Source of the DNA: Chloroflexota bacterium
GTDB lineage: Bacteria; Chloroflexota; Anaerolineae; UBA1429
NCBI GenBank assembly: GCA_019873625.1
Contig: JAIOAW010000003.1
Span: 39,675-103,674 of the forward strand
Reading direction: 5' to 3'
DNA: 64,000 nucleotides
This document shows, piece by piece, positions 1 to 64,000 of the stretch. The notes beneath the pieces are model-generated. The model made no database searches. It saw only the letters and a list, made by a program, of their open reading frames with translations, and had not been told where the DNA came from. A program made the position numbers and the translations under genes. Numbering within the stretch: the stretch's first letter is position 1; the number at the start of each line of letters is the position of its first letter.

Positions 1-1427
1 CTCGTCGCCGTTTTCTCACCGGGGCTGCGATCACTGCAGCCGGTATGGCCTTGGCCGCCTGCGCGCCTAAGGCCACCCCAGCGCCGACGCCTGCCCCCAA
101 GCCCGCCGCGGGCCAGCCCACAGCCGCCCCCGCCCAGCCCACGCCCGCTCCGGCCAAGAAAGAGCCCGTGGTGATCCGCGAGCAGGGCGGTGGCAACGCC
201 ATCGTGTTCCCCTTCCATGAAAAGTGCATCAAAGAGAAGTTCATGGCGGAGCACCCGGAGATCAAGGTGGAACTCGAGCCGAACCCCGATGGCTGGGTGG
301 AGAAACTCCTCACCCAGATGGTGGCCGGCACGGCGCCCGATCTCTTTGAGGCGTGGGGGAACATCCTGTACGAGTGGGTGGACCGCAACCTGATCTTTGA
401 CCTCCAGCCCTTAGTGGACCGCGATTTCACAAAGGAGCGAATCGAGGAATACACGGAATTCCAATGGAAGGGGCTGGTGTTCAAGGGGATACGCGCCGGG
501 ATGCCCCGCTACATCAACATCATCCTGATGTACATCCACAAAGATTTGTGGGATAAATACGGCGTGCCCTATCCTCCGGAAGATGGGAACTATACCTTCG
601 ACGACTATACCGGATGGTTGAAGACCCTCACGGAGAAGGCGCGTTCCAAGGGGGATAATAACGTCTGGGCCGGCTGGATTCCTATGGATGATTTGGATCG
701 CTTCTGGACGCCGATCCACTCCTGGGGCGGCAAGGTGGTGGACGAAAAGTACGGCAAGGTTTGCCTGCTCGGCGAGCCGGAGGCTCAGGCGGCGCTCAAG
801 TGGGCCTACGATATGGAGTTCACGTGGAACTATCACTCCCAGCCGGCGCAGGTGGAGAACAAGTGGCCGAGCACCTCGTTTGGGCCAGGGCTGATTATGT
901 CGGCTATCGAGGGAGTCGGCTGGCTCTTCACCCGCGAAAGGGTCTGGGGTGAGGAGGCCAAGATCCGCTATGACCTTCGCCATCACCCCAAGGGGCCTAC
1001 GGGCAAGCGCAGCACCCTGGGCACCACGGACTGCTGGTCGGTGAACAAGGCGACCAAGCACCCCGAAGAGGTCTGGACGCTCCTCCAGTTCCTGGCCGGG
1101 CCGGTCTACCAGATGGATGTGGCGATTAAAGTGAATGGCCAGATCCCGGTCCTCAAGAGCCTGATCAAGGACTATCCCAAGTTGCTCCGCGAGGTCAAGC
1201 CGCGCCTTGAAGATGTCCGCTTGGAGACCGTTACAGAGGCCATCGAGTGGGGCTACCCGGAGGATGGCCCGTGGTTCTGCGACCAGTTGGAGGCTTTCAA
1301 CACCTATCTCGGCCCTGCGCTGCAGAAGGTCTATACCGTCGGCGATGTTGGCCCGGATTACCTCATTGAGGTAGCGAACCAAATTACCGAGGCCCAGAAT
1401 GATTGCGTCGTCACGTGGCCCAAATAG
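1..1427 (+). CDS. ABC transporter substrate-binding lipoprotein (extracellular solute-binding family 1, carbohydrate type). Partial at the 5' edge: the frame is open from nt 3.
   Basis: The frame is open from the window edge. The in-window N-terminus reads RRRFLTGAAITAAGMALAACA, a twin-arginine (Tat) motif followed by a lipobox LAAC. A Pro/Ala-rich linker then leads into a typical sugar-binding-protein body. The gene is followed by two MalF/MalG-type permease genes. Confidence 0.8.
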   Translation, partial: RRRFLTGAAITAAGMALAACAPKATPAPTPAPKPAAGQPTAAPAQPTPAPAKKEPVVIREQGGGNAIVFPFHEKCIKEKFMAEHPEIKVELEPNPDGWVEKLLTQMVAGTAPDLFEAWGNILYEWVDRNLIFDLQPLVDRDFTKERIEEYTEFQWKGLVFKGIRAGMPRYINIILMYIHKDLWDKYGVPYPPEDGNYTFDDYTGWLKTLTEKARSKGDNNVWAGWIPMDDLDRFWTPIHSWGGKVVDEKYGKVCLLGEPEAQAALKWAYDMEFTWNYHSQPAQVENKWPSTSFGPGLIMSAIEGVGWLFTRERVWGEEAKIRYDLRHHPKGPTGKRSTLGTTDCWSVNKATKHPEEVWTLLQFLAGPVYQMDVAIKVNGQIPVLKSLIKDYPKLLREVKPRLEDVRLETVTEAIEWGYPEDGPWFCDQLEAFNTYLGPALQKVYTVGDVGPDYLIEVANQITEAQNDCVVTWPK

Positions 1428-1437
1428 CCTAAGAAAG

Positions 1438-1473
1438 CCAGGCCTGAAAGGCCGAAGAGCCTTTCAGGCCTGG
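1438..1473. other. Perfect 15-bp inverted repeat with a 6-nt loop, lying between the binding-protein gene and the first permease gene.
   Basis: The repeat is ccaggcctgaaaggc-cgaaga-gcctttcaggcctgg, read directly. The ribosome-binding site AAAGGAGGG and the GTG start of the permease follow. Confidence 0.7.
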
Positions 1474-1496
1474 GTGTATGAAAAGGAGGGAGTACT

Positions 1497-2423
1497 GTGG
1501 CACAGGAGATTGCGGTCAAAGGGCGGCGCCTCAATTTACGCCAGCGCGAATCGCTCGTGGGGTTCCTTTTTTGCCTGCCGTGGCTTATCCACTTTACGTT
1601 GCTCATCGCCGGGGCGATGATTTTTTCGTTCGTGATCAGCCTGAGCCGAACGGATTTGTTGACGGGTTGGAAGTTCATCGGCTTTCAAAACTATAGTAAC
1701 CTTTTTAAAGATTTTCTCTTTTGGAAATCCCTACGAGTAACTGCTTATTACACTTTTCTCGTAGTGCCTTTGGGGATAATTTTGGCGCTTTCCATCGCGC
1801 TGTTACTTAACAGCAAGGTGGTAGCCTTTTTAGGGTTTTGGCGGCTAATCTATTATCTCCCCTCCGTGGTTTCTGGAGTTGCCGTGGCCATCTTGTGGAT
1901 GTGGGTGCTCAACCCGCGTTTTGGCCTGCTCAATGCGACCCTCATATCGCTCGGCGTGAAAAATCCACCGCGCTGGCTATATTCAGAGGAATGGGCCATT
2001 CCGGGGTTCGTCTTGATGGGCCTCTGGGGGGCAGGCGGCGCGATGCTCCTTTATCTGGCTGGCCTGCAGAGCATCCCAACGCACTTGTATGAGGCAGCCG
2101 AGATTGACGGGGCGGGGAGTTGGGCCAAGTTCTGGCGCATCACGCTGCCTATGTTGACGCCCACCATTTTCTTTAACTTGATTATGAGCATCATCGGATC
2201 TTTCCAGGTTTTTACGCAAGTCTATGTTATGACGAACGGGGGACCTAACAATGCGACCTTGACGATGGTGTTCTATCTATACCGTTTGGCGTTCCTTGAA
2301 TTTAAATTCGGCTATGCCTCTGCGTTAGCCTGGGTATTGTTTTTCATTATCTTGTTCTTTACGATGCTGGTCGTCCGATCCTCTGCCGCTTGGGTGTATT
2401 ACGAGGGAGAATTGAGGAAATGA
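1497..2423 (+). CDS. Carbohydrate ABC transporter permease (MalF/UgpA-like).
   Basis: The gene starts with GTG, 6 nt after AAAGGAGGG. It has six predicted transmembrane segments and an EAA-like loop (EAAEIDGAGSWAKFWRITLPM). Its stop overlaps the start of the next permease (ATGA). Confidence 0.9.
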   Translation: MAQEIAVKGRRLNLRQRESLVGFLFCLPWLIHFTLLIAGAMIFSFVISLSRTDLLTGWKFIGFQNYSNLFKDFLFWKSLRVTAYYTFLVVPLGIILALSIALLLNSKVVAFLGFWRLIYYLPSVVSGVAVAILWMWVLNPRFGLLNATLISLGVKNPPRWLYSEEWAIPGFVLMGLWGAGGAMLLYLAGLQSIPTHLYEAAEIDGAGSWAKFWRITLPMLTPTIFFNLIMSIIGSFQVFTQVYVMTNGGPNNATLTMVFYLYRLAFLEFKFGYASALAWVLFFIILFFTMLVVRSSAAWVYYEGELRK

Positions 2424-3319
2424 ACACATCCACTTTGGCATCCCGCATCGAGAGGATACGCCTTACGACGGATTGGCAAGTCGTGTTCTGGCGCGTTCGG
2501 CGCATTATCGCCAAGATCATCATCCACCTGATCCTCGTGGCAGGGGCGATTGTGTTTGCTGCCCCCTTTGTGTGGATGCTTTCGACATCTTTCAAGACGG
2601 AGGCAACCGCGTACAAAATCCCTGTGGAATGGATCCCCAAGCCCATCCGTTGGCAAAACTATATCGAAGCCTGGCAGATGCAGCCCTTCCCCATATTCTA
2701 CCGGAACACGATTTTTCTAACGGTTGTGAACATTATCGGCATCGTCCTCTCGAGTTCGCTGGTAGCATTTGCCTTTGCGCGCGTGAGGTTCTGGGGGAGA
2801 GACGTGCTGTTTCTCATTTTGCTCGCAACGATGATGCTCCCTGGGCAAGTTACCCTGATTCCGATCTATGTCATTTGGTCACGCCTTAAGGCAGTCAACA
2901 CGTTTTGGCCGCTCATTATTCCCGAATGGCTCTCCAACGCCTATAACGTTTTCTTGCTCAGGCAGTATATGATGACCATCACGCCGGAGATGGACGATGC
3001 CGCGCGCATTGACGGGGCGAGTTGGTTCCGCATCTATTCGCAGATTATCATCCCTATGTCTGCGCCGGCCCTGGGCGTGGTGGCCATCCAGGCCTTCTCT
3101 TGGAACTGGAACTCCTTTATGGGGCCGCTCATCTATCTGAACACGCGCAACAAGTTCACCATTGCCATCGGCCTTCGCCTTTTTCAATCGCAGATGTCTC
3201 AATATATGCCCTATACGATGGCTATGTCCGTCGTCGCGTTGATCCCGGTGCTCATCGTCTTCTTTATCGCACAACGATACTTCATCCAAGGCATCGTCAT
3301 CACAGGTGTGAAGGGCTAA
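2420..3319 (+). CDS. Carbohydrate ABC transporter permease (MalG/UgpE-like).
   Basis: ATG at 2420 follows GAGG and overlaps the upstream stop. It has the permease signature DDAARIDGASWFRIYSQIIIPM. Confidence 0.9.
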   Translation: MNTSTLASRIERIRLTTDWQVVFWRVRRIIAKIIIHLILVAGAIVFAAPFVWMLSTSFKTEATAYKIPVEWIPKPIRWQNYIEAWQMQPFPIFYRNTIFLTVVNIIGIVLSSSLVAFAFARVRFWGRDVLFLILLATMMLPGQVTLIPIYVIWSRLKAVNTFWPLIIPEWLSNAYNVFLLRQYMMTITPEMDDAARIDGASWFRIYSQIIIPMSAPALGVVAIQAFSWNWNSFMGPLIYLNTRNKFTIAIGLRLFQSQMSQYMPYTMAMSVVALIPVLIVFFIAQRYFIQGIVITGVKG

Positions 3320-3341
3320 TACGTGAAAGGGAAGGAGCATT

Positions 3342-4142
3342 ATGATCAAGACGTCTATTCGTGCAGAGATGCGGCCACGACGGGGGAGCGATGTCCATCC
3401 ACTCAAGTGGGCCTTTGAGCAGGCCTCAGCGATGGGGTTCGACGGGCTGGAGTTGTGCACCCAAGCCGGGCGATGGGGCCAGTTCTCCACGTGGATGACC
3501 CCTGAACTCCGCCAAGGCATCAAAGACCTGGCCCAGGAATACAAGATGTCCGTCTTCTCCCTTTCGGCAGATTGGGCCTGGGAGTACTCCATCTTTTTCC
3601 CCGATTACAAGGATTGGGGAAAGGCCGTCGAGTTCCTGGCTGAGGATGCCAAACTGGCGAAGGAACTGGGCGCCCATACCATTCTCATCCACTTTGGAGA
3701 TGCCAAGGGCACTTGGGATCAGGCGAAGGCGCTCCTGAAAGACGTCGCCCAAGCCGGCGCGCAGTACGGCGTGCGCTTTGGCTTTGAGGCGAACATCTGG
3801 GCCTACACGACCGGCTTTGGCGGGATGGATAGCCTCATCCGTATGGTGGATGAGATCGGCAGCCCCTATTTCGGGGTGTACCTGCACAATGCCTGGCCGC
3901 GCGGCCAGGGGCGAGGTGGGGGCTTCCCCCTGCATGAGGAGATCGAAATGTGCGGCGAGAGGCTCGTCCAGGCTATGCACTCCTCCTCGCTCGTGGATGG
4001 GCGGGTGGAGATAGACTGGCCCAAGGCCTTTGCGGCTATGAAGAAGTACTTCCCGGAAGGGGCCTATACGTTCGAGGTCTCTTGGGAGGCCGTGGCGGAG
4101 AGCAAGAAACTCTTGGATGAGATGCTCGCCAAGTACTGGTAG
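3342..4142 (+). CDS. Sugar phosphate isomerase/epimerase (xylose-isomerase-like TIM barrel).
   Basis: 266 aa. The N-terminus and the segment 'gfdGlEL' match the AP endonuclease 2 / TIM-barrel family pattern. A ribosome-binding site GGGAAGGAG is present. Confidence 0.55.
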   Translation: MIKTSIRAEMRPRRGSDVHPLKWAFEQASAMGFDGLELCTQAGRWGQFSTWMTPELRQGIKDLAQEYKMSVFSLSADWAWEYSIFFPDYKDWGKAVEFLAEDAKLAKELGAHTILIHFGDAKGTWDQAKALLKDVAQAGAQYGVRFGFEANIWAYTTGFGGMDSLIRMVDEIGSPYFGVYLHNAWPRGQGRGGGFPLHEEIEMCGERLVQAMHSSSLVDGRVEIDWPKAFAAMKKYFPEGAYTFEVSWEAVAESKKLLDEMLAKYW

Positions 4143-4167
4143 CCCCGCCCGATTCGCAAAAAATAAA

Positions 4168-4194
4168 AGCGCCCCCGCATATTACGGGGGCGCT
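4168..4194. terminator. Bidirectional intrinsic terminator between two convergent genes.
   Basis: The stem is agcgcccccg-catatta-cgggggcgct. An A-run lies upstream and a T-rich run downstream. It sits between the isomerase (+) stop and the glycyl radical enzyme (-) stop. Confidence 0.75.
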
Positions 4195-4207
4195 TTGCTT
4201 ATAAACG

Positions 4208-6460
4208 TTACTCTTCCGCCAGGATGCGATCCACAATGGGCTGGCGGTATTCGCGCGAGAGGGTGCGGAAGTAGGCGCTGTAGCCCGTGACGCGGATCAT
4301 CAAATCGGGGTGGGTCATTGGGTTTTCGTGGGCCTCCAGCACCTGCTCTTTGGAGACAACGTTCATATTGATGAGCGTGCCGCCCTGCTGGTTGTGCGTG
4401 AGGATGAGCGACTCGATGGCCTCTATCCCGCCCAGGCTCTCGATGAGTTTGCGATCGAACTCGATTTGGAGGGGCGTCGTATTCCCATAGCCGGATTGCA
4501 CCGAGGCCACGGCGTTGGCCTTGGCCGTGATGGCGATGCCGCCGTTCGGCACAAAACCGGGGTCGGGGTCCGCGCTGTGGGAGATGGGTTCGCCGGCGTG
4601 GCGGCCGTTGGGCGTGGCGCCCACCGTCTCGCCCCAGCGGTTCGTGGCGCCGTGCGAAAAGAGGCCCGGCACGCAACGGAAGCCCTTGGGCGTGGGCGTA
4701 TCCCACACGAGGTGCGTCCACAAATCAGCAATGCGGCGCGCCCATTCATCCGCCTTGGTGCCGCCGCGCCCATAGCGCGGGATGCTGTTGAGCATCAAGC
4801 GGACGGGTTCGGCGCCGGCGAAATCCGTATCGAGATAGTGTTTGAGTTCATCCCACGTCAGGCGTTTTTCCTCCACCACGCGCTGTTCGATGGCCGCGAA
4901 AGAATCCGCCGCGGTGGCCAGGCCGATGCCGTCCATAGCCAAGTCCACGATATCCACCCCGCCGGCGGAGACGTCCACCCCCCGCTCGATGGGGCCGTGG
5001 CAAAAGAGGTTCAGGACGATCTCCGGCCAGTTGCGCGCCTGGCGCTCCATATGGATATCTTTGCCCACTTTGACGATATCCACCGAGGTTTTGAGGTGGA
5101 AGGTATAGCGCGCCCACAGGGCCTCCATAGTGCGGGGGGCCTGCGGATCATTCATAATATCCTCCAGGGCGAGGAGGAGGGGCGTCACCAAGCAGACGCG
5201 CGTGACATCCTGCAAGCAGTATTCGATGCCGGGCAGGGCCGTCCAGTTGCAACCGACCTTGGCGCGCATCCGGGCTAGGCCCAGCGGGAACCCCTGCCGC
5301 ATAAAGCCCTCGTCCAGCCCTTTGGAGAGGGCGAACGAAACCCCCGTGCCATCTTGATAGATGTATTCGATGGCCCTGCGCAACAGGCGGCGATCCATCC
5401 CCTCATAGACGCGCAGGGCGATGTTAGAGGGGATGCGCAGTTTGTGCATCGCATCGAGGATGATGAACGAGACGTCGCTCGTGAGGTCGGTGCCATCGGG
5501 CGCTTGGCCGCCGATTTGCGAATAGTGCGGATCGTTGAAAAAGAGGCTGGCCACATGCCACACGCAGGAATCGTAGGTCTCGAGGCCGGCCGCTACGTCG
5601 CGCTCGTAATAAGGGCGCAGGAGTTCGTCCAACTGGCCGAGCGCCCCGCCCAAGGCCCACATCCGGTCAATGCACTGGAACCAGGCCAGGAATTGGCAGG
5701 CCTCGCGGAAGGTGCGCGGCGGGTTCTCGATGAGCCACTCGTTCGTCTCGGCGATGGCGAGGAGGTTCTCTTTGAGGACGGGGTGCGTCTCTTGGGCGGC
5801 CATCTCACGGGCCTTTTCTACGTGGCGGCGAATCCAGGTTTGAACGCCCAAGACGAGGTCCTCTTCGCCATCGTAAAATGAGGTGTCTACGGGGTGGTTC
5901 AGGGCACGGTATTTGCGGATCTTGTTCAAAATCCCGCCCCAGCCGAGTTCCAAGCCGATGCTCATATCTGGCCCGATGTGGTTGGGCGACCCGATGCCCG
6001 GCGAGTAGATATTGTATTTGCGGTGGAGCGGGATGAGGTGAAGCGGCCGATCCTCCGGCCGCCAACTCCGAAAATGCTCGTCCTCCTCGCCCTTGCCGGC
6101 CACGGGTTTGGAATTGGCGCGCATACTCTCCAGCCGCCAGCCGCCCACGCCGGGAATGCCCTTGTAGATCCAGGCGCCGGCGAGGGAACTCATCGGGTTG
6201 ATGTAAACGGGGTGCACCTCCAGCCAGCGGCGAAAGTTCTGGCCGATGGCCCGAATGCCCCACACGCCCCCGGAGGGGTGACTGGGGATGGGTTCGAAGG
6301 GGATTTCCTCATCCCAGGGGATGTAGCCGTGATCGTCCGTATCAAAGTAGCCGAAGCGCTGGACTTTGATATCCGTATGGGCGTTTTTCACCTCTCGCAG
6401 CGCCGCGATGCGTTCATCATAGGTCAGTTCGCCGATTTCGAGTGCACTTTGGGTCGTCAT
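4208..6460 (-). CDS. Pyruvate-formate-lyase-like glycyl radical enzyme (divergent).
   Basis: 750 aa. The C-terminal glycyl-radical motif is MIRVTGYSAYFRTL, about 30 aa from the end. A TPDGR-like motif ATPNGRHAGEP and a single-Cys loop VGCNW are present. A ribosome-binding site AAGAGG precedes the ATG. Confidence 0.75.
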   Translation of the reverse strand: MTTQSALEIGELTYDERIAALREVKNAHTDIKVQRFGYFDTDDHGYIPWDEEIPFEPIPSHPSGGVWGIRAIGQNFRRWLEVHPVYINPMSSLAGAWIYKGIPGVGGWRLESMRANSKPVAGKGEEDEHFRSWRPEDRPLHLIPLHRKYNIYSPGIGSPNHIGPDMSIGLELGWGGILNKIRKYRALNHPVDTSFYDGEEDLVLGVQTWIRRHVEKAREMAAQETHPVLKENLLAIAETNEWLIENPPRTFREACQFLAWFQCIDRMWALGGALGQLDELLRPYYERDVAAGLETYDSCVWHVASLFFNDPHYSQIGGQAPDGTDLTSDVSFIILDAMHKLRIPSNIALRVYEGMDRRLLRRAIEYIYQDGTGVSFALSKGLDEGFMRQGFPLGLARMRAKVGCNWTALPGIEYCLQDVTRVCLVTPLLLALEDIMNDPQAPRTMEALWARYTFHLKTSVDIVKVGKDIHMERQARNWPEIVLNLFCHGPIERGVDVSAGGVDIVDLAMDGIGLATAADSFAAIEQRVVEEKRLTWDELKHYLDTDFAGAEPVRLMLNSIPRYGRGGTKADEWARRIADLWTHLVWDTPTPKGFRCVPGLFSHGATNRWGETVGATPNGRHAGEPISHSADPDPGFVPNGGIAITAKANAVASVQSGYGNTTPLQIEFDRKLIESLGGIEAIESLILTHNQQGGTLINMNVVSKEQVLEAHENPMTHPDLMIRVTGYSAYFRTLSREYRQPIVDRILAEE

Positions 6461-6505
6461 ACCTCTTGCCTTTCGATGCGTGAAAACGCGGATACCTCGC
6501 CGCGC

Positions 6506-6534
6506 ATCATATCCCCAAGCGAGCGCTGTGTCAA
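6506..6534 (-). promoter_or_regulatory. Sigma70-type promoter for the glycyl radical enzyme gene.
   Basis: On the minus strand it reads TTGACA-17 nt-TATGAT, about 45 nt upstream of the ATG. It lies in the 100-bp gap after the murQ stop. Confidence 0.6.
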
Positions 6535-6562
6535 AGAAGAGGATCGCAGGGCCGTTTGCGGC

Positions 6563-7492
6563 CTACCGGGCCGGCCCAATGACCCGCGCGAGGATCCCCT
6601 CGGCGGCCTCCAAACGGGCCTCGGCCTCGGCCAAGGAGAGGCCGAGTACGGCCATCACGATGGCCGGTTTGACGCGGTATGCCGTCTCCTCAAGGAGGGC
6701 GCGCGCCTCTTCGGGGCGTAGGCCCGTTACCTCCGAGACGATGCGCTCGGCGCGGTTTTTGAGTTTGCGGTTCGTGGGGCGCACGTCCACCATCAGGTTG
6801 CCGTAGACCTTGCCCCAACGGATCATACTCGCCGTACTGAGCATATTGAGCACCATCTTTTGCGCCGTGCCCGCCTTTAGGCGCGTGGAGCCGGCGATGG
6901 CCTCCGGCCCGACGAGCACGAGGATGCCGATGTGCACCCTCTCGAGCAAGGGGCAAGGCGCATTGCAGGCGAGGCCCACGGTGCAGGCTCCCCGTTCTCG
7001 GGCCAAGGCCAAGGCGCCGAGGACGTAGGGCGTGCGCCCGCTCGCGGCGAGGCCCACCACCACGTCCCTCGCAGAAGGGGAAAGCGCTTCCAGGTCGCGC
7101 CGACCCGCCTCGGCGTCATCCTCCGCGCCCTCGATGGAGCGCGTAAGGGCCGCAGGGCCGCCCGCGATGAGGGCGACGACTTGGGAGGGGTCTGTGCCGA
7201 AGGTGGGCACGCACTCGACGGCGTCGAGCATCGCCAGGCGGCCGCTGGTGCCCGCCCCCACGTAGATGAGCCGCCCCCCTTGGCGAAAGGCCGCCACGAT
7301 GGCCTCTACCGCTTGGGCGATCTGCGGCAGGGCGGCGCGCACCGCCTCGGCGACGGTGGCATCCTCGGCGTTGAGGCGGCGCAGGATCTCGAGCGTGTCG
7401 CACTGGTCAATATCCGAGGTGCGGGGGTTGCGCGCCTCGGTGAGGGCGCGCTCTAAACCCTCCGCATCCGGCGCGGGCTGCTCATCGTTCAT
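6563..7492 (-). CDS. murQ: N-acetylmuramic acid 6-phosphate etherase (SIS domain).
   Basis: The most likely start is the internal ATG (MNDEQ...) preceded by GGAGAG. The upstream 155 codons of the ORF overlap the previous gene. A SIS motif LIYVGAGTSGRLAMLDAVECVPTFG and the etherase C-terminus are present. Confidence 0.85.
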   Translation of the reverse strand: MNDEQPAPDAEGLERALTEARNPRTSDIDQCDTLEILRRLNAEDATVAEAVRAALPQIAQAVEAIVAAFRQGGRLIYVGAGTSGRLAMLDAVECVPTFGTDPSQVVALIAGGPAALTRSIEGAEDDAEAGRRDLEALSPSARDVVVGLAASGRTPYVLGALALARERGACTVGLACNAPCPLLERVHIGILVLVGPEAIAGSTRLKAGTAQKMVLNMLSTASMIRWGKVYGNLMVDVRPTNRKLKNRAERIVSEVTGLRPEEARALLEETAYRVKPAIVMAVLGLSLAEAEARLEAAEGILARVIGPAR

Positions 7493-8400
7493 TTGCCCGA
7501 TCTCTCCTGGTGGCGCCGAAGCGCCTCCTGGGCAAGGAGGATAGCCCCGATGGCCGGCGGGTGCAAGGGGCGCGGGAACTCGGGCAGGCCCAAGCGCCGC
7601 TGAAGCGCCTCGCTCAAGGGGTTCGGTTCGCGGAGCACGCCGCCGGCAAAGGCGATGGGAAGAGAATCCATCCCCAAACGGCAAAGGGCCGCTTGGGCCA
7701 TCTCGGCCAACCTTTCTGCGCCCTGCGAGGCGATGGCGCAGGCCACCGCATCGCCCTCTTGCGCGGCAGAGAGGACGAGGGGCGCTAGGCCGGCGATCGT
7801 TGGGATGGGAGGCGCCCCCTGGCCATAGAGTCGCGGGATGAGGTCGCGCGGCGAACCCACCTGCAAAGCGTTGAGGAGCAAAGTGCGCAGGGCCGTCGGC
7901 GGGCCTAGCCCCTCTTCGGCGCGGATGACGGCGCGGAGGCCCTCGCGCCCCAGCCAATAGCCGCTGCCCTCATCGCCCAAAAGGTAGCCCCAGCCGCCGA
8001 TGAGCACGCCCGGCCCCTCGGCTAGGGCGCCGTATACGAGCGACCCCGTACCGGCGAGGACGAGCACGCCCTCGCGTCGGCCTACGGCGCCCACCAGGGC
8101 GATTTCATAATCGGCGCTGGGCACCACCAAGGCCTGGGGCAAAACGGTATGCACCACCTCGATGAGCCACGGGGTCGAATGGCTGGCCGCCGCCCCGGCG
8201 ATGCCGATGCCCACCGCGGCCACGCGTTCAGGAGGCACCGCTCCTAGGGCAGCGCGCATAGCGCGGTGGATGATCTCGGCGGCGCGCTCGCGCCCGATGG
8301 AGGAGGGGTTGGCCGCCGGCCCATAGGCCTCACCGCAAAGGGTGAGGTCCCTCTCCGCCAGGAGGACGCGCAGGCCGCTCCCACCGCCGTCAATGCCCAT
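7489..8400 (-). CDS. BadF/BadG/BcrA/BcrD-family ATPase (N-acetylglucosamine / N-acetylmuramic acid kinase-like).
   Basis: The N-terminus MGIDGGGSGLRVLLAE is the actin-like ATPase phosphate-1 motif. There is a 4-nt overlap with the murQ start. The context suggests a MurK-like sugar kinase. Confidence 0.6.
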   Translation of the reverse strand: MGIDGGGSGLRVLLAERDLTLCGEAYGPAANPSSIGRERAAEIIHRAMRAALGAVPPERVAAVGIGIAGAAASHSTPWLIEVVHTVLPQALVVPSADYEIALVGAVGRREGVLVLAGTGSLVYGALAEGPGVLIGGWGYLLGDEGSGYWLGREGLRAVIRAEEGLGPPTALRTLLLNALQVGSPRDLIPRLYGQGAPPIPTIAGLAPLVLSAAQEGDAVACAIASQGAERLAEMAQAALCRLGMDSLPIAFAGGVLREPNPLSEALQRRLGLPEFPRPLHPPAIGAILLAQEALRRHQERSGK

Positions 8401-8474
8401 CCACAGGGGCGGTATCGCTCTTCCTTGCCTTGAGGTGCCCATTTCCCCCAGGGTCTTTGCGGCGCGGCCCACGC

Positions 8475-9575
8475 CTACGGCGTGATGACGGCCTTCACAG
8501 ATTCTTGCCGTTCCGTGGCGATGAGCGCCTCGTTGACCTCATCGAGCGTAAAGCGCGGCCGCACGAGTTTGCTCAGGGCCTCGGGCGAGAGTTTGCGCAG
8601 GAGCGCCAACCCCCGCAGGAAGTGGCTGTTATCGGCCGACCAGGCGCCGGTGATGGTAACCTGCTTGCGGTTAATGAGATGCGGGTTCAAAGGCACCGTG
8701 CCGGCATCGCCATAATGCCCGGCGATGACGTAGCGCCCGTTGATGCGCACCATCTCCAGGCCCTCGGCCACCGCCGAGGGCACGCCGGTCGCCTCTAGCA
8801 CCACATCGGCCCCACGGCCGCCCGTCATTTCCAAGACCCGCGCGATGCGCTCGGGCGCCTTGGCCTGGAAGATGTCAATCACGGCATCAGCGCCCAGTTC
8901 GCGCACTAGGTCAAGCCGGGGGGCAGGGCCGCCCACCACGATGACTTGGCTGGCCCCCGCGTCTTTGGCGAGGAGCGCCCCCATCACGCCCACCGCACCC
9001 GACCCCTGTACGACGACGGCATCCCCATAATCCAGGCCGCCGATGCGGTCGAGCGCGTGCACCATCACGCGCAAGGCGTCTCCTAACACCACGGCCTCCG
9101 GCGCCACATCGTTCACCACCACAATGTCGCTCCCCGGCAGGAGCCAGACGTACTCGGCAAACCCGCCCACGAGGTAGGGGTGTTCCCAAGCGGGGATCCA
9201 ACCGCCATAGCCCAGGCGCCGTTCGCATTTGGAGGGGTCTTTGAGGATGGTGCAGTTGTAGCACTGCATACAGGATTTCGGCAGCCAAGTGATGAGGTCG
9301 CCCACCTGGATGGGTTTGCCCGTAATATCGCGCAGGGGCTTTTCGCCGCCGATCTCCTCGACGCGGGCCACGTTCTCATGCCCCAAAATGGCTGGCACTT
9401 GGATGGGCACCTGGCCGCGGAGGATGTGCACGTCGGTGCCGCACACGCCGGCCATCACCATACGGGCGAGGATGGCCCCTTCTGTAAGCGGGGGAATCTC
9501 GACTTCTTCGATTCGAAACGGCCGCTCTTGGGGCGGCCGAATTTCGCGCAGCATAGCCACTCGCGCTGTTCTCAT
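8475..9575 (-). CDS. Zinc-dependent alcohol/polyol dehydrogenase (medium-chain dehydrogenase family).
   Basis: The catalytic-zinc motif GHENVARVEEIG and the structural-zinc cysteines CMQCYNC are present. A Rossmann motif VVVQGSGAVGVMGALLAKDAGA is present. Confidence 0.85.
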   Translation of the reverse strand: MRTARVAMLREIRPPQERPFRIEEVEIPPLTEGAILARMVMAGVCGTDVHILRGQVPIQVPAILGHENVARVEEIGGEKPLRDITGKPIQVGDLITWLPKSCMQCYNCTILKDPSKCERRLGYGGWIPAWEHPYLVGGFAEYVWLLPGSDIVVVNDVAPEAVVLGDALRVMVHALDRIGGLDYGDAVVVQGSGAVGVMGALLAKDAGASQVIVVGGPAPRLDLVRELGADAVIDIFQAKAPERIARVLEMTGGRGADVVLEATGVPSAVAEGLEMVRINGRYVIAGHYGDAGTVPLNPHLINRKQVTITGAWSADNSHFLRGLALLRKLSPEALSKLVRPRFTLDEVNEALIATERQESVKAVITP

Positions 9576-9618
9576 CGTATCATCCTTTTCGACAGGTTTG
9601 GAGGGTTCGGCGGCGCTC

Positions 9619-10029
9619 CTAGGGCATCACGCCGAAACGATCCCAATCGGTCAAATCGGCCTCGGGCGCGGTAAGGAGCCACACCTGGCAAAAAGAGAGG
9701 ACCCGACAGCCCTCTTCTAGGTGGCCGCCCATCGTCAGGTTGAGGCCCGAAAAACTGATGTGCGCATGGACGCGCCCATTCATAATGACGCCGTTCATCG
9801 AGAGGATGTCAAGCGGCTCCTCGCCCTTCAGAAAGGCGTCTTTGGGGGGCAGGTTGGGCGTCTCGACCACGTGAACGTGGTAATGCGTGACGGACCCTAT
9901 GGCCCCTAGGATGAGGGCGTGCTTGATTTGATGCTGGGCCACGGCCTCGCGGATGGCGAGGAGGATATCCTCGCCGGAGTTGATGCGGATGACGATAATC
10001 TCGCCCACTCGACTGCGTTGGGTTTTCAT
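9619..10029 (-). CDS. PPC (DUF296) domain protein.
   Basis: 136 aa. The pattern GEDILLAIREAV...HALILGAIGSVTHYHVHV...LSMNGVIMNG...AHISFS is typical of PPC/DUF296. Confidence 0.5.
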   Translation of the reverse strand: MKTQRSRVGEIIVIRINSGEDILLAIREAVAQHQIKHALILGAIGSVTHYHVHVVETPNLPPKDAFLKGEEPLDILSMNGVIMNGRVHAHISFSGLNLTMGGHLEEGCRVLSFCQVWLLTAPEADLTDWDRFGVMP

Positions 10030-10054
10030 AGTTCGGCCTTTCTTGGGGGGATAA

Positions 10055-10954
10055 TCAACCCTGGGCCTTTAGGTCCACGCCGGTGGCCTCGGTGTAAAGT
10101 TCGCAGATGCCGATGGAATCCAGGTCTCCCTTGCCCAAGCCCAGGGCTTGGGTGTACAGTTGGTAAATAAGCGCCGTAACGAACACGGGCACCCCTTGTG
10201 CTTTGGCGAAATCCACGGCCAGGCCCACGTCTTTATGCATAAGCGACAGTTTGAAGCCGGGCTTGAGATCCCCCTTCAAAATGCTCGCGGCCACCTTTTC
10301 TTCCAGAATCCAACTGCGCGCCGTGGCGCCGGAAAGGATCCTGTGCACGAGGCCCGTATCAATCCCCGCCTTTTTGGCGATGGTGAGTGCCTCGGCGATG
10401 GCCACGGCCTCTGCCGCCACGATGAGGTTATTCCCCAGTTTGACGACGAGTGCCGACCCGTTCGGCCCAACGTAGGTGATGCTCTTGCCCACGGCCTCGA
10501 GCACGGGTTTGACCTTGTGGAAGGCTTCCTCTGGCCCGCCCACCATAATGGCCAGCGTGCCGGCGATAGCGCCCGTCTGCCCGCCGCTCAGGGGGGCATC
10601 GAGGAGGGTCATCCCCTTTTGGGCGGCGGCCTTGGCTAGGCGCTGTGAGGTGAGGGGGGAGATGGTGCTCGTATCTACGATGATGAGGCCCTCGCGCCCA
10701 CCCGCTAGCACGCCGTCTGGCCCCAAGACGATCTCTTCGACCACGGCGTCATTGGGCAGGCAGAGCATCACCACTTCCGTTTGGGCGGCGACTTCGGCGG
10801 GCGTATTCACCTTTTGAGCGCCGGCCGCGATGAGGCGCTCCACGGGGGCCGGGTTGCGGTGCCCCATAATGACGACCTCGAACCCCGCCTTGAGCAAATT
10901 GGCGGCCATCGGCTCGCCCATCGTGCCGACTCCGATGAACCCTATACGCTTCAT
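10055..10954 (-). CDS. NAD(P)-dependent 3-hydroxyisobutyrate / tartronate-semialdehyde-reductase-like oxidoreductase.
   Basis: The N-terminal Rossmann motif is MKRIGFIGVGTMGEPMAANL. Length is 299 aa, typical of beta-hydroxyacid dehydrogenases. The ribosome-binding site is AAGGAGGG. Confidence 0.8.
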   Translation of the reverse strand: MKRIGFIGVGTMGEPMAANLLKAGFEVVIMGHRNPAPVERLIAAGAQKVNTPAEVAAQTEVVMLCLPNDAVVEEIVLGPDGVLAGGREGLIIVDTSTISPLTSQRLAKAAAQKGMTLLDAPLSGGQTGAIAGTLAIMVGGPEEAFHKVKPVLEAVGKSITYVGPNGSALVVKLGNNLIVAAEAVAIAEALTIAKKAGIDTGLVHRILSGATARSWILEEKVAASILKGDLKPGFKLSLMHKDVGLAVDFAKAQGVPVFVTALIYQLYTQALGLGKGDLDSIGICELYTEATGVDLKAQG

Positions 10955-10975
10955 ATGGATTCCCTCCTTTTTCTT

Positions 10976-12058
10976 TTATGGTGCCATCGTGGCCGGGGGC
11001 GCCACCCCAAGGCCCTCGCCGATGCGGCAGATTTCCTGATAGACGGGGGCCTCAAAGGGGATGCCCTCCACCTCATAGCGCGCCTGGCAGCGCCGCTCCA
11101 GTTCGCCGGGCATCAAGATTTCTTCCACGCCGGCCTGCCGGGGGATGGCCTTGATTTCGGCCACCAGGGTATCCATCCGCTCCAAGAAGGCCTCTTTCGG
11201 CCCGAAGGCAGAGACGTCAAGCGCGCCGAACGAATGGCCCACGTTCTGCCCCCGGTGAAAGTCTCCGTACAGAGCGCCCAGGTGCGGGCCGAAATCGGCG
11301 CCCGAAAGGAGGGCGCTCAGAATCTCCACCATCAATGCGAGGCCGTACCCCTTGTGCCCGCCCACGGGGAGCATCATCCCGCTCAGGGCGGCTTGCACAT
11401 CGGTGGTGGGGTTGCCGTCGGCGTCGAGCGCCCAGCCAGGGGGGATGGTCTTACGGCCTTCTTTGGCCATCAGGAGGATCTTGCCCTTGGCGACGACGCT
11501 GGTGGCCATATCGAGCAAGATCGGCCCATAGGAGCCGCTTGGCACGGCCAGGGCGAGGGGATTCGTGCCCAGGTACGGTTTGCGCCCGCCCCAAGGGGGC
11601 ATATTCGGCGGGGCGTTCGTGGTGGTGAAGCCGATCATCCCGGCCTCCACCGCCTGATGCAGGAAGAAGGCCGCCGCGCCATAGTGGCTGCTATGACGCA
11701 CGGCCACGAAACTCACGCCGTGCTCCTCGGCCAGGCGAACGGCCACGCCCATAGCGTAATGCCCCACCACTTGGCCGGGGCCGTTGTCGCCATCCACCAA
11801 GGCCGTGCCGCCGCGTTGGGCTGCGATGTGCACGTTCGGGCAGGGGTTCATCGCCCCGCTCTGCAAGCGCTTGACATAAATATCAAGCAAGCGCGAGACG
11901 CCGTGGCTCCCCTGGCCGCGCAGTTCCGCCTGCACCAAGGAATCGGCCATAATGGCGGCGTGTTCCGCGCTCACGCCCAGGGCCTGGAACACCTCGCGCG
12001 TGAAACGGCGCAAATCCTCCGCCAAGAGGCGATACTCTTCGGAAGAGGGCGCTGTCAT
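10976..12058 (-). CDS. Ldh2-family malate / L-lactate / sulfolactate-type dehydrogenase.
   Basis: The segment AELRGQGSHGVSRL and the Ldh_2 fold pattern are present. The likely start is the ATG at 12058 preceded by AAAGGAG. The earlier GTG start would overlap the upstream gene. Confidence 0.75.
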   Translation of the reverse strand: MTAPSSEEYRLLAEDLRRFTREVFQALGVSAEHAAIMADSLVQAELRGQGSHGVSRLLDIYVKRLQSGAMNPCPNVHIAAQRGGTALVDGDNGPGQVVGHYAMGVAVRLAEEHGVSFVAVRHSSHYGAAAFFLHQAVEAGMIGFTTTNAPPNMPPWGGRKPYLGTNPLALAVPSGSYGPILLDMATSVVAKGKILLMAKEGRKTIPPGWALDADGNPTTDVQAALSGMMLPVGGHKGYGLALMVEILSALLSGADFGPHLGALYGDFHRGQNVGHSFGALDVSAFGPKEAFLERMDTLVAEIKAIPRQAGVEEILMPGELERRCQARYEVEGIPFEAPVYQEICRIGEGLGVAPPATMAP

Positions 12059-12059
12059 A

Positions 12060-12800
12060 TCACTCCTTTTCACCGAGGGATGGGTCTTTTTCTAGCGGTT
12101 TGACCGTCTCATCTTCGGGGAGGCCGGCCTTTTTGTACAAGGCCCGCCGAGCGGCTCGATCCCCTTCCGCGACGACGCGCGCCCATTGGGCCACCTCCTC
12201 GGCGATTTCGATGGGCACCACGACGACGCCGTCGCCATCGGCCACTACGACGTCGCCGGGGCGCACCTGAACTCCCCCGCAGGTGATGGTGCGCTGCTCG
12301 CTTTCCCATTCCAAGCGGAAGGGGCGAATCGTCTTTTCGATGTGGTGGCTATACACGGGCACGCGCTGGCGAATGAGTTCGTCCGTATCGCGGCAGCCGC
12401 CGTTTGTTACAATGCCCACGGCCCCGCTCAGAATCCACGAAAAACCGTTGTTCGAGCCGATGTACCCGACGTGCACATCCGTCCCATCAATGACGATGAC
12501 GTCTCCCTCCTCGATGGGCATTTTGGGGCCGGGCGCGAGTTCGCGGTACCAGCGAGAGATTGCCTCGCGGTTTTCTTCAGGGGTGCCGTTGAGGATGGGT
12601 TTATTCGTGGGCACAAAGCGCACGGTGTGAGCAAACCCCACAAAACAGTGGGCAAAGGTCTCGACATCCCGCCACAAGGGGCGAATGTTATAATCCATAT
12701 TCCCGCGATCTTGCCGCCCGAGGATGTCCATCGCATCCGAGACGTCCGTCACGCGCAGGCCCCGGTAAAGGGCCATCAGCCGTTTTCTCGTTTCGTCCAT
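12060..12800 (-). CDS. RraA-family protein (aldolase / decarboxylase-like), paralog 1.
   Basis: The RraA/HMG-CHA-aldolase fold pattern is GDVIVIDG...GYIGSNNGF...GAVGIVTNGGCRDTDEL. It is a paralog of the gene at 23954-24676. Confidence 0.7.
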   Translation of the reverse strand: MDETRKRLMALYRGLRVTDVSDAMDILGRQDRGNMDYNIRPLWRDVETFAHCFVGFAHTVRFVPTNKPILNGTPEENREAISRWYRELAPGPKMPIEEGDVIVIDGTDVHVGYIGSNNGFSWILSGAVGIVTNGGCRDTDELIRQRVPVYSHHIEKTIRPFRLEWESEQRTITCGGVQVRPGDVVVADGDGVVVVPIEIAEEVAQWARVVAEGDRAARRALYKKAGLPEDETVKPLEKDPSLGEKE

Positions 12801-12812
12801 AAGCGGCCTCCA

Positions 12813-13481
12813 TTAGAGCGTGATGCCGCTATCGGTGAGCGCCTTGCGAAAGCCCAAGATGTCGAGCGTCAACTCGCCTCGCTCAAGGCGCTGCATCACC
12901 ACGGCCTCGTTGGCCTCTCGGGCACGGGCCTTTTCCAGCACCTGGGCGAGTTTCGCTTGGGGCACCACCACGACGCCGTCGTCATCCCCCAAGATGAGGT
13001 CGCCCGGATGCACCGTGACGCCCCCCACCACCACGGGGTGGTTGATCCAGCCCAAGGTCTTTTTCACCGTGGCGCGCATACAGATGGCCGACGACCAGAT
13101 GGGGAACCCCCGCTTGACGATGACCTCTCGATCTCGGATGCCCCCGGCGATGACCAGGCCCGCCACGCCGCGCGCTATGGCCGCCACTGTGGTGATCTCG
13201 CCCCAATAGCCGGCATCCTTCAGGTCGCCGACATCGGCCACGATGACATCGCCCGGCTGGGCAAGGGCGATGGCCGTGTGGAGCATGAGGTTATCGGCTG
13301 GGAAGCAGCGCACGGTAATCGCCGTGCCGCAGACGTGCTGGCCCCAGGCGATGGGCCGGATGGTGTGATCCATCGCGCCGGATTGGTCGTTCGCCTCGTA
13401 CACGGTGGCCGCCCCTAGGGCGGCGTAGGCCTCTACGATTTCTCGGGGGATGCGGGGAACGTCTCGGATGATGCGATCCAT
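12813..13481 (-). CDS. RraA-family protein, paralog 2.
   Basis: The pattern is GDVIVADVG...GYWGEITT...GVAGLVIAGGIRDREVI. The ribosome-binding site is AGGAGAG. Confidence 0.7.
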   Translation of the reverse strand: MDRIIRDVPRIPREIVEAYAALGAATVYEANDQSGAMDHTIRPIAWGQHVCGTAITVRCFPADNLMLHTAIALAQPGDVIVADVGDLKDAGYWGEITTVAAIARGVAGLVIAGGIRDREVIVKRGFPIWSSAICMRATVKKTLGWINHPVVVGGVTVHPGDLILGDDDGVVVVPQAKLAQVLEKARAREANEAVVMQRLERGELTLDILGFRKALTDSGITL

Positions 13482-13490
13482 AATTCTCTC

Positions 13491-14501
13491 CTAATAGCGT
13501 TTGATGTTCGCGACCTGATCCATCAGGTCGCGGCGGTTCGCCCGAAAGGCCTCCAGGTTGCCCAGGAGGCAATCCATCACGGCCGTTTGGTAATCCGGCC
13601 GGCCGCCCGAACAGTGCGGCGTGATGAGGACGTTGGGGAGGTCCCACAAAGGGCTATCGGCGGCGAGGGGTTCCACCTCGAAGGTATCGAGGGCAGCGCC
13701 CGCGATGCGACCCGCCTGCAAGGCCCGGATGAGGTCGCGCTCGACGATCAGCCCGCCGCGCGAGGGGTTGATGATAAAGGCGGTGGGCTTCATCCGCGCC
13801 AGGCGTTCGGCGTGGATCATCCCGCGTGTGGCCTCCACGAGGGCCGTGGTGCAGATCACGTAATCGGCGCGCGGCAAGAGGGCGTCGAGATGCTGGAGGG
13901 TGTACGTCTCGTCGAAATACTCGACGGGGCGGCCGTCGCTATTGACCCCGAGGGTGCGCATATGAAAGGCCAGTTTGAGTTTGCGGCCCGTCTCGGCGCC
14001 CACGTGCCCCGTGCCGATGATGAGCGCCGTTTTGCCCTCCAAGAGGATGTTGGAAAGGCGCTCTTCATCGTGGTAGATGTGCGCCTTTTGCCGTTCGGCA
14101 TAGCGCTTCAAATTCTTCGAGAGCGCCAACATCGCCGCTAGGATCCATTCCGAGATGGGCACGGCGTGGATTTTGGCCGTGGTTACGACGATTTGCCGGG
14201 ATTCGAGGAGATCCCAAGGCGTCCAGAATTCGCCCGAATTCACGCCCGCGCCGGGGTGGTGCACCCATCGCAGGTTGGGCAGGGCCTCGAGAAGGCGCGC
14301 TGTCACGTGAAACGAAGGCGTTACCAGGATGCGCACCTCGGTGCGCAAGGCCTCGGGCAGGGCATAGACGTTCGCGTGAAAGAGATCGGACGGCGCCGTG
14401 TGGGGGTCTCCGCCTGGCTCGACGTAGGTGTACGTGCAGCCGGCCGCCTCCAAACGGGCGATATCTTCTGGCCCGAACCGTTGGGTTGAGAGGACGCGCA
14501 T
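13491..14501 (-). CDS. D-isomer-specific 2-hydroxyacid dehydrogenase.
   Basis: The NAD-binding motif GKTALIIGTGHVGAE is present. Catalytic residues R..E..H are in the segment PHCSGGRP. The start is ATG (MRVLST) preceded by AAGGAG. Confidence 0.8.
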   Translation of the reverse strand: MRVLSTQRFGPEDIARLEAAGCTYTYVEPGGDPHTAPSDLFHANVYALPEALRTEVRILVTPSFHVTARLLEALPNLRWVHHPGAGVNSGEFWTPWDLLESRQIVVTTAKIHAVPISEWILAAMLALSKNLKRYAERQKAHIYHDEERLSNILLEGKTALIIGTGHVGAETGRKLKLAFHMRTLGVNSDGRPVEYFDETYTLQHLDALLPRADYVICTTALVEATRGMIHAERLARMKPTAFIINPSRGGLIVERDLIRALQAGRIAGAALDTFEVEPLAADSPLWDLPNVLITPHCSGGRPDYQTAVMDCLLGNLEAFRANRRDLMDQVANIKRY

Positions 14502-14526
14502 CGGGATTCGCTCCTTCGGTCGAAAA

Positions 14527-17043
14527 TCATTCCTCCAAGGCGAGGGAAAGGCGTTCCCCGTCAAGGGTCGAGATGGTCAACTGCCCGCCGCTGGGTTCCC
14601 CCTCCAGCGCGGATATCCATACCTCTTTGGGGGCAAGGAGCGTCAGGGTAAAGTCATTATCGCCATAGAGGAGGCGGCGGTCGGATTCGATTTCGACGAG
14701 CATCGTCGGCGCAGAGGCTTTGAGGGTCAACCGCCAGGCGCTCGGGCCGGCCGGTTCGAGGGCGGCCTGGAGGCCGGCCTTTTCTTCGCGGAACTCGGCC
14801 AAAGGGCAAAAGAGGAGGCGATCCTCGGCGAGCACCTTCCCCTCGACCACGAATTGGGCATAGGCGAACTCGCGTGTGCGATCTATGACGCGCGGATAAA
14901 AGTCGGCCACGTCGAACAGGCGTACGCTCTCGCCCCGTTCCAGGGTGGCCGGGATCTCCCAATAGCGGCGCACCTGACCCTGGGCATCCAGGTGCCATAG
15001 GCGCAGCGTGCCCTGGAGCGGACGGGCACCGGCATTGGCGCCGACCACCCGCAGGGCCTCAATATCTCGATAGAGGTGGATGGCCGCATCGGCAAAGAGG
15101 CGCCGCAGGGCGTAATAGGCCATCAGCGGCCGCTGGCCGTAGTCAATGCAGCCGAACCCAAAGAGCGGCCCGCCCTTGTTCAGCGGCCAATAGAGGATGC
15201 CCTTGCAGGAAGGGCTGCGAAATCGCAAATACGCAAGGGCTTGATAATCCGCCTCGAGTTGCTCGATTTCGAGGGCGCGCAGATAACCGCGCAGGCTGGA
15301 AACATCATAATAATGTGTGAAAGGGAACTTGGTAAAGAGCGAAAGGCCGGTGCGCTCCTTCCAACGGTGGTGCCAGCCCTTTGAGGCAAAGGCCTCCACG
15401 TCGAGGGCCATAGATTCTCGCAGCGTCTCCGGGCGCGAGTAACTATCGTAAATCCAGCACGTCTCGGTGACAAAGAGGGGGTCTTTTGTGGCGTTGTAAT
15501 AGTTGCCCCAGGTATGGGTATCCCCTACCGTGGGAGATTGCCCGCCGATGCCCCCGTGCGGCGAGTTGGGGATGTAGGGGATGTGAGGGGCCTCCTCCTG
15601 GCAAACGCGCGGCAGGAGATTATGGATAAGCCGTTCGCCATAAAAGCGATCCATTTCGGCCTTCCAGTTCCACTCATCCCAACCCTGTTGCTGTTCGTTC
15701 CCGCCGCAGAGGAGGCTCAAACAGGCGTGGCGGCGCATCTTGCGGATGAGGTCGCGCGCCTCGGCCTCCGCCTCGGCCATAAAGAGGGGGTCATCATCGG
15801 GGTAGGTGCCGCTATGGTACAAGAAATCTTGCCAGACCATCACCCCCGCCTCATCGCAGAGGTCGAGAAACTCCTCGTCTTCCGGCACGCCGCCGCCCCA
15901 AAGGCGGATCATATTCATATGCGCGAGGAGCGCTAGGCGCACGATGCGGCGGTATGCCTCGGAGGTGCCCCGTCCCTTGATGGCATCGAGGGGCATCAGG
16001 TTGCCGCCGCGCGCATAAACCTCTTGGCCGTTCACGCGGAATTGAAAGATGGGCCGCCCATTGGGGAGGGATGTAACGAGTTCCACCGTCTTGATGCCGA
16101 TGCGCCGCTCCAGGGTGTGGATAACCCCCTCCCTCGACGAGAGGGTTGCGCGAAGGCGGTACAAATGGGGTTCGCCGTAGCCGGCGGGCCACCACAACCG
16201 CGCCTGGGGGAGGGTGAGCGTGGCCTCAAGGCGCTCCCTCGCTACGGGGAGGCACATTTCGGCTGCCGGTTCCTCTCGGCCAGCCTCGTACAGGGCGACT
16301 GAGCAGGTGAGGGGGGCTGGCTTGCCTTTGGCCCCTTGGACCTCAAGGCCCAGCCGCACGGTCGCACGGCCATCCTCGTGAAGGGCCTCGGTGATGGCAT
16401 AGGCATCGGTGATATAGGCCAATGGGTAAAAGCACAGCCGCACCGGGCCGGGGATGCCGATGCCGATGACGTTCTCGCCGAGGTTCAAGAGGCTTGTATT
16501 GTAACTGCGCTGGTAGCGGCGGATGAGGGCGCGTTCCTGATGCGCCGTGGGGTTGCTGGAGACCGCGATGCGCTCAACATCCGGGTACTGTTGCGAGACG
16601 ATGCGGCGGTGCGCTTTGACCTGCACCAAAAGGGTATTTTCGCCGGGGCGCAACGGCCCTTGCCCGAGCGGAAAGGCATAGGGGCGGAACATATTGCCCG
16701 CCCTGCCAACCAAGGCGCCATTCAGCCACACCTGGGCAAAAGTATCTATGCTCTCGAACTCGAGTGCGGCCTGCGGCAGCCCCGCAGGCGGCGCCTCACA
16801 GGTGAAGCGGCAACGATAGAGCCAATCGCCCTGGGGCACCCAGGCCGCCTTGGCCGCCGCCTCCCGGCTGGCCAAGGGGTTCTCTAGCCTCCCGGCCGCC
16901 ATCAGATCGTACTGCACGGCCCCCGGCACCGAGGCCGGGATCCAATCCAGGCCGTCGAGCGCCGGAGGCTCTGCGCCATCATAGGGGGGCAGGGCAGCGA
17001 CTTCCCAGCCCCTTGCGAGAGGGAAGCAATATTCTTGGGGCAT
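14527..17043 (-). CDS. Glycoside hydrolase family 2, beta-mannosidase-like.
   Basis: The GH2 catalytic TIM-barrel segment is NMIRLWGGGVPEDEEFLDLCDEAGVMVWQDF. Length is about 838 aa. The ribosome-binding site GAGGTG precedes the ATG at 17043. Confidence 0.7.
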   Translation of the reverse strand: MPQEYCFPLARGWEVAALPPYDGAEPPALDGLDWIPASVPGAVQYDLMAAGRLENPLASREAAAKAAWVPQGDWLYRCRFTCEAPPAGLPQAALEFESIDTFAQVWLNGALVGRAGNMFRPYAFPLGQGPLRPGENTLLVQVKAHRRIVSQQYPDVERIAVSSNPTAHQERALIRRYQRSYNTSLLNLGENVIGIGIPGPVRLCFYPLAYITDAYAITEALHEDGRATVRLGLEVQGAKGKPAPLTCSVALYEAGREEPAAEMCLPVARERLEATLTLPQARLWWPAGYGEPHLYRLRATLSSREGVIHTLERRIGIKTVELVTSLPNGRPIFQFRVNGQEVYARGGNLMPLDAIKGRGTSEAYRRIVRLALLAHMNMIRLWGGGVPEDEEFLDLCDEAGVMVWQDFLYHSGTYPDDDPLFMAEAEAEARDLIRKMRRHACLSLLCGGNEQQQGWDEWNWKAEMDRFYGERLIHNLLPRVCQEEAPHIPYIPNSPHGGIGGQSPTVGDTHTWGNYYNATKDPLFVTETCWIYDSYSRPETLRESMALDVEAFASKGWHHRWKERTGLSLFTKFPFTHYYDVSSLRGYLRALEIEQLEADYQALAYLRFRSPSCKGILYWPLNKGGPLFGFGCIDYGQRPLMAYYALRRLFADAAIHLYRDIEALRVVGANAGARPLQGTLRLWHLDAQGQVRRYWEIPATLERGESVRLFDVADFYPRVIDRTREFAYAQFVVEGKVLAEDRLLFCPLAEFREEKAGLQAALEPAGPSAWRLTLKASAPTMLVEIESDRRLLYGDNDFTLTLLAPKEVWISALEGEPSGGQLTISTLDGERLSLALEE

Positions 17044-17127
17044 AACACCTCGTGCCAAAAGGACGGTATCTGGCCAGCCCTAAGGCGCCTCCAGGGCCTT
17101 TTTTTATGAACTCGCCGGCCCGCAGGT

Positions 17128-17574
17128 TCACTGCTGGATGGGCACGGCCCCCGCTTTTTTGTAATCGAACCCCTCGGGCCACTTGGTGGTGGCGGGGCGG
17201 TAGCGCGTGCCGAGCAGGTTTGCGCCCTCCAAGTTGGCGCCTGTAAGGTCGGCCTTATCGAGGTTGGCAAAGCGCATATCGGCCCCTCGGAGGTCGGCGT
17301 TCGTCAGGTTCGCGCCGGTCATATCGGCGTAGCACAAGATGGCGCCCTGAAGGTTCGTGTTTGTAAAGTTGACCCCCCTTAGGAAGGCGCGGGTCAGGTC
17401 GGCCTTGCTGAAATCGGCGTTGCTCAAGTCGAGGTTGTTCAGTTTGTACTGGTAAAGATACAAGCCCGAGCACTTGGGCGGGCACCCCTCCGGCAGTTTC
17501 TGCGTACCACAGCCCACCAGCGCGATGGTGAAGAGGAGAACTCCCACAAGGATAAGGATGCTCTTGCGCGTCAT
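17128..17574 (-). CDS. Pentapeptide-repeat lipoprotein.
   Basis: A signal peptide with lipobox LVGC is followed by about 16 tandem A(D/N)LxG pentapeptide repeats (NLDLSNADFSKADLTRAFLRGVNFTNTNLQGA...). Confidence 0.8.
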   Translation of the reverse strand: MTRKSILILVGVLLFTIALVGCGTQKLPEGCPPKCSGLYLYQYKLNNLDLSNADFSKADLTRAFLRGVNFTNTNLQGAILCYADMTGANLTNADLRGADMRFANLDKADLTGANLEGANLLGTRYRPATTKWPEGFDYKKAGAVPIQQ

Positions 17575-17704
17575 AGCTCACCTCCCTGGCTGCATCAACC
17601 CGTGCTCTGCGATGAATATCTCAAGCGCCGGTTCTATCCTATGGCAGACCTCCCGAGGCGTCAACTCGCCTTATGCCTCGCGCGCGGAAGGCGCACTTCA
17701 AGGC

Positions 17705-19489
17705 CTAGCACTGGGGGCCTTTCGCGGGCTCCGCCGTGCGCACGAGTTTCAAGGCCCAATCGTCGTCATCGGGCTTGGGGGGTAGGGCGATTTCCCCATC
17801 GGCATTGGCCCTCAGGGTAAAAGGCTCTCCCCAAGCGCCGGTGCGCGGGTCAAACCAGCGCGCCGTGTACTCGCCCAGGTGCGCGGCGCCCCGCAGGCGC
17901 ACGGCGGGGCATTCCGCCTCAAAATAGACCATAAACAGGTCTCGTTCGGGCGTGCGCGCGCAATAGGCCCAGCCCACGTTCCCTTCGAGTTGATGCGTCC
18001 GGTTGGGCTCGACGAGGTCGGCGATGGGCACGAGATCCTGAAAGCGCGGCCCTTCGGACCATACGAAATCGTAAAAGTAGCGCATTTGCGTGCCAGAAGG
18101 CCACTGGAGGCTCTCCCACATCTGGTACGGCGCCTCCGGTTCGATATCGCCGCCCCACAGGCCGCCGGCGCCGTAGATGTGCCCGGCCAGCCCGCCCGAA
18201 AGAAAACTCCCGTACGCCCCCGAACGGCAGTAGCGCGCCGTCTCCGCCGTGCCGGGGATGACGCCCGGCGGCCAGCCCACGTCATAGGGGCTGCTCAACG
18301 CGTCATAATACGGTTCGCCGTTGAGGGCTGGCTTGGGCGGCTTGGATTCGAAAAAGATCTCGGTCAACAACCAGTGGCTGTTGTGGTGCCGCCGGTTGCC
18401 GATTTGGTGCAAGGTCAACCAAGGGGCCTCGTCGGAGTTGCCAAAGTTATTTAGGCTGGAGCCGGCCGCGTTGCACGAAAGGAGCGTGCCAAAGGCCGGC
18501 ACGCCTTTGGCCACCACGGCGTTGGCCGCCGCGTTGAACGCCCGCGAAGGGAGGGTGGCGTGGCCGTAGTCGAAATGGATGGGGCTGAGGATGACGTTAT
18601 TCGCCTGGTAACGCGCAAAGACGTACTCTACATAGCGGGCGTAGGAATCCGGCCAGCCATAGTACTTGGCCCAGACGGCCATACCGTCTCGTCGGGCGGC
18701 CTCGATGAAGGGGATGAACCCCTGGGCGTTCAGGTAATCCACCTTGCGATCCATATATTGAAAGTAGGCCGGGTTGATGCGGTTCACATCGGGGTAGACG
18801 TGTTCATAGCCCGGCACCTTGCCAGGGAAGAGGAAAGGACGGCCGCCCTCGTTATGCATATCCTTGGCGCTTTGAGTGCCAGCCTGGCGCCAGGCGGAGC
18901 GCAAAAAGGTGCCATCGGTCAGTTCGATGCGGTGGGGATGGCCGTCATTAGCCCAATTGGGGAAGGCCGCAATCATCGCGATGCAGTTGTACCCCTGGGC
19001 CTTGCGGTAGCGCACCATATCTTTGAAGCCCATCTCCGGGCCGATGGGGCGTTCGAGATCGTCGTCATCCCAGCGAAAGCGATGGGTGGGCACGGCCCAC
19101 CAGGTATCGCCGAGCAGAAAGCAGGGCGTGCCATCGGCGTATTCCAGGGCGTGGCCGCTCGGCGTGGGGCGCAGGAATCCACGCCGGCAGGGATTCGCGG
19201 CGAGTTCCTCCTCGCTCCAAGGGATGGCCTCAAAGCGCCCCGATTGACCACTGAGGCCCGGGTCCTCCGTGTTCGAGCCGCTCTCCCAATGCCATTCGCC
19301 GGGAGAGGTGGCCACCAGCCGCACGCGGAAGGTTCGGCCACCATCCCAAAAGCCATACACGCGCCGTTCAAAGCCAGGTCCTTTGAGGTTTACCCACACC
19401 TCGACCTCGGTGTAGGGGTTATCGTAATTTCCCTCGGCGTTCAGGGTGATTTCGACCTTCTCCCAAGGGTGGAATAGCCCAGAAGACAT
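17705..19489 (-). CDS. DUF5060/DUF4038-type putative glycoside hydrolase (GH140-like).
   Basis: The N-terminal beta-sandwich reads FHPWEKVEITLNAEGNYDNPYTEVEVWVNL...RVYGFWDGGRTFRVR, followed by a TIM-barrel-like body. The start is the ATG at 19489 preceded by AAGGAGG. The assignment rests on domain-pattern memory only. Confidence 0.4.
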   Translation of the reverse strand: MSSGLFHPWEKVEITLNAEGNYDNPYTEVEVWVNLKGPGFERRVYGFWDGGRTFRVRLVATSPGEWHWESGSNTEDPGLSGQSGRFEAIPWSEEELAANPCRRGFLRPTPSGHALEYADGTPCFLLGDTWWAVPTHRFRWDDDDLERPIGPEMGFKDMVRYRKAQGYNCIAMIAAFPNWANDGHPHRIELTDGTFLRSAWRQAGTQSAKDMHNEGGRPFLFPGKVPGYEHVYPDVNRINPAYFQYMDRKVDYLNAQGFIPFIEAARRDGMAVWAKYYGWPDSYARYVEYVFARYQANNVILSPIHFDYGHATLPSRAFNAAANAVVAKGVPAFGTLLSCNAAGSSLNNFGNSDEAPWLTLHQIGNRRHHNSHWLLTEIFFESKPPKPALNGEPYYDALSSPYDVGWPPGVIPGTAETARYCRSGAYGSFLSGGLAGHIYGAGGLWGGDIEPEAPYQMWESLQWPSGTQMRYFYDFVWSEGPRFQDLVPIADLVEPNRTHQLEGNVGWAYCARTPERDLFMVYFEAECPAVRLRGAAHLGEYTARWFDPRTGAWGEPFTLRANADGEIALPPKPDDDDWALKLVRTAEPAKGPQC

Positions 19490-19503
19490 AGGGTGATCCT
19501 CCT

Positions 19504-20304
19504 TCACGTGGCGAGCCATCCGCCATCCACCACCAAGACGTGCCCATTGACAAAGTTCGAAGCCTCCGAGGCTAAAAACACGATGGGGCCGAACAAGTCA
19601 TCCAACTCGCCGATGCGCTTCATCGCGATGCGGCTCAGCACCCAATCCATCGTCTTGGGGTCATCGAGCACGGGCGCGGACATCGCCGTGCGCGTGAAGA
19701 CGGGCGCCAGCGCGTTCACGTTGATGCCCCGTGGCCCCCACTCGATGGCCATCGAATGGGTCAACTGGTTCACCGCTCCTTTGCTCGGGGCATAGGCCGC
19801 GTCATGCAGGCGCCCCTGGAAGGCGCGCACGGAGGAGATATTGATGATCTTCCCCTTACCCTGTTTGAGCATCACGCGGGCCACGTGCTTGCAGCACAAA
19901 AAGACCGATTTGACATTTACGTCCATCACGCGTTCCCAGGCCGCCGTATCGAATTCCTCGATGGGCTGGAGGTGCACCACGCCTTGGCTATTCACCAAGA
20001 TGTCAATACGGCCAAAGGTGTCGAGCATATAGTGCACCATCGCCTCTACCTGGGCCTCGTCCGTCACATCGGCGGCGAAAAAGGCGCCCCGGCGCCCCAG
20101 GCTTTGGATGGCCTTGGCCGTCTCTTCCAGGCCGGCCGGCCCTCGGCTCGCCACGCAGACGTCGGCCCCGGCGGCGGCCAGGGCGAGCGCCATCGCTTGG
20201 CCCAAGCCCTTCGTCCCGCCCACCACGAGCGCCACTTTGCCATCGAGGCGAAAGCGGTCCAAAGTCGAAGGGGCAAGCGCAAGGATCTTTTCCAAATCGG
20301 ACAT
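19504..20304 (-). CDS. Short-chain dehydrogenase/reductase (KduD/gluconate-5-dehydrogenase-like).
   Basis: The cofactor-binding motif is GKVALVVGGTKGLGQAMALALAAAGADV. The catalytic SxnY-xxxK triad and the typical PG motif are present. Confidence 0.85.
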   Translation of the reverse strand: MSDLEKILALAPSTLDRFRLDGKVALVVGGTKGLGQAMALALAAAGADVCVASRGPAGLEETAKAIQSLGRRGAFFAADVTDEAQVEAMVHYMLDTFGRIDILVNSQGVVHLQPIEEFDTAAWERVMDVNVKSVFLCCKHVARVMLKQGKGKIINISSVRAFQGRLHDAAYAPSKGAVNQLTHSMAIEWGPRGINVNALAPVFTRTAMSAPVLDDPKTMDWVLSRIAMKRIGELDDLFGPIVFLASEASNFVNGHVLVVDGGWLAT

Positions 20305-20324
20305 ACCAACCCTCCCAAATGGTT

Positions 20325-20340
20325 TTGATAGAATAGGGGG
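20325..20340. promoter_or_regulatory. Conserved upstream motif, copy 1 (TTGATAGAATAGGGGG). It lies 24-35 nt upstream of the short-chain dehydrogenase ATG.
   Basis: The 12-mer ATAGAATAGGGG is identical to that at 24694-24705. On the sense strand of the downstream gene it reads CCCCTATTCTAT. Confidence 0.5.
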
Positions 20341-20388
20341 CAGAGCGCCGCCCGAGCCGGACTCTGCCCCCCGAGGAGAAGGTCCCCC

Positions 20389-21285
20389 CTAACGCCCAGT
20401 GATGCCCGTCATCACCACGCCTTTAAGGAAATAACGTTGGCCGAAGAAGAAGATGATGATCATCGGCAGCGTGAGGTAAAAGGCGGCGGCCATATTCAGG
20501 TGATACGAGGCCAAATAGGGGTCCACAAAGGCCCGCAGGCCCAAGGCGAGCGTCTTTTTCTCTTCGGAAAAGAGGTAGATGAGCGGCCCCATAAATTCGT
20601 TCCAGTGCCCCACGAAGGAAAAGATGCCGATGGCCGTAAGGACGGGTGCGTTCAACGGGAGCATAATGCGCAACCAGATGGTCCAGTTATTCGCGCCGTC
20701 AATGCGGGCGGCGTCATCGAAATCGGTTGGGATGGTCAGGTAGAACTGCCGCACGAGGAAGATATTATACGCACCCCCGCCAAAATAGGAAGGGACGATC
20801 AGCGGGAGGAAGGTATCGAGCCAGTTAATCGTCTTGAATAGGATGAAGGTGGGGATCATCGTGACGATGCCGGGCAGCATCATCGTGGCAAGGAGCAGGC
20901 CAAAGAGAAAGCCCCGCCCAGGGAAGCGCAGGCGCGCGAACCCAAACCCCACCATCGAACTGGAGACAAGGGTGCCCAAGGTGGCGCTCACCGTGACGAT
21001 GAAGGTGTTGCTCAACCAACGCAGGATGGGGGCTACGGAGAGCACCTCGATATAGTTCTGCCACATAATAGGCCGGGGAATCCATATCGGCGGGTTAGCA
21101 AACACCTGGCCCTGCGTCTTGAGGGAGGTGGAGAGCATCCAGGCGAGCGGCACCATAAAGATGGCGCTCAGTACGAGCATAATGATGTATAGGAAGAAGC
21201 GCTTGACGTAATAGGGCCAAGGCTTCAACCGCCCGCCCAACGCCCTTTTGGCGGGCTGCATTTCAGTTGCTGTGGCTGTGGCCAT
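20389..21285 (-). CDS. Carbohydrate ABC transporter permease (MalG-like).
   Basis: Six transmembrane segments. The signature is DDAARIDGANNWTIWLRIMLPL. Confidence 0.9.
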   Translation of the reverse strand: MATATATEMQPAKRALGGRLKPWPYYVKRFFLYIIMLVLSAIFMVPLAWMLSTSLKTQGQVFANPPIWIPRPIMWQNYIEVLSVAPILRWLSNTFIVTVSATLGTLVSSSMVGFGFARLRFPGRGFLFGLLLATMMLPGIVTMIPTFILFKTINWLDTFLPLIVPSYFGGGAYNIFLVRQFYLTIPTDFDDAARIDGANNWTIWLRIMLPLNAPVLTAIGIFSFVGHWNEFMGPLIYLFSEEKKTLALGLRAFVDPYLASYHLNMAAAFYLTLPMIIIFFFGQRYFLKGVVMTGITGR

Positions 21286-21290
21286 CCGAC

Positions 21291-22238
21291 TCAGCCTCCT
21301 TCGTAATAGACCCAGGTTTCCGCGAGCCGCAATTGGATGATCGTAAAACCGAGGATGATAAAGAACAGCAGCCAGGCCAGCGACGAGGCATAGCCCATAT
21401 TGAACTGCTCGAACGCGAGCCGGTAGAGGTAAAGGACGGTGAACAACGTCGAGTTGGCCGGCCCACCCGCCGTCATCAAGAAGGCGCCCGTGAATACTTG
21501 GAACGAGCCGATGATGCCCATCACCACGTTAAAGAGCATCACGGGCGAGAGCATCGGCATAGTCACGTGCCAGAACTGCGCCCAAGCGTTTGCCCCGTCA
21601 ATCTGGGCAGCCTCATAGAGCGACTGCGGGATGTTCTGCAGCCCGGCGAGGAAGATGATCATACGGTTCCCACCTGCACCCCAGAGGCTCATCAGGACGA
21701 AGGTGGCCTTGGAGGTCTTGGCGCTCCAAATCCATTGCGAAGGCGGCAGGCCGATGGCTTTGAGGACCATATTCGCCAGGCCCACTTCAGGGTTCAGAAT
21801 CCAGAACCAAACGATGGCCGAGGCCACGGCAGGGGTGAGCGAAGGCATATAGAAGAAGGTGCGGAACCAGGCCCGTCCATACATCTCTTGGACGCATAAC
21901 AGCGCCAAGATGAGCGAGGCGATGATCCCCAGCGGCACGCTGAGGAAGGTATAGTAAGCCGTGTTCCACAGAGAGATGCCGACGAAACGGTCGGCAAACA
22001 GTTGGCGGATATTCTCCAGCCCCACCCATTCGGGGGGCATAAAAAGGTTCCAACGCGTGAAGGCAAGCCAAAGCGAGGCGAGCATTGGCCCGGCCGTCCA
22101 AAGGATGAACCCCAACAGCCAAGGGAAGATAAAGATGTAGCCGTCTATGGCTTCTCGGATGGCTAGTTTGGAACGGCGCCTTTTGCCCGCTGCCTTGGCC
22201 AGCATGCCGGCTTGCGGCACGCGCGTTACGGTGGCCAT
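21291..22238 (-). CDS. Carbohydrate ABC transporter permease (MalF-like).
   Basis: The permease signature is EAAQIDGANAWAQFWHVTMPM. The likely start is ATG (MATVTRV) preceded by AGGAGGG. Confidence 0.85.
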   Translation of the reverse strand: MATVTRVPQAGMLAKAAGKRRRSKLAIREAIDGYIFIFPWLLGFILWTAGPMLASLWLAFTRWNLFMPPEWVGLENIRQLFADRFVGISLWNTAYYTFLSVPLGIIASLILALLCVQEMYGRAWFRTFFYMPSLTPAVASAIVWFWILNPEVGLANMVLKAIGLPPSQWIWSAKTSKATFVLMSLWGAGGNRMIIFLAGLQNIPQSLYEAAQIDGANAWAQFWHVTMPMLSPVMLFNVVMGIIGSFQVFTGAFLMTAGGPANSTLFTVLYLYRLAFEQFNMGYASSLAWLLFFIILGFTIIQLRLAETWVYYEGG

Positions 22239-22371
22239 TCTGTCGTTCCCTCCTGATCCATTTTGCCCGGACACTAAGGCTGCAATGAGCAGAGGGGGAC
22301 CGCTGCTCTGCCTCATCTGCAATCGAGGCAGAGCAGCGGGTTCCTGCGCATCTACTCGCGGTGCCCGGCCA

Positions 22372-23850
22372 TTACCACTTGGCCTCGGCCAAGACCTTAT
22401 CCGCCTCTTCCTTCATCTTGCGGGCCGCGCCGGCCACATCTTCGGATTGGCACGTGAAGACAGGATCCAGGTACGTGGAGTACAGTTGCTTGAGTTTGCC
22501 CATCCCCACGGGCGCCTTCATAGCGATCCGCTTGAGAGGGCCGGTGTAGTCGGTCTTCCACGGCTTGATGTGGACGTCCGCATAGTGCTCGGGGATGCCG
22601 TCCGTCGGCGCAATCACATCCAGGATATTCGGCCGGTTGACGCTCCAACGCTTCTGCTCGCCGATCCACTTTTGGATTTCCTCGCTGGTGAGGAACTTGA
22701 CCAACCGCCAACCCTCTTCTTTGTGCGCCGCCTTGGCCGTTACGCCAAAGGCCGAGCAGGCCGCTGGCGCATACTGGCCGAAGGGGCCAGCGGGCAGAGG
22801 CGTTACGTCATACTTGAACTGCACCGCCTCTTGCTTGGCAAAGAAAGTGTTCTGCTGGTGGTCATACTTCATCGCCACGAGGCGGGCGTTGCGCCACAAG
22901 TCGCCCTGGCCCACGGCCTGCGCAGGGGTGGGCATACAGTTGATGACACAACGCAGTTTGCGGCACAGTTCCCAATACTGGATGACTGCGTCGCTATCAA
23001 AGTTGGAGGTCTTCATATCCGGCTCGAACCAGTGCTTGCCGAAGGCGTTGACGAACCCCGCCGGGATATCGGCGGCCATGGTCGGATCCACCCAGGCGCA
23101 ACCGAAGACCTTGATCTTGGTCTTGTCGAACTTGGGATCATTGGCGGGGCGGCCGTTCTCGTCTCGCGTGAGGAGCGTGGCCGTCTCGACAAAGTCGTCA
23201 ATCGTCCAGGTGAGCGACGGATAGGGCACGCCGTACTGATCGAACATATCCTTGTTGTAGTAGCAGCCGTACAGCGCGCTATCTTTGGGGATGAGGTACT
23301 GCTTGCCGCCGTGGGCGAACTCGTCCATCAGTTCGATAATGAAATCCTCGCGCTTGATCCCATCGCGCTCCATATACGGCATATGGTCAATGAAGGCGCC
23401 GTTGTAGATATAGTCCATCGCGATGGTCCAGTGCGCGTGGCATACGTCGGGCGTTACGCCAGCGGCGAGCACCGTCGGCAGTTTCGTCATATAGTCGCTC
23501 CAGGATTCGAAACTGACGTTCACCCGAACGTCTGGGTTCTCATCCATAAAGCGGTAGATAAAGTTCGTGTACATCGTGCGCTCGAGGCCCACGCCTGCGG
23601 GGGTGAAGAAATCAATCTGCACCTTCTCTTTGGGCGTGGCTTGCACGACCTTGGTGACCTCCACGACCTTTTCCACCACTTGGGGCGTGCCTTGGACGAC
23701 GACGGTCTCTTTGACCACCTCTTGGACGACCTTGGTGACCTCGACGACCTTTTCTACCACTTTGGGCTGGCAGCCCGCCAAGACGGCTGCGCCGAGGCCA
23801 ATACCGGATAGGCGTAGCAACTGTCGGCGAGAAATCTTGTCGGTGAACAT
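22372..23850 (-). CDS. ABC transporter substrate-binding lipoprotein with a Tat signal.
   Basis: The N-terminus is MFTDKISRRQLLRLSGIGLGAAVLAGC (a twin-arginine motif plus lipobox). A repetitive (KVVEVTKVVQ)n linker leads into the binding-protein family-1 body. Confidence 0.85.
   Translation of the reverse strand: MFTDKISRRQLLRLSGIGLGAAVLAGCQPKVVEKVVEVTKVVQEVVKETVVVQGTPQVVEKVVEVTKVVQATPKEKVQIDFFTPAGVGLERTMYTNFIYRFMDENPDVRVNVSFESWSDYMTKLPTVLAAGVTPDVCHAHWTIAMDYIYNGAFIDHMPYMERDGIKREDFIIELMDEFAHGGKQYLIPKDSALYGCYYNKDMFDQYGVPYPSLTWTIDDFVETATLLTRDENGRPANDPKFDKTKIKVFGCAWVDPTMAADIPAGFVNAFGKHWFEPDMKTSNFDSDAVIQYWELCRKLRCVINCMPTPAQAVGQGDLWRNARLVAMKYDHQQNTFFAKQEAVQFKYDVTPLPAGPFGQYAPAACSAFGVTAKAAHKEEGWRLVKFLTSEEIQKWIGEQKRWSVNRPNILDVIAPTDGIPEHYADVHIKPWKTDYTGPLKRIAMKAPVGMGKLKQLYSTYLDPVFTCQSEDVAGAARKMKEEADKVLAEAKW
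23647..23765. repeat. Two near-identical 39-nt direct repeats (36/39 identity) inside the linker region of the binding-protein gene.
   Basis: The two copies are gaccttggtgacctccacgaccttttccaccacttgggg and gaccttggtgacctcgacgaccttttctaccactttggg. On the minus strand they encode QVVEKVVEVTKVVQ twice. Confidence 0.7.
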
Positions 23851-23953
23851 ACTCCTCTCCTTTACCTTCTAGGCCGTAGAGCACTCCAAACCGTTCATGA
23901 GATGAGAATTCGCTTTGCTCCACCTCCTTTCTGCTCGCGTGAGCCTGCCCGCG

Positions 23954-24676
23954 TTACTTGAACTGGGCGTAATAGGCCTCGACCTTTTCCACGTCCACCG
24001 TTTCATCCATCGGCAGGCCCAGGCGCTCGTACAGACGGCGGCGGCCACGCATATCGGCGAGGAGGATGGCGATGGCATGCCGCGCCACTTCTTCCGCCAA
24101 ATCCGAAGGCACCACGATGACGCCGTCATCGTCGCAGCCGACGATGTCTCCAGGGCGCACCTGGGCGCCGCCGCAGGCGATGACCGTGTTCGCCTCCACC
24201 TCCATAATGCGGCCGGGGATGATGGTGCGGCCGCGCTTGCGGCAGGCGACGGGCGTCTTCTGCAGGCACACCTCGTAGGTATCGCGGCAGTAGCCATCCG
24301 TGACGATGCCCACGGCGCCGGCGGCGATCATCGCGAGCGAGTTGTTAGACCCCCAATACCCCACCTCTTTGGATTCGCCCGTATCCGTGACGATGACGCA
24401 GCCCGGGGTGATAAGTTCGCGCAGATGCACGGGGCTGGGGTACTTGGCATACCAGTGGGCATGGTCGCGGACGATATCCTCGGTCGTTTCGAGTTTCCAC
24501 ATCGGCCGGTTCGAGGGCACACAACGCAGGGTAACGGCTGGCCCCCAGAACTTCATACCAGACCAGAGGGGGCGGATCTCGGGGGACATCAGGCCGATGT
24601 CGAAATAGCCAATGCCGTCCATCGCGTCGGCCACGTCCACCACTCGCAAGTACTTGTACAGGTCTACGACGTTCAT
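23954..24676 (-). CDS. RraA-family protein, paralog 3.
   Basis: The pattern is GCVIVTDTG...GYWGSNNSL...GAVGIVTDGYCRDTYEV. Overall similarity to the gene at 12060-12800 is clear. Confidence 0.7.
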   Translation of the reverse strand: MNVVDLYKYLRVVDVADAMDGIGYFDIGLMSPEIRPLWSGMKFWGPAVTLRCVPSNRPMWKLETTEDIVRDHAHWYAKYPSPVHLRELITPGCVIVTDTGESKEVGYWGSNNSLAMIAAGAVGIVTDGYCRDTYEVCLQKTPVACRKRGRTIIPGRIMEVEANTVIACGGAQVRPGDIVGCDDDGVIVVPSDLAEEVARHAIAILLADMRGRRRLYERLGLPMDETVDVEKVEAYYAQFK

Positions 24677-24691
24677 TCTCCACTCCTGCCT

Positions 24692-24707
24692 TTATAGAAT
24701 AGGGGCC
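24692..24707. promoter_or_regulatory. Conserved upstream motif, copy 2 (TTATAGAATAGGGGCC). It lies 18-29 nt upstream of the RraA paralog 3 ATG.
   Basis: It shares the 12-mer ATAGAATAGGGG with copy 1, in the same position relative to the start codon. Confidence 0.5.
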
Positions 24708-24892
24708 AGGTTTTGCGTCACGGCCCCGCGTGACCGGGGGATGTGCCCTAGGCGCCCCAAGGGCGCACGTAGACCGAAAGGCGGCCCCAAAGGCCGTTAG
24801 GCATTTTAGGGCCTTTCTCCTATAATCATTGTAGCAGGTTTTTCAATAAATGAAGCGTCAAGTTGAGGACAATTACAGGCCAAAGAGGGGAC

Positions 24893-26149
24893 ATGCTCCA
24901 CGATGAGACGTTGCTCCGGGCGCTTCGCTCGGCCTTGCGCCACCTTTATGAGACGCCGGCCCTCCAGGAAAACGCCCTGGTGGAGTATTTCGGCTTGGCC
25001 GGTTCGCCCAACGCGGCGTCGGAGTTGAGGCGCATCCTCATCGAGGCCATCCGTTCGCTCCAGCCGGAGGATACGGTGCCGGCGGATGCCGAAATCTGGC
25101 GCGTGTATGAAATCCTCCAGTATCGCTATGTGCAGCAGTGTACCCAGGCCGAGGTTGCGCGCCAGTTAGGGCTGAGCATCCGGCATTTGCGGCGCGAGGA
25201 GATGCGCGCCGCCGAGGTGCTTGCCCTGGCCCTCCAAGCGCGGTGGGAGAAGGAATCCGCCCAGCAGGGCGAACCCGCCGAAGGGAGAAACGATTCCTTC
25301 GCCAAGGAGTTGGCCTGGCTAGAACAGTCGCCCGCCCACGAACAGTTCGACCTTTGCGCCCTGCTCGAGGCCCTTGGGGAACTCGTGCGACCTATGGCGC
25401 AAGCCCACCATACGCGGGTCGAGATGGCTCTCCCGGAGGCCCCTTGTGAAATCCTCTCTCAACCTGTGGGGTTGAGGCAGATCGTCCTGAGCCTCCTTAC
25501 TTTGGCCATCGATCGCGCCGTAGGGGGGAGTGTACACGTGAGTGCGCAACCGCACCAAAGGCACGCACGCCTGACGCTTACGGCGGAGGGCACCGGCACA
25601 ACGTGCGCTAGCAGTCCCCCCGATGCGCGAGAGCACATCGCTATGGTCGAGCGGCTGGCCCGCCTGTGCGGGGCCAAGGTGGAGGTGACCCTGAGGGATG
25701 GGGCCTTCCAGGCCGTGGTGGACCTCCCCATTCCCCAACAAATCCCCGTCCTGGTCATTGACGATAACCAAGATACCTTGCGCCTTCTGGAGCGCTACGC
25801 GGCCGACACGCCCTTTCGCCTGATGGGGGTGCGCGATGTGGAGCAGGCCTTTCAAGTGGCCGCGACTACCCCGCCGAGCATCATCGTGCTTGATGTGATG
25901 ATGCCCCGCGTAGATGGTTGGGAAGTGCTGGGGCGGCTCAGGCAGCACCCCCTGACCTGCCGCACGCCGATTATTGTGTGTACGATTCTGGCCCAGGAGG
26001 AACTGGCGCGCTCTCTGGGCGCGAGCGATTATCTTCGTAAGCCACTGTCTCGAGAGGCCTTTCTGAAGGCTCTGGAGCGCCAGTGCGCTCTGGCGGGGCC
26101 AGAAGGGCCGTCAAAGCCTCTGTACAGCGCAAGAACTCCTGCAGGCTGA
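24893..26149 (+). CDS. Response-regulator-like protein with an unusual architecture: a sigma70 region-4-like helix-turn-helix, a histidine-kinase-like ATPase segment, and a C-terminal receiver domain.
   Basis: The helix-turn-helix is WRVYEILQYRYVQQCTQAEVARQLGLSIRHLRR. The canonical receiver is PVLVIDDNQD...LDVMMPRVDGW...SDYLRKP. The ATG at 24893 is preceded by AAGAGGGG; a TTG lies at 24863. Confidence 0.55.
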   Translation: MLHDETLLRALRSALRHLYETPALQENALVEYFGLAGSPNAASELRRILIEAIRSLQPEDTVPADAEIWRVYEILQYRYVQQCTQAEVARQLGLSIRHLRREEMRAAEVLALALQARWEKESAQQGEPAEGRNDSFAKELAWLEQSPAHEQFDLCALLEALGELVRPMAQAHHTRVEMALPEAPCEILSQPVGLRQIVLSLLTLAIDRAVGGSVHVSAQPHQRHARLTLTAEGTGTTCASSPPDAREHIAMVERLARLCGAKVEVTLRDGAFQAVVDLPIPQQIPVLVIDDNQDTLRLLERYAADTPFRLMGVRDVEQAFQVAATTPPSIIVLDVMMPRVDGWEVLGRLRQHPLTCRTPIIVCTILAQEELARSLGASDYLRKPLSREAFLKALERQCALAGPEGPSKPLYSARTPAG

Positions 26150-28250
26150 TTCCCCCGCCGCGCGTCACGTTGAGAAAACTCGTGGCATAGCCTCCCGGCG
26201 CGGCATCGAGCGCGGAGATGGCGATGACGGGAATATCGCGGATGGCCTCCTCTTGGCGCTTTTGCCTGAGCACGGCGAACCCATCCATCCCCGGCATAAT
26301 GAGGTCCAAGAGCATCACATCGGGCCGCCGCGAGCGCAAGAGCGCCAAGGCGCGTTCGCCGCTCGTGGCGCGGTAAATCTGGTAGCGGCGTTCCCCGGTC
26401 GAGAGCATACGCCCAAAGAGTTGCAGGGCCTCGGGGTTATCGTCCACCAAAAGGATGGATTTCACGCCGTTGGGGATGCGATCCAGCGCGGCCAAGAGAT
26501 CCTCTTGCTGGATGGGCTTGAGCAGGTAGGCCACGACGCCGAGGTGGTCGGCGGCCTCCTGCTTTTCTGGGATGAAGCAATGGATGACCGGCGTGCCGAA
26601 GGGGAGGCGCGCGGCCGTGCTGACATCCTCTAGCCCCTCGGGGGGCAGGGCCTCGTTGATGAGGAGCGCCCGCGCCGGCACGCGCGAGACCTCCCGGATG
26701 GCCTCTTCCAGTGTGTGCACGGGGGCGACTTCTACCTCTGGCTCGTGGCGGGCCAGGATGCGCTTGAGCGTATCGGATGGCTCCAGCACCACCAGGCGGG
26801 GCCGTACGTTCGGCTGGGGCGCCTGCGAGGGCCGCGTGCGCGGCTCATAGGTTTGATAAGGGTTGAACCAGCGCATCCCCTCGCGCACGGGTAAAGGGGC
26901 GAGCACGTCGAGGGGCAGCCGAGCGTAAAAGGTGGAGCCCTTGCCGGGTTCGCTTTCCACCCACATCTTGCCGCCGTGGAGTTCCACAAAGCGCCGGCTG
27001 ATGGCCAACCCCAGGCCAGACCCCCCATATAGGCGGCTGATGCTCCCATCATACTGTTCAAATGGCTCGAAGATGCGCTCCTGATCCTCTTTGGGGATGC
27101 CTGGCCCCGTATCGGCCACGCTGATGACCATCGTTTGGTCTTCTACGCGCGCGCGGACGTGGGCGCCGCCCCGTTCGGTAAAGCGCCCAGCGTTGCTCAA
27201 GAGGTTGATGATCACCTGGCGAATGCGCGTCTTGTCGCAATACACGAGGGGCAACCCTTCCGGCACGTCCATAGTCAGCGAGAGGCCTTTGGATTGGAAG
27301 AGGGGCATCACAGCGGTGAGGGCCGATTCGACGATCTCGCGCATCGAGACCTTTTCTCTCACCAAGGCCAGCCGGCCGGCCTCGGTGCGGCTCAGGTCGA
27401 GCACATCATCTACCAGGCTGGCCAGGTGCTTGCTGTTGCGCTGGATGACCTCGATATCCGCCAGGAGTTGCGGCGGCAGTTCGCGGCCGTAAAGGCGCGG
27501 GTTCTGGGTGATGATCTCGCTGAAGCCGATGATCATATTGAGGGGCGTGCGCAGTTCGTGGCTCACGTTGGCCACGAATTCCTCTTTGGCGCGGCGGGCC
27601 TCCTCGGCCACGCGGTACATCGCCCGCAGCCGATCGGAGATGCGCGCCAGTTCGGCATTGGCCTGGTTCAAATCCTGCTGGACCTCTTTGAGATGGAGCC
27701 GCTGCGTGCGCGCCTCTTCCAAGAGGGCGCGCATATAGTCAAAGTTCGCCCAAGACCATTGCGTGCTCGTCTGCGCAAAGCGGAGCGCCACCCACACCAC
27801 TCCCCACGTAACCCAGACCATCTCGATGGCCACGAGGTGCGAAAAGGCCAGGTCTCGCCGCAAAAGAAAGAGGGTCAAGAGGGCAGCGAGCACCGCGCCA
27901 TAGGCCGGGCCTGAGGCAAGTGCCGCCAGCCCTACGGGCAGGCCGATGAGGCCCAGGATCATCAGGCTCCCTTGCTGCCAGGCGGCCAAAGGCAAAATGG
28001 TGTAAAAGACGATGAGGAGCCATAGGCAGAGGTTGGGGTGCTGGCGCGTGAGGAGCCAAATGCCAAGCGGCACGAGGAGGATGAGCATCCCCAACGCGCT
28101 GGTGCTCGCCTCGAAGCGGCGCATCTCGGCCAAAAGGATGAGCAATTGCCCAAAGACCAGGGAACCGATCACGGCCAGGCCCAGGGCGCGCGAACGCGTT
28201 TCTTCGCGCATCTCTTGGTAGAAATCTGCCCGCGAACCCAATTCCAGCAT
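25971..28250 (-). CDS. Hybrid sensor histidine kinase (transmembrane sensor, HisKA, HATPase, a degenerate receiver and a canonical receiver).
   Basis: The H-box is [10 protein letters not shown]. The G-boxes are DTGPGIP and [18 protein letters not shown]. The receiver is [10 protein letters not shown]...[10 protein letters not shown]. The C-terminal 60 codons overlap the 3' end of the convergent regulator gene. Confidence 0.85.
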
Positions 28251-28328
28251 AAGCACTCCTTGCCGGCGGCCTTGCCGATGAGGCGCCGGCGCCTCGTTGG
28301 GGCGATAGCCCTTCGCGCTTGAAACGCG

Positions 28329-29420
28329 CTAGGGCTGTCTCTTCAACTCGGCCTCAAAGAAGGCGACGATCTCGCGCATCCCAGGGAGCATCGCCTGGAG
28401 CATCTCGATGATGGGCAGGCCGTATGGGCAGCGCGCCTCACAGGCCCCGCAGCGCGTGCAGGCCTCGAGGGCCTCAATGCGCGCCTTGCGGTAGGCGAGG
28501 TCGGCCTCCATCCCCGCGCGGCCCCAGGGATGCGCCCGGAACCCCTCCGGCCCCATCGTGCGGTAGTGATCGTACATCATATCGGTGCCCAAGTGCATAT
28601 GGATGGGGATGCCCACGGGGCAAGGGAGGCACTCGCCGCAGATGCGGCAGCGCGTGTGGTCCAATTTCTTTTGCCAGAGGGCCACCTCTTTTTCCTCGGC
28701 GGGCGTGAGGGTGGGATCGCCCTCCCCCGCGCTGAGGTCTTCATCCACCTCCGCCAGGGTGCTCACGCCGGGCACGGCCACGTCAATGGGCTGAGTGCGC
28801 AGCCACTTGAGCGCCAAACGCGCTGGGAGCAGCCCCGTGGCCACCGGTTTCATAATTGTGATGCCCACACCGTGCGCCCGGCAGTAGGGGATGAGCGCCT
28901 CCAGCGGCTGGCGCTCGACGAGGTTCATCGGCACGAGGATGAGGTCGAACGGGAAGCGCTGCAGCGCCTTGAGGAGAATATCCGCCCGGTGTGAGGTGCA
29001 GCCGATGTACTGCGTCATCTTTTCCTCGCGGGCGCGAAGCAAGGCTTGCAGGGCACCGCCTGGCCCTAGCCGCCGCGCGATATCCTCATCGGATTCCAGC
29101 GAGTGGAGGTGGATATTATTGACATAATCAAAATGTAAGCGCTCCAGCGATTCGTTGATTTGCCGCCAGGCGCCCTCTTCGGTGGGGTCGTTCGTTTTGG
29201 TCGAGATGAAAACGCGGTCACGCACATCCTGCAAGGCGAGGCCCAGTTTGATTTCCGAATCTCCATAGATGCGCGCCGTGTCGAAATAGTTCACGCCCCA
29301 CTCGAGTTCGCGCCGCACAAGGCGCAACCCGTGTTCCATGCCAAAGTTACCGAGCATAGCACAGCCCATACCGATGACCGAAACCTGCCAGCCTGTGCGC
29401 CCTAGGGTGCGGTATTCCAT
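28329..29420 (-). CDS. Aldo/keto reductase fused to a 2x[4Fe-4S] ferredoxin domain.
   Basis: An aldo/keto reductase TIM barrel at the N-terminus is followed by CRICGECLPCP and CTRCGACEARCP clusters. A paralog lies at 44799-45962. Confidence 0.7.
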   Translation of the reverse strand: MEYRTLGRTGWQVSVIGMGCAMLGNFGMEHGLRLVRRELEWGVNYFDTARIYGDSEIKLGLALQDVRDRVFISTKTNDPTEEGAWRQINESLERLHFDYVNNIHLHSLESDEDIARRLGPGGALQALLRAREEKMTQYIGCTSHRADILLKALQRFPFDLILVPMNLVERQPLEALIPYCRAHGVGITIMKPVATGLLPARLALKWLRTQPIDVAVPGVSTLAEVDEDLSAGEGDPTLTPAEEKEVALWQKKLDHTRCRICGECLPCPVGIPIHMHLGTDMMYDHYRTMGPEGFRAHPWGRAGMEADLAYRKARIEALEACTRCGACEARCPYGLPIIEMLQAMLPGMREIVAFFEAELKRQP

Positions 29421-29506
29421 CGTCTTCTCCTCTGGATGAACGAACGCGCTGGGCCGCCTTGGCGCGCCAGCGCGTTCGATGGTTCCTCGATGTGCCGAAT
29501 CGTCGC

Positions 29507-30709
29507 TCAGCGTTTGGGCACCATATACTTGGAGAGGCGCGCATAAAGCGGGAGCGGCCCGCCGATCAGCGGCCGGGCATAATCCAAGAAGGCGGGCGTT
29601 ACGCCGTTCCCCTCGGCATTGATGTACTCATCGGGCAGGTGCCGTTCGCGGTTGGCCACCTCCTCCAAGGGGACGAGTTTCATATCCACGGTATACACAG
29701 GCCCTGGCATACGGACGAAGGCGACCATCTTACCCGTCTCGCCGCGCAGGGCGGCGCGCACCGCCTCGCCGCCCGCCTGGTAGGCCTCGTCGCGATCCAC
29801 CGGCGACTGGAGTTCGGCGAACGAACGCTGGAGGTAGCCCGGCTTATCGAACCGCGCGCGGATGCCGAGGTGTTTGCGGATGACCTCCGCTACGGCTTCC
29901 ACCACGCCCAACTTGGCGCGATGGCCAAAGGCATCCACGTCGCCGGGGCCGGCCGTGCCGAAATCTTCGCCCTTTTCGTTGCGCAGGCCCTCGCTCACGC
30001 CCACCACGCAATAACCGTAGCGATTGTACACCTGCTCGACATCGGCGGCGAGTTTCTCTTCGGATACGGGCCGCTCGGGGAAGTAGAGGAGATGCGGCGC
30101 GTCCTCCTCATGGGCGCGCGCCAGCGCCGCGGCGGCCGTAAGCCAACCCGCGTTGCGCCCCATAATCTCCATCAATTTGATGGGGCCGCTATCGCCCATC
30201 GCCTCGGTATCGAAGGCCGTGTTGCGGATGGCCGAGGCCACAAAACGAGCTGCGCTCCCGTAGCCGGGACAGTGATCCGTGAGGACGAGGTCGTTATCAA
30301 TCGTCTTGGGCACGCCGATGCAATAGAGTTCATACCCCACCGATTTGGCCACCGTGTCAATCTTGTGGGTGGTATCCATCGAGTCGTTCCCGCCGATGTA
30401 GAAAAAGTAGCGCACGTTGTACTTTTTCATCACTTCCACCAGGCGGGCGTAATCCTCCTCTTTGACCCTGTAACGCACAGTGCCCAAGGCCGAAGCGGGC
30501 GTGTTGCGCAGAATTTCCAGCGTGAGGGGCGCCTCGCGGCGCAGGTCATAGAACTCCTCCTGGAGCATTCCTTGGATGCCGTGGGCCATACCCCAGATGC
30601 CTTCGATTTGGTCTGAGGCCATGGCCTGGTGGATGACGCCCACGAGGCTGTTGTTGATGACGGCCGTCGGCCCGCCAGATTGCCCTACGACGAGATTACC
30701 TTTCACCAT
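29507..30709 (-). CDS. pfp: 6-phosphofructokinase, probably pyrophosphate-dependent.
   Basis: A GGNDS motif (Asp at the position equivalent to E. coli Gly104) and PKTIDND (Lys at the position equivalent to Gly124) both match the rule that distinguishes pyrophosphate-type from ATP-type enzymes. Length is 400 aa. Confidence 0.8.
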   Translation of the reverse strand: MVKGNLVVGQSGGPTAVINNSLVGVIHQAMASDQIEGIWGMAHGIQGMLQEEFYDLRREAPLTLEILRNTPASALGTVRYRVKEEDYARLVEVMKKYNVRYFFYIGGNDSMDTTHKIDTVAKSVGYELYCIGVPKTIDNDLVLTDHCPGYGSAARFVASAIRNTAFDTEAMGDSGPIKLMEIMGRNAGWLTAAAALARAHEEDAPHLLYFPERPVSEEKLAADVEQVYNRYGYCVVGVSEGLRNEKGEDFGTAGPGDVDAFGHRAKLGVVEAVAEVIRKHLGIRARFDKPGYLQRSFAELQSPVDRDEAYQAGGEAVRAALRGETGKMVAFVRMPGPVYTVDMKLVPLEEVANRERHLPDEYINAEGNGVTPAFLDYARPLIGGPLPLYARLSKYMVPKR

Positions 30710-30841
30710 TCCATCCTCCCATATGACGCAATCTGCGCATAGTCTTATACATCATAACGCAGAAAGCACAGAAGGGCAAACTATCGCGTGCTGAGGCGTT
30801 GCCTCAGCGCACCATCGGGGGAGTGGAGACTGTGAGGCATC

Positions 30842-30871
30842 GGGAGTGCGGAGCAGCATGTCCGCACTCCC
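30842..30871 (-). terminator. Perfect 11-bp stem hairpin downstream of the nitroreductase gene.
   Basis: The hairpin is gggagtgcgga-gcagcatg-tccgcactccc. A second imperfect 12-bp hairpin lies at 30786-30812. Confidence 0.55.
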
Positions 30872-30877
30872 GAACGA

Positions 30878-31507
30878 TCATTCCACCCAACGCGTAAAGG
30901 CCTCTACCGGCTCGCGCGGGGAGCGAAAGCGGTTGATGGGTGCAGCGGGGTCTGGGTAGCCGAGGGCGATCACGGCGGCGGGCTGCTCGTCTACGGGGAT
31001 TTGGGCATATTCGCGCAAAAGGTCGCCTTGGCCCATTACAAACCCCAGCCAGCAGGTGCCTAAACCCATCTCATAGGCAGCAAGCATCAAGGTTGTAACA
31101 AAGGCAGGGATAGCCTCCGGCACGCGCGCGCCCTCTTGGCCGCGGAAGGAAAGCACCACCGCCACCGGGGCGCCGTAAAAGCGGTTACTCCCTTCCACCA
31201 GAGTCTCATAGGCGCTGCGGCCGGCCAGGCCCACGAGTTCGGCCAGGCTCCCCGTGCGCACGCGCACCTCATAGGCTCGGCGGCGCGCCTCATCCCACGG
31301 GTTCTCGGCCAGCCGGGCAAGGAGGGCCTGGCGCCAGGCCTCCAGGCGCGCCCCTTGAACGATGGTTACGCGCCAGGGCTGGCTGTTCGCGCCCGAGGGC
31401 GCCCATCGGGCGATCTCTAAAAGGTTCGCGATGACCTCGCGCGGTATGGGGTCCGCTCTAAAGGCGCGGATGCTGCGCCGCCCTTTGATGGCTTCGATTA
31501 ACTCCAT
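30878..31507 (-). CDS. Nitroreductase-family protein.
   Basis: The N-terminus MELIEAIKGRRSIRAFR is the classic nitroreductase start. An FMN-binding pattern is present. The ribosome-binding site is GGGGGAAAG. Confidence 0.8.
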   Translation of the reverse strand: MELIEAIKGRRSIRAFRADPIPREVIANLLEIARWAPSGANSQPWRVTIVQGARLEAWRQALLARLAENPWDEARRRAYEVRVRTGSLAELVGLAGRSAYETLVEGSNRFYGAPVAVVLSFRGQEGARVPEAIPAFVTTLMLAAYEMGLGTCWLGFVMGQGDLLREYAQIPVDEQPAAVIALGYPDPAAPINRFRSPREPVEAFTRWVE

Positions 31508-31528
31508 ACGTTCTTTCCCCCAGATCAT

Positions 31529-33901
31529 TTAGCGCCGCGCCAGGGCTACGATCCAGCCGATGAACCCCATCACGAGGATGGCGCCCAAGGCCAACACCAA
31601 GATGGGATCCGCCGGCCAATTGCGCCCGTAGTGCAGTTTCGGCGCAGGTTTGTATTTCAGAGAGGGGTCATCGGGCGATTTCAGCGAGGCCTCTTCCCCG
31701 GCCTTGACGGCGCCCTTTGGCCCCTTGGCCTCGGTGATGGTGCCCTTTTCATCAATGCGCTGATAGGTCGTCTCGAATTTTTGTGGTTTGGCCTCCGCGC
31801 GGAAGGCCGGGTTGGCCTTCAAGAACTGCTCTGTCTTGTAGGCGCTCACCTCAAAACGCACGGCCGTTCCCTCGGGGACGTAAATCCACTCCGGCGCGTC
31901 TTTGAGGTCGCCGGAAAAGACGGCCCCCGGAATCTGCGACTCGTATTCGCCCGTCTGATAGTTCAGCCCCACGTGGCGGCCTTGATCATCATAGGCGTGC
32001 AGGTCAATATCCGGCAAGGGGCCATCCACATTTGCCGTGACGGTGGGCGGCGCGGCGGGGGCGGGCACAGCGGCCGGGGCCACGACGGCGCCTACCAGGT
32101 TGGCGGGCGTGTACACGCGCGTGCTGACCACGGCCGTGTAGCCGTTGGCCGTGCTCTCGGAGTGAAGCACGAACTCTAACTTGCCCGCTGCCCATTGCAT
32201 CGTTTTCGAACCCGAGTGAAATGTGGGACGACGGTACTGCCGGCCGGCCGGCCCTGTGCCGGTAGTGCCCCCCGTTTGTGGCGTGATGGCGTTCACCACA
32301 TGGTGGGCATGGGTATTATCCCACGTGACCTGATAAAGGACGACGCCGCTTTCCGGGGCACCATACCAACCGCCCGCCTGGCGCGCCTCCAGAATGAAAT
32401 AACGTTCCGGGTGGGCCGAGGTGGGGTCATCTATGCGCAGCACCGTGCCCCCGTAGGATTGGTTCTCCAGCGCGGTGAGCGTGTACTCTTTGCCTAATTC
32501 GGCATCTACATAGTTCAGGTATTCGGCGGCGACTTTGGTGAAGGAGGACATATGGACTGGGTTCGAGGCAGCCGGGTCCCCCCACCAGTTGCCAGAACCC
32601 ATCAGGCCCCAGTTATTGATATTCCCATACTGGCCCCACGGCTGTTGATAGTTGTAACGGTCGCTGATGCGGTTCCACTTGCCCCATAGGATGTATTTGC
32701 TGTGGAGCGAGTGGCCTACCTCATGCGCCCAGAGGCCCAGGCCATCCTCCTCGGCCACGACGATGAGGCTCCCGGCGAAGACCTTGGCTCTAGCATCGGG
32801 CGGGCCTACTTCGATTTCGTGCCACATCCCGTTCGGCGGCCAAGAGCACAACGTCGAAAGCGGAGCGGGCGTTGCGGCATTATGGGCGGCCTGCTTCGAA
32901 GGCCCCGCATAGACGACGATAACCCGCGCCACGTTTATCTCCTCGCGAGGGGCGCCCGCCTCGAAGGCCTTTTTCACGGCGGCGATGGCGAAATCCCCTT
33001 CTTTGTTTTGGAAGTCGCTCAACCGCGGCCCCACGTTGTACCAATCCTGCGAACCGGTGTCGCCATCGGCATCCAGAAAGGTATAAGAGAGCACCACGCG
33101 GCCATACGAGTTCTTGCCGTAATAAGAGTTCACGTCTTGGGCGATCTTTTGAAAATGGCTGATGGGCTTGGCGCCGGGGACGTCGTCCGTCCCAGCGAGG
33201 ATGACCAGCGTATCGCCCAGGTCGCACAGGCCTTGGCGCTGAGCCGCCATATAGAGCGCGGCGGCGATATCATCCTCTGCGCCCTGGCCGGTGTCATCGC
33301 GCGCTACGAAGGTATGCGAGCCACACGTCCAGGCGATGTAGCCGGCTGTGGCCGTGGGGCAAGAGTCTGAAACGGCCTCTTCGCCGAAGGTATCCGTGAA
33401 AAACTTGCGGATGGCCTCGCTAAGGTAGCCCAATAGCCCGCCTGGGTTGCAGATTTGCTCGCCCGGCCGAAGGATGACCGCCTCGCGCCCCTGGTAGGAG
33501 GAATGCGGGAAGCCGTTCTCGACCATCTTATCTATGTAAAAGCGCCCGCCCTCTTCGCCCAGGGCGAGGATGCGGGCGTACTGGATGGTCTCTTCCTCAT
33601 AAGAGCCGCCGTTCGTAACCACGAATTTGCGCTTCAAGAAGTAACGTGCGGCGTTCTCCGGGGGCCAGAGCATAAAGACCGTGTCATCATCCGGGTCGAG
33701 TTGGTACAGCGGTTTGTGGGTGACGTTGTTTGGCCAGCCCAAGTTTTTGGCCACCTCGCGGAGGACGCGTTCCTCCGGCGAGCCGGGAGTTTCATCCGCT
33801 GGCCCTTGGGCCAGAGCGCCGGGCGCCACGAACACGATGATCGCCGGAATGCACAACAGGAGAAGCAAAACGGCTAGAAGAAAGCCGGGGTACCGCCTCA
33901 T
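31529..33901 (-). CDS. Secreted HExxH zinc metalloprotease (possibly M6/InhA-like) with a C-terminal transmembrane segment plus an Arg-Arg anchor.
   Basis: The start is taken at MRRYPGFLLAVLLLLLCIPAIIVFVAPGALAQG (signal peptide; ribosome-binding site AGGAGAG). The zinc-binding motif is GLWAHEVGHSLH. The C-terminus is PADPILVLALGAILVMGFIGWIVALARR. Confidence 0.5.
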   Translation of the reverse strand: MRRYPGFLLAVLLLLLCIPAIIVFVAPGALAQGPADETPGSPEERVLREVAKNLGWPNNVTHKPLYQLDPDDDTVFMLWPPENAARYFLKRKFVVTNGGSYEEETIQYARILALGEEGGRFYIDKMVENGFPHSSYQGREAVILRPGEQICNPGGLLGYLSEAIRKFFTDTFGEEAVSDSCPTATAGYIAWTCGSHTFVARDDTGQGAEDDIAAALYMAAQRQGLCDLGDTLVILAGTDDVPGAKPISHFQKIAQDVNSYYGKNSYGRVVLSYTFLDADGDTGSQDWYNVGPRLSDFQNKEGDFAIAAVKKAFEAGAPREEINVARVIVVYAGPSKQAAHNAATPAPLSTLCSWPPNGMWHEIEVGPPDARAKVFAGSLIVVAEEDGLGLWAHEVGHSLHSKYILWGKWNRISDRYNYQQPWGQYGNINNWGLMGSGNWWGDPAASNPVHMSSFTKVAAEYLNYVDAELGKEYTLTALENQSYGGTVLRIDDPTSAHPERYFILEARQAGGWYGAPESGVVLYQVTWDNTHAHHVVNAITPQTGGTTGTGPAGRQYRRPTFHSGSKTMQWAAGKLEFVLHSESTANGYTAVVSTRVYTPANLVGAVVAPAAVPAPAAPPTVTANVDGPLPDIDLHAYDDQGRHVGLNYQTGEYESQIPGAVFSGDLKDAPEWIYVPEGTAVRFEVSAYKTEQFLKANPAFRAEAKPQKFETTYQRIDEKGTITEAKGPKGAVKAGEEASLKSPDDPSLKYKPAPKLHYGRNWPADPILVLALGAILVMGFIGWIVALARR

Positions 33902-34470
33902 GGTGTAATCTCTCCTTGCACTGCGCGTCGGCGCCCCATAAGGCGCACCCAGAAAAAGAGGGATACGGCCGCTAAAATCGCGAGGCCCACATAAGCCCAC
34001 ACGTAACGGGGGCCAGCCCACCGATAGAGGGCATAGATGGCGCCCAACCATACGAGGTCCCACAGGAGGATGCGCAACGTTACGCCGAAGCACCCCATCC
34101 TGCGGCGCACGCGCACCCGCCCGCGGCGGCGCGCCTCACCGGCCTGCACGGGCTGAGCGGCGTAGGCTGGCGCACCGGGTGGGGCGGCGTACCCTTGGTA
34201 GGGGGCAGGCTCCACCGCCTGAGGTGGAGGCTGGGGCGCTGTGTAGGCGGGGGCCGGCGCTTGCTGGCCCGGCGGCGTGGCGGCCACCCATTGGCCTTCA
34301 TAGAAAACGAACCACTGCCCCGTGCGCTCCTGGATCATCCATAGGCGGCCCCATTCGTCCGTCACTTGGAGGGCGGCCAGTTGGGCGCGGTACTCCTCTT
34401 CGGTGAGGAACCCCGTCTGGCGCAGTTCCTCAAGGCGGCGAAATTCCCGTTCGGCCCGTTTGTAATCCAT
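33898..34470 (-). CDS. SHOCT-like domain membrane protein.
   Basis: The N-terminus MDYKRAEREFRRLEELRQTGFLTEEEYRAQLAAL is SHOCT-like. A Pro/Ala/Gln-rich linker and two C-terminal transmembrane helices follow. The stop overlaps the ATG of the protease gene. Confidence 0.4.
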   Translation of the reverse strand: MDYKRAEREFRRLEELRQTGFLTEEEYRAQLAALQVTDEWGRLWMIQERTGQWFVFYEGQWVAATPPGQQAPAPAYTAPQPPPQAVEPAPYQGYAAPPGAPAYAAQPVQAGEARRRGRVRVRRRMGCFGVTLRILLWDLVWLGAIYALYRWAGPRYVWAYVGLAILAAVSLFFWVRLMGRRRAVQGEITP

Positions 34471-34591
34471 AGATGACCTTCTTTCTCGAATCCATAACGC
34501 TTCTTGAACGCTATCATACTGTATTTCAAGGGGAAATGCTATGCCACGCGTTGGCGCGCCCCTCATTCCCCTTGCGTAACGCGCCCTCCGG

Positions 34592-35428
34592 TTACGCCGG
34601 CCAGGTCTGTTTGCCCCCATCTACGCGCAGGACTTGCCCGGTGATGTAAGAGGCAGCCGGAGAACAGAAAAAGGCCACCACGCGGGCGATCTCGATGGGG
34701 CGGCCGTAGCGCTCTAACGTGCCATCCGTTACGAGTTTTTCTTCCTCGATGGGGCGGCTGGCCACAAAGCGCGGGGTTACCGTATCTCCTGGGGCCACCA
34801 CGTTCACATAGACGTTGTAAGGCCGCATATTGAGCGCGAGGCAGCGCGAGTACTCGTGCACGGCGGCCTTGGCCGTGGAATAGATGGCCGATTGGGGGTT
34901 CCCGCCCAGCCCGGCGATGCTCCCGATGTTGACGATCCACCCCCGGCGGCGGGCCATCATCTCGGGGGCCACGGCGCGGCAGCAGAGGATGCAGGTGAGC
35001 AGATTGCGGTCCAGCACGGTGCGCAGGTCTTCGATGGAGATGTGGATGGCGTCGTTCCCCTCCGGTTTGCCGGCCAGGGGGGCGTTCACGCCGCGCGCCC
35101 CCACGTCGCCCCCGGCGCAGTTGACCAGGATGTCAATCTCCCCAAGGCCGGCGTGGATTTCTTCCACCAGGCGCTCTACGACCTCCGGCTGGGTCAAGTC
35201 GCCATATACCGGGAGCACGCGCACCCCGTGGGCGGCGGCCATTTGGCGCGCCACGGCCTCGAGCGATTCTCCCTCGCCAAAGGCCCGCGGCGAGGTGGGC
35301 GTAGTGCCGTGGATGGCGACGTCGGCGCCGAGTTCCGCTAGGTGGTCGGCGATGGCCCGCCCGATGCCGCGCGAAGAGCCGGTTACCCAGGCGATGCGCC
35401 CCGTCAAAAAGCGAACGGTCTCGATCAT
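34592..35428 (-). CDS. Short-chain dehydrogenase/reductase (3-oxoacyl-ACP-reductase-like).
   Basis: The cofactor-binding motif is [29 protein letters not shown]. The catalytic YxxxK is present. The start is ATG (MIETVRF) preceded by GGGAGG. Confidence 0.85.
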
Positions 35429-35570
35429 CCGCCCTCCCCGATCTTTACAGAATGTTTCATCCCAGGGGGCCAAAGGGGGTTGCCTTGCCCCTCGGTTGAT
35501 GATATAATCGCCGCACATAGGTAGAGTGTCAAGGTACCTTTTCCGCTCCCCGTAGCGATTGGAGAGACCC

Positions 35571-37097
35571 ATGGCAGAAGAGACCGCACCTATTGAGCGT
35601 TCGACGCGCCCACAGACGCTCCTTGAGGAGGGCATTGCCTTGGCCCGCAGTGGAGATCGCGCCGGGGCGCGCGAGGTCTTTCGCGGGCTGATCCAGAAGA
35701 ACCCCTACGATGAAGACGCCTGGCTGTGGCTAGCCTGGGTGGCGGAATCAAAAGAGAGCGCCCTGCGCTGTTTGGAGGAGGCCCAGCGCCTGCTGCCCGA
35801 AAGCCCCCGCGTGGCCGAGGCCATCGCCTGGGCCAAGGAGCAACTCGCCGCTGAAGCGCCGCCCCCCGCACCGAAGCCCTCGCTCAAGCCCCAAGCCAAA
35901 GTGGAGCCGCTGCTGAGCCGTTTGGATGGCGCGGCGCGATCCGTCCACGAGGCGGCTGCGCAAACGCTGGATGATCTCAAAGACCGGGTGGCCCTTTCGG
36001 CGTCGCTGGCCAAAGTGTCGCCCGGGTTGAGGGGATGGGCCGTCTCGGCCCTTTCGATGGCGGCGCTGATCTTGCTTGCCTTTTTGATCTTCCTGGCGGC
36101 CTCGCAGTTCCGGCGGAACGTGCCCGTGGTGCGTGCCCTGGAGTTGCCTCCGCCGACCCTGGTCGAGGCCACGCCCACGCCCTCTGTGGCCCAACGCACA
36201 AGCGCCCTGTGGACCAAGGTGGATGTGGCCTGGGTGCGGCAAGATTGGGAGTCGGTCATCGCCAGCCTGGAGCAGATCCGCGCCCTTGACCCGCGCAATG
36301 AGGAGGCCCGCCAACGCTTGGCGGAAGCGTATCATCAACAGGGGTTGGTGTATATCGCCAAGAACGACCTGGACGCGGCGGCGGACGTCTTGAACAAGGC
36401 CATTCGGCTGGATGCCTCTAGCCCAAGCCTGCAAAAGACGCATGCTGACCTGCAACTGTATCGCCAGGCGCTAGATGCCTATTGGGCCAAAGATTGGAGC
36501 AAGGCCGTGTCGCTCCTTCAGCAAGTGTATCAAACGGCGCCCGCCTTCCGCGATACGCGCACCCTCCTCGGCCAGGCTTACTGCTACCTGGGCGTGGAGA
36601 TGATGAAAAAAGAGGAACTAGAGTCGGCGCGCAATGCCTTGCGCACCTCGGTAGAACTCTTGCCCGATTGGCCAGAGGGCCAAGCGCGCCTTACGGAGGT
36701 GGAGAACCTCATCACGCCGCCGCGCCGCATCGAAGTGGACCTTTCGGACAAGATCGTAACCGTATATGAGGATGGCAAGGTCATCAAGACCTTCCGTGCC
36801 TGCACGGGGCGCCCCTCCGCGCCCACCGTGGCTGGCCGCTACAAGGTCAAGACGAAACTCGATATGGCCTATGCCTCCCGTTGGGATCTGCAAATGCCCT
36901 ACTGGCTTGGCATTTACGATGCCGGCGGGAGCGAGAACGGCTTCCACGCCCTGCCGATCTTGAGCAATGGGCAGACCCTGTGGCGCAGCGCCCTGGGCAC
37001 GGGTTGTTCTTATGGGTGCATCGTCCTCGATACGCCCGATGCCAAATGGCTCTACGACTGGGCGGATATCGGCACAGTGGTCATCGTGACCAAGTGA
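35571..37097 (+). CDS. TPR-repeat / transmembrane / L,D-transpeptidase (YkuD) fusion protein.
   Basis: N-terminal TPRs are followed by one transmembrane helix and more TPRs. The C-terminal YkuD domain has the catalytic segment FHALP...[12 protein letters not shown]. The ATG follows GGAGAG. Confidence 0.75.
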
Positions 37098-37137
37098 TGT
37101 TCTGAAAATATTCTATGCGACGTAAAGGGGTAGCCGA

Positions 37138-38370
37138 ATGACTGTGGTAACCAGTGGGCCGAACCTCGCCTGGCTCGATGAGGAACTCCGCAAAGAGAAA
37201 GCCCTCGTTGAAGAACTGCGCAACCTGGTGGATAAGCAGCAGGTGATGCTCGTGGACCAAACCCAGCGCATCCTTGCGCTGGAAGATCGCCTGACGAAAC
37301 TGCAAGGGCAGTTGGGGCGCATTGGCGATGTGGAAGAGGCCCTTCAGCATACGCGCGATGAGATCGTCCTGCTCGTCTCCGAGATGAAGCAGGATTTCCA
37401 AAAGCGCGAGACAGAATCTCTTCGCCTACGCCAGGCCGAGAGGGAAAAGGACCAAAAGACCATCCAGGAGATTCTGCTCGCCCTTGACCGCATCGCGCCC
37501 CTTGAACAGGCCCTGGCCGTGCGCCAGGCCGAAGATCAGCGCTTGAACGAGGCGATTTTGCGCCTCCAGCAGGACGTGCAATCCCTGGCCAAACTGCCCA
37601 GCGCGGTGGAGGAGTGGCGACGCCAGTTGGCCGATGGGATTGCAAAGAATACCGTCGAGATTCGCCAGACGCAGGGGGAGATGGCCGAACTCCGCAAGGC
37701 CCAACAGGAAAGCGCCTCGCGGTTGCTCGTGGTCAACGATGCACTGGCCAAGGTGGAGCAGGCTGTCGCCGAACTACAGGTGATGCGCCAGGAGATCGCG
37801 GCCCAGCAGGAGCAGATGGCCGAACGCCAGCGGCGCGAGGATCGTTCTCGCGCCCAGACGATGACGGAGTGGGGCCGCCGCCTGGACGGTTTTGCCCATC
37901 AGATGGAGGCCTGGGCCGATCAACTGCGCCTATTTGCCGATCAGCACGAAAAGAACCGCCGCGTGTTGAGGGATATCCAGTCCCTCGCGCAAGAGGTCAG
38001 CCAACAGCAGGATCGGCTCCAGCAGTTGCAGCGCCTGGCCGAGGAGCAACTGCGCCGCGAAATGCGCGAGATGCGCGGCGAGAATGATCGCCGTTGGGCG
38101 CAAGAGATGGAACGCCGCGAGCAGATTTTAGCGGCCCAAGCCCAGCGCGATGACGCCCAAGACCTTCGGCTGACCGATCTCGAGCAGGGCCACGAAGATC
38201 ACACCGCCGCCCTGGCTAGCCTGGAGGAACGGTTGGCCGCCCTGCGCACCGAGTTGGAGGCCTTGGCCGCGCGTCAGCAGCGCTTCCACCGGCAGGTCCT
38301 GCAAGCCTTCCAAAAACAGATGGAGGCGTTCGTGGCGCAAGCCATTGCCGACCTCGGCCCGGAGGGGTAA
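37138..38370 (+). CDS. Long coiled-coil protein (rich in Gln, Glu, Arg and Leu).
   Basis: 410 aa with an almost continuous heptad-like pattern. No enzymatic motif is visible. Its stop lies 2 nt before the selB GTG. Confidence 0.5.
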   Translation: MTVVTSGPNLAWLDEELRKEKALVEELRNLVDKQQVMLVDQTQRILALEDRLTKLQGQLGRIGDVEEALQHTRDEIVLLVSEMKQDFQKRETESLRLRQAEREKDQKTIQEILLALDRIAPLEQALAVRQAEDQRLNEAILRLQQDVQSLAKLPSAVEEWRRQLADGIAKNTVEIRQTQGEMAELRKAQQESASRLLVVNDALAKVEQAVAELQVMRQEIAAQQEQMAERQRREDRSRAQTMTEWGRRLDGFAHQMEAWADQLRLFADQHEKNRRVLRDIQSLAQEVSQQQDRLQQLQRLAEEQLRREMREMRGENDRRWAQEMERREQILAAQAQRDDAQDLRLTDLEQGHEDHTAALASLEERLAALRTELEALAARQQRFHRQVLQAFQKQMEAFVAQAIADLGPEG

Positions 38371-38372
38371 CC

Positions 38373-40268
38373 GTGTTCGTCATCGGCACGGCGGGGCATG
38401 TGGATCATGGCAAATCGGCGCTCGTCCGTGCTCTGAGCGGCATCAACCCAGACCGCCTGCGCGAGGAGCAAGAGCGCGGTATGACCATTGACCTGGGGTT
38501 TGCCTGGATGACCCTGCCCAGCGGCCGCGAGGTGAGCATTGTGGATGTGCCGGGCCATGAGGATTTCATCAAGAATATGCTCGCGGGCATCGGCGGCATT
38601 GACGTGGCGCTCCTGGTGGTGGCGGCCGATGAATCGGTGATGCCGCAGACGCGCGAGCATTTGGCCATCCTCGATCTCCTGGGCATCGCGCAGGGCGTGG
38701 TGGCCCTGACCAAGTGCGACCTGGTAACCGACCCCGAATGGCTTGCCCTCGTCGAAGAGGAAGTGCGAGAGACGCTGGCGGGCACCACGCTCGAGGGGGC
38801 GCCCATCATCCCCGTCTCCGCAGTGCGGGGCGATGGGCTGGAGGCGCTCTTGGCTGCGCTGGATGCGGCGCTTGATCGCGCACAGCCGCGGCCAGACCTC
38901 GGCAGGCCCCGGTTGCCCATTGACCGCGTGTTCACCATCGCCGGTTTCGGCACGGTGGTTACGGGCACCCTTTCGGATGGCTCGCTGCGGGTGGGCGAGG
39001 AGGTCGTCATCCAGCCGGGAGAGATCAAGGCGCGCATTCGCGGCTTGCAGAGCCATCGCACGCGGGTGGAGGAGGTTCACCCTGGGGCGCGCGTGGCCGC
39101 GAACCTGGTTGGCCCCAGCACGGAGGCCCTCTATCGCGGCCAAGTCCTCTCGCGGCCGGGGACCTTTCGCCCCACCCAGTGGGTAGACGCCCAGTTGCGC
39201 CTCCTGCGCGAGGTGCCGTGGCCGCTCAAGCACAACGCGCTGGTGGATTTTTACAGCGGCGCGGCGCGCGTGCCGGCGCGCCTTCGCCTGCTCGATGCGG
39301 AGGCCCTGCAGCCTGGCCAGGTGGGCTGGGCACAGTTCGTTTTGCAGGAACCCATCGTTTTGGCGCGGGGCGACCGTTTTGTCATCCGGCTCCCCTCGCC
39401 GAGTATGACGCTGGGCGGGGGCGTGGTCATCCAGCCGCACTCGGCGCGGCGCCACAAGCGCTTCCGCCCCGAGGTCATCGCGACCTTGGAGGCGCTCGCG
39501 CGGGGTAACCCGGAGGAAATCCTCCTTCACCAGGCGGGGCAGGGGGTCATCCCTTTGGGCGCTTGGCTCAAGGGTTCGGGGCTAGGCGAGGAGACGGCGA
39601 GCGCCGCCGCGAGGGCGCTCGTCGAGCGGGGCGAGATGATCCTCCTCGCCGAGGGCTGGCCCGAAAATCCCTTGCAAAGCACCGTGGGTGTCCTTTCTCG
39701 CGCTGCTTGGCAAGCGCTCACGGCCAAGGCCGAGGAGGAGTTGCGGGCTTACCATGCCCGTTACCCCCTGCGGGCGGGTATGCCCCGTGAGGAATTCAAG
39801 AGCCGCCTGGGGTTGAACGGCGCCTTTTTGGGGGCCTTTGTAGATCGCGCCGTGCGCGAAGGACTATTGGGGGCCACGCCCGGCGAAGTGCACCTGGCCT
39901 CGTTCGCCGTGCGGCTCGAGGGGGCCGCTCAAGAGGTCGTGGAACGCACTTTGGCGGCGTTCTCAGCCAACCCCGCTCAACCTCCCACGGAGGACCAAGT
40001 GCAAGCCTGGCTGGGGCCAGACCTCTTGCAGTACCTCGTCGAATCGGGGCGGCTCATCCGTTCGGGCGAGGGAGTGCTCTTTGAGCGGGAGGCCTTTCAA
40101 CAGATGGTGAACGCCGTGACGGCCTATGTGCAGGAGCACGGCAAGATCACGGTGGCCGAAGCGCGAGACCTCTTGGGCACAAGCCGCAAGTACGCCTTGG
40201 CCCTCTTGGAGGAGATGGATCGCCTGCGCCTGACAAAACGTCTGGGAGATGTGCGCGTATTGCGCTAG
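38373..40268 (+). CDS. selB: Selenocysteine-specific translation elongation factor.
   Basis: The N-terminus MFVIGTAGHVDHGKSALVRAL is the G1 motif, and DVPGHEDF is G3. The EF-Tu-like domains are followed by a C-terminal extension that SelB uses to bind the selenocysteine insertion element (about 630 aa total). The start is GTG, 5 nt after GGAGGGG. Confidence 0.9.
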   Translation: MFVIGTAGHVDHGKSALVRALSGINPDRLREEQERGMTIDLGFAWMTLPSGREVSIVDVPGHEDFIKNMLAGIGGIDVALLVVAADESVMPQTREHLAILDLLGIAQGVVALTKCDLVTDPEWLALVEEEVRETLAGTTLEGAPIIPVSAVRGDGLEALLAALDAALDRAQPRPDLGRPRLPIDRVFTIAGFGTVVTGTLSDGSLRVGEEVVIQPGEIKARIRGLQSHRTRVEEVHPGARVAANLVGPSTEALYRGQVLSRPGTFRPTQWVDAQLRLLREVPWPLKHNALVDFYSGAARVPARLRLLDAEALQPGQVGWAQFVLQEPIVLARGDRFVIRLPSPSMTLGGGVVIQPHSARRHKRFRPEVIATLEALARGNPEEILLHQAGQGVIPLGAWLKGSGLGEETASAAARALVERGEMILLAEGWPENPLQSTVGVLSRAAWQALTAKAEEELRAYHARYPLRAGMPREEFKSRLGLNGAFLGAFVDRAVREGLLGATPGEVHLASFAVRLEGAAQEVVERTLAAFSANPAQPPTEDQVQAWLGPDLLQYLVESGRLIRSGEGVLFEREAFQQMVNAVTAYVQEHGKITVAEARDLLGTSRKYALALLEEMDRLRLTKRLGDVRVLR

Positions 40269-40325
40269 AGCGCCCTGGGCACACGGAGCGGCTCAGGGGC
40301 ACCTTTTGCATAGGTGAGGGAAGAG

Positions 40326-41585
40326 ATGCCCGATCGAACCATACAGTTTCCGCTCGATGAGTCCATCGCCCGCCGCGCGCGGGCGCGGGCGGCCTTTTTG
40401 GGCGAGAGCCTCGACGCCATCCTACAACGGAGTGTAACCACCTGGCTAGGAGATTGGGGGCTGCGGTTCGTCGAGCATACCGTCAAGGCGGGAGAGACGC
40501 TCTCCCTCATCGCGCGGATGTACTATCAGGATGGGACGAAAGCCTCCGTCATCGCCGCCTTCAACGATATTGAGAACCCCAACCTCCTGCGCGTGGGGCA
40601 GGTGCTGCGCATCCCCGAGGCCGCGCCGCTCCAACCCCCGCCCAAGGGCGAATCGCCCTATATCTTTGGGCTGCACGATCGCGGCGGGGAGTATCTTATG
40701 GCCTGGGCGGGCCGCAAGGGGTGGGTCCTGTGCACCGAAGAGATCGGTGCCAACCGCAACGATTGGACGGGCCGTTCCTATGCCGATTTGGCCGAGGCGG
40801 GTTACGGCGTCATTGTGCGGCTGAATCACGGTTACGGCGCCAAGGGGACGCTCCCCTATTCCCAATACTATACGGATTTTGCCATACGCTGCGGCAACTT
40901 TGTGGAGCGTTCGCCGGGGTGCCACATCTGGATCATCGGCAACGAGATGAACTTGGCTGTGGAACGCCCCGGCGGCCCGGCCAACGGCGAGTGGATCACG
41001 CCGGAAAAGTACATCCGCGCCTTTCGCGCCTGCCGCCAGGAGATTCGTCGCCGCCCCGGCCACGCCAACGATCAGGTCATCCCCGGGGCGGTGGGGCCGT
41101 GGAATGTGCAAACGCCCTACCCCGCCAACCCTAGCGGCGATTGGATCATCTATTTTCGAGATATCCTCCTGGGCCTGGAGGGCGAACTGGATGGCATCGC
41201 CCTGCACACCTACGCTCGAGATAGCAACCCGGCGAACATCGTGAGCGAACTCAAGATGGACCCGCCCTTTCAGCATCGCCGCAAGATGTTCCGCACCTAT
41301 ATTGATTTTATGGAGGCCATCCCCACCTCTTTGCGGCATTTGCCCGTGTACATTACCGAGACGAACCAGAACATCGCCTGGGATAACGCGAACCGTGGGT
41401 GGATCCAGCAGGCCTATGCCGAGATCAACCGCTGGAACAGCGACCCCACCCGCCAAAAGATTCGGGCGCTCATCCTTTACCGCTGGGAGCAATATCCGGG
41501 GGATATTTGGTACATCCGCGGCAAGAACGGGGTCATCGAGGATTTCCGTGCGGCCCTGCAATATGACTACCGCTGGTACGGCTGA
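40326..41585 (+). CDS. LysM-domain glycoside hydrolase (clan GH-A-like TIM barrel) with an N-terminal ribbon-helix-helix-like segment. Putative cell-wall hydrolase.
   Basis: The LysM domain is HTVKAGETLSLIARMYY...LLRVGQVLRIP. Candidate acid/base and nucleophile motifs WIIGNEMN and VYITETN lie about 130 aa apart. No signal peptide is present. Confidence 0.55.
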   Translation: MPDRTIQFPLDESIARRARARAAFLGESLDAILQRSVTTWLGDWGLRFVEHTVKAGETLSLIARMYYQDGTKASVIAAFNDIENPNLLRVGQVLRIPEAAPLQPPPKGESPYIFGLHDRGGEYLMAWAGRKGWVLCTEEIGANRNDWTGRSYADLAEAGYGVIVRLNHGYGAKGTLPYSQYYTDFAIRCGNFVERSPGCHIWIIGNEMNLAVERPGGPANGEWITPEKYIRAFRACRQEIRRRPGHANDQVIPGAVGPWNVQTPYPANPSGDWIIYFRDILLGLEGELDGIALHTYARDSNPANIVSELKMDPPFQHRRKMFRTYIDFMEAIPTSLRHLPVYITETNQNIAWDNANRGWIQQAYAEINRWNSDPTRQKIRALILYRWEQYPGDIWYIRGKNGVIEDFRAALQYDYRWYG

Positions 41586-41603
41586 TCACGAGGAGCCAAC
41601 GAT

Positions 41604-42587
41604 ATGGACAAAATCAAGGATCTTTTGGGAGGAAGCGGGCGGCGAGGCGAGAAAGAGCGCGCGGCGGGAGGAGGCGTCATCAAAGAGCCGCCGATGGAGA
41701 TTGATGGCCGCGTGATGACCGTGGAGGAATTCGCAGCCTATGTGGAGGGGCTGGATTTCCCGCCCCCCTTGCCTAACCGCATCTTTTTGCACCACACGTG
41801 GAAGCCTACGGTGGAGAGTTGGCGGGGGCGTTCGACCATCCTGGCGATGAAGGCCTATTACGAAAAACAACTCTGGTATGATAACCAGGGGAACCTGCAC
41901 GAGGGATGGACGGCCGGGCCGCATATCTTTGTCGCGCCGGATGGCATTTGGCTCTTTAGCGATCTCCGCTATGACGGTGTGGGCGTCTACGGTAACAACT
42001 ACCGCTCGCGCCATGTGGAGATGGTGGGGAACTATGACCAGGTGTTACCCAGCGGGGCGGTGCTCGAGAATACGATCGCTGTGCTCGGCATCTTGCACGA
42101 CCGGCTGGGGCTGGACCCCAAGAAACTCGCCTTCCACCGCGATTTTTCGACGAAATCCTGCCCAGGGTGGGCCGTCAAGAAGGAGTGGATCATCCCCCAG
42201 GTGGAGGCCTGGATGGAGGCCTACCGGCGGGCAAAGGAGGCCGAGGAGAGCACCCTGCGCCGTGCCCTCAAGCGCTTGCTCAAGGATTGGCTCAAATCTC
42301 CCAATGGACAGGCCGCTTTAGCCCAAGAGGCGGCGCGGCGCGGCTTCTTGGGCCCGATGACGGACGAAATCCCTATGGAGATTGACGACAAGGGCTATAT
42401 CGTCCAGGTGTTTGCCGAGGCACTCATCGTCCCGGCCAATGAGTGGGAACGCGTTCAGAGCCTCAAGGAATACGAAGAGGCCCAAAAGGCCGAAAAGGAG
42501 GCCCCGCCGGCCGTCTCGGGCAGTTCTGCGCCGAGTGTCGTAGCGCCGCCGACGGACCCCTATGATTTCACGGGCGAAATCCGCTAA
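41604..42587 (+). CDS. N-acetylmuramoyl-L-alanine amidase (Amidase_2 / PGRP domain).
   Basis: The PGRP/amidase_2 signature is IFLHHTW...HIFVAPDG...HVEMVGNYD...LAFHRDFSTKSCPG. No signal peptide is present. An acidic Lys/Glu-rich C-terminal tail follows. Confidence 0.8.
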   Translation: MDKIKDLLGGSGRRGEKERAAGGGVIKEPPMEIDGRVMTVEEFAAYVEGLDFPPPLPNRIFLHHTWKPTVESWRGRSTILAMKAYYEKQLWYDNQGNLHEGWTAGPHIFVAPDGIWLFSDLRYDGVGVYGNNYRSRHVEMVGNYDQVLPSGAVLENTIAVLGILHDRLGLDPKKLAFHRDFSTKSCPGWAVKKEWIIPQVEAWMEAYRRAKEAEESTLRRALKRLLKDWLKSPNGQAALAQEAARRGFLGPMTDEIPMEIDDKGYIVQVFAEALIVPANEWERVQSLKEYEEAQKAEKEAPPAVSGSSAPSVVAPPTDPYDFTGEIR

Positions 42588-42605
42588 GGGCGCCGCAGAG
42601 GCACC

Positions 42606-43166
42606 TTAGGCGAGGTCAATGAGGAAGCGCCACAGGGCGCGGTGGGCCGCCGCGAGGAGGAGGACTGCTGCCGCCACGAAAAGGAGCGTGTTCACCGTCC
42701 ATGGGCGCACCACCAAACTGAGTGCCACCCCGGCGGCAGGGGGGTGCTCCGTATTCGTAACCACCATAGCCAAAATCGCCAGGCCGACGGCCAACCCGCC
42801 GAAAAGGATATCCTGAGCGCGGCTGGAGAGGGCGACCTGCTGGAGGGGGAGGCGGTCGGCCAGGGCACAACACGCCGCGCCGGCCACAATGCCCCAGAAA
42901 TAGCCCCCCAAAAGGGCACGTGGCCTTGCCCCATGAGACGTAGGCAGGGCAAAGAGGATAAAGGTCGTGGCGCCCAGGGTGGCGATGATTTCGGTGTGCA
43001 AAAGGGCGTCGAGGAAGAGCATCGTGGCGCCGATGGTCACGGCGGCGAGGGCGCACTGGGCCACATAGCGCCAAGGGTGCGCCCTCGCTTTTGCATCGAG
43101 CAGGCCGTCTATGTGCAGCCATCGGCCAAGGGGCCGTCGAGGCCAGGTTCTCACCGCTTTCCCCAT
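42606..43166 (-). CDS. HPP-family membrane protein.
   Basis: Four or five transmembrane helices and the eponymous motif TEHPPAAGVALS. Confidence 0.7.
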   Translation of the reverse strand: MGKAVRTWPRRPLGRWLHIDGLLDAKARAHPWRYVAQCALAAVTIGATMLFLDALLHTEIIATLGATTFILFALPTSHGARPRALLGGYFWGIVAGAACCALADRLPLQQVALSSRAQDILFGGLAVGLAILAMVVTNTEHPPAAGVALSLVVRPWTVNTLLFVAAAVLLLAAAHRALWRFLIDLA

Positions 43167-43198
43167 CGTGCTTTCGAGATATCGCCTATTCGCCCATC

Positions 43199-44518
43199 TC
43201 AGCGGGTGCGCCCCTTGCCGCTAAAGAGCATCTGCAAGAGGACGGTGAGGCATCCCTCGCCGAGGGCTGGGCCGGAACTGGGCGGCGGTTGAGGCGGCTC
43301 GACCGGCTTGGGAGAGGGTTCGCTTTGATAGGCGCGCCAGGCATCCAGCCGGCCATAGCCCTGGACGTATGGCCCATCGCCGAGATCCAAGGCGCTGCTG
43401 AGCAGGCGATCGCGGATCTCTTGAGGGGTGAGCGAGGGGTAGGCCTGGAGGAGGAGGGCCACCACGCCTGCCGCGAGCGGCGTAGCCATACTCGTCCCTT
43501 GGGCGCTGGTGTAGTAATCATCCACCACGCGGCCCATCGCGGTGCCCTTGGCGCGGGGCGCGATGATATCTACCCCTGGCACGACGAGATCCGGTTTCTG
43601 GCGGCCGTCTGCCGTGGGGCCGCGCGAGGAGAAACTGGCCACGCGGTCTTGATCATCGCAGGCGCCGATGGTGAGGGCCAGCCGAGAGGCCCCCGGCGAC
43701 CCGATGGTGCGCGGGGCAGGGCCATCGTTGCCAGCCGCGACCACCACGTTGATGCCCCTTTCTACGGCGGCGTCGCACGTCTCCGAGAGGGGGTCTCGGC
43801 CATCGCTGGGGCCGGTGCTCCCCAGAGAGAGGCTGATAACCTGCACGCCCTTTTCCACCGCCCATTCGACGCCGGCGATGACGTCGCTCATCATCCCCTC
43901 GCCGTTGGCCCGCAGCACTTTGGCGCTGTACAGCGTCGCCTTGGGCGCCACGCCCCGGTAGCGCCCCCCGCTAGCCACCCCAGAGCCGGCGGCGATCCCC
44001 GCGCAGTGCGTGCCGTGGCCGTGGGCATCGCCAAGGCCCTCGCCCGAGAAATCGGCCATATCGGCCACACGCCCGGCGAAATCCGGGTGTTCGGCATCCA
44101 ACCCCGTATCCACGATGGCGATAGCCACGCCTTCGCCGGTCAGGCCGTTATCCCACAAGAGGGGCACGCCCACATGGGGTAGGGCAGTATCCAGAAAGGC
44201 GCGCACGGGCACATCTTCGTAGATGCGCACCACCTCGGGGTCCAGCGCCAGGCGCTCGATGGCCTCGGGCGTGGCGCGGAGGTGCGCAAAGGGGCGCAGG
44301 CGATACAGATAACTCTCGCGCACCCCGGCGATGTGCTCGCGGTGGCGCATCATACGCCGTGAGGCGCTGTAACGCACGATGACGGAAATGGGTTGATCGC
44401 TCGGCGCTTGCTGAAGCGCCCGCATAAGGCCGTCGGTCACCTTGGGCTGGATGCTCTCCACGGTGCTTACCTCCCAAAGATGCGCAGTTTGCGATCGGCA
44501 TCCACCGCTTTGACCCAA
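43199..44518 (-). CDS. Subtilisin-like serine protease (S8) with an N-terminal I9 propeptide. No signal peptide is recognisable.
   Basis: The catalytic triad segments are DTGLDAEHPDF, HGTHCAGIAAG and GTSMATPLAAGVVALL. The propeptide reads ISVIVRYS.... The start is uncertain, either 44518 or the ATG at 44425 (GGTGA ribosome-binding site). Confidence 0.85.
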   Translation of the reverse strand: MGQSGGCRSQTAHLWEVSTVESIQPKVTDGLMRALQQAPSDQPISVIVRYSASRRMMRHREHIAGVRESYLYRLRPFAHLRATPEAIERLALDPEVVRIYEDVPVRAFLDTALPHVGVPLLWDNGLTGEGVAIAIVDTGLDAEHPDFAGRVADMADFSGEGLGDAHGHGTHCAGIAAGSGVASGGRYRGVAPKATLYSAKVLRANGEGMMSDVIAGVEWAVEKGVQVISLSLGSTGPSDGRDPLSETCDAAVERGINVVVAAGNDGPAPRTIGSPGASRLALTIGACDDQDRVASFSSRGPTADGRQKPDLVVPGVDIIAPRAKGTAMGRVVDDYYTSAQGTSMATPLAAGVVALLLQAYPSLTPQEIRDRLLSSALDLGDGPYVQGYGRLDAWRAYQSEPSPKPVEPPQPPPSSGPALGEGCLTVLLQMLFSGKGRTR

Positions 44519-44727
44519 GATAGCCTAGCCACCTTGAGCGCCACGCGCGCGGGGCACGTGCCGCTGACGGAGGAGGTCAGCCGGTAGCGCCGTTTGACCT
44601 CCACCCCCATCTTTTGGAGCGCCTCTGCGCGGGCGTCCGCATCGCCTTCAAAGCGCACGATGATCGAGACGGTCTCATCGGGGTGCTCCTGCCAATATTT
44701 GCGCGTTTCGGCATCGAGCGTGGCCAT
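44467..44727 (-). CDS. Stand-alone peptidase-inhibitor I9 (subtilisin propeptide-like) protein.
   Basis: 86 aa. It reads VSIIVRFEGDADARAEALQKMGVEVKRRYRLTSSVSG. A strong ribosome-binding site AAGGAGAG is present. Its 3' end overlaps the longest S8 ORF by 52 nt in another frame. Confidence 0.55.
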   Translation of the reverse strand: MATLDAETRKYWQEHPDETVSIIVRFEGDADARAEALQKMGVEVKRRYRLTSSVSGTCPARVALKVARLSWVKAVDADRKLRIFGR

Positions 44728-44798
44728 CGTTCTCTCTCCTTTGCCGGTGTGGGCCTCTAGGGCACATCATAATCTCCCCGGCGCCCCTGTCAAAGGGG

Positions 44799-45962
44799 TT
44801 AGGGCTGCGGGCAGGCTTGGGGATCGTACGGCTGCCCCTCTTCGAGCACGCCCCGCACGATGAGCATCCATTCGCTGATGGGGATGTTCTGTGGGCATTT
44901 CGGCTCACAGGTGCGGCACTGGATGCATGCCGAGGCACGCCTCTCTTGAGAGAAAAAGCGCGCATAGAAACGCCGCGTCTCCTCGATTTGGTTGAACATC
45001 ACAGCGTTGTTAAATGTCGTGAAATTCTCGGGGATATCCACGCCGTTGGGGCAGGGCATACAGTAGTGGCAGGCCGTGCACGGGATGGGGCACAGCGAAC
45101 GGTAGCGGTCGCGGGCGCGATGGATCGTCTCCAGTTCCTCTGGGGTGAGCGTGCCCACGCCCGAGCGTTCGGCGCTGGCCACGTTCTCGATGACTTGTTG
45201 GAGGGTGCTCATCCCGCTCAAGACCACCGAAACCTCCGGCTGGTTCCACAGCCACTGGAGTGCCCAGTCGGCGGGCGTGCGCCGCACGGGGGCTGATTCC
45301 CACACTTCTTGGACGGCCGGCGGCGGGGTGACGAGCCTCCCGCCCAAAAGCGGCTCCATAACCACAACGCCCATCCCTTTCGAGGCGGCATAGCGCAGGC
45401 CCCGCGTGCCCGCCTGGTATTCCTCGTTCATATAGTTGTATTGGATTTGGCACATATCCCAATCGAAGGCATCCACGATCTCGCGAAAGGCCTCGAACGT
45501 ATCGTGGAAGGAAAAGCCCGCCAGGCGGATGCGCCCTTCGCACCGCTTTTTATCTAAAAAGTCGAGCACGCCCAGATTGTATGCGGCCAGCCAACGTTCG
45601 CGGCGCAGGCCGTGGAGGAGATAACAGTCGAGGTGATCCGTCTGCAAGCGTTCCAACTGCTCGTTGAAGAGGCGGTCAAAATCCTCGTACGTTTGCGCGG
45701 CGGGCAGCCACAACTTGGTGGCCAGCACCACGCGGTCGCGGCGCCCTTGGAGGACGCGCCCCAGGAATCGTTCGCTATTGCCCCCATGGTAGCCGTAAGC
45801 CGTATCGAAATAGTTCACGCCGTGCTCGATGGCGTAATCCACCATACGGGTCGCCTCGGGTTCATCAATCACATCGTGCGTGCCGCGAATCGGCAAGCGC
45901 ATACAGCCGAACCCCAGCGCCGAAACGCGCACTCCAGAACGCCCTAATACACGGTACTGCAT
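44799..45962 (-). CDS. Aldo/keto reductase fused to a 2x[4Fe-4S] ferredoxin domain (paralog of 28329-29420).
   Basis: An aldo/keto reductase barrel is followed by CPIPCTACHYCMPCP and CIQCRTCEPKCP. The ribosome-binding site is AGGAGGTG. Confidence 0.7.
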   Translation of the reverse strand: MQYRVLGRSGVRVSALGFGCMRLPIRGTHDVIDEPEATRMVDYAIEHGVNYFDTAYGYHGGNSERFLGRVLQGRRDRVVLATKLWLPAAQTYEDFDRLFNEQLERLQTDHLDCYLLHGLRRERWLAAYNLGVLDFLDKKRCEGRIRLAGFSFHDTFEAFREIVDAFDWDMCQIQYNYMNEEYQAGTRGLRYAASKGMGVVVMEPLLGGRLVTPPPAVQEVWESAPVRRTPADWALQWLWNQPEVSVVLSGMSTLQQVIENVASAERSGVGTLTPEELETIHRARDRYRSLCPIPCTACHYCMPCPNGVDIPENFTTFNNAVMFNQIEETRRFYARFFSQERRASACIQCRTCEPKCPQNIPISEWMLIVRGVLEEGQPYDPQACPQP

Positions 45963-46034
45963 CGGACACCTCCTATCGGTGATGAGTCAAAGAGCGCCCC
46001 TCTTTTATATTCCATTTTGCCCGCCTAGGCAAAG

Positions 46035-46063
46035 GCAAAGCGCTTGACGTTCGAACGCTTGTT
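46035..46063 (+). promoter_or_regulatory. Sigma70 promoter TTGACG-17-TATACT, with a Cheo-type LexA SOS box CGAACGCTTGTTCG (46043-46056) inside the spacer.
   Basis: Read directly from the sequence. The box is a perfect match to CGAAC-N4-GTTCG. It lies 33 nt upstream of the first helicase-like gene. Confidence 0.65.
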
Positions 46064-46095
46064 CGCTATACTGCGCGCACTGATCAGGTGGAGAA

Positions 46096-48246
46096 ATGGC
46101 CCCATTTGATGACCTGGCCCAGGAATTGACGCCCGAACAGCGGCGCGTCGTCTCTTTCGCCCGCGAGGGGGGTGCGAGCCTCTTGGTGCGGGGCCTGCCC
46201 GGCACGGGCAAGACGACGGCCCTGGTGCGCCGCTTGGCCGCGATGGTGAGCGAGGGGCGCCGGCCGTATGAAATCCTCGTCTTGGTACCCCAACGCGCCC
46301 CTGGAGACCGCTTCGAGCGCGCCCTCTCGGTGCTGCAAGCGCCCACGCGCGGCGGCGCCGAAATCGTTACATTCTACAGCCTCTCGCGCCGGGGCGTGGC
46401 CCTCTTTTGGCCGCTGGTGGCCGCTCAGGCGGGTTTTGCCCACCCGGAGCGCGAACCCGTCTTCCTCACGTTGGAGACGGCCCAATATTATATGTGGCGC
46501 ATCGTCGAGCCGCTCATCCGTGAACAGGGCTATTTTAACGATTTGGCCATCCCACGGGGGCGGCTCCTTTCGCAACTCATTGATAACTTGAACAAGTCGG
46601 CGCTCGTCGGGTTTGACCATACGGATATCTATGCCCGGCTGCGGGGGGCTTGGGTGGGCGCCCAAGATCGCCTCCATCGCTTTTGGCAGGCCCAAGATTG
46701 CGCGACGCGCTTTCGCGCCTTTTGCTTGGAGCACAATCTGCTCGATTTCTCGCTGACGACGGAGGTCTATTGCCGTTACCTCCTGGCGAACCTCGTCTAT
46801 CGGCGCTACGTGCAGGCGCGCTATCGCCACCTCATCGTAGATAACCTGGAAGAAAACGTCCCCGTGGCCCAAGATTTCATCGCTTGGATGCTCACCTGGT
46901 GCCAGTCGGCCGTGCTGGCCCTCGACGAGCGGGGCGGGCATCGCATCTTCTTGGGGGCCGATGCCGAGGGCGCCCTGGAGGTGGGGCAGCGCTGCCAAGA
47001 GACCCTCTCCCTATCGCGCCTCCTGAAGCCTACCGAGCACCTGCTGGCCTTTGTGGATGCGGTGAACGCCAATATCGGCGCGCGCGCCGCGCCGGCTGCG
47101 CCCCAAGGCGAGGCGCACCGCGCCACGGTGGTGAGCGGCGGCGGAGAGACGCGCTATTGGATCAGTATGCTCCGTTGGGTGGCCGAGCAAGTGGCCGCTT
47201 TGGTGGCCCAGGGCACGGCCCCTGGCGAGATCGCCCTCATCGCGCCCTATGTGAGCGATGTGATGCGCTTTGCCGTGGAAGAAGAACTCGCCCGTTACGA
47301 TATCCCCGTGCACCTTCTGCGCCCGGCCACCCCTTTGCGCGATGACCCCATCGTCCGCGGACTCCTCATTCTCCTCTGCCTGGCGCACCCCCATTGGGCG
47401 CTAGAGTTCGGCGGGGAACCGTATGCCCTCTCTGAGGAGGACGTGGCGCTCGCCCTCAAGGTGGCGCTCGCCGGCCTGGACCCCCTCCGCGCGCGCTATC
47501 TGGCGCTGGAGGCCTGGCGCGGCGAAGGCCTTCTTCCCTTGGCCGATTCGGCCCCAGCCCGTTTGTGGGAGCGCGTGGGCTTTCAGGTGCGCGAGCCTTA
47601 CGAGACCTTGCGCTCGTGGTTAGAGACGTACCGCCAAGGCCCGCCAGAACCGCTGGATATCCTCCTCAGCCGCCTGTTCGGCGATCTCCTTTCGCGGCCG
47701 GGGTTCGGCTTCTATCAGCAGCCGGAAGCGGCGCGCGCCTACGGCCGGCTGGTCGAATCCACGCGCAAATTCCGCGAGGCGGTAATGAGCGATGGCGAGG
47801 ACCCCACGCGCGTGGCGCGCGAGTACGTTCAACTCGTCCTGCGGGGGGTAGCGAGCGCCGAATACCTTCTGGATTGGCCTCGCCCGCCTCGCCCCGATGC
47901 GGTCATCCTTGGGCCAGCCTATGCCTACATCACGCGCGATATGCGCTCCGAGTACCAATTTTGGCTCGACCTCGGCTCCGATGGCTGGCTGAACCGCCCC
48001 AATCAGCCGCTGACGCACCCTTACGTCCTCTCGCGGCGCTGGCCCATTGGCCGGCCCTGGCGAGATGTGGAGGAAGAGGAGGCGCGCCGCGAAACCTTGG
48101 CCCGCGTCCTCACGGGGTTGGCGGCGCGCTGTAACCGAGGGCTGTATTTGGCCTTCAGCGAACTCGGCCTGGACGGTGCGGAGCAGCGCGGGCGCTTGCA
48201 AATGGCCATCGTAACCGTCTTGGCGAGGATAAAGCGCTATGCCTGA
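46096..48246 (+). CDS. UvrD-like helicase-family protein with a degenerate motif II (AddB-like ATP-binding subunit lacking a nuclease domain).
   Basis: Walker A is GLPGTGKTT and motif Ia-like is LVLVPQRAP. The motif II position reads HLIVDNLEEN instead of DExx. Length is 716 aa. The stop overlaps the next gene's ATG by 8 nt. Confidence 0.6.
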   Translation: MAPFDDLAQELTPEQRRVVSFAREGGASLLVRGLPGTGKTTALVRRLAAMVSEGRRPYEILVLVPQRAPGDRFERALSVLQAPTRGGAEIVTFYSLSRRGVALFWPLVAAQAGFAHPEREPVFLTLETAQYYMWRIVEPLIREQGYFNDLAIPRGRLLSQLIDNLNKSALVGFDHTDIYARLRGAWVGAQDRLHRFWQAQDCATRFRAFCLEHNLLDFSLTTEVYCRYLLANLVYRRYVQARYRHLIVDNLEENVPVAQDFIAWMLTWCQSAVLALDERGGHRIFLGADAEGALEVGQRCQETLSLSRLLKPTEHLLAFVDAVNANIGARAAPAAPQGEAHRATVVSGGGETRYWISMLRWVAEQVAALVAQGTAPGEIALIAPYVSDVMRFAVEEELARYDIPVHLLRPATPLRDDPIVRGLLILLCLAHPHWALEFGGEPYALSEEDVALALKVALAGLDPLRARYLALEAWRGEGLLPLADSAPARLWERVGFQVREPYETLRSWLETYRQGPPEPLDILLSRLFGDLLSRPGFGFYQQPEAARAYGRLVESTRKFREAVMSDGEDPTRVAREYVQLVLRGVASAEYLLDWPRPPRPDAVILGPAYAYITRDMRSEYQFWLDLGSDGWLNRPNQPLTHPYVLSRRWPIGRPWRDVEEEEARRETLARVLTGLAARCNRGLYLAFSELGLDGAEQRGRLQMAIVTVLARIKRYA

Positions 48247-50506
48247 AACCCTCTTTGGCTATCGGCTGAGGCGCGCGCAAGAGGCGGTGATGCGCTACGA
48301 AGGGGGGCGCATGGCCATCTCGGCGGTGCCCGGCAGCGGCAAGACCCTGACCTTGGCGCTCTTGGCGGCCAAGTTGATCATCGAGGGGAAGGTCGGCCCT
48401 GCGAGCGAGGTCTTGGTGGTTACGGTACAAAATTCGGCGGTGGATAACATCTCTCAGCGCATCCGCCGCCTATTGACGGAACAAAAACTGCCGCCGGTGG
48501 GCTACCGCGTGTGTACGTTGCACAAATTGGCGAGCGACATCCTACGCCGGCGGATGGATTTGGCGGGTGTGGCCGATGACCTCGTCATCGTGGATGATGC
48601 GGAATCCGACCGGATGATGCGCAACGCCGCTGAGGTGTGGCGGCTCAACCACGCGGCCCTGTGGGCGAGTTTCCTCCCGGTGGATTGGCAAGGGGGGCGC
48701 GATCGGCTGGAAAAGGAGTGGCTTGAGGAGATGGTGCGCATCGGCAAGGAGGTGACAAAACTCTGCAAGCACCTGCGCTTTACCCCGGAACGGGCACGGG
48801 AGTTTGTCGAGGCGCACCTTGCCGATGCCGAGATGACGCGCCTGGGCGTGGCCTTGTATGACCATTACGATCGCACGCTTAGGGCGAGGGGGGGCTTGGA
48901 TTTCGACGACCTCATCTGGCGGGCGATTGACGCGCTGGAGCAAGACCCCTCCTTTGCCGAAAACTTGCGCCAGCGCTGGCCGTACATCCTGGAAGATGAG
49001 GCGCAGGATAGTTCCCCCTTGCAGGAAAGCATCTTGCGCCTCCTTTGCGGCGCAGATGGCCACTGGGTGCGGATGGGCGACCCGAACCAGGCCATCAACG
49101 CCACCTTCACCGCCGCCGACCCGCGCTTCTTCCGGCGCTTTCTCGAAGAGCCGCACGTGCGGCGGCTGACCCTCCCCGAATCGGGCCGCTGCGCCCGGCC
49201 CATCCTAGAGATGGCCAATGCGCTCGTCCGTTGGGCGAGCCGCGAGCACCCCGAGAGGGCCATCCGTGAGATGGCCTTCGAACCGCAGGAGATCATCCCC
49301 ACCACGCCAGAAGATGCCCAGCAAAATCCGCCAGCCGAGGAGTGCCGCATCTATTTTCGGGCCGAGCCGTTCGACAAGGTGGATGAGGAGGCCCAGTTTG
49401 TGGCCAGGGCGGCGGCGAATTACATCAAGCGATATCCCCATCACGCTGTGGCCGTCCTGTGCCCGGCGGCGTGGCAGGGCGCCAAGGTGGTGGAGGAGTT
49501 CAAGCGCCTGCCCAAGGTGCCCTATGAGGACCTTTTGCGCACCACGCCCGAGGCGCGCAACGTCGCCCGGCTCTTGGCTGCCGCCTGCCGTTACGTCGGA
49601 GACCCCACCCAAACGCGCCCTTTGGTGGCGCTCTGGCGCGAGTTGGCGTTAGCGGGCCTCTGGGGAGAGGTGCCTGCGAGCCGAGTGCGAGACGTTTCGA
49701 CCATCTTGCGCAGTGTAGCGTTCCCCGAGTTCTTTTTCCCTAGGGCGACGTTAACGCTCGCCGAACGCTTGCCCGAGAACGTCTCCCTCTCGCCGGAGGA
49801 TGAGGCGCTCTTGGGGCGCTTTACCGCCTTAGTGGGGCGCTGGCTGAGGGCCGCCGATTTGCCCATAGACCAGATGCTCCTCGCGATGGGGCAAGACCTC
49901 TTTGGCGAGCGCGATGAGGACCTGGGGGCGCTGGCCATCTGCCACACCCTGGCGCTCAAGATGCGCACCCTCGCGCAGATTCACCCCGAAATGCGCCCCC
50001 ACGAGTATGCCAGCGAGTTGGAGGCCATCGCCCAGAACCGCCGCACCCTGCAAGAACTTGCCCTGCCCGATGCGGCCTACCTGACCAAGCCGGGCGTCAT
50101 CGTGGTAACCACGATGCACAAGGCCAAGGGGTTGGAGTGGGATGCGGTGTACCTGATGTGCGTGGATAGCCTGGAATTCCCCGCCACGGTGGATGACCCC
50201 TCGCGCGACGAACCGTACTATATGCCGGGCCGGGCGCCCGCCCTGGAGGCGCGCAAACGCCTGGAACGGGCCGCTGAAGAGGGAGTCTACACGGAAGGGA
50301 CGGATGAGGTGATCGCCCAGGGGCGGTTAGAGACGATCGCCGAGCGCCTTAGGCTGCTCTACGTTGCCATCACGCGGGCGCGGCGCAACCTGGCCTTCAC
50401 CTGGAGCCGGCACAATGGGAGCCGCCCCGTGGAGCCAGCCCTGGCGCTGAGCGTGCTACGCGCTTGGGCGGAGACAGCCCGTGCGGAGGAGGGGCTATGG
50501 CCTTGA
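48239..50506 (+). CDS. UvrD/PcrA-family ATP-dependent DNA helicase.
   Basis: Walker A is AVPGSGKT, motif II is ILEDEAQDSS, motif III is GDPNQAI and motif VI is VAITRARR. Length is 755 aa. No nuclease domain is present. Confidence 0.85.
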   Translation: MPETLFGYRLRRAQEAVMRYEGGRMAISAVPGSGKTLTLALLAAKLIIEGKVGPASEVLVVTVQNSAVDNISQRIRRLLTEQKLPPVGYRVCTLHKLASDILRRRMDLAGVADDLVIVDDAESDRMMRNAAEVWRLNHAALWASFLPVDWQGGRDRLEKEWLEEMVRIGKEVTKLCKHLRFTPERAREFVEAHLADAEMTRLGVALYDHYDRTLRARGGLDFDDLIWRAIDALEQDPSFAENLRQRWPYILEDEAQDSSPLQESILRLLCGADGHWVRMGDPNQAINATFTAADPRFFRRFLEEPHVRRLTLPESGRCARPILEMANALVRWASREHPERAIREMAFEPQEIIPTTPEDAQQNPPAEECRIYFRAEPFDKVDEEAQFVARAAANYIKRYPHHAVAVLCPAAWQGAKVVEEFKRLPKVPYEDLLRTTPEARNVARLLAAACRYVGDPTQTRPLVALWRELALAGLWGEVPASRVRDVSTILRSVAFPEFFFPRATLTLAERLPENVSLSPEDEALLGRFTALVGRWLRAADLPIDQMLLAMGQDLFGERDEDLGALAICHTLALKMRTLAQIHPEMRPHEYASELEAIAQNRRTLQELALPDAAYLTKPGVIVVTTMHKAKGLEWDAVYLMCVDSLEFPATVDDPSRDEPYYMPGRAPALEARKRLERAAEEGVYTEGTDEVIAQGRLETIAERLRLLYVAITRARRNLAFTWSRHNGSRPVEPALALSVLRAWAETARAEEGLWP

Positions 50507-51327
50507 TCGAAGCGGGGCACCTTTTCAGCCAGCACAGCCTCAACACCTATCTGCGGTGCAAGCGCCGTTTTTGGCTGAAATACATCGCACAACAACCCTG
50601 GCCTATGCCCGAGCAGGAAAATCTCTCGGAATATCAGGCGCACCTGGCACGGGGGCGCACCTTTCATCAATGGGTGGCGCGGGCGCTCTTGGGCGTGGAT
50701 GCCGATCTCCTGGGCCAAGCGGCCGCCGCCTGCGGCGATGAGGCGCTCCTTGCGTGGTGGCTGGCCTTTGGGCGGTTTGACCTTTCGATTGTGCCGGAGG
50801 GCCTGCGCGAAGTGGAGTTGCCGCTCATCGTGCCCTTGGGGGAATATCGCCTCTATGCCCGTTATGACCTCGTGGCCTTTTCGCCTTCGGGCGAGGCCGT
50901 CATCGTAGATTGGAAAACCTTGGAACGCCTGCCCTCTTGGCGAGTGATGCGGGAGCGCGTGCAGACGCGCGTTTACCTTTACGTGCTCGCTTCAGCCGGG
51001 CACATCGTAACCGGCGGCGCACCGCTGGACCCCTCCCGCCTGGAGATGATTTACTGGTTCGCCCCCTTTGAAGAGATGTTTCGCATTCCCTATTCGCGGC
51101 GCGAGTTTCAAGCGCATCGGCAGGCCCTGCTACGCCTGGTGGAAGAGATCGCGGCCTCGCCGCCGGAGGCCTTTGTTCCCACCGAAAACCCACGCGAATG
51201 CGCCTTCTGCAACTACCGCAGCCTGTGCGGGCGCCAAGAGGCCCCCAGAGACCCCTCTCTCAACTGGCTCGACGAGGAGATAGATTTCGCCCTCGATCTC
51301 GACGAGGCCATCGAGATGACCTACTAA
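50496..51327 (+). CDS. PD-(D/E)XK nuclease with a Cas4/AddB-type iron-sulfur cluster (four Cys).
   Basis: The Cys pattern is LRCKRRF ... ECAFCNYRSLCG (Cx2Cx5C). The nuclease motifs are RYDLVAF and IVDWKT. The ATG overlaps the upstream stop (ATGGCCTTGA) and follows GGAGGAGGGG. Confidence 0.75.
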
Positions 51328-51356
51328 TCCCCTTGGGCGGCCGTGCCCCGCGGCGC

Positions 51357-52133
51357 TCAGATGAGGAGGTCTTGTAGGCGATTAGCGCGTTTGATGAACG
51401 TGCCGGCCTCCACTTGTTCGCAGCCCCGTGCGAGGTAGGTTTGGGCATCTATATGGCCGCAGGTGCGGATCTCTTGCGTGTAGGGCGGCCCCGCGATGAC
51501 GAAAGGCGCGACCTCGCGATAGTGCGCGGTGGCCTCCGCGGCCACATCGCGGATGAGGTCGCGGGCATCTTCCGGGGCCAAGTGAAGGGCCACCTGCGCC
51601 CCCAGGCCGATCTTGACCTGCGCGCCATAGATGCCTGGGATGAGGGCACGCGCCTCGGCCATCATCTTGTCATCGCCGCTCACAAAGACGGTGGGCACGC
51701 CGAAACTCCCCGCCAGGGCCGCACGGCAGCCGAATTCGCCCAACTCTAACCCATTGATGCGGTACCAGAGGATGGTCGTGGAGGAGTAGGTGTGGGCCAG
51801 GTTTGCGCCGGGCGTGCCGGCCTTGGCGTGCTGGCCGAGGAAAAAGAGGGCGTCAAAAGTCTCATCCAAAAAGGCGGGCGGGGAGACGGGGCCGTTGTTG
51901 ATGAGTTTGGCGCCCCGTGGGAAGCGCTCGAAATCTATCGAGCCGCAGCCGTGGGCATCCCACACCCAGATTTCGCCGGATGGCTCCACGGCCTGAATGC
52001 CCGCGACGCAGGCGCGGAGTTCCTCCGTCATAAGGCGCACGGCCTGCGGGTAACCGGGGGTATCTCGCCCGGTTTGATCCCAGCGGGCCACACCGGCTAC
52101 CCCTTCGAGATCGGTGAGGATATAGATTTTCAT
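51357..52133 (-). CDS. M55-family D-aminopeptidase (DppA-like).
   Basis: The N-terminus MKIYILTDLEGVAGV is typical of DppA. The ribosome-binding site is AAGGAG. Confidence 0.7.
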   Translation of the reverse strand: MKIYILTDLEGVAGVARWDQTGRDTPGYPQAVRLMTEELRACVAGIQAVEPSGEIWVWDAHGCGSIDFERFPRGAKLINNGPVSPPAFLDETFDALFFLGQHAKAGTPGANLAHTYSSTTILWYRINGLELGEFGCRAALAGSFGVPTVFVSGDDKMMAEARALIPGIYGAQVKIGLGAQVALHLAPEDARDLIRDVAAEATAHYREVAPFVIAGPPYTQEIRTCGHIDAQTYLARGCEQVEAGTFIKRANRLQDLLI

Positions 52134-52301
52134 CTCGCGCACTCCTTGGCGTTTTGCCCTATTCTACCAGCGAACGGCTCGCCCGTCAGCCACGAAAACT
52201 CGTGCGCCCCCAGCGCATCGCCGGTGGTCAATAGGGGCTTCTTTCGACAAAATGCGGCGCCTATGCTACCCTACGGGGCAAACGCCTGAGGAGTTCGGAA
52301 A

Positions 52302-53591
52302 ATGGGCGAGGTCATCGAACCGAGGCGATCGCTCGAGGGGTTGGAACTCTATCACCTCCGCCAGCGTTGGGCACAGCCCGATATTGCCGATATCCCCCGC
52401 GCCACGTGGGAGGCGTTAGCCCGCACGGGGGCGCTGGAGCGCATCTCGCCGGGCGATGAAATTGCCATCACCGCGGGGAGCCGAGGCATCGCCTCGATGC
52501 CCACCGTGCTCAAGACGGTGGTGGCCGCCGTGCGCGCCGCAGGCGGCCGGCCGTTCATCTTCCCGGCGATGGGCAGCCACGGCGGCGGCACGGCAGAGGG
52601 CCAGCGCGCCCTCCTGGCCAGCCTCGGCATTGACGAGGCCTCGATGGGGGCGCCCATCCGCGCCACGATGGAGGTCATCCTCATCGGTGAGACGCCCGAG
52701 GGCCTGCCCGTGTATTTGGATGCCTATGCGGCGCGCGCTCAAGGGATCATCCTCGTCAACCGCATCAAAAAACATACGAATTTCGACGGCCCTTATGAGA
52801 GCGGCCTGGCCAAGATGGCCGTCATCGGTATGGGCAAGCACCGCCAGGCCGTGGCCATACACCAATATGGCAATGAGGGCCTGCGCACGCTCATCCCCAG
52901 CGCGGCCGGGGTCGTATTCGCCAAGGCGCCCATCCTCGCGGGGCTGGGGATCATCGAGAACGCCTGGGGCGGCGTGGCGGAACTCGTGGGCCTGCGCGCC
53001 GATGAGATTTTGGCCAAAGAGCCGGCCCTCCTCCAAAAGGCCAAGGCGTGGAGCGCCAAAATCCCTTTCCATACGCTCGATATCTGCATCGTCGAGCGGA
53101 TGGGCAAGGAAATCAGCGGCACGGGGATGGATTGCTACGTCATCGGGCGGCGGCGCATCATCGGCGAGCCGGAATGGCCCGAAGCGCCAGTCATCCGTTC
53201 GCTCGTGCTCCTTGACTTGACGGAGGCCAGCCATGGCAACGGCCTGGGCGTGGGGCTGGCCGATTTCGTTTCAGAGCGGCTCGTGCGCAAGATAGACTGG
53301 CGCGTTACGCGGGCGAATATCCTGACCTCCGGCAACCTGGAGCGCGGCAAACTCCCCCTCGTATACGCCACTGACCGCGAGGCCCTAGAGGCGGCCGCCT
53401 TCCGAGAGCGCCACACGCCCGTGCCGCAACTGCGCCTGGCCTGCATCCGCGATACGCTTCACCTGCGAGATTTGCTCGTCTCCGCGCCGCTGGCTCAGGA
53501 GGCGCGCGAACGCGAGGATCTCGAGGTGTTGGAGGGGCCGTTCCCGCCGCCCTTTGACGCGGAAGGCAACTGGCATTCGCGCTTTCAGTAG
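52302..53591 (+). CDS. LarA-like (DUF2088, lactate-racemase-family) protein.
   Basis: 429 aa. The segments GSRGIA...AMGSHGG...RIKKHTNFDG match a LarA-like pattern. Assignment is by pattern memory only. Confidence 0.45.
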   Translation: MGEVIEPRRSLEGLELYHLRQRWAQPDIADIPRATWEALARTGALERISPGDEIAITAGSRGIASMPTVLKTVVAAVRAAGGRPFIFPAMGSHGGGTAEGQRALLASLGIDEASMGAPIRATMEVILIGETPEGLPVYLDAYAARAQGIILVNRIKKHTNFDGPYESGLAKMAVIGMGKHRQAVAIHQYGNEGLRTLIPSAAGVVFAKAPILAGLGIIENAWGGVAELVGLRADEILAKEPALLQKAKAWSAKIPFHTLDICIVERMGKEISGTGMDCYVIGRRRIIGEPEWPEAPVIRSLVLLDLTEASHGNGLGVGLADFVSERLVRKIDWRVTRANILTSGNLERGKLPLVYATDREALEAAAFRERHTPVPQLRLACIRDTLHLRDLLVSAPLAQEAREREDLEVLEGPFPPPFDAEGNWHSRFQ

Positions 53592-53872
53592 TGCGCGAAA
53601 AGGTCCGTGTTAAGGACGAACACCGTCGCCCGATGGGGCGGATGGGTGGGCGGGGCCAGGGAGGGATCGAGCGGTGGGCCGGCGTTCTTGTCGATGATAT
53701 CGAGCGCCTGAGTCACCCGGTGATCATCCAGCCCGATGAGAAGGGTTACGTATCCCCTTCGCCAGAACCCCCCTGTGGAACTGATGCGAGTTACGCTAAA
53801 CCCCTCTTGGTTCAGCGCAGAAGTCACGTCGGCCGCATAATCATCGCGTACGATGGCAAGGATGAGTTTCAT
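53585..53872 (-). CDS. PII-like cyclic-di-AMP receptor (DarA/PstA, DUF970-like).
   Basis: The sequence MKLILAIVRDDYAADVTSALNQEGFSVTRISSTGGFWRRGYVTLLIGLDD...ATVFVLNTDLFAHY aligns along its whole length with B. subtilis DarA (MKLIVAIVQD...TTGGF...VFV). The ATG follows GAAGGGGGT. Confidence 0.6.
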   Translation of the reverse strand: MKLILAIVRDDYAADVTSALNQEGFSVTRISSTGGFWRRGYVTLLIGLDDHRVTQALDIIDKNAGPPLDPSLAPPTHPPHRATVFVLNTDLFAHY

Positions 53873-53937
53873 GCTGACCCCCTTCTTTGGTTGGGCAGTA
53901 TTCGGTTTTACGGCATTGTTCCGGCGTGGCTCGCGTA

Positions 53938-56900
53938 TCAACTCGGGGAGGATGCGACGATAACAGGTATAAAGAACACCTCCTCACCGCATTGCAGGCC
54001 CAGGCGGCACGGTTCGGTTGGGGGGTAAGGGCCATTCCACTGCACGGCCAGGCGCACGCTCTTGCCGGGTTTGATATCCACCCGATCGCGCGGCAAGGCA
54101 AGGTAGGGCGGTTCGGCCCACAAGGTGATATGCGCGGCGGCCAAACCTCGGTTGTGAAGCACCAGCCGCCCTTGCGGGGCAGCACCCGGCTCGGGCGCCG
54201 TTAAGCGCAGTTCTTGAGGAACCTCGAGTTCGGGGGAGCGTTCGACGCTCAGTGCGGCCTCGATGTTCAGGTCTCCGCCGTTACTTTCCACCGTGATGAG
54301 CGCCACGTCATGAGGGGCTTCGGCGGGGAATTCCTCCATATCGCTCCTCACGTGGATTTCGACGGAGCGCCCTGTGGGGCACTCGAAAGAAACGCGGTCG
54401 AGCACCAGCCAGAGGCGGTCGGCGCGGAGGGTGCCTTTGAGCGTGCCCAGCCCATAATTGAAGAGGCGGAAGGAGCCGCTCACCGGCGCCAGGTTGCGCG
54501 AGGTGCCCAAATCCAGCCGAGGCGTGTCGGTCGAGAGGCGCGGCGAGGCGATGCCGGCCCGCAGGGGGATTTTGGCCCGGCCGCCGTCGCTCGTGATAAT
54601 AAGCGCCCCTTGGGCGCCCTCGGCGCCCGGTTCGATGGCCAGAGCGTAGGCCGTCAGCGTGAGAGGGGCGGCCTCTCCCGGCGCGCAGGTGCCTTCGCGG
54701 GGAGAGATTTCCAGCCAGAGGGCGTCCGTCTGGGCGACCCAGGCAAGAGGCCCTGTGCCCTCGTTGGCGAGGGTGACGATCCGCGTGGCCGGCTCGACGG
54801 GGTCGAGATAGCCGAAATCCACCGCTTCGGGTTCCACGTGCAGGGCCGGCTGTTCGACCAGGAGCGAGGCGCTCACTTCAAAGGTGCGCGGCCCCGCCGC
54901 GATGCGCAGGGCTGCGGGCACCTCTAACGCCTGGCCGCGCGCGAAAAAGGCCGTGTTCGCCCGGATGGAAAGGGTTACACTCCCCTGGGGCGGGCAATGC
55001 ACCCACTCCCGTTCGGGGGAGAGCCACTCCACTTGCGGCTGAAGGTGCGCATCGAACGGGGCGGAGCCTTCGTTCCGCAAAGTCAAGGGGCGCGTCGCGC
55101 TCTCGCCGAGGGGCACGGTGCCAAAATCGAGGTGCCGCGTCTCCAAAATGGGGAGAGGGTTCACCACCTGGGCGCGCAGAGAAAGGGTGGCCGTGCCGCC
55201 GTTCGTTTGCACGCGCACGGCCTGCGGCACTTCGAGGAGGCCATCTCGCACCGCAGAGGCATCCAAGGTGACGGAGCACGGCACGAGTTCCCCTGGCGGG
55301 CAGCGGAACTCTTGCGGCGAGACCGCTAGCCAGGGCACCAGGCTGCGGCAGGTGCCCACAAGCGGGGCATCTCCGGTGTTGCCGATGAAGAGGAGCCGTT
55401 CGGCCGCCTCGCCGCCCCGCACGGTGCCGAAATCCATATGCAGGGCGCCCAGGTCCAATTCGGCCACCTGCCGCCAGGCGCGCACGGCGATGCGCGCTTG
55501 GCCGCCATCCGTATCGAGCAGGAGGCCCTCTTCGACGGCTTGCTGCCCGCGCGGCATTTTGGCCGCCTCGGCGTGCACCTGCAGGCGCAAAGCGCTGCCC
55601 GGCGGGCAGCGGAAGGCCATCGGCTCTGGGCGCAGCCAGGGGAGCCGGGAGACGGCCTGGCCCGTCAGCATCTGCCGGCCGATGTTCTTGACCGTCAAGG
55701 CGAGCGTGCCGCGCCCTTCCCCTTGGAAGGTGCCGAAATCGAGCGCCAACGGTTCCACCTCGAGCACTGGCCCGACGTAGGTCTCCGCCGTAACGCCCAC
55801 CCATTGACGGCCGGCGTTGCCCTCGACGGAGAGGGCCTGCGGTTCGATGGTGCGGCCGGGGGTAAGGCCGTCAGCCAAGAGGGTAACGATGACTTGGGCC
55901 TGTTTGCCCGGCGCTAGGCGAAAGGCCTGGGTGGGCGCGCGCAGCCAGGGGACGTGGCTCACGATATGCCCGGCCCATTCCCCTTCGCCGGCGTTATGCA
56001 ATTTGAGCACGAGCCGGCGTTTTTCGCCCATCTTGAGGTCTGTGGCCTTGAGCGCCAGGGGTTGGATGGATAGCCGGGGCAGGGGTTGCGGTTCCGCTTC
56101 GATAGCCGTCTTGATCGGCGGCGGCGCGGGCTGAACCCCATAGCGCGGGTCTGGGATGAAGCCCAAATCCACCATCGAGGGGATGTCTCCGGCAGTTGCC
56201 GAGGGTGCGAGCACTGGGCGCACGTTGGCGCCGGCCGATGAGGCTTGCGCGAACCAATCGGCCACCGGCGTGAGCGGCCCACGGGGCGGCTCCCAAAGGG
56301 CGTCTCGCAATTCGGCCAGGGAGGCGAAGCGTTGGGCGCTATCGCGCTCGGCGGCGCGGGCGATGGTGCGCACCAGTTGCGCCGAGATGCCCGGCACGGC
56401 CTGCCGCAAGGGAATGGGGCGGGCCAGGCCCCTTTCCAAGGGATATTGGATGAGCAGGGCATAGAGGGTGCGCCCTAGGGCAAAGCCATCGGTGAGCGGG
56501 CTAGGGGGCGTGCGGCCCAATTCGGGGGCCGCATAGCCCGGGAGGCTCCCATAGGGGCCATATGCCGTGGGGTTAAAGAACTGCCCCAGGCCAAAGCCCA
56601 CGATTTTCACCACGCCCTCCGTGCTCACGATAAAGTGGGCCGGCGCCAGGAATGGCGCATAGAGGGGAGGGTTCTGGCTATGCAAGGTGTGGAGCGCATC
56701 CGCCAACTGGGCGCCCCAATTGCGCGCCAGGTCTGGCGTAACGCGCAGGCCGCTCTCTTCGATGAGGCGCTGGCCGCTCCAGCCGTTCACAAATTCCAAG
56801 ATGACATAATATCGGTCGCGTTCGGCGAACCAATCCAAGATGCGCGCGAGGCCCGCGTGCTCTACGCGCCCCCAACGTTCCAGGGCGGTATAGAGGGCGC

Positions 56901-57267
56901 GCTCTGCCTCACGGCGCTCATCGGGCCGGAACATAGCGACGGCCGAAATCTCTTTGACGCAGACCGTTTGGCCCGTTCGGCCATCGGTGGCGCGATAGAC
57001 GGCCGTTACGCGGCCAGAGGCGAGGGGTTCGCGGAGGATGTATCGGTCGCGCAGCGTGCGCTGTTCGGGGGCACCGCGAAAGAGGTCTGCAAACGAACGC
57101 GCATCCGCAGAGGCGGCGTCACAGCGGGCGCAGCGGGGCACATACCACGGCCGGGGCGTTCCGCAAATGGGGCAGTATTGGACGAGGGGCGCGCGGCAAT
57201 AGGCGCAGGCCGTAGCCCCTGGGTCGTTGAGTTGATTGCACTTGGGGCATCGGAGTTTCGTCGCCAT
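53938..57267 (-). CDS. Double zinc-ribbon / Ser-Thr pseudokinase / seven DUF1573 (ASH, PapD-like beta-sandwich) repeats. Cytoplasmic.
   Basis: The zinc ribbons are CPKC..CAYC and CPIC..CARC. The kinase fold has VCVKEI and APEL, but the HRD position reads LYAPFLAPAH and the DFG position reads GFG. Seven repeats of about 100 aa follow the pattern L(D/H)FGTV..G......L.L.N.G. Confidence 0.7.
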   Translation of the reverse strand: MATKLRCPKCNQLNDPGATACAYCRAPLVQYCPICGTPRPWYVPRCARCDAASADARSFADLFRGAPEQRTLRDRYILREPLASGRVTAVYRATDGRTGQTVCVKEISAVAMFRPDERREAERALYTALERWGRVEHAGLARILDWFAERDRYYVILEFVNGWSGQRLIEESGLRVTPDLARNWGAQLADALHTLHSQNPPLYAPFLAPAHFIVSTEGVVKIVGFGLGQFFNPTAYGPYGSLPGYAAPELGRTPPSPLTDGFALGRTLYALLIQYPLERGLARPIPLRQAVPGISAQLVRTIARAAERDSAQRFASLAELRDALWEPPRGPLTPVADWFAQASSAGANVRPVLAPSATAGDIPSMVDLGFIPDPRYGVQPAPPPIKTAIEAEPQPLPRLSIQPLALKATDLKMGEKRRLVLKLHNAGEGEWAGHIVSHVPWLRAPTQAFRLAPGKQAQVIVTLLADGLTPGRTIEPQALSVEGNAGRQWVGVTAETYVGPVLEVEPLALDFGTFQGEGRGTLALTVKNIGRQMLTGQAVSRLPWLRPEPMAFRCPPGSALRLQVHAEAAKMPRGQQAVEEGLLLDTDGGQARIAVRAWRQVAELDLGALHMDFGTVRGGEAAERLLFIGNTGDAPLVGTCRSLVPWLAVSPQEFRCPPGELVPCSVTLDASAVRDGLLEVPQAVRVQTNGGTATLSLRAQVVNPLPILETRHLDFGTVPLGESATRPLTLRNEGSAPFDAHLQPQVEWLSPEREWVHCPPQGSVTLSIRANTAFFARGQALEVPAALRIAAGPRTFEVSASLLVEQPALHVEPEAVDFGYLDPVEPATRIVTLANEGTGPLAWVAQTDALWLEISPREGTCAPGEAAPLTLTAYALAIEPGAEGAQGALIITSDGGRAKIPLRAGIASPRLSTDTPRLDLGTSRNLAPVSGSFRLFNYGLGTLKGTLRADRLWLVLDRVSFECPTGRSVEIHVRSDMEEFPAEAPHDVALITVESNGGDLNIEAALSVERSPELEVPQELRLTAPEPGAAPQGRLVLHNRGLAAAHITLWAEPPYLALPRDRVDIKPGKSVRLAVQWNGPYPPTEPCRLGLQCGEEVFFIPVIVASSPS

Positions 57268-57386
57268 CGCCCTTGATCCCGTAACTGCCTTCTCGTGGAG
57301 ACGTCCTCACGGGGCACATCACGCGGCATCGCCTCCGCTGAGATCACCGAAAAATAAAGGGAACAGCCTTTTTCGAGGCTCGCCTG

Positions 57387-57415
57387 TATTATAGCGATGG
57401 ATGGGGTTGTGTCAA
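57387..57415 (-). promoter_or_regulatory. Consensus sigma70 promoter (TTGACA-17-TATAAT on the minus strand) for the pseudokinase operon.
   Basis: Read directly. It is followed within about 7 nt by a hairpin AGCCU-CGAAAA-AGGCU (57364-57379) and a U-rich tract, at the start of a leader of roughly 110 nt. Confidence 0.6.
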
Positions 57416-57428
57416 AGCACCCCGGTAA

Positions 57429-57458
57429 GGGGCTGCCGAAGGGGAAATCGGCAGCCCC
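57429..57458 (-). terminator. Perfect 11-bp stem hairpin downstream of the flavin reductase gene.
   Basis: The hairpin is ggggctgccga-aggggaaa-tcggcagcccc. It has no obvious U-tract. Confidence 0.5.
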
Positions 57459-57475
57459 AGGCCAATGGAGGAACG

Positions 57476-57994
57476 TCAGGCGCCCGGCACGGCGAAAGTG
57501 CCAAGGATTTCGCCATAGTAGAGGCGGTGGTAGTCTTTCCCGCCGTAGGAGGTGGCCTCGACGGCAGGATCCAGGTGGGCGGGGATGACATCGTTGTAAT
57601 GGATCACGCGGCACTCGTACACGATGGGGCAGGCATCAATCGTGACGGCCTCGACGAGTTGCCCACGGCTTATGGAGATGTTGTAGGCCGCGAATTTATC
57701 CACCGTGCGGCCGCTGCGGCTGCCGCAAAAGCCCACCCATTCGCGGAGCGCCTCGGAGGGCACGTTGACGGTGAACACCTTGGAATCTTCGATGAATTCG
57801 TAGGTATAGCGAGAAGGGCGCACGAGCACCACGAAGCAGGGCCTGCCCCAGATGATGCCCACTGTGCCCCAGCCGATGGTCATCACGTTCGAGGCGCCCG
57901 AGCGCTTTGTCGAGGCCAGGAGAAGGCCGGGGTTGCTCAATAGCGAAAGCGTCTTATCCAATTGGAAGGTAAAGGGCACGCGCGTGCGTTCCAT
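57476..57994 (-). CDS. Flavin-reductase-like FMN-binding split-barrel protein.
   Basis: 172 aa. The segment ASNVMTIGWGTVGIIWGRPCFVVLVRPSRYTYEFI matches the flavin reductase family. The ribosome-binding site is AAAGGAG. Confidence 0.65.
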   Translation of the reverse strand: MERTRVPFTFQLDKTLSLLSNPGLLLASTKRSGASNVMTIGWGTVGIIWGRPCFVVLVRPSRYTYEFIEDSKVFTVNVPSEALREWVGFCGSRSGRTVDKFAAYNISISRGQLVEAVTIDACPIVYECRVIHYNDVIPAHLDPAVEATSYGGKDYHRLYYGEILGTFAVPGA

Positions 57995-58040
57995 AGAATC
58001 TCCTTTCTATACTGGTCGTTCGAGGTGTGCGAAAGAGGCG

Positions 58041-58068
58041 TTGACAACCCTATGGGCGCTATTATAAT
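58041..58068 (+). promoter_or_regulatory. Consensus sigma70 promoter TTGACA-16-TATAAT upstream of dprA.
   Basis: Read directly. It lies 34 nt upstream of the ATG. Confidence 0.6.
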
Positions 58069-58101
58069 CACGCTGAGTAGGGTTCACAACAAGGGTGTGC
58101 G

Positions 58102-59157
58102 ATGGCGTATTCAGAGGCTGCCTATTGGCTGGCGGCGCTTTCGGCGCAAGCGCCCCCTCGGCGCGTGGTCAAACGAGCGCTCTATGCCTGGTGCATCGAG
58201 GGAGGGCGGTCAGCGGCGGACCTTTTCGGGGCTTCCGCTGAGGATATCGCGCAAGAGTGCGCCATACAGCCGGACGAGGCGCGGGCCATCCTAGCGGCGG
58301 GTGCTTTATTAGAACGCGCCCAAAGGTCGCTGGACGAGTTGGCCCGGCGGGGGGCGCGCGTGGTTACGCGGGCCGATGAGGCTTACCCGGACGATTGGGC
58401 GCGCCTCGGCGAGGAATGGCAACCCTATTATGCCGTTTGCCGGGGCGATTTGGCCATCTTGACCGAGCCGGGGGTGGCCGTGCTGGGCGCAACCCACCCC
58501 GATGCGGAGACGGCCAGCCTGGCCCAGGCGCTCGCGCAGTGGCTCGCCGCAGAGGGGCACTACCTCGTGGGCGGGTATGACGAGGGCGTAGACCGCCTCG
58601 CCCTCGAGGCCGCCGCGCAGGCCGGCGGCGCTACGGTGCTCGTCTTGGCGGAGGGGTTGCTGCAGAATCGGCCCCTCCTCGAGGCGGAAGGGGCGCGCCC
58701 AGGGGCCTTGCGGCTTGTGCTCAGCCCATTCGCGCCCGAGGCGCCTCGGCGAGAAAATCAGGCCGTGGCACGGCGGGCGCTCATCTTGGCCCTGTGCGGG
58801 GCTGCCTTTTTCCTGGCGCCCGATGAGGGGCCGGAGCGCTGGCCGCTCATCGGCGAACTTGCGCGCGGGGGGCTGGGCCTTTTTCTGTGGCAAAGGGGTG
58901 AGGAGCCGCTCCCGCCCGAATGGGCTGCGCTCGGCGCGCGGCCCTTCAGGGGGCTGGGGGACCTGCGCTATGCCCCGCCCACGGAGGCGGCGCCCCTCTT
59001 GCGCCTGGGAGAAGCGGAGGCCGAAGGCCCTGAAGCGCCGCCCATCGCCTTTCGAGATGCTCAAGAGGCCATTGCCCGCCTGGGCCAAACGGGCAAGGTG
59101 CCCGAGAAACTGGCCAAACGCCTGCGCGCGACGCTGCCCAAAGGCTCGGCGGAATGA
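58102..59157 (+). CDS. dprA: DNA-processing protein DprA/Smf-like.
   Basis: The Rossmann DprA-domain pattern is GVAVLGATHPDAE...LVGGYDEGVDRLALEAA..AGGATVLVLAEGL...RENQAVARRALILALCGAAFFLAPDEG. Confidence 0.6.
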   Translation: MAYSEAAYWLAALSAQAPPRRVVKRALYAWCIEGGRSAADLFGASAEDIAQECAIQPDEARAILAAGALLERAQRSLDELARRGARVVTRADEAYPDDWARLGEEWQPYYAVCRGDLAILTEPGVAVLGATHPDAETASLAQALAQWLAAEGHYLVGGYDEGVDRLALEAAAQAGGATVLVLAEGLLQNRPLLEAEGARPGALRLVLSPFAPEAPRRENQAVARRALILALCGAAFFLAPDEGPERWPLIGELARGGLGLFLWQRGEEPLPPEWAALGARPFRGLGDLRYAPPTEAAPLLRLGEAEAEGPEAPPIAFRDAQEAIARLGQTGKVPEKLAKRLRATLPKGSAE

Positions 59158-59211
59158 TCGGGTTGGGCCGACCTAGGGATCTGCCCACCACACTGCTCAA
59201 AAGGGGTGACG

Positions 59212-59850
59212 ATGAACTTTCCCGATCGCCTTGATTTGAGCCAGGCCCTTCCGCCCTGGCTGCGGAGTTTGCTTTCGCTGGGGTTGACCATCAGCGCGGC
59301 GGTGCTCTATGCGGGGGTGCTCGGCATCGCCATCGTGCGCACCTGGCAAGAGCCAGACCCAGCCTTCTCTTCGACGATGGTGCGCGCTGCGAGCGTGCTC
59401 AGCGGGTTAGTGGGGGGCGTGGTGGCCGCCGGGTTCTCGCAGAGCCGCCGGCAGGTGCCCATCCAGGTGAAGGCGCAGGCGCCCGATGACCCCTCTCAAG
59501 AGGTCACTTGGACCACATATCGCCCCGTATCCCTCTTTAAGCGCAATTTTCTGGGCCTGGGGCGAACCCTCGGTATGCCGGTGTTCTCGCTTGGCCTCCA
59601 ATTCTCCTCGGATGACGAGGAACCCGCCCTTCCCCCGGAGGAGGCCATCCGCGAGCCGGCAGCCAACAAACTTGTGATGGGGGTGGCCCTCCTCTATTTC
59701 GTGATCTATTTCGTGGTGGGGGTGGCCGCTTTTGCCCTCACCCTTTTGCGCCCCACCGTGCCCGAGATCATCTCCAACGCGGGTTGGGTGTGGCTGGGCA
59801 CGGTGGCTACGGCGGGCTACTCGTTCTTTGCGCTGGATAGCCAGGCCTAG
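59212..59850 (+). CDS. Hypothetical membrane protein.
   Basis: Four predicted transmembrane helices. No recognisable motif. The ATG is 6 nt after AAAGGGG. Confidence 0.3.
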   Translation: MNFPDRLDLSQALPPWLRSLLSLGLTISAAVLYAGVLGIAIVRTWQEPDPAFSSTMVRAASVLSGLVGGVVAAGFSQSRRQVPIQVKAQAPDDPSQEVTWTTYRPVSLFKRNFLGLGRTLGMPVFSLGLQFSSDDEEPALPPEEAIREPAANKLVMGVALLYFVIYFVVGVAAFALTLLRPTVPEIISNAGWVWLGTVATAGYSFFALDSQA

Positions 59851-62048
59851 GCCGCCTCGGAGGCGGGGGATTTGCCCTGGGCAAGGAGGCGCAGGCCGTT
59901 CAGCGTCACCAAGATGGCTGCACCCGTATCGGCCAAAACGGCCATCCATAGCGTGGAATAGCCCGCGATGGCCAACCCTAAGAAGAGGGCCTTGATGACC
60001 AGGGCAAAGGCCACGTTCGCACGGACGATGCGCATAGCCCTTTGGCTAAGGCCCACGGCGAACGGCAAGGCGCGCAGATCGTTTTGCATCAGGGTGATAT
60101 CAGCCGTCTCCAGGGCGGCGTCGGCGCCCGTCTTGCCCATCGCGATGCCCACGGAGGCTTTGGCGAGGGCCGGCGCGTCATTGATGCCATCTCCCACCAT
60201 AGCCAGGGATCCCCATTCCTCCTCTAGGCGAGAGACGAGGCCCTGTTTTTCCTCGGGCAACAGGCCCGCATAGACGGCATCCGCCCGGATGGCCTCGGCC
60301 ACGTGGCGGGCCGCCTGGGCGTGATCTCCGGTGAGGATGGCGACGTGCCGAACGCCCAAGCGCCGCAGGGCGGCGATGCTTTCCGCCGCTTGGGGGCGCA
60401 CGGCATCGGCCACGGCCCAATAGCACCGTTCGCCACAACAGGCATCGTGGGCCACGAGGACCGTGTAACCCTGCCTCTCGGCCTCTTTTACCTGCGAGCA
60501 AAGGGCGTCTTCGCCTTCAACGCCCAAGCACGCGTGGTAGAAGGCGTGGCTGCCGATGGCCACCTCGTGCCCCTGCACGCGCCCCGTTACACCCAGGCCG
60601 GGGTGGGCCATTACCCCTTCTGGGGCGAGATATTGGCCGCGCACCCCTTGGGCCTCCGCATAGGCGACCACGGCCTGCGCCACCAGGTGGCCGGATTGCT
60701 CTTCGATGGCGGCGGCCTTGGCGAGCATATCGCGGCAGAGGGCGCAGTGCGGGTCCGTCTCGCTGTGGAGGGTGCAGGCCCCCCCAACGATTTCTAAGTT
60801 TCCTTCGGTGAGGGTGCCCGTCTTATCGAAGGCGATGGCCTTGACGCGTGCCAGGGCCTCGAGGTAGCGCCCCCCTTTGATGAGCACCCCCGAGCGCGCC
60901 GCGCGCGCCAGGGCGCTGACCAGCGTAACGGGCGTGGAGATGACCAGCGCGCAGGGGCAGGCGATGACCAGGAGCACCAACCCTCGGTAGAACCAGGTGG
61001 CCCAATCTCCCAGGCCGAGAAGGGGCGGCACGCAGGCTACGAGGAGCGCCGCCGCCATCACGGCGGGGGTGTAACGCTGTGCAAAACGGTCTACAAAGCG
61101 CTGGGCGGGGGCGCGTTCGCTTTGGGCCTGTTCCACCAGGCGCAGGATGCGCGCCAGGGTGCTTTCTTGGGCCAGGCGCGTCACGCGGATCGTCAGCGCG
61201 CCGTTGCCGTTGATCGTCCCAGCGTAGACGGCTTCCCCCGGCCCCTTTTCCACAGGCACAGATTCTCCCGTGATGGGCGCCTGGTTGACGGCGGAATGCC
61301 CCTCGACGATCGTGCCATCCATCGCGATGCGCTCGCCGGGCTGGGTGAGGATGAGGTCGCCGACGCGGAGTTCAGCCACCGGCACGCGCTCTCGCGTTTC
61401 GCCATTGAGGCGCGTGGCCTCATCCGGCGCGACGGCCATCAAGGTTCGGATGGCTCGGCGCGCCCGGTCGGCGCTGTAATGCTCGAGGAGTTCGCCCACC
61501 GTAAAGAGGAACATCGTCACGGCGCCTTCGGCATAGTCTCCCAAGGCCACCGCGCCGATGACGGCTACGGTCATCAGGGCGTTCATATCGAGGCTGTGGG
61601 CCGAGCGCAGAGTGGCCCAGGCGGCCTTGGCCACGGGCAGGCCCGCAAGCAGGATAGATGCCCCCAGGAGAAGGCGCGAAAGGAAGAGCGGCGCGCCTAG
61701 CCACTGGGCGGCGAGGCCCGCCGCGAGGGCTACCGCCGCGGCGATGACCCAAAAGGTGTGAGGCGCGTGCTCCGAATCGCCCCCGTGATGATGGGCTTCG
61801 TGGGCGGCGTGCTCATCCGTGAGAGGCTCGATGATGTAGCCCATCTCCTTGCCGAGGCGCTGAACCGACTCGACGAGGGAGGGGGTATCCCCTTGGGGCC
61901 AGATGCGCAGTTGCCCGGCCATAAAGGCGAGTTCGGCGCGGCGCACGCCAGGGAGGGCGGCTACAGCCGCCTCTAGGCGGCGGGCGCAATCGGGGCAATC
62001 TAGGTGGTGGATGGTGAAGGTGAGTGCGGTGGAATCTGTGGTCATCAT
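59847..62048 (-). CDS. Heavy-metal (Cd/Zn/Pb-type) translocating P1B-type ATPase.
   Basis: The N-terminal metal-binding domain has HLDCPDC. A His-rich stretch HEAHHHGGDSEHAPH follows. The transmembrane CPC motif is IACPCALVIS. The phosphorylation motif is DKTGTLT and the hinge is GDGINDAPAL. Confidence 0.9.
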   Translation of the reverse strand: MMTTDSTALTFTIHHLDCPDCARRLEAAVAALPGVRRAELAFMAGQLRIWPQGDTPSLVESVQRLGKEMGYIIEPLTDEHAAHEAHHHGGDSEHAPHTFWVIAAAVALAAGLAAQWLGAPLFLSRLLLGASILLAGLPVAKAAWATLRSAHSLDMNALMTVAVIGAVALGDYAEGAVTMFLFTVGELLEHYSADRARRAIRTLMAVAPDEATRLNGETRERVPVAELRVGDLILTQPGERIAMDGTIVEGHSAVNQAPITGESVPVEKGPGEAVYAGTINGNGALTIRVTRLAQESTLARILRLVEQAQSERAPAQRFVDRFAQRYTPAVMAAALLVACVPPLLGLGDWATWFYRGLVLLVIACPCALVISTPVTLVSALARAARSGVLIKGGRYLEALARVKAIAFDKTGTLTEGNLEIVGGACTLHSETDPHCALCRDMLAKAAAIEEQSGHLVAQAVVAYAEAQGVRGQYLAPEGVMAHPGLGVTGRVQGHEVAIGSHAFYHACLGVEGEDALCSQVKEAERQGYTVLVAHDACCGERCYWAVADAVRPQAAESIAALRRLGVRHVAILTGDHAQAARHVAEAIRADAVYAGLLPEEKQGLVSRLEEEWGSLAMVGDGINDAPALAKASVGIAMGKTGADAALETADITLMQNDLRALPFAVGLSQRAMRIVRANVAFALVIKALFLGLAIAGYSTLWMAVLADTGAAILVTLNGLRLLAQGKSPASEAA

Positions 62049-62059
62049 CCCTCGGCAAT

Positions 62060-62347
62060 CTAGGAATGCTCGACGTGGCGAAGCGCATCGCGAAAGATCA
62101 CGGCGATGTGCTCATCATCCAAACGGTAATAGACGCGCTGGCCCTCTCGGCGCCCGCGCACGATGCGCATACGCCGCAAAATCCCCAGTTGATGCGAGAT
62201 GGCCGATAGGCTCATCTTCAGCGCCTCCGCGAGGTCGCCCACGCTTTGCTCCTTTTCGGCTAAACAGGCGATGAGCCTCAGGCGCGTGGGGTCCCCTAAG
62301 GCGCGAAAGAGTTCGGCAAGGGTTGCGGAGGTTTGCTCATCCAACAT
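62060..62347 (-). CDS. ArsR/SmtB-family metalloregulatory repressor.
   Basis: The helix-turn-helix is LGDPTRLRLIACLAEKEQSVGDLAEALKMSLSAISHQL. It lies upstream of, and is co-oriented with, the P-type ATPase. The ATG at 62347 was chosen over the TTG at 62386 because the operator would otherwise overlap the coding sequence. Confidence 0.8.
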   Translation of the reverse strand: MLDEQTSATLAELFRALGDPTRLRLIACLAEKEQSVGDLAEALKMSLSAISHQLGILRRMRIVRGRREGQRVYYRLDDEHIAVIFRDALRHVEHS

Positions 62348-62362
62348 CGTATGGGCCAACCA

Positions 62363-62394
62363 TTGAATAATTGAACATATCTTCAACTATTCAA
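62363..62394. promoter_or_regulatory. 13-6-13 imperfect inverted repeat (TTGAATAATTGAA-catatc-TTCAACTATTCAA), the putative ArsR/SmtB operator. The -10 TATCCT (62395-62400) and -35 TTGACA (62418-62423) lie on the minus strand.
   Basis: Read directly. 12 of 13 positions are symmetric. It sits between the promoter and the arsR start. Confidence 0.6.
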
Positions 62395-62430
62395 AGGATA
62401 GCACGGCGCCGCCTTTTTGTCAACTCGAAC

Positions 62431-62451
62431 GTATGGGGCCATTCCCCATAC
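62431..62451. terminator. 8-bp perfect hairpin GTATGGGG-ccatt-CCCCATAC, between the O-antigen-ligase-like gene's stop and the arsR promoter.
   Basis: Read directly. A/T-rich flanks lie on both sides. Confidence 0.4.
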
Positions 62452-62466
62452 TTTAAAAGCGCGGTC

Positions 62467-63942
62467 TCAACGCTCCGGCTGGGAGGCGCTTTCGGCTTTG
62501 GCCATCTGGATGGCGCTCGCGCTGAGGCCGGCTGTCATCCACAAAAGGACGGTGGCGTGGGGGAAGGCCAAGTTGAAGAGATAATGGTCGAACAATCCCC
62601 CCACCATACCCCCCAAGATGGCCAGCGAGGTGCCATAAAGGATCGGCTCCAAAGGCGAATCGGCCGGGAGGCGGCGCCGAATGGCGAAAAAGGAGCCGAG
62701 GAGCGCCCCGAAGGTGGCCCAAAAAAGCGCCACGCCGATGATGCCCATCTCCTCGGCGATGAGGAGGTAGACGTTGGAAACGCCCAGATAGGTATCCACC
62801 TCCGGCGTGCCGGCGAACCCCACGCCCAACCACGGGTGCCGGGAGATGAGGATGAGCGCATCCTTGTACTCGCCGAAGCGCATTTGGGTGGCCAGGTCCT
62901 CGCCGCGCACGCCGGCGAGAAAATGCTCGATGTACACCCGCGTGGGCGGGAGAAGGGCCATTATCCCCAGGGCCAGGAGGCCGATCCACAGGAGCCGCCG
63001 ATGCCGCAGAAGGCCGAGCATCCCCAGGGCGACGGCCAGGCCCACGAAAGAACCGCGCGAAAAGGTCAGGATAAGGCAGGCCCCCATAAGCAGCGAACCG
63101 AGGGCCAGCCAGGGCCGGGGGAGCACGGGCCGGCGCCCCATCCACTGTGCCACGGTGATGGTGGTGGCAAAGATCAGAGCGCCCCCCAAGACGTTCGGAT
63201 CTATGGAGGTGGAGATGGCGCGCAGGGGCAACTCGGGGTTATCTTCGATGAAGCGCAAGACGTCTGGCCCGGAGGGATAGCGAACCACCCGCAAGGCCGA
63301 AAGGAGGCGGATGGCCACATTCTGCGGCAGGACGTACAGGACGATGCCGATGGCCGCCGAGGCGGAGGCGGCAAGGATGATGGCGAGGATGATGGCGCGC
63401 AAGGCTTGGGGCGTGCGCACCGTGTTCACCACGACGAAAAAGAACGAGATGCCGAGCACCACCTCAAAGAAGCGGCGCAGGATGTTCGCCGTGAGCGGCG
63501 CATGGCCCAGCCCCGCCACGAAGGCGACGACGGCCATCATCGCGAAGGCAAATACCCCAAGGGAGGGCGAGGGCGCGATGAAACGCTCCTCGCGGTGAGA
63601 GGCGATGCGGCTGATCCACACGAAATAGACGCCAAGGAGCGCCAAATCCAAAAAGGTGGGCGAAAAGCCGATATCTATGGGAAAGGCGGCGAAGGGTAGG
63701 AGGAAGATAATCCCCACGAGCAGCCAAAACCCCACGTGCAGATGGCGCAGCGCGGCATAGGCTAACGCGAGGCCCACGAGGAGCGCGCTCCCGAGGAGGG
63801 CGCCCAAAGCGCCCGTTATGAAGCCGATGGGCGCGGCGATGGCCAAGCACAAGAGGCCCACCGTGAGAAGGCGCACCTCACGCCGGGGATGAAAGAGACA
63901 TCCCTGCCAGAACGCGCGGTCAAATAGTCGAATCTTGGCCAT
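62467..63942 (-). CDS. O-antigen ligase / polymerase-family membrane protein (Wzy_C-like).
   Basis: 491 aa with about 12 transmembrane helices and a periplasmic loop carrying the TFSRGSF...G motif typical of O-antigen ligases. Confidence 0.65.
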   Translation of the reverse strand: MAKIRLFDRAFWQGCLFHPRREVRLLTVGLLCLAIAAPIGFITGALGALLGSALLVGLALAYAALRHLHVGFWLLVGIIFLLPFAAFPIDIGFSPTFLDLALLGVYFVWISRIASHREERFIAPSPSLGVFAFAMMAVVAFVAGLGHAPLTANILRRFFEVVLGISFFFVVVNTVRTPQALRAIILAIILAASASAAIGIVLYVLPQNVAIRLLSALRVVRYPSGPDVLRFIEDNPELPLRAISTSIDPNVLGGALIFATTITVAQWMGRRPVLPRPWLALGSLLMGACLILTFSRGSFVGLAVALGMLGLLRHRRLLWIGLLALGIMALLPPTRVYIEHFLAGVRGEDLATQMRFGEYKDALILISRHPWLGVGFAGTPEVDTYLGVSNVYLLIAEEMGIIGVALFWATFGALLGSFFAIRRRLPADSPLEPILYGTSLAILGGMVGGLFDHYLFNLAFPHATVLLWMTAGLSASAIQMAKAESASQPER

Positions 63943-64000
63943 ATGACAGGGTTCTCAGGCCCGTAGGCCCCTGAAGATGAGCCATCTCCCAGCCCCTTTC

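Follow-up and report, generated by a model that had tools for sequence, protein, structure and literature searches.

A predicted glycyl radical enzyme of an uncharacterised CxW / Thr-Gly branch in a Chloroflexota genome

The window analysed here, a stretch of 64,000 nucleotides (64 kb) from a Chloroflexota contig, carries a gene for a protein resembling glycyl radical enzymes (GREs), which lies beside murQ and a sugar kinase gene and has no activase gene nearby. An earlier note on this DNA had left two readings side by side, a GRE with a new substrate class and a non-radical pseudo-enzyme, thereby raising the question of whether the protein can work as a radical enzyme and, if so, in which class and on what substrate. 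Taken as a whole, the evidence is best explained by a functional GRE of a deep uncharacterised branch, activated in trans and forming its own transcription unit, and this explanation is considered probable. The features of the locus are collected in Table 1.

Table 1. Coordinates of the GRE gene, its radical loops and its putative regulatory elements in the window
Feature	Position	Strand	Remarks
GRE coding sequence	4208..6460	-	750 aa; CxW / Thr-Gly branch; from the ORF list
Gly loop R723-V-T-G726-Y-S728	4277..4294	-	Gly726 codon 4283-4285, predicted radical site; read from sequence
Cys loop V402-G-C404-N-W406-T-A-L-P-G411	5228..5257	-	Cys404 codon 5249-5251, predicted thiyl-radical residue
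Sigma-70-type promoter-like site TTGACA-17 nt-TATGAT	6506..6534	-	11/12 consensus matches; in the 102-bp gap between murQ stop and GRE start
Shine-Dalgarno-like AAGAGG	6462..6467	-	One base before the ATG; read from sequence
Intrinsic-terminator-like hairpin	4166..4196	-	14-bp stem with 9 G-C pairs, then a T-run; 12 nt past the stop

Superfamily membership, radical loops and class

The C-terminus is of the GRE type, as the earlier note had read it: IRVTGYSAYF is present with Gly726 24 aa before the end, the C-terminal motif RTLSREYRQPIVDRI was confirmed in the open reading frame, and ATPNGRHAGEP was found at residues 615-625. The Pfam check that the note had called for gave matches to both GRE domains, PFL-like (PF02901; 3e-81, 274 bits against a cut-off of 24, residues 158-604) and Gly_radical (PF01228; 9.5e-13, 49 bits against a cut-off of 22, residues 644-731). 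Profile alignment matched the protein to glycerol dehydratase 1r8w (6.6e-66) and kept both radical residues in register, G726 and C404 pairing with G763 and C433; the RVTGY region aligned with RVAG763YSA. The AlphaFold2 model (pLDDT 89.9, pTM 0.92) forms a full barrel, in which the ten-stranded alpha/beta barrel with two finger loops is predicted, and Foldseek matched it to 50 solved GRE chains at TM 0.72-0.82, with E-values as low as 1.9e-37 and 18-22 % identity to any solved GRE. Judged by sequence and predicted fold, this is a full-length GRE that carries the domains, the fold and the Gly and Cys residues of the superfamily.

The note had called three features atypical, namely the residue before the radical glycine, the Cys loop and the missing activase. 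All three are real, but the first and the Glu missing from the Cys loop proved to be linked hallmarks of a branch and not independent oddities. Thr725 directly precedes Gly726 (MIRVTGYSA), and the Cys loop reads VGCNW, with the single Cys404, no Cys-Cys pair and no Glu of a CxE motif. The PROSITE glycine-radical pattern PS00850 is [STIV]-x-R-[IVT]-[CSA]-G-Y-x-[GACV], and M-I-R-V-T-G-Y-S-A departs from it because Thr occupies the [CSA] position. We define the CxW / Thr-Gly branch by the joint presence of Trp at Cys+2 and Thr at Gly-1, and the window GRE fits it through W406 and T725. Among 50 %-identity cluster representatives with both loops aligned, Thr stood at Gly-1 in 25 of the 27 clusters with Trp at Cys+2 versus 4 of the 47 with Glu (CxE), an association with Fisher p = 2e-13 when kinship is ignored. 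The Cys+1 residue varies in the branch (N, H, Q, F, P or G).

Recognised GRE classes carry CC in the formate lyases and CxE in all eliminases and isomerases; according to a 2026 review CxE is kept throughout the latter, and whole GRE clades are still without an assigned function. The CxE Glu is catalytically essential in CutC and IslA. In the window protein, a G-C-N-W loop with one Cys and a score of 57.8 bits for the true-PFL model TIGR01255 (cut-off 994) set it apart from the formate lyases (PFL, TdcE). The alignment to 1r8w, in which VGCNWTALPG lies opposite IGC433VE435PQKPG, places Trp406 where the 1,2-eliminases and isomerases have their Glu (Glu435). X-succinate synthases are distant (BSS 2e-31, MASS 2.6e-32), the gaps of 65 and 102 bp around the gene leave no room for small beta/gamma-subunit ORFs, and a screen covering ORFs of at least 90 aa found no conserved ORF beyond the activase at family loci. 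Aminoacyl radical enzymes (AAREs, 2024) are likewise a recent, functionally unassigned, metagenome-derived PFL-like branch with an odd radical loop; unlike the window protein, which keeps Gly726 and has Thr before it, they replace the radical Gly by Ala, Ser or Thr.

The protein might still be a divergent orthologue of a known enzyme, either pyruvate formate-lyase, since source annotations read 'pyruvate formate lyase' or 'formate C-acetyltransferase', or an eliminase of the glycerol/propanediol dehydratase type. The C-O eliminases glycerol dehydratase (1r8w) and 1,2-propanediol dehydratase (5i2a, 5i2g) are indeed its nearest profile and structural neighbours (fold TM 0.80-0.82), sharing the full barrel, both loops in register and the equivalents of His164, Tyr339 and Asp447 (H161, Y313 and D418). 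Identity to them, however, is 20-22 %, Gly272/Ala273 replace His281/Ser282 in an alignment at ~22 % identity, Thr instead of Ala precedes the radical Gly, and there is no microcompartment or aldehyde-processing operon. NCBIfam subfamily models all fell far under their cut-offs (TIGR01774 at 228 bits against 678, about a third), each equivalog model reaching <20 % of its own. With neither the Cys-Cys pair nor the Glu found in every described eliminase and isomerase, such orthology is extremely unlikely. On sequence, the CxW / Thr-Gly enzymes branch deeply and cannot be placed in any of the seven recognised GRE classes, and a literature search returned no paper characterising this clade. The earlier interpretation holds in part. 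Of its two alternatives, that of a GRE with a new substrate class is supported: the protein is a GRE of a large uncharacterised branch, with a C-N-W loop unlike that of any recognised class.

Activase linkage and selection across the family

Family members number at least several hundred, share 56-97 % identity and have so far come exclusively from uncultured bacteria and archaea. R723, T725, G726, Y727 and S728 are invariant among 79 family members, V724 nearly so, and C404 is invariant too; C-N-W is present in 90/90 relatives at 58 % identity or above. Hosts include Anaerolineae, Latescibacterota, Poribacteria and Spirochaetes, and also Gemmatimonadota and Armatimonadota, and the clade is abundant in uncultured glycan-degrading phyla of sediments, digesters, groundwater and sponges.

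No activase is encoded in the window, as had been reported. A tblastn search of the 64 kb with two family activases gave nothing better than a 17-aa ferredoxin-like stretch (E = 0.026), and Pfam annotation of ~40 window ORFs showed no Radical_SAM domain and no second PFL-like gene. Tblastn and a six-frame CxxxCxxC scan, looking for a second GRE or an activase remnant, turned up nothing relevant. On CxxxCxxC a small correction is due: two such motifs exist in the window, in a phosphofructokinase (29510-30751) and an aldo-keto reductase-ferredoxin fusion (44802-45986). The 97 % relative has no activase within 10 kb of its GRE, nor do the 85 % and 81 % relatives show one as far as their flanking sequence extends, the contig of the former ending 95 bp past the GRE. 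In a metagenome scan with an activase profile, no activase contig from the samples of the window organism was among the matches listed, and look-ups of the closest activases led to contigs from samples other than those holding that organism.

Across the family, a radical-SAM activase adjoins the GRE in 43/80 genomic loci, with a Radical_SAM domain, Fer4 inserts and CxxxCxxC. As far as is known, activases of non-PFL GREs share this ferredoxin-insert feature. One activase lineage (67-88 % mutual identity) occurs in several settings: it lies downstream of GREs of the family, separates CNW from CHW paralogues (L011, L012, L015, L018), sits upstream of a C-V-E GRE that is unrelated (L175) and is found as orphans (L095, L177). 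In a sister cluster, P0255 is a 1052-aa activase-GRE fusion with GCNWF and RVTGFS, and its 90 %-identity cluster has three members (1052-1054 aa) from JGI, Logan and ENA. Activase-linked and activase-less copies, which share 60-75 % identity, are interleaved and do not differ in their Gly and Cys loops, and the Latescibacterota MAG JACPJE01 holds one of each (L040 and L088). The activase-less copies form whole coherent subclades in which both radical motifs are kept at 100 %. Among loci with adequate flanks, RVTGYS is present in 36/36 activase-linked and 22/22 activase-less cases; the latter 22 all have GCNWT as well, and their mean pairwise identity is slightly above that of activase-linked loci. 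L095, an orphan, and the activase of L016 are sisters, a pairing that parallels the GRE tree. This co-phylogeny with the window clade is a weak hint, however, because the same lineage also partners an unrelated GRE.

Selection points in the same direction. The dN/dS ratio between the window gene and its 97 % relative (L008) was 0.031 over dS = 0.52, and those against the 85 % and 81 % relatives were 0.09-0.10 (dN/dS versus P0002 and P0003 was computed from codon alignment). Ratios of 0.03-0.10 across an activase-less lineage indicate long-term purifying selection there. They speak against a recently orphaned relic, in which the organism would have lost the activase while the reading frame was still intact; conservation of the promoter and terminator does the same. 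The empty window and the transposase fragments that flank the GRE of the 81 % relative, suggesting a mobile or rearranging locus, would suit a relic, which is nevertheless distinctly unlikely.

In a non-radical pseudo-enzyme, the GRE scaffold would have been recruited for an activase-independent, oxygen-tolerant role, with Gly and Cys kept for structural reasons only. The 64 kb and the near relatives without an activase accord with such a role, as do the entire subclades without a linked one. Poribacteria, Gemmatimonadota and Armatimonadota are usually regarded as aerobes, which is awkward for an oxygen-labile enzyme. However, a change of mechanism should mark the radical sites, and these are the same in the interleaved copies of both types; activases adjoin 43 of the 80 loci, a sister cluster fuses the two proteins, orphan activases of the same lineage exist, one MAG carries both copy types, and the activase-less lineages keep unchanged loops under purifying selection. 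The GRE of the 85 % relative also lies 5 kb from nrdD/nrdG, encoding a class III (anaerobic) ribonucleotide reductase, which is a sign of anaerobic capacity. Trans-activation has an experimental precedent as well. In E. coli, no activase gene specific to tdcE is known, and PflA serves GrcA as well. A 2026 review describes the activation of TdcE by PFL-AE, with the same Gly loop in TdcE. These proteins resemble the window GRE, as proposed, in being served in trans by the activase of another GRE locus with which they share Gly-loop sequence; they differ in function and clade, TdcE being a true formate lyase (Cys-Cys) and GrcA a 127-aa spare part. The pseudo-enzyme suggested earlier is thus unlikely. 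Lack of an activase within such a distance is common in the family and has its precedent in TdcE, family activases are, by gene order, often unlinked, and the cognate activase of the window GRE most likely has its gene in another part of the genome. The lack of an activase gene close by is no ground for concluding that radical function has been lost.

Transcription unit and the murQ neighbourhood

The gene was said to have its own promoter, and the hexamers and spacing of the site in Table 1 are conserved in the 97 % relative (L008, L010; TTGACA-17-TATTAT), where the flanking intergenic sequence has diverged. A count of such sites in 6.4 kb gave 2, versus 1.1 expected by chance. In L008 the Shine-Dalgarno-like site appears as GAGAG and the terminator stem GCCCCCG...CGGGGGC is kept. 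The hairpin sits between the GRE gene and a convergent TIM-barrel gene and may serve transcription from either side. No RNA features came up when the window was scanned with Rfam and for tRNAs, and the GRE 5' UTR has no riboswitch. The GRE would be transcribed alone, with a promoter and a terminator of its own, and would have no functional tie to murQ or the kinase.

The position directly downstream of murQ and the kinase gene, in the same orientation, was borne out. The MurQ call is solid (NF003915, 417 bits against a cut-off of 168), and the neighbour called murK is a BadF/BadG-type sugar kinase. From this arrangement it could be supposed that the GRE, MurQ and the MurK-like kinase cooperate in recycling cell-wall sugars, with the GRE acting on D-lactate, the lactyl ether of MurNAc-6-phosphate or an anhydro-muramic derivative. 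The 97 % relative keeps the murQ/kinase/GRE synteny, a terminator scan found none between murQ and the GRE, and YbiW and PflD offer a precedent for GREs splitting sugar ether bonds. The conserved promoter of the GRE's own argues otherwise, as does the wider family: homologues of MurQ and the kinase occurred in 0/80 loci (tblastn, phmmer), and the adjacency is gone at 85 % and 81 % identity. A role in cell-wall recycling is very unlikely; the adjacency is incidental and probably irrelevant.

YbiW and PflD (8id7, 8id0, 8yjo), C-O lyases of 1,5-anhydroglucitol-6-P and 1,5-anhydromannitol-6-P, are the only known sugar-acting GREs, and the setting of the window gene is also one of sugar catabolism. 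PflD was the third-best PDB profile match (1.6e-61), with NF007437 among the top NCBIfam matches. Both systems have paralogue pairs, theirs acting on epimers and those of the present branch (CNW and CHW) sharing one activase. Their CxE Glu (Glu443, Glu433), however, binds the substrate C2-OH, whereas the window GRE has C-N-W at ~20 % identity, and family loci have no conserved sugar-phosphate aldolase partner.

Predicted chemistry, substrate and significance

Under anoxia, a 300-aa radical-SAM activase of the two-ferredoxin-insert type would take a hydrogen from Gly726. It would be encoded elsewhere in this genome, alone or beside another GRE; linkage and fusion are seen in relatives. By homology and from the aligned positions, the glycyl radical would generate a thiyl radical on Cys404, which would in turn abstract a hydrogen from the substrate. 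The CxE Glu, which deprotonates the substrate hydroxyl in known eliminases and isomerases, appears to be replaced by the invariant Trp. Since both this Glu and His281 are substituted (by Trp and Gly272), the reaction is probably not canonical Glu-assisted ketyl elimination. More speculatively, Trp406 could shield the radical or offer an aromatic platform, and His161 and Asp418 could form an acid/base pair; these active-site roles are read from aligned residues.

As a best guess, the enzyme would use radical chemistry to cleave a C-O or C-C bond of a glycan-derived small molecule (a sugar, a polyol or a sugar acid) or to rearrange it. The genomic context hints weakly at compounds of glycan origin. 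The window holds GH2 and GH140-like genes, two sugar ABC systems and many hydroxy-acid dehydrogenases, and recurrent neighbours in the 80 loci were URO-D-like (12), GFO/IDH/MocA (11), Zn-ADH (8), enolase-superfamily (8) and sulfatase (5) genes. When the ORFs of these loci were clustered de novo, the GRE and the activase alone emerged as conserved; no other neighbour was conserved in >15 % of loci, and the association behind the substrate class is accordingly loose. A phmmer search of the 80 loci with the neighbours of the window gene and its relatives returned MurQ 0, kinase 0, GH140 0 and TIM barrel 1. Co-occurrence of GH140 and the TIM barrel in L175 was rejected as a substrate clue, the GRE there being of the unrelated C-V-E type and the pattern without recurrence.

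It is possible, though the odds lie somewhat against it, that the CxW / Thr-Gly GREs constitute an eighth functional class, which would work without a Glu base on glycan-derived substrates in uncultured polysaccharide degraders, the Cys+1 residue tuning substrate or reaction and a shared, often unlinked activase serving several GRE types per genome.

For genes of this clade, 'pyruvate formate-lyase' is a mis-annotation, and the two-residue signature C-x-W plus T-G makes the clade recognisable. The Trp in place of an otherwise universal catalytic Glu suggests different chemistry. To our knowledge, every GRE clade characterised in the past decade has led to a new anaerobic reaction (for example choline, hydroxyproline, isethionate and anhydro-sugar cleavage). 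The signature, the cognate activases and a natural activase-GRE fusion together offer a direct way to activate such enzymes heterologously and to screen substrates, and the window gene, as a member of an uncharacterised GRE branch, is a real lead for enzyme discovery.

Enzyme class and active-site signature

The 750-residue protein was shown to be a glycyl radical enzyme (GRE). All motifs quoted in the earlier note were found when the open reading frame (ORF) was read directly, namely, the Gly loop IRVTGYSAYF (Gly726 lies 24 residues before the C-terminus), ATPNGRHAGEP, RTLSREYRQPIVDRI and the Cys loop VGCNW with Cys404, and both Pfam domains were matched: PFL-like (3e-81, residues 158-604) and Gly_radical (9.5e-13, residues 644-731). 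None of the curated NCBIfam subfamily models claims the protein; the top model, the generic TIGR01774, gave 228 bits against a cut-off of 678, and the true PFL model TIGR01255 gave 58 bits against a cut-off of 994.

Among solved structures, the family profile matched glycerol dehydratase first (6.6e-66), followed by propanediol dehydratase, PflD, CutC and HypD; BSS and MASS (~1e-31), HPAD (1e-26) and PFL (1e-20) ranked lower. The AlphaFold2 model (pLDDT 89.9, pTM 0.92) resembles all eliminases and isomerases at TM ~0.8, with only 18-22 % identity. In the alignment to glycerol dehydratase (1r8w), Cys433, Gly763, the proposed acid His164, Tyr339 and Asp447 are kept as Cys404, Gly726, His161, Tyr313 and Asp418, and the general base Glu435 and His281/Ser282 are replaced by Trp406 and Gly272/Ala273. 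According to a 2026 review, CxE is retained in every characterised 1,2-eliminase and isomerase, its Glu being essential by mutagenesis in CutC and IslA, and formate lyases carry Cys-Cys. The window GRE has C-N-W instead of the former and VGCNW instead of the latter, and so lacks the motif that defines each of the classes it resembles. Because the CxE Glu is lost, its chemistry probably differs from Glu-assisted ketyl elimination.

A search against 1.84 billion cluster representatives yielded about twelve full-length clusters with identities of 38-63 % (500-1040 bits); scores fell off after these, with identity at ≤32 %. Among representatives with both loops aligned, Thr preceded the radical Gly in 25 of the 27 with Trp at Cys+2 and in 4 of the 47 with Glu there (Fisher's exact p = 2e-13, uncorrected for shared ancestry and thus a clade-level signature, not independent events). 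The two oddities noticed earlier, Thr before Gly and a VGCNW loop lacking both CC and the CxE Glu, were confirmed, and judged from these alignments they appear to be one signature of a single CxW/T-G branch. Representatives with Trp differ at Cys+1, where N, H, Q, F, P or G is found, a variation that suggests functional diversification on a shared scaffold. In all GREs, the centre of the barrel is where the Gly loop meets the Cys loop, so Thr725 may contact Trp406. No paper describing this branch was found in the literature searched, and the 2026 review notes entire GRE clades without experimental validation.

Searching 5.8 billion proteins gave 1,611 matches at E ≤ 0.001; the best 120 of these all had 60-97 % identity and lengths of 626-808 aa (715-760 for most), and were named, where a name was given, only 'pyruvate formate lyase (family protein)'. 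Scanning GTDB at one genome per species found 220 relatives. The best 80, used for the locus counts below, all come from uncultured MAGs, of Anaerolineae and other Chloroflexota, Thermoflexales, Spirochaetaceae, Latescibacterota, Poribacteria, Gemmatimonadota, Armatimonadota, Clostridiales and Halanaerobiaceae among bacteria, with one Methanoperedens MAG from the archaea. In a 79-sequence family alignment, G726, T725, R723, C404, N405 and W406 lie within ~150 invariant columns.

Activases and copies without a linked activase

In 43 of the 80 loci, the GRE gene adjoins that of a radical-SAM protein of ~300 aa, which carries CxxxCxxC as well as two ferredoxin-like inserts; the activase gene follows the GRE gene in the ~750-aa subclade and precedes it in the ~720-aa one. 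When all ORFs around the GREs were clustered de novo, no module other than GRE plus activase proved conserved. In P0255, a 1052-aa representative of a sister cluster (38-40 % identical, GCNWF and RVTGFS), an N-terminal radical-SAM activase of ~300 aa (HDGPGIRTT...CALRCPWC) is naturally fused to a CxW-type GRE; the 90 %-identity cluster of P0255 holds three members of 1052-1054 aa, from JGI, Logan and ENA. To our knowledge, such fusions are unusual, and this one is Rosetta-stone evidence for the activase dependence of such enzymes. It could also ease the problem of in-vitro GRE activation highlighted in the 2026 review.

The window itself contains no activase, as the earlier note had stated: the best tblastn match to the family's own activases had E = 0.026 and spanned 17 residues, and neither a Radical_SAM domain nor a second GRE was present among the ~40 window ORFs annotated by Pfam. 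The CxxxCxxC motif, however, is not absent, occurring in a six-frame scan in just two ORFs, a phosphofructokinase and one of two paralogous aldo-keto reductase-ferredoxin fusions, neither of them an activase.

Lacking a neighbouring activase, the protein might be a non-radical pseudo-enzyme, as had been proposed, but this is unlikely given that RVTGYS and GCNWT are kept in 22/22 activase-less loci having ≥2.5 kb of flank on each side, that dN/dS is low and that unlinked activases occur. Overall, Gly-domain and Cys-loop identities of these 22 loci were slightly above those of 36 activase-linked loci. Codon alignments gave dN/dS values of 0.031 against the 97 % relative (L008) and, with synonymous sites near saturation in the more distant comparisons, 0.09 against the 85 % relative (L091), 0.10 against the 81 % relative (L093) and 0.20 against locus L013. 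Loci without a linked activase formed coherent subclades in a neighbour-joining tree, in which the window GRE clusters with L013 and L064, with activase-linked L016 as their sister. The activase-less copies thus look normal and healthy.

One activase lineage (67-88 % mutual identity) spans four settings: on the downstream side of family GREs; in the middle of a CNW/CHW pair of paralogous GREs (L011, L012, L015, L018); on the upstream side of an unrelated GRE of C-V-E type (L175); and alone, with glmS and a nucleotidyltransferase/HEPN-like pair as neighbours (L095) or in sugar-utilisation surroundings (L177). Because the L175 activase resembles CNW-family activases (75-81 % identity) yet adjoins an unrelated GRE (26 % identity, Cys loop STCVEITP, Gly loop RIGGYSDYF), a single lineage apparently serves GREs that differ greatly from one another. 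Near the L175 GRE lie genes for a GH140-like protein, a cupin and a TIM barrel. The CNW and CHW paralogues, both CxW GREs, are 45-46 % identical (RVTGY versus RVTGF) and recall the YbiW/PflD pair, which handles epimeric substrates.

One Latescibacterota MAG holds both an activase-linked (L040) and an activase-less (L088) copy. Second GREs of a further type, lying beside the family copies in L040, L045 and L014, whose MAGs encode several different uncharacterised GREs, have their own, more distant activase (42-47 % identity), CRY[VI]NSTCV opposite the family Cys loop in the BLAST alignment and the Gly loop RIGGY[TA]DYF. In the 85 % relative, nrdD/nrdG, the strictly anaerobic ribonucleotide reductase, lies 5 kb from the GRE. 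PFL-AE activates TdcE in trans when Gly loops match (2026 review). Conserved activase-less copies, orphan and shared activases, the two-copy MAG, nrdD/nrdG proximity and TdcE trans-activation together make an unlinked gene the best explanation of the missing activase, and we infer that the window GRE is radical-dependent and activated in trans. No activase gene of the window organism was among the matches listed in the metagenome scan.

Transcription unit, genomic neighbourhood and function

Besides an AAGAGG ribosome-binding site, the 102-bp gap 5' of the GRE gene contains the previously reported TTGACA-17-TATGAT promoter (11/12 consensus positions), and a terminator with a 14-bp stem follows the stop codon. 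The 97 % relative (L008, L010; dS = 0.52) conserves both hexamers with the same distance between them, as well as the stem of the terminator. Since these were conserved while the flanking intergenic DNA diverged, the gene looks like an independent monocistronic unit. No terminator was found between murQ and the GRE gene, so read-through from murQ may occur.

The reported murQ/murK adjacency holds insofar as MurQ is confidently assigned (417 bits against a cut-off of 168) and a BadF/BadG-type kinase adjoins it; a functional link with the GRE is unlikely. MurQ or kinase homologues occurred in 0/80 family loci, the arrangement recurred only in the 97 % relative, and the GRE neighbours were a GFO/IDH/MocA oxidoreductase in the 85 % relative and transposase fragments in the 81 % relative; the association is incidental. 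The start of MurQ and the stop of the kinase share 4 bp, an arrangement suggestive of translational coupling between these two genes.

The surrounding region consists of glycan-utilisation genes, including GH2, a GH140 apiosidase-like gene, two sugar ABC systems, a xylose-isomerase-like TIM barrel and RraA-like, Ldh_2, 2-hydroxyacid and Zn-dependent dehydrogenases, with SelB and housekeeping genes farther along; neither tRNA-Sec nor any other tRNA was found in the window. The co-directional array, syntenic from Zn-ADH to GH2 in the 97 % relative, appears to encode a pathway not yet described, which would handle a branched or acidic sugar derived from plant or algal glycans.

Coordinates of features in the window and in compared loci
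Feature	Sequence	Position	Strand	Remarks
GRE	window	4208-6460	minus	750 aa
MurQ, mechanical ORF	window	6563-7957	minus	464 aa from TTG; over-extended, overlaps kinase gene
MurQ, real extent	window	6563-7492		~309 aa; gene calls in identical contig L007
Co-directional array	window	8475-19519	minus	Zn-ADH, PCC/DUF296, NAD_binding_2 dehydrogenase, Ldh_2, ~12.1-13.4 kb stretch, D-2-hydroxyacid dehydrogenase, GH2, 148-aa ORF, GH140 apiosidase-like (DUF5060 + Apiosidase)
Stretch within array	window	~12.1-13.4 kb		RraA-like by comparison with L008, which has two such genes in corresponding stretch
Aldo-keto reductase fusions	window	28329-29420; 44799-45962	minus	paralogous; C-terminal 4Fe-4S dicluster ferredoxin domain
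ORF	window	31529-34093	minus	854 aa; gene-like codon position bias; no Pfam family at E ≤ 1e-5
ORF upstream of SelB	window	region 37138-40268	plus	410 aa; no Pfam match at E ≤ 1e-5
SelB	window	38373-40268	plus	selenocysteine-specific elongation factor
ORF	window	52302-53591	plus	429 aa; gene-like codon position bias; no Pfam family at E ≤ 1e-5
ORF	window	59206-59850	plus	214 aa; gene-like codon position bias; no Pfam family at E ≤ 1e-5
CNW-GRE, activase, CHW-GRE	L011	354-5892		
CNW-GRE, activase, CHW-GRE	L012	4270-9745		
CNW-GRE, activase, CHW-GRE	L015	122-5601		
CNW-GRE, activase, CHW-GRE	L018	10001-15469		
Activase, C-V-E-type GRE	L175	10001-13135		

Genomic context is a loose pointer to GRE substrates. 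Recurrent neighbours among the 80 loci were URO-D-like proteins (12), GFO/IDH/MocA oxidoreductases (11), SDRs (10), sugar ABC permeases (9), Zn-ADHs and enolase-superfamily proteins (8 each), and sulfatases and HAD phosphatases (5 each); in L013, an MFS transporter lies immediately downstream of the GRE. Because of these neighbours and the glycan-utilisation locus in the window, the enzyme might possibly act on a glycan-derived small molecule. The proposal that this is a GRE acting on a new class of substrate is supported and can be made more specific: the enzyme belongs to the recognisable, uncharacterised CxW/T-G branch. It is a useful lead for enzyme discovery rather than a surprise.

Follow-up and report, generated by a model that had tools for sequence, protein, structure and literature searches.

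A 12-nt word repeated at two junctions of an Anaerolineae sugar-acid gene array is probably a coincidence of two independent junctions rather than a shared regulatory motif

Results

Two copies of a 12-mer in one gene array

The 64-kb stretch of DNA analysed here (hereafter the window) holds an Anaerolineae carbohydrate/sugar-acid gene array that includes ABC-transporter genes, an SDR (KduD-like) gene and an RraA-like gene, the latter two on the minus strand. Directly upstream of RraA, divergent from it and in conserved synteny, lie the genes for a hybrid histidine kinase and a REC-domain protein; with this pair adjoining RraA, the first-pass annotation's remark that the island encodes no obvious transcription factor is questionable. 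The REC protein gives a weak, sub-threshold match to a sigma-70 region-4-like HTH; it is fast-evolving and of unusual architecture.

Within the array, the plus-strand 12-mer ATAGAATAGGGG occurs as an exact pair and nowhere else in the window (Table 1), each copy reading CCCCTATTCTAT on the sense (minus) strand. Both lie in intergenic DNA and, as the first-pass annotation had reported, are oriented alike with respect to the minus-strand gene that follows, which our search of the window confirms; the annotation's distance of 18–35 nt to the start codons was roughly right, the values found being 23 nt for copy 1, in front of the SDR gene, and 17 nt for copy 2, in front of the RraA-like gene. Similarity of the two copies extends to 17 of 19–20 positions, CTG[C/G]CCCCTATTCTAT[C/A]AA, and stops after ~20 nt, the flanking hairpins being different at the two sites. 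The TATTCT hexamers lie at 20335-20330 (copy 1) and 24701-24696 (copy 2), and the core TATTCTA reads as TANNNT from either strand. The same TATTCTA/TAGAATA (TANNNTA) layout recurs at 52160-52166, and four of the five TATTCTA heptamers of the window are intergenic. By direct inspection, CTGSCCCCTATTCTATMAA has no dyad or direct-repeat symmetry except the trivial TA..TA.

Two partial occurrences deserve mention. The octamer TATTCTAT does stand 21 nt before an ATG, as had been noted, at the position given in Table 1 and not at 37107-37114. The third copy of the 10-mer CCCTATTCTA forms part of a promoter that serves a Peptidase_M55 gene (ATG at 52133-52135), an unrelated gene in the opposite orientation.

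Table 1. Positions of the repeated word and of neighbouring features in the window
Feature	Position	Strand	Remark
Copy 1 of the 12-mer	20328..20339	-	CCCC(U), end of stem-loop 3' arm; UAUUCUAU, U-rich tail
Strong GC-rich stem-loop GGGGGGCAGAG...CTCTGCCCCC(U)	20335..20372	-	After permease-2 stop codon (20389-20391); putatively terminator-like or a 3'-end stabiliser
First small hairpin GGGGGGA/UCUCCUC	20373..20389	-	Overlaps last base of permease-2 stop codon
Shine-Dalgarno GGGAGGG of SDR gene	20310..20316	-	SDR ATG at 20304; conserved in L015
Copy 2 of the 12-mer	24694..24705	-	RraA-like ATG at 24676; kept in 98.4% variant L014
Stem B GGGGCC-N14-GGCCCC	24702..24727	-	CCCC of copy 2 forms its 3' arm; in centroid folds of window and L023
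Palindrome/hairpin A GTCAC-N8-GTGAC	24717..24734	-	19/20 positions conserved in L023
Distal extended -10 TGCTACAAT, RraA direction	24828..24836	-	~150 nt upstream of RraA
TATAAT -10 of divergent REC-protein gene	24821..24826	+	TAGGCA-N17-TATAAT, from promoter scan
Octamer TATTCTAT	37109..37116	+	40-nt same-strand gene junction; ATG at 37138
Third 10-mer copy CCCTATTCTA	52157..52166	+	Minus strand: TAGAAT -10 + AGGG, promoter CTGACG-N17-TGgTAGAAT

Chance expectation

The first-pass annotation considered the pair very unlikely by chance, which holds for a pre-specified word only (0/100 shuffles) and is otherwise not borne out. The window contains 1,589–1,599 distinct recurring 12-mers, compared to 716 in dinucleotide shuffles, and 34 that are equally AT-rich, compared to 14.6. 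The ATAGAATAGGGG pair is the sole AT-rich recurring 12-mer of the window with both copies intergenic, where 0.35–0.8 such pairs are expected. For the 32 upstream regions, 13% of shuffles yield a k-mer of at least 12 that two regions share in one orientation, and an unrelated 13-mer is also common to two other upstream regions; a 17/20 match is attained in 1/40 shuffles. With position-aware shuffles we obtained p ~0.13 for the 12-mer and ~0.03 for the 17/20 match. Given the number of recurring 12-mers, the expectation for intergenic pairs and these p values, chance is an adequate explanation and the statistical case for a shared motif is weak; the combination of a 17/20 match, same orientation and similar start-codon distance is still somewhat unusual. 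We also considered the triple occurrence of CCCTATTCTA as a signal and rejected it: a 10-mer that reaches three copies turns up in 17% of shuffles, and the window has two others, GC-rich and unrelated.

Promoters and terminators recognised in the window

Our scanner finds canonical TTGACA-N16/17-TATAAT-type promoters and hairpin-plus-T-run terminators above shuffle expectation. In the well-formed promoters of the 51357 and 46096 genes the -10 element lies 25–26 nt before the ATG, and the array has an internal promoter, TTGACG-N17-TAGGAT, at 17664-17636. Over 19400-25000 neither copy of the 12-mer was called a promoter, and copy 1 was called terminator-like. On the sense strand, -35 candidates match 2–3 of 6 positions by eye, and there is no TG at -15/-14. 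In the same cluster, a perfect 13-bp stem-loop follows the binding-protein gene (22302-22337).

Copy 1 at the permease-2/SDR junction

The 96-nt spacer between permease-2 and the SDR gene folds at -43.8 kcal/mol (z = -2.19), with GC-rich stem structure directly past the permease stop codon. The main stem has a long loop of 13–16 nt, and the terminator scan flags GGGCGGCGCTCTGCCC + CCTATTCTAT at copy 1; the tail UAUUCUAU, with 5 U in 8, passes the scanner threshold and is weaker than that of the canonical terminator at 4166-4196.

The relatives compared are all Anaerolineae. The best SBP match in the species-representative collection reached 78% aa, and the same-strain or near-strain material consists of short contigs from SRA-derived assemblies; the near relative matches the window at 95% aa in SDR and 98% aa in RraA. 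In its SDR contigs (L015-L019) both hairpins after the permease stop are conserved. The small one appears as GAGGAG/CUCCUC in the same place, its pairing surviving the arm changes, and the larger stem-loop keeps its arms or changes them compatibly around a varying loop, with z = -2.05 in this one independent relative. The motif itself has changed to CCCTTTCTATTA, the tail after the stem reads UUUCUAUU, and the TA of TATTCT is deleted, with no TANNNT left on either strand. In the 86% relative (L020) the spacer is short (~30 nt) and has neither hairpin nor motif. L001-L003 have no SDR gene, and SDR is located behind a PCC gene in L004, L021 and L031 and in other contexts in P0006 and P0007, the latter two giving no further permease-2/SDR junctions. 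Homology of the window spacer with the L004 spacer found little support, the two having only short words in common (GCGCTCTGCCC, CAAAACCA), with the TATTCTAT part absent. Because the hairpins are kept and the motif is lost in the 95% relative, and the 86% relative is without both, we infer that copy 1 comprises 3'-arm and U-rich tail sequence of a terminator-like stem-loop with putative terminator activity.

Copy 2 upstream of RraA

At copy 2 the near relative (L023-L026) reads CCCCTATCCTAA: TATTCT has become TATCCT, TANNNT is retained on both strands, and the block TGGCCCCTAT(T>C)CTA survives within a diverged leader, 10/12 motif positions being conserved compared to 62% over the whole intergenic region. 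Since this block is better conserved than its surroundings, the copy 2 site is probably functional, and its role could be that of a weak proximal -10 or of a leader element.

Two structures abut the site. Stem B has 6 GC pairs and a 14-nt loop and is followed by UAUUCUAU; both its arms are identical in L023, so it offers no covariation, the loop has diverged, and its folding energy is ordinary (z ~0). Hairpin A and stem B are mutually exclusive as RNA. As DNA, palindrome A lies at ~-45 to -28 relative to TATTCT. Farther upstream, the distal TGCTACAAT is found again in L027 and L029, preceded there by a -35, and has equivalents (TGnTANNNT) in L001 (TGATACCAT) and L003 (TGCTAACAT). If this promoter is used, transcription would start upstream of copy 2, which would then lie inside the 5' leader. 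More distant orthologues have a different hairpin at the copy 2 position, just before the SD.

The two sites compared, and wider searches

In the near relative, site 1 reads GCCCTTTCTATTACA and site 2 GCCCCTATCCTAATA; the two have no common word longer than an unrelated 6-mer and agree at 12/20 positions in the best 20-nt window. TATTCTA was not found in the orthologous loci L001-L004, nor the motif, at up to two mismatches, in the other four intergenic gaps of the gene cluster. At the same stringency, the window beyond the pair yielded one coding site, the oppositely oriented site at the peptidase gene and, far from the island, one more within the intergenic region 45963-46095. Metagenome contigs, from a collection that does not hold the source genome, were scanned with a 17-nt consensus; the matches listed fell in heterogeneous, unrelated contexts and formed no related family. 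With so few copies, dissimilar flanks and no related family among the metagenome matches listed, a dispersed repeat (REP/MITE-like) was rejected, as was a REP-like family built on the arm word GGCAGAG/CTCTGCC (15 hits, mostly coding). Rfam gave no match at gathering score over the whole window, permissive hits scoring 17–18 bits against thresholds of 33–154, and the literature on Chloroflexota promoter or TSS maps offered nothing directly usable.

Discussion

We favour, with moderate confidence, the explanation that there is no discrete shared regulatory motif here and that two independent junctions of one carbohydrate/sugar-acid array coincide over 12 nt (17/20). Both junctions would have a common build, namely the C-rich 3' arm of a GC-rich hairpin, a short U/A-rich tract, an SD and the start codon. 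Copy 1 would correspond to the final base pairs plus U-rich tail of a conserved double stem-loop just past the stop of the second ABC permease gene, perhaps a partial intrinsic terminator or 3'-end stabiliser that separates the transporter genes from an SDR gene presumably inserted downstream of them in this lineage. It resembles Rho-independent terminators and the intra-operon stem-loops of ABC-transporter operons in its GC-rich stem after the stop codon, its U-rich tract, and a stem that is kept as the loop varies; unlike intrinsic terminators, its tail is interrupted and its loop is long, and canonical terminators of the window, such as that at 4166-4196, have much longer T runs. Copy 2 would be part of a conserved block on the RraA side of the 186-nt divergent intergenic region, in which TATTCTA, as a symmetric TANNNTA box, may act as a weak proximal -10, possibly bidirectional and possibly aided by a factor on the GTCAC-N8-GTGAC palindrome. 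Alternatively, transcription may start at the conserved distal TGCTACAAT promoter, the box forming the 3' end of the resulting leader. That the copies agree to the letter would be private to the strain lineage, with no joint selection.

Let us consider, however, that both copies are -10 elements (TATTCT) of a housekeeping sigma factor with very short leaders, copy 2, as an operon promoter, driving RraA and the transporter genes and copy 1, as an internal one, the SDR gene with the hydrolases behind it. We regard this as unlikely, while acknowledging several points in its favour: TANNNT stands 19 and 25 nt before the ATG, close to the distance in the well-formed promoters of the window, the TATTCTA heptamers are largely intergenic, the near relative keeps TANNNT at copy 2, and the array does have internal promoters such as that at 17664-17636. 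Compared to sigma-70/sigma-A -10 and extended -10 (TGnTATAAT) promoters, however, the sense strand lacks both a -35 and a TG, neither copy was called by the scanner, and TATTCT matches the consensus at 4/6 positions, where other promoters of the window match at 5–6 of 6 and have a good -35. Copy 1 has lost its TA in the 95% relative, and the element is absent in L020. At copy 2, the leader would be only ~12 nt with the SD at its 5' end, and a conserved, better extended -10 lies further upstream. The first-pass suggestion of a -10-like element is plausible for copy 2 alone. Because TANNNT is read on both strands and TAGAAT forms the canonical promoter at 52157-52166, the core TATTCTA can fairly be called a '-10-like box', but not a shared sugar-acid-specific signal.

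A more elaborate scenario, which we consider quite improbable, would take the RraA-proximal block (hairpin/palindrome A, stem B and TATTCTA) as a lineage-specific control element of the sugar-acid/ABC operon, either an antiterminator/terminator switch in the leader of the TGCTACAAT promoter or a promoter without a -35, possibly bidirectional, that the adjacent REC protein would activate; copy 1 would then have arisen recently as another case of that terminator/promoter tail.

It is also very unlikely, in our estimate, that the plus strand is the functional one, T(G/T)ATAGAATAGGGG being an extended -10 with a G-rich discriminator that at copy 1 would direct a transcript antisense to the 3' end of the permease gene and at copy 2 a long leader to the REC gene, or that TANNNTA fires both ways. 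TAGAAT does match the consensus at 5/6 positions, copy 1 has a TGn (TGATAGAAT), the same TAGAATAGGG occurs in the scanner-called promoter at 52189-52161, and copy 2 is still TAGGAT in the near relative. In symmetric bidirectional promoters, positions 2 and 6 of opposed -10 hexamers pair across the strands (Warman et al., bioRxiv 10.1101/2020.01.31.928960). TATTCTA has this TANNNTA geometry and copy 2 sits in a divergent intergenic region. Copy 1, however, has no downstream plus-strand gene or known RNA to transcribe (Rfam returned nothing) and has become TAGAAA without TG in the relative, and the REC-protein gene has its own TAGGCA-N17-TATAAT promoter, 120 nt away from copy 2.

Equally one may ask whether both copies are terminator or attenuator tails, with stem B and UAUUCUAU forming a terminator in a ~145-nt RraA leader and hairpin A competing as antiterminator, a reading that we find very doubtful. 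Each copy supplies CCCC as 3' arm to a GC stem, with UAUUCUAU next, hairpin A overlaps stem B and the near relative conserves the two, a conserved distal promoter exists, and distant orthologues likewise place a hairpin just before the SD. On the other hand, the copy 2 fold does not surpass those of shuffles (z = -0.05 to 0.28), stem B has a wide loop, no covariation and a poor U tract that is worse in the relative (UAUCCUAAUAU), the upstream leader is not conserved and has no Rfam match, and the hairpins of L001-L003 and L030 have no U tail.

Least probable of all is the operator of a factor, encoded elsewhere or being the adjacent REC protein, that would co-regulate two units of the island: two 17/20 sites in the same orientation upstream of genes in one catabolic cluster do recall the operators of KdgR-/GntR-type sugar-acid regulons, and a two-component pair is syntenic with the operon, but the motif has no dyad and no cognate regulator was identified, it is missing from the other four gaps and other promoters of the cluster and, at the orthologous positions, from L001-L004 and L030, the near relative shows each site diverging on its own, a third copy lies in reverse at the unrelated peptidase gene, and the conserved neighbour of copy 2, the GTCAC-N8-GTGAC palindrome, is missing at copy 1.

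Lastly, the case serves mainly as a caution. Hundreds of 12-mers recur in a 64-kb window of 63% GC, AT-rich words gather in its small intergenic fraction, and promoters, terminator tails and ribosome-binding regions all favour a small common set of patterns, so that two neighbouring genes preceded by an exact shared 12-mer are not, by that fact alone, evidence of a regulon. A shared motif, if true, would have been a handle on regulation in uncultured Anaerolineae, which the evidence does not support. What the comparison shows instead is a conserved stem-loop punctuating an ABC-transporter operon at the SDR insertion, and a conserved promoter/leader block beside a two-component system.

Occurrence of the repeat and its chance expectation

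The first-pass annotation reported a 12-mer shared by two upstream regions, and both exact copies of ATAGAATAGGGG are borne out (coordinates of all features are collected in the table); as the neighbouring genes lie on the minus strand, its sense reading is CCCCTATTCTAT. Copy 1 falls in an 84-nt spacer that separates the SDR/KduD-like gene from the second ABC permease gene, and copy 2 lies upstream of an RraA-like gene, in the divergent region shared with the REC-domain gene. The distance from the 12-mer to the ATG is 23 nt for copy 1 and 17 nt for copy 2 (25 and 19 nt from the end of the TATTCT hexamer), and the likeness extends to CTG[C/G]CCCCTATTCTAT[C/A]AA, that is, 17 of 19-20 positions. 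The third site claimed, ahead of a coiled-coil gene, does exist, although its coordinates had to be corrected.

The same annotation held the repeat to be very unlikely by chance, which is true of a word specified in advance (twice in 0 of 100 shuffles) and fails for the recurrence of some 12-mer. In the window 1,589-1,599 different 12-mers recur, where dinucleotide shuffles give 716 ± 37; of these, 34 are as AT-rich as ATAGAATAGGGG (14.6 ± 4.4 in shuffles). Intergenic DNA holds 15.5% of AT-rich 12-mer positions, so that 0.35-0.8 AT-rich pairs with both copies intergenic would be expected, and one, ATAGAATAGGGG itself, is observed. In a position-aware test, limited to same-orientation matches within the 80 nt upstream of the 32 genes with a gap in front of them, the longest common word reached at least 12 nt in 13% of shuffles, and a match of 17 in 20 nt was attained in 1 of 40. 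An unrelated exact 13-mer, CGGGCAAAATGGA, longer than the reported motif, is common to the upstream regions of two other genes, the first permease gene and the one at 44799-45962; a common word of at least 13 nt appeared in ~3% of shuffles. The 10-mer CCCTATTCTA occurs three times in the window, always in intergenic DNA, and some 10-mer attains three copies in 17% of shuffles. The statistics for the repeated 12-mer (p roughly 0.03-0.13) are thus suggestive at best: the sequence observation stands and its claimed improbability does not.

The third CCCTATTCTA has an unrelated function and the opposite orientation relative to its gene, its minus strand supplying the TAGAAT -10 and AGGG to a promoter called by the scanner (CTGACG-N17, with TG extension) 25 nt ahead of the ATG of a Peptidase_M55 gene. 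The TATTCTA core reads TANNNT on both strands, an arrangement that has been described for bidirectional bacterial promoters, whose opposed hexamers pair at positions 2 and 6 (bioRxiv 10.1101/2020.01.31.928960). This symmetry accounts for the gathering of such AT-rich words in intergenic DNA (4 of 5 TATTCTA heptamers in the window), and makes word sharing between promoter-like regions easier than uniform statistics imply.

A search of public metagenome contigs with the 17-nt consensus GSCCCCTATTCTATMAA returned at least 120 matches; those listed span GC contents of 0.28 to 0.69 in unrelated contexts, many of them coding, and none of those listed resembles the window's flanks. Some sit within tandem arrays of ~20-nt units such as AGCCCTATATTCTATCAAA in AT-rich contigs (L093, L124 and L140, at ~0.41-0.42 GC; L084, L111, L137 and L143); these arrays are iteron-like repeats, possibly plasmid or phage origins, unrelated to the window. 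In the unrelated contigs L114, L119 and L120, GGCCCCTATTCTAT(C/A)AA stands immediately ahead of a Shine-Dalgarno (SD) sequence and ATG, in L120 after a GGTCC...GGACC hairpin; this build of hairpin arm, AT tract and SD is the same as the window's, probably by convergence. Rfam gave no match in the whole window, at gathering score or permissively.

Coordinates and sequences of features in the window
Feature	Position	Strand	Sequence	Remark
12-mer, copy 1	20328-20339	+	ATAGAATAGGGG	
12-mer, copy 2	24694-24705	+	ATAGAATAGGGG	
Third site, corrected	37109-37116			
10-mer, third copy	52157-52166		CCCTATTCTA	
SDR/KduD-like gene	19504-20304	-		
Second ABC permease gene	20389-21285	-		
RraA-like gene	23954-24676	-		
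REC protein gene	24863-26149	+		
Hybrid histidine kinase gene	25971-28250	-		
Second hairpin, copy 1	20335-20372		GGGGGGCAGAG...CTCTGCCCCC(U)	
Stem-loop after solute-binding-protein gene	22302-22337		GCTGCTCTGCCTC-N10-GAGGCAGAGCAGC	perfect 13 bp
Kept block, distal			CTGCTACAATGATTATAG	
-10 hexamer	24821-24826	+	TATAAT	REC gene
Extended -10	24836-24828	-	TGCTACAAT	towards RraA
Kept palindrome/hairpin A	24717-24734		GGTCAC[G/T]CGGGGCCGTGACG	
Stem B	24702-24727		GGGGCC + GGCCCC	
Kept block, proximal			TGGCCCCTAT[T>C]CTA	copy 2
Common 13-mer	22257-22269	-	CGGGCAAAATGGA	
Common 13-mer	46011-46023	-	CGGGCAAAATGGA	
Promoter	6534-6506	-	TTGACA-N17-TATGAT	
Promoter	17664-17636	-	TTGACG-N17-TAGGAT	
Promoter	44793-44766	-	TTGACA-N16-TATGAT	
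Promoter	46044-46072	+	TTGACG-N17-TATACT	
Promoter	57415-57388	-	TTGACA-N16-TATAAT	
Promoter	58041-58068	+	TTGACA-N16-TATAAT	
Bidirectional intrinsic terminator	4166-4196		AAAGCGCCCCCG-N7-CGGGGGCGCTTT	T/A runs both sides

Copy 1 at the permease-SDR junction

Two hairpins come after the permease stop codon in the sense RNA (z = -2.19 for the folding energy of the spacer against shuffles). The 3' arm of the second ends with the motif's CCCC, and UAUUCUAU comes directly after. In the closest relative at this junction (L015-L019, SDR 95% aa identity) both hairpins are kept, with pairing-compatible arm changes and a different loop (z = -2.05), whereas GCCCTTTCTATTACA stands in place of the motif, TATTCT having lost its TA and no TANNNT being left there on either strand. 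Therefore, what is conserved, as judged from one independent relative, is a stem-loop with a pyrimidine/U-rich tail and not a -10 box. The 86% relative L020 has a short spacer of ~30 nt without hairpin or motif, and the L022 spacer holds other hairpins followed by CTTTATATT. From these comparisons we infer that copy 1 belongs to a partial terminator or 3'-end stabiliser ending the transporter genes, and that the SDR gene would be expressed largely by read-through past the stem-loop.

The promoter scanner called neither copy on either strand and classes copy 1 as terminator-like; it returned 10 promoter-like sites where shuffles gave 4.5, and 8 where they gave 3.6. The genome has canonical promoters, as the examples in the table show. 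Canonical terminators are also in use in this Anaerolineae genome, since a textbook one lies between convergent genes (4166-4196). After the solute-binding-protein gene, a 133-nt spacer carries a stem-loop, in the classic place for hairpins that stabilise or attenuate ABC-operon transcripts; its GGCAGAG/CTCTGCC words recur in the copy 1 hairpin. Comparison with L001-L004, L020-L022, L031 and L032 marks the SDR gene as a mobile insertion: between the permease and glycoside hydrolase (GH) genes there is none in L001-L003, it stands by itself in the window, L015, L020 and L022, and in L004, L021 and L031 it lies behind a PCC gene as a PCC-SDR pair.

Copy 2 upstream of the RraA-like gene

The 190-nt intergenic region is 62% identical between the window and its near relative there (L023-L026, RraA 98% aa identity), with three blocks kept: the distal one, which holds the two -10 elements of the divergent genes, hairpin A, and the proximal one at the motif. 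In this relative TATTCT has become TATCCT, still TANNNT, and the opposite strand TAGAAT has become TAGGAT. Because its block is kept, copy 2 is probably functional; it may act as a weak proximal -10, without -35 or TG, that would give a ~12-nt leader, or may form the 3' end of a ~145-nt leader. Stem B, whose arms are able to pair, is mutually exclusive with hairpin A; it shows no covariation, the arms being identical in the near relative, and folding energies at copy 2 are ordinary (z about 0). The opposed -10 elements at 24821-24836 face each other, each predicted start site lying inside the other's -10, and the pair is kept in the near relative, with similar ones in L001-L003. The RraA-directed extended -10 recurs at the distal end as TGATACCAT (L001) and TGCTAACAT (L003), and in L027 and L029 TGCTACAAT stands ahead of RraA homologues and has a proper -35.

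In the distant orthologues L001-L003 and L030 the motif is absent, and a different hairpin, GGATCTCG-N4-CGAGATCC or GGGGGTCA...TGAGCCCC, is followed by GTCGAAYA and SD. The GGATCTCG-N4-6-CGAGATCC form, a conserved hairpin/palindrome with TGNCGAACATAGAAAGGAG after it, lies ~30 nt ahead of the first RraA start codon (L001 7523-7545, L002 8311-8335, L003 7530-7549), other hairpins replacing it in L030 and the window. An A>G change in the L001 3' arm keeps a G-U pair in RNA and breaks the DNA dyad, hinting at an RNA-level element.

Genomic setting

The window comes from an Anaerolineae (Chloroflexota) genome. In the binding protein, the closest species-level genomes reach 77-78% aa identity, and contigs of SRA-derived assemblies match the window at 99.98% (L013, assembled from SRR16606022) and 98.4% (L014). 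The minus-strand array comprises RraA-like, solute-binding protein (SBP), two permease, SDR, apiosidase-like GH, pentapeptide protein, GH2, 2-hydroxyacid dehydrogenase, two further RraA-like, Ldh_2, 3-hydroxyisobutyrate-dehydrogenase-like, PCC, Zn-ADH and BadF-type ATPase genes; the number of tandem RraA copies ahead of the SBP gene varies, with one in the window and two to three in relatives. A hybrid histidine kinase and the REC protein lie directly upstream, with synteny kept in L001-L003; all close relatives share this synteny of the pair with the RraA/ABC operon. The REC protein (418-428 aa) combines a C-terminal REC domain with a ~290-aa N-terminal region whose only match is a weak, sub-threshold one to a sigma-70 region-4-like HTH, and it diverges much faster than its neighbours (44-47% against 77-83% aa identity). 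The earlier statement that the island encodes no obvious transcription factor is not safe, given this adjoining pair and the HTH match; the REC protein is a candidate local regulator of unusual architecture.

Discussion

We consider it the likelier account, though by a limited degree, that the identity of the two copies is a coincidence between junctions of the same generic build, in which a C-rich hairpin arm is followed by a U/A-rich tract and then SD, with a terminator-like tail at copy 1 and a piece of a promoter/leader block at copy 2. That both copies are weak -10 boxes, the main rival, appears unlikely: the -10-like element proposed by the first-pass annotation is plausible only at copy 2, where TANNNT is kept, the TA of copy 1 being lost in the relative. 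The operator proposed alongside it is not supported, for the two sites, which share the 12-mer and 17/20 positions in the window, share only an unrelated 6-mer in the near relative (best 20-nt window 12/20), and have therefore drifted independently where a common operator or shared sequence-specific signal would be expected to keep them alike. All the features at these junctions fit known kinds of bacterial intergenic signals, with no departure from them.

Follow-up and report, generated by a model that had tools for sequence, protein, structure and literature searches.

A convergent kinase-regulator gene pair

The window (the whole 64,000-nucleotide stretch of DNA from a Chloroflexota bacterium that we analyzed) carries a regulator gene on the plus strand and a hybrid histidine kinase gene on the minus strand. 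In the ORF listing, the 3′ ends of the two genes overlap by 179 bp, both stop codons counted (Table 1). An earlier note, made from the letters of this DNA, had described this convergent overlap, and both an independent assembly and three of the related loci described below contain it. Within the overlap, position 1 of a kinase codon lies opposite position 1 of a regulator codon, position 2 opposite position 3, and position 3 opposite position 2. The functional ends of the genes, each formed by helix α5 of a receiver domain, are only ~9 nt apart, with no intergenic spacer.

Table 1. Features of the overlapping gene pair (positions in the window)
Feature	Position	Strand	Details
Regulator gene	24863..26149	+	ORF of 428 aa from TTG at 24863; gene callers start at ATG 24893 (418 aa); P0121 is 100% identical
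Regulator domains	24863..26149	+	N-terminal sigma-70 region-4-like HTH, histidine-kinase-like core, C-terminal receiver
Hybrid histidine kinase gene	25971..28256	-	ORF of 761 aa; gene callers begin 2 codons later (759 aa)
Kinase domain order	25971..28256	-	Transmembrane helices, HisKA, HATPase_c, pseudo-receiver, atypical receiver, disordered tail
Convergent overlap	25971..26149	both	179 bp including both stops
Current kinase stop (TAA)	25971..25973	-	Inside regulator Ile-Ile codons ATT ATT (25970-25975), receiver strand β4 (TPIIVCT)
Current regulator stop (TGA)	26147..26149	+	Inside kinase Ile-Ser codons ATC AGC (26150..26145) of 'GGG-IS-LQ'
Ancestral (modal) kinase stop site	26046..26048	-	ACA (Thr737) in the window; TGA/TAA in most relatives
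Ancestral (modal) regulator stop site	26111..26113	+	TCA (Ser417) in the window; TGA/TAA in 33/40 same-geometry sequences
Regulator receiver helix α5	26051..26092	+	AF2 helix 387-400 (numbering from Met at 24893); antisense is part of the kinase tail
Kinase receiver helix α5	26103..26144	-	AF2 helix 705-718, a 14-residue segment; conserved in the family; antisense is the regulator tail
Junction	26084..26092	both	~3 codons variable at all three positions; the constrained frame changes here from regulator to kinase
Kinase passenger tail	25974..26083	-	About residues 725-761; Pro/Glu/Ser/Arg-rich; pLDDT <50; antisense to regulator receiver codons
Regulator passenger tail	26093..26146	+	Residues 411-428; last 15 with pLDDT <50; antisense to kinase α5 and LAPP codons

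The regulator contains a complete Pfam Response_reg domain (PF00072; residues 296-404, profile positions 1-110 of 111, 68 bits). In the family alignment of this receiver, D290 is nearly invariant, and D291, D334, K383, and P384 are invariant. The full-length profile match is accompanied by the acidic pocket, the phospho-Asp, and the Lys-Pro motif of a receiver, and the AF2 model has the (βα)5 fold. The regulator's overlapped part had previously been called canonical receiver sequence, and the profile coverage and the AF2 helix agree that it is canonical β5/α5. We found no Pfam HATPase match in the histidine-kinase-like core of the regulator.

Pfam placed HisKA (223-294), HATPase_c (341-450), and Response_reg (601-684) domains in the kinase, the combination in one polypeptide that defines a hybrid histidine kinase, and H233 of the H-box is invariant in 'SHELRTP'. 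The C-terminal receiver is atypical. Its PF00072 match covers only profile positions 1-80 of 111; D605/D606 and D651 are present, 'VTRGGG' stands in place of the Lys-Pro motif, residues 684-703 have pLDDT <50, and a conserved α5-like helix (705-718) comes next. The earlier note was right that this end lacks DYLxKP. It also read a 23-residue stretch of the kinase as a low-complexity extension forced by the antisense constraint, and this reading did not hold: the stretch is the α5 of the atypical receiver, conserved family-wide and constrained in the kinase frame, and only roughly the last 37 residues of the kinase are passenger sequence. We likewise rejected the possibility that the overlap itself produced the atypical receiver end, as the 'VTRxGG-helix-LAPP' ending is conserved throughout the family, including loci that overlap in the post-helix tail only. 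In the AF2 models, pLDDT is <50 at kinase residues 722-758 and over the final 15 residues of the regulator, which predicts disorder at both protein ends.

Conservation of the junction among relatives

Homolog searches returned 7817 kinase and 702 regulator matches, and the best 120 of each include full-length orthologs. A contig scan with the full kinase alignment picked up generic HisKA motifs; 75 of its 80 loci were unrelated kinases, and only L006-L010 were useful. We left out L011, a distant kinase homolog without a regulator and a probable paralog. Among the 72 related Chloroflexota/Anaerolineae loci counted, which are those carrying both 3′ ends, the convergent overlap was present in 70 and the phase was the same in 69. 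In the two other loci, the genes are instead separated by 28 and 42 bp. The modal overlap is 68 bp (37 loci); lengths of 62 and 26 bp occurred five times each, 179, 77, and 65 bp four times each, 104, 74, and 32 bp twice each, and 47, 42, 86, 51, and 59 bp once each. The arrangement is still found where the kinase shares only 33-38% identity with the query, and the 179-bp length is limited to the clade of the window (the window itself, L166, L001, L086, and L087). Because the two genes are adjacent in every locus with enough sequence to tell, the kinase and the regulator are very probably partners, as the earlier note had suggested.

The geometry of the junction is equally constant. Counted from the regulator 'KP' codon, the kinase β4 codon lies exactly 195 nt away in 43 of 67 loci, the window included. 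With this distance equal, the 179-bp and 68-bp overlaps differ only in the positions of their stops, the kinase being extended by 25 codons and the regulator by 12. Where relatives have insertions, these sit at the junction, and one sub-clade has a hairpin-forming palindrome there.

A census by Palleja (2008) put 124 of 178 convergent overlaps >60 bp down to misannotated 3′ extensions (PMC2478687), and long shadow ORFs do arise in high-GC genomes, an example being 22147..23811 in the window. A sequencing or assembly error (an indel or a miscalled stop) or a spurious shadow ORF could mimic an overlap such as this one, and the earlier note had raised an indel or local frameshift as a way in which the kinase stop might have been displaced. 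L166, an assembly from an independent read run, matches the window at 99.97% identity over 7 kb, and within the overlap the two do not differ at all (100% identity). Three other metagenomes yielded loci L001, L086, and L087, each of which keeps the 179-bp overlap; over 551 nt they differ from the window by 68-69 substitutions (87.5% identity), without a single indel. Because the independent assembly is identical and the three divergent relatives retain 179 bp without indels, sequencing error is excluded, and the error scenario is not borne out. Furthermore, both ORFs have Pfam domains and hundreds of orthologs that end in the same register, and the remaining two minus-strand frames contain stops and no receiver-like sequence. 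Nor do orthologous kinases end ~55 codons earlier, the outcome that would have pointed to an error; they end 25 codons earlier and still overlap the regulator. We therefore give an artifact of any of these kinds almost no credence. The 179-bp overlap is confirmed as genuine, and tail-to-tail overlap of these two genes is an old feature of genome compaction. The rarity that had been claimed for such long overlaps is supported by the same census, in which, across 338 genomes, 54 of the convergent overlaps >60 bp remained as possibly genuine, and conservation of most of these was confined to very close species (PMC2478687).

Passenger tails and embedded stops

In the antisense frame of the overlap's phase, the stop probability in the window genes is 0.036 per codon and the mean open run is 28 codons, so that the probability of a 25-codon antisense read-through is ~0.4. 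Given a spacer-free junction, the length of the overlap is not beyond chance. The non-chance part is the spacer-free junction itself, which nearly all of the related loci (70/72) conserve.

At regulator codons 45-47, the pattern of per-site entropy changes sharply, following the regulator frame before this point and the kinase frame after it. Substitutions within the 179-bp clade follow the same division: at 25971-26092, 10 of 14 fell on regulator wobble sites, and at 26103-26149, 6-8 of 9-11 fell on kinase wobble sites. Wobble entropy gave no sign of reduced synonymous variability of either gene within the overlap, except at two embedded stop sites. For the regulator, wobble entropy was the same inside the overlap as outside it (1.44 bits; P = 0.91), and for the kinase it was 1.35 bits inside versus 1.49 bits outside (P = 0.25). 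Each tail is unconstrained in its own frame, and the antisense constraint shapes no functional tail. The kinase tail appears dispensable because the kinases of relatives with junction insertions end right after '...LSPS'. From the sequence variability and the predicted disorder, we infer that both tails lack a function of their own; they may nevertheless serve as disordered linkers in a composition-dependent manner.

The stops themselves behave differently from the tails. At the modal kinase stop, the regulator codons after Lys-Pro, [V/I/L = NTY][T/S = ANN], read TGA/TAA on the opposite strand. The window regulator has CTG TCT (Leu-Ser) at this site, which reads ACA in the kinase and leaves 25 further codons. 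The modal regulator stop is embedded in turn in the [Val/Ile/Leu]-Ser codons of kinase α5; the Leu codon of the window kinase is TTG rather than NTY, giving TCA in the regulator and 12 further codons. At the orthologous stop, then, each gene of the window has a sense codon and no indel, as in 3′-end extension by loss of a stop codon. As read from the aligned sequences, the ancestral overlap was ~68 bp long, and the lineage of the window enlarged it to 179 bp by losing both stops.

Retention of the modal stops was compared with a synonymous-resampling null. The kinase stop was at the modal site in 37 of 40 sequences, versus 42% in the null, and the regulator stop in 33 of 40, versus 25.5%. These statistics treat metagenomic sequences as independent, a dependence that thinning to <75% nucleotide identity lessens and does not remove; among the 29 representatives of the thinned set, retention was 28/29 for the kinase and 24/29 for the regulator (P ~1e-10 each). 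Where Val follows KP, 43 of its 44 codons are GTY. We rejected context-dependent codon bias as the source of this preference, as Val codons elsewhere, also before an A-initial codon, are GTY only 41-44% of the time. Because synonymous drift predicts much weaker retention of the modal stops than is observed, the sequence comparison points to selection against longer tails. Eight loci with the kinase stop elsewhere still have GTC-ACN at the old site, so the retention signal could partly reflect inheritance or another site-specific constraint. Selection against premature stops, that is, for a minimum tail length, was not significant (0/29 versus 11% expected and 1/29 versus 13%). The present stops of the window are also among those that the simulation reached: 25971..25973 was one of the sites used by the kinase when the modal stop was absent (n = 39, 7.6% of simulated sequences), and past the modal site, simulated regulators ended most often at 26147..26149 (n = 19, 16% of sequences).

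Proposed origin and relation to known overlaps

The probable overall explanation, in our judgment, combines a spacer-free junction, embedded stops, passenger tails, and stop loss by point substitution. It joins what we observed directly (the geometry, its conservation and phase, the passenger behavior of the tails, the fact that the stops are retained, and the path of substitutions) to a history that would run as follows. The two genes form an old, conserved, convergent two-component module of Anaerolineae and other Chloroflexota. With neither gene having a stop at its functional end, the ribosome would read on in antisense through constrained codons of the partner up to a chance stop, adding short disordered passenger tails. 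In most lineages, a kinase TGA/TAA within the regulator Lys-Pro-[Val/Ile/Leu]-[Thr/Ser] codons and a regulator TGA/TAA within kinase α5 set the overlap at 68 bp, and selection on otherwise synonymous third positions of the partner would fix both stops and so limit tail length. In the lineage of the window, the regulator stop was lost through a synonymous change in a kinase Leu codon, and the kinase stop then through a regulator change from Val-Thr to Leu-Ala/Ser. Each ORF then ran on to the next stop, the regulator by 12 codons and the kinase by 25, yielding 179 bp without an indel. We infer that difficulty of reversal by mutation is the main reason for the persistence of the arrangement (insertions are tolerated nowhere but in the 9-nt junction), and the two mRNAs would have to overlap at their 3′ ends. 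Why the modal geometry lacks a stop at the junction is accounted for in qualitative terms only.

Two other accounts assign a function to the overlap. True dual coding would make both C-terminal tails functional and place both frames under purifying selection, as in viral overlapping genes. The conserved stop positions and the recurrent 'P-E-x-P-x-x' ending of the kinase tail would fit such a scheme. However, wobble entropy is equal inside and outside the overlap, the tails differ radically between lineages, some kinases stop at '...LSPS', and AF2 predicts disorder for both tails. We also rejected 'PExP' as a motif: in this phase it follows from the antisense reading of the conserved Q-A-F-L codons of the regulator. 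Dual coding is therefore very unlikely.

Antisense coupling under selection, with complementary mRNA 3′ ends or polymerase collisions tying kinase expression to regulator expression, has more in its favor, and we nonetheless regard it as unlikely on the sequence evidence. Despite deep divergence, 70 of 72 loci keep the spacer-free convergence, and no intrinsic terminator fits or is detected between the genes, so that full-length mRNAs would be complementary over at least the overlap. There are precedents in arfA/mscL (PMC10070815) and in the overlapping transcription and excludons covered by a review (PMC7154746); by analogy with these, coupling might take an excludon-like or arfA/mscL-like form and act through RNA duplexes, cutting by RNase III, or interference between the two transcription units, which we consider improbable to the same degree. 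The earlier note had taken such an overlap to imply transcriptional interference or antisense pairing. Against these points, the overlap bears no sequence signature beyond coding constraint in one frame at a time, its length varies from 26 to 179 bp with two loci gapped, and one sub-clade places its hairpin-forming palindrome at the junction. Conserved RNA structure is lacking as well. RNAalifold found 0 conserved pairs in the overlap (22 sequences of 180 nt), single-sequence folding gave z-scores of 0.0 and -0.78, and Rfam had no match at the gathering score, the sole sub-threshold one (RF03090 at 24699-24758, 16.9 versus 153.8 bits) lying outside the overlap. No terminator-like site was found in or beside the overlap; the 4.1-kb region has 3 such sites versus 3.1 expected after shuffling. 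In addition, selection appears to shorten rather than lengthen the overlap, and the difficulty of undoing it by mutation accounts equally well for its persistence. A stronger version, in which the phase-locked junction with its mutually embedded stops is a selected device that forces an obligatory sense-antisense pair of kinase and regulator mRNAs, seems slightly less likely again. If it were true, mRNA pairing would set the kinase:regulator ratio or make expression mutually exclusive, an excludon-like control layer in a two-component module across the class, and the 179-bp variant would mark a lineage with stronger coupling. Should the forced complementarity be functional in any form, it would add an RNA-level link to the kinase-regulator pair.

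The explanation by spacer-free junction and stop loss makes the gene pair a natural example of how overlaps arise (at a spacer-free junction), are bounded (by embedded stops), and grow (by stepwise stop loss). For annotation, it means that long 3′-3′ overlaps should not be trimmed automatically, and for codon models it provides two sites where the partner's stop codon alone constrains synonymous change. Viral overlapping genes, in which both frames are usually constrained, similarly obtain two proteins from opposite strands of the same DNA. Here, in contrast, one frame is constrained at each position and the other is a passenger. The kinase model had as its top Foldseek match the ShkA-type hybrid kinase (PDB 6qrj; E = 2.7e-21 over 501 columns), with which it shares the domain order DHp, CA, pseudo-receiver, receiver. 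The two are only 26% identical, and unlike ShkA our kinase carries a membrane region of multiple helices at its N terminus and a terminal receiver with a degenerate α4/β5 in which 'TRGGG' replaces Lys-Pro. The arfA/mscL pair of Escherichia coli and the excludon (PMC10070815; PMC7154746) share with our pair the tail-to-tail arrangement, 3′-complementary transcripts, and the potential for antisense control of linked genes. In arfA/mscL, however, a 3′ UTR overlaps a coding sequence and regulation was shown experimentally, whereas here two coding sequences overlap and the search for sequence features beyond coding found none.

The gene pair belongs, as a well-documented case, to a known class, the long convergent overlaps (PMC2478687; PMC2174442). 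Extension of 3′ ends after stop-codon loss has been described for such overlaps (Rogozin 2002, as cited in Palleja 2008, PMC2478687), and their phase classes have been defined (Lillo and Krakauer 2007, PMC2174442). Like other members, our pair is convergent, has stops lost or displaced by point substitution, and overlaps in phase 123:132, and any terminator must lie within the partner's coding sequence. The family's core overlap (modal 68 bp) is a rare long convergent case that survived every artifact test and is conserved well beyond close relatives. It differs from the others as follows: this core is shared throughout a class-level clade in which kinase identity falls to 33%; each stop lies within a conserved receiver motif of the partner gene and shows site-specific synonymous constraint; and stepwise growth, from 68 to 104 to 179 bp, is documented.

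The 179-bp overlap and its distribution among relatives

The plus-strand regulator ORF (24863..26149) and the minus-strand hybrid histidine kinase ORF (25971..28256) have 25971..26149 in common, which amounts to 179 bp with both stops counted, according to the ORF table and the sequence itself. Kinase codon positions 1, 2 and 3 face regulator positions 1, 3 and 2, a phase denoted (123:132) in the classification of PMC2174442. The earlier note had described this convergent overlap and had raised a hidden indel as an alternative. The overlap is borne out, and the indel is excluded because an independently assembled contig (L166) is 100% identical over 25800-26350, because three loci from other metagenomes (L001, L086 and L087) all keep the 179-bp overlap with 68-69 substitutions and zero gaps over the same 551 nt (87.5% identity), and because the remaining two minus-strand frames carry stops. 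L166 matches the window at 99.97% identity over 7,029 nt, and the regulators encoded by the two are 100% identical.

The kinase is one of a large set of orthologues (730-760 aa) in Anaerolineae and other Chloroflexota, the regulator likewise has a large orthologous family there, and many contigs are common to the two match lists. Related loci were collected from look-ups of the exact proteins, from a genome scan (in which only L006-L010 were informative) and from a metagenome scan that took the family-specific N-terminal half of the regulator, a part independent of the overlap, as its seed. Using an ORF and phmmer script, we measured the overlap in the 72 loci that carry both 3′ ends and found it in 70, with lengths of 68 bp (37 loci), 62 bp (5), 26 bp (5), 179 bp (4), 77 bp (4), 65 bp (4), 104 bp (2), 74 bp (2) and 32 bp (2), and 47, 42, 86, 51 and 59 bp once each. 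In the other two the genes are separated by just 28 and 42 nt, and the phase is the same in 69 of the 72. Even kinases just 33-38% identical to the query overlap the regulator by 47-74 bp. All 18 metagenome loci without a detected kinase end at most 545 nt from the regulator stop. From these comparisons, we infer that the overlap is ancestral and widespread.

Embedded stops and probable passenger tails

Two domain anchors, the regulator Lys-Pro codon and the 'IPVIAISA' codon of kinase beta4, lie exactly 195 nt apart in 43 of 67 loci, the window among them. Among the 40 distinct sequences with this geometry, the kinase stop occupies a single site in 37 and the regulator stop a single site in 33. 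The window clade differs from the modal (68-bp) arrangement solely in stop positions, the regulator stop lying 12 codons and the kinase stop 25 codons later (68 + 36 + 75 = 179); the later regulator stop is also found in L002, a related locus with a 104-bp overlap. In protein alignments, most kinases end '...ETPxG*' whereas the window kinase reads on, and most regulators end ~10 residues past 'ALDRQ' while the window clade has 12 extra residues.

An antisense stop in this phase needs the partner codons [N-T-Y or N-C-T][A-N-N]. The modal kinase stop falls within the conserved regulator motif K-P-[V/I/L]-[T/S], where the codon after KP is GTC (37 sequences), ATC (10), GTT (6), CTT/CTC (6) or ATT (1) and the next codon begins with A in 57 of 62. 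The window regulator has CTG TCT (Leu-Ser) at this position, which gives the kinase Thr737 (26046-26048) in place of a stop and lets it run on to a TAA within regulator ATT ATT (Ile-Ile, 25970-25975). The modal regulator stop falls within the [V/I/L]-Ser codons (NTY AGY) of kinase alpha-5. The window kinase has TTG there, which gives regulator TCA (Ser417, 26111-26113), and the regulator therefore runs on to a TGA within kinase ATC AGC of 'GGG-IS-LQ'.

Codon usage at these sites points to selection. Val codons elsewhere in the regulators are 47% GTG and just 41% GTY, and Val before an A-initial codon is GTY in 44% of cases in regulators and 41% in kinases, yet GTY is used in 43 of 44 at the embedded stop site. 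When synonymous codons were resampled with the partner's protein held fixed, the modal site carried the kinase stop in 42% of simulations (37/40 observed) and the regulator stop in 25.5% (33/40 observed). In a thinned set of 29 representatives <75% identical in nucleotides, with a wobble identity of 0.41 that is close to saturation, the counts were 28/29 for the kinase and 24/29 for the regulator; the binomial P values (~5e-10 and ~2e-10) are upper bounds on significance since they assume independence. These results argue that selection keeps both stops, which would thereby limit tail length. Once the modal stops are lost, the window's stops are also simulated sites, for the regulator in 16% (n=19) and for the kinase in 7.6% (n=39) of all simulated sequences.

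Across 34 credible window genes, stops occur at 0.036 per codon in the antisense frame of this phase, with a mean open run of 28 codons, and the probability of at least 25 open codons is ~0.38-0.40. After stop loss, an enlargement of the observed size is therefore nothing unusual. In the antisense frame that sets its position 1 against sense position 3, stops make up only 0.7% of codons and the mean open run is 139 codons, so a long ORF does not by itself indicate a gene in this genome. Long shadow ORFs of up to 554 aa lie antisense to real genes at 22147-23811, 23915-24697 and 10781-13418 (all plus strand). Among the window's remaining convergent pairs, one overlaps by 4 bp and the others are separated by 65, 611, 29 and 346 nt; spacings as small as 29 and 65 nt, together with the short overlap, mean that 3′ ends are tightly packed. 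The genome is compact, yet the kinase-regulator pair is an outlier among the window's convergent pairs.

Across the 40 same-geometry sequences, the regulator-frame entropy signature (position 2 low, position 3 high) extends through regulator codon 44, every position is variable in codons 45-47, and the kinase-frame signature holds from codon 48 on. For the strict 68-bp class, wobble entropy in the regulator has the same value (1.44 bits) in the overlap as upstream of it (P = 0.91), and in the kinase it is 1.35 within versus 1.49 outside (P = 0.25). Because wobble is free and one gene's wobble is the other's position 2, the overlapped tails appear unconstrained as proteins. In the 179-bp clade, regulator wobble sites take 10 of 14 substitutions in 25971-26092, and kinase wobble sites take 6-8 of 9-11 in 26103-26149. 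AlphaFold models agree with our inference that the tails are passengers: the kinase receiver is confident up to residue 681, followed by a low-confidence stretch (684-703), a helix (705-718) and residues 722-758 with pLDDT <50, and regulator alpha-5 (H387-400, numbered from the Met at 24893) precedes 15 final residues with pLDDT <50. The terminal helices end at 26092 (regulator) and 26103 (kinase).

Larger anchor distances coincide with insertions exactly at the junction and with overlaps of 26-51 bp or none; most of these distances (204-258 nt) are divisible by 3, the exceptions being 257, 266 and 284. The insert in one sub-clade is a perfect palindrome on ACCTG[T/C]CAGGT (for example, GACCTGACAGGTTTGGGAAACCTGTCAGGTC), with a second copy pair ~520 nt upstream within the regulator ORF. 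It shortens or removes the overlap, and the kinase ends directly after '...LSPS' in palindrome-bearing loci, so the usual kinase tail is dispensable. The palindrome looks like a small REP/MITE-like element landing in unconstrained coding spots and could serve as a hairpin terminator.

Coordinates of features at the window and related loci
Feature	Coordinates	Strand	Remark
Sugar-type ABC binding-protein gene	22372..23850	-	Divergent, upstream of regulator
RraA-like gene	23954..24676	-	Divergent, upstream of regulator
Sigma-70-like promoter match	24798-24826	+	10/12; directly upstream of regulator start
Kinase stop TAA	25971-25973	-	TTA on + strand; from sequence
Regulator stop TGA	26147-26149	+	From sequence
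Second convergent pair	59206..59850 / 59847..62048	+ / -	4-bp overlap (59847-59850), common short class
Palindrome, L165	5345-5373, 4822-4865
Palindrome, L121	5233-5243
Palindrome, L130	2121-2164, 2652-2715
Palindrome, L139	2055-2083, 2559-2638
Palindrome, L142	4684-4745, 5233-5294
Palindrome, L149, L161, L162

The two proteins and their neighbours

Pfam finds HisKA, HATPase_c and a receiver matching only profile positions 1-80/111 in the kinase. Full-length ShkA (6qrj; E = 2.7e-21 over 501 columns) is the best PDB match of the kinase model and has the same domain order (DHp, CA, pseudo-receiver, receiver). The middle (beta-alpha)5 pseudo-receiver (residues ~487-592, 26481-26798, minus strand), missed by Pfam, has a nearly invariant Asn534 at the would-be phospho-Asp position. 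In the terminal receiver, alpha4/beta5 (26145-26205, minus strand) is degenerate family-wide, a short low-confidence segment with 'VTRGGG' in place of the conserved Lys-Pro, and the phospho-Asp and acidic pocket are retained. A distant kinase homologue (33% identity) in a Chloroflexota MAG (L011, 3309-5510), with no convergent regulator of the family downstream, is probably a paralogue outside the module.

The regulator is not simply a response regulator. Its N-terminal HTH and a histidine-kinase-like core, formed by a long helix with a CA-like alpha/beta domain (24893-25750, plus strand), are followed by a receiver that is complete in Pfam (residues 296-404, profile 1-110/111); Pfam also gives a weak match to sigma-70 region 4. 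The closest PDB folds are ShkA, HK853, RetS and DivL. Pfam found no HATPase_c, and family members have either H or Q at the sole candidate His (H98), so the core looks pseudo-kinase-like. The protein would thus join a pseudo-kinase to a DNA-binding domain and a receiver, an unusual architecture.

Since kinase and regulator adjoin wherever a locus is long enough to judge, they are very likely functional partners. One to three RraA-like genes are also found beside the regulator in L001, L002, L004 and L166, and L001, L004 and L166 carry the ABC binding-protein gene as well; because of this recurrence, these genes may be the module's targets.

Possible antisense pairing and known convergent overlaps

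The earlier note's observation stands, and its interpretation is supported in part. Complete kinase and regulator mRNAs must be complementary across at least the overlap, and convergent 3′ overlaps are known to regulate elsewhere, as documented for arfA/mscL (PMC10070815) and reviewed in PMC7154746. However, the sequence itself gave no support for such control: we observed no terminator-like sites within or beside the overlap, an alignment of 22 sequences (180 nt) yielded 0 conserved pairs of secondary structure, folding energies were unexceptional, and the one Rfam match, RF03090 at 24699-24758, lies outside the overlap and is sub-threshold (16.9 bits, with gathering set at 153.8). Antisense regulation through the overlapping 3′ ends may be conjectured from complementarity and precedent.

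We consider it probable that the kinase and regulator meet at an ancient convergent junction without a spacer, with passenger tails that would end at selected stops embedded in partner codons, and that loss of both stops in the window lineage secondarily enlarged the overlap to 179 bp.

In a survey of 338 genomes, none of the co-directional or divergent overlaps >60 bp was genuine, and 124 of 178 convergent overlaps >60 bp were 3′-extension artefacts (Palleja et al., PMC2478687). The kinase-regulator family qualifies as a genuine overlap, which is real and not an error. Long convergent overlaps are an already known kind of feature, and what is new is this well-characterised case, whose core overlap is conserved far deeper than the genuine convergent overlaps of PMC2478687.
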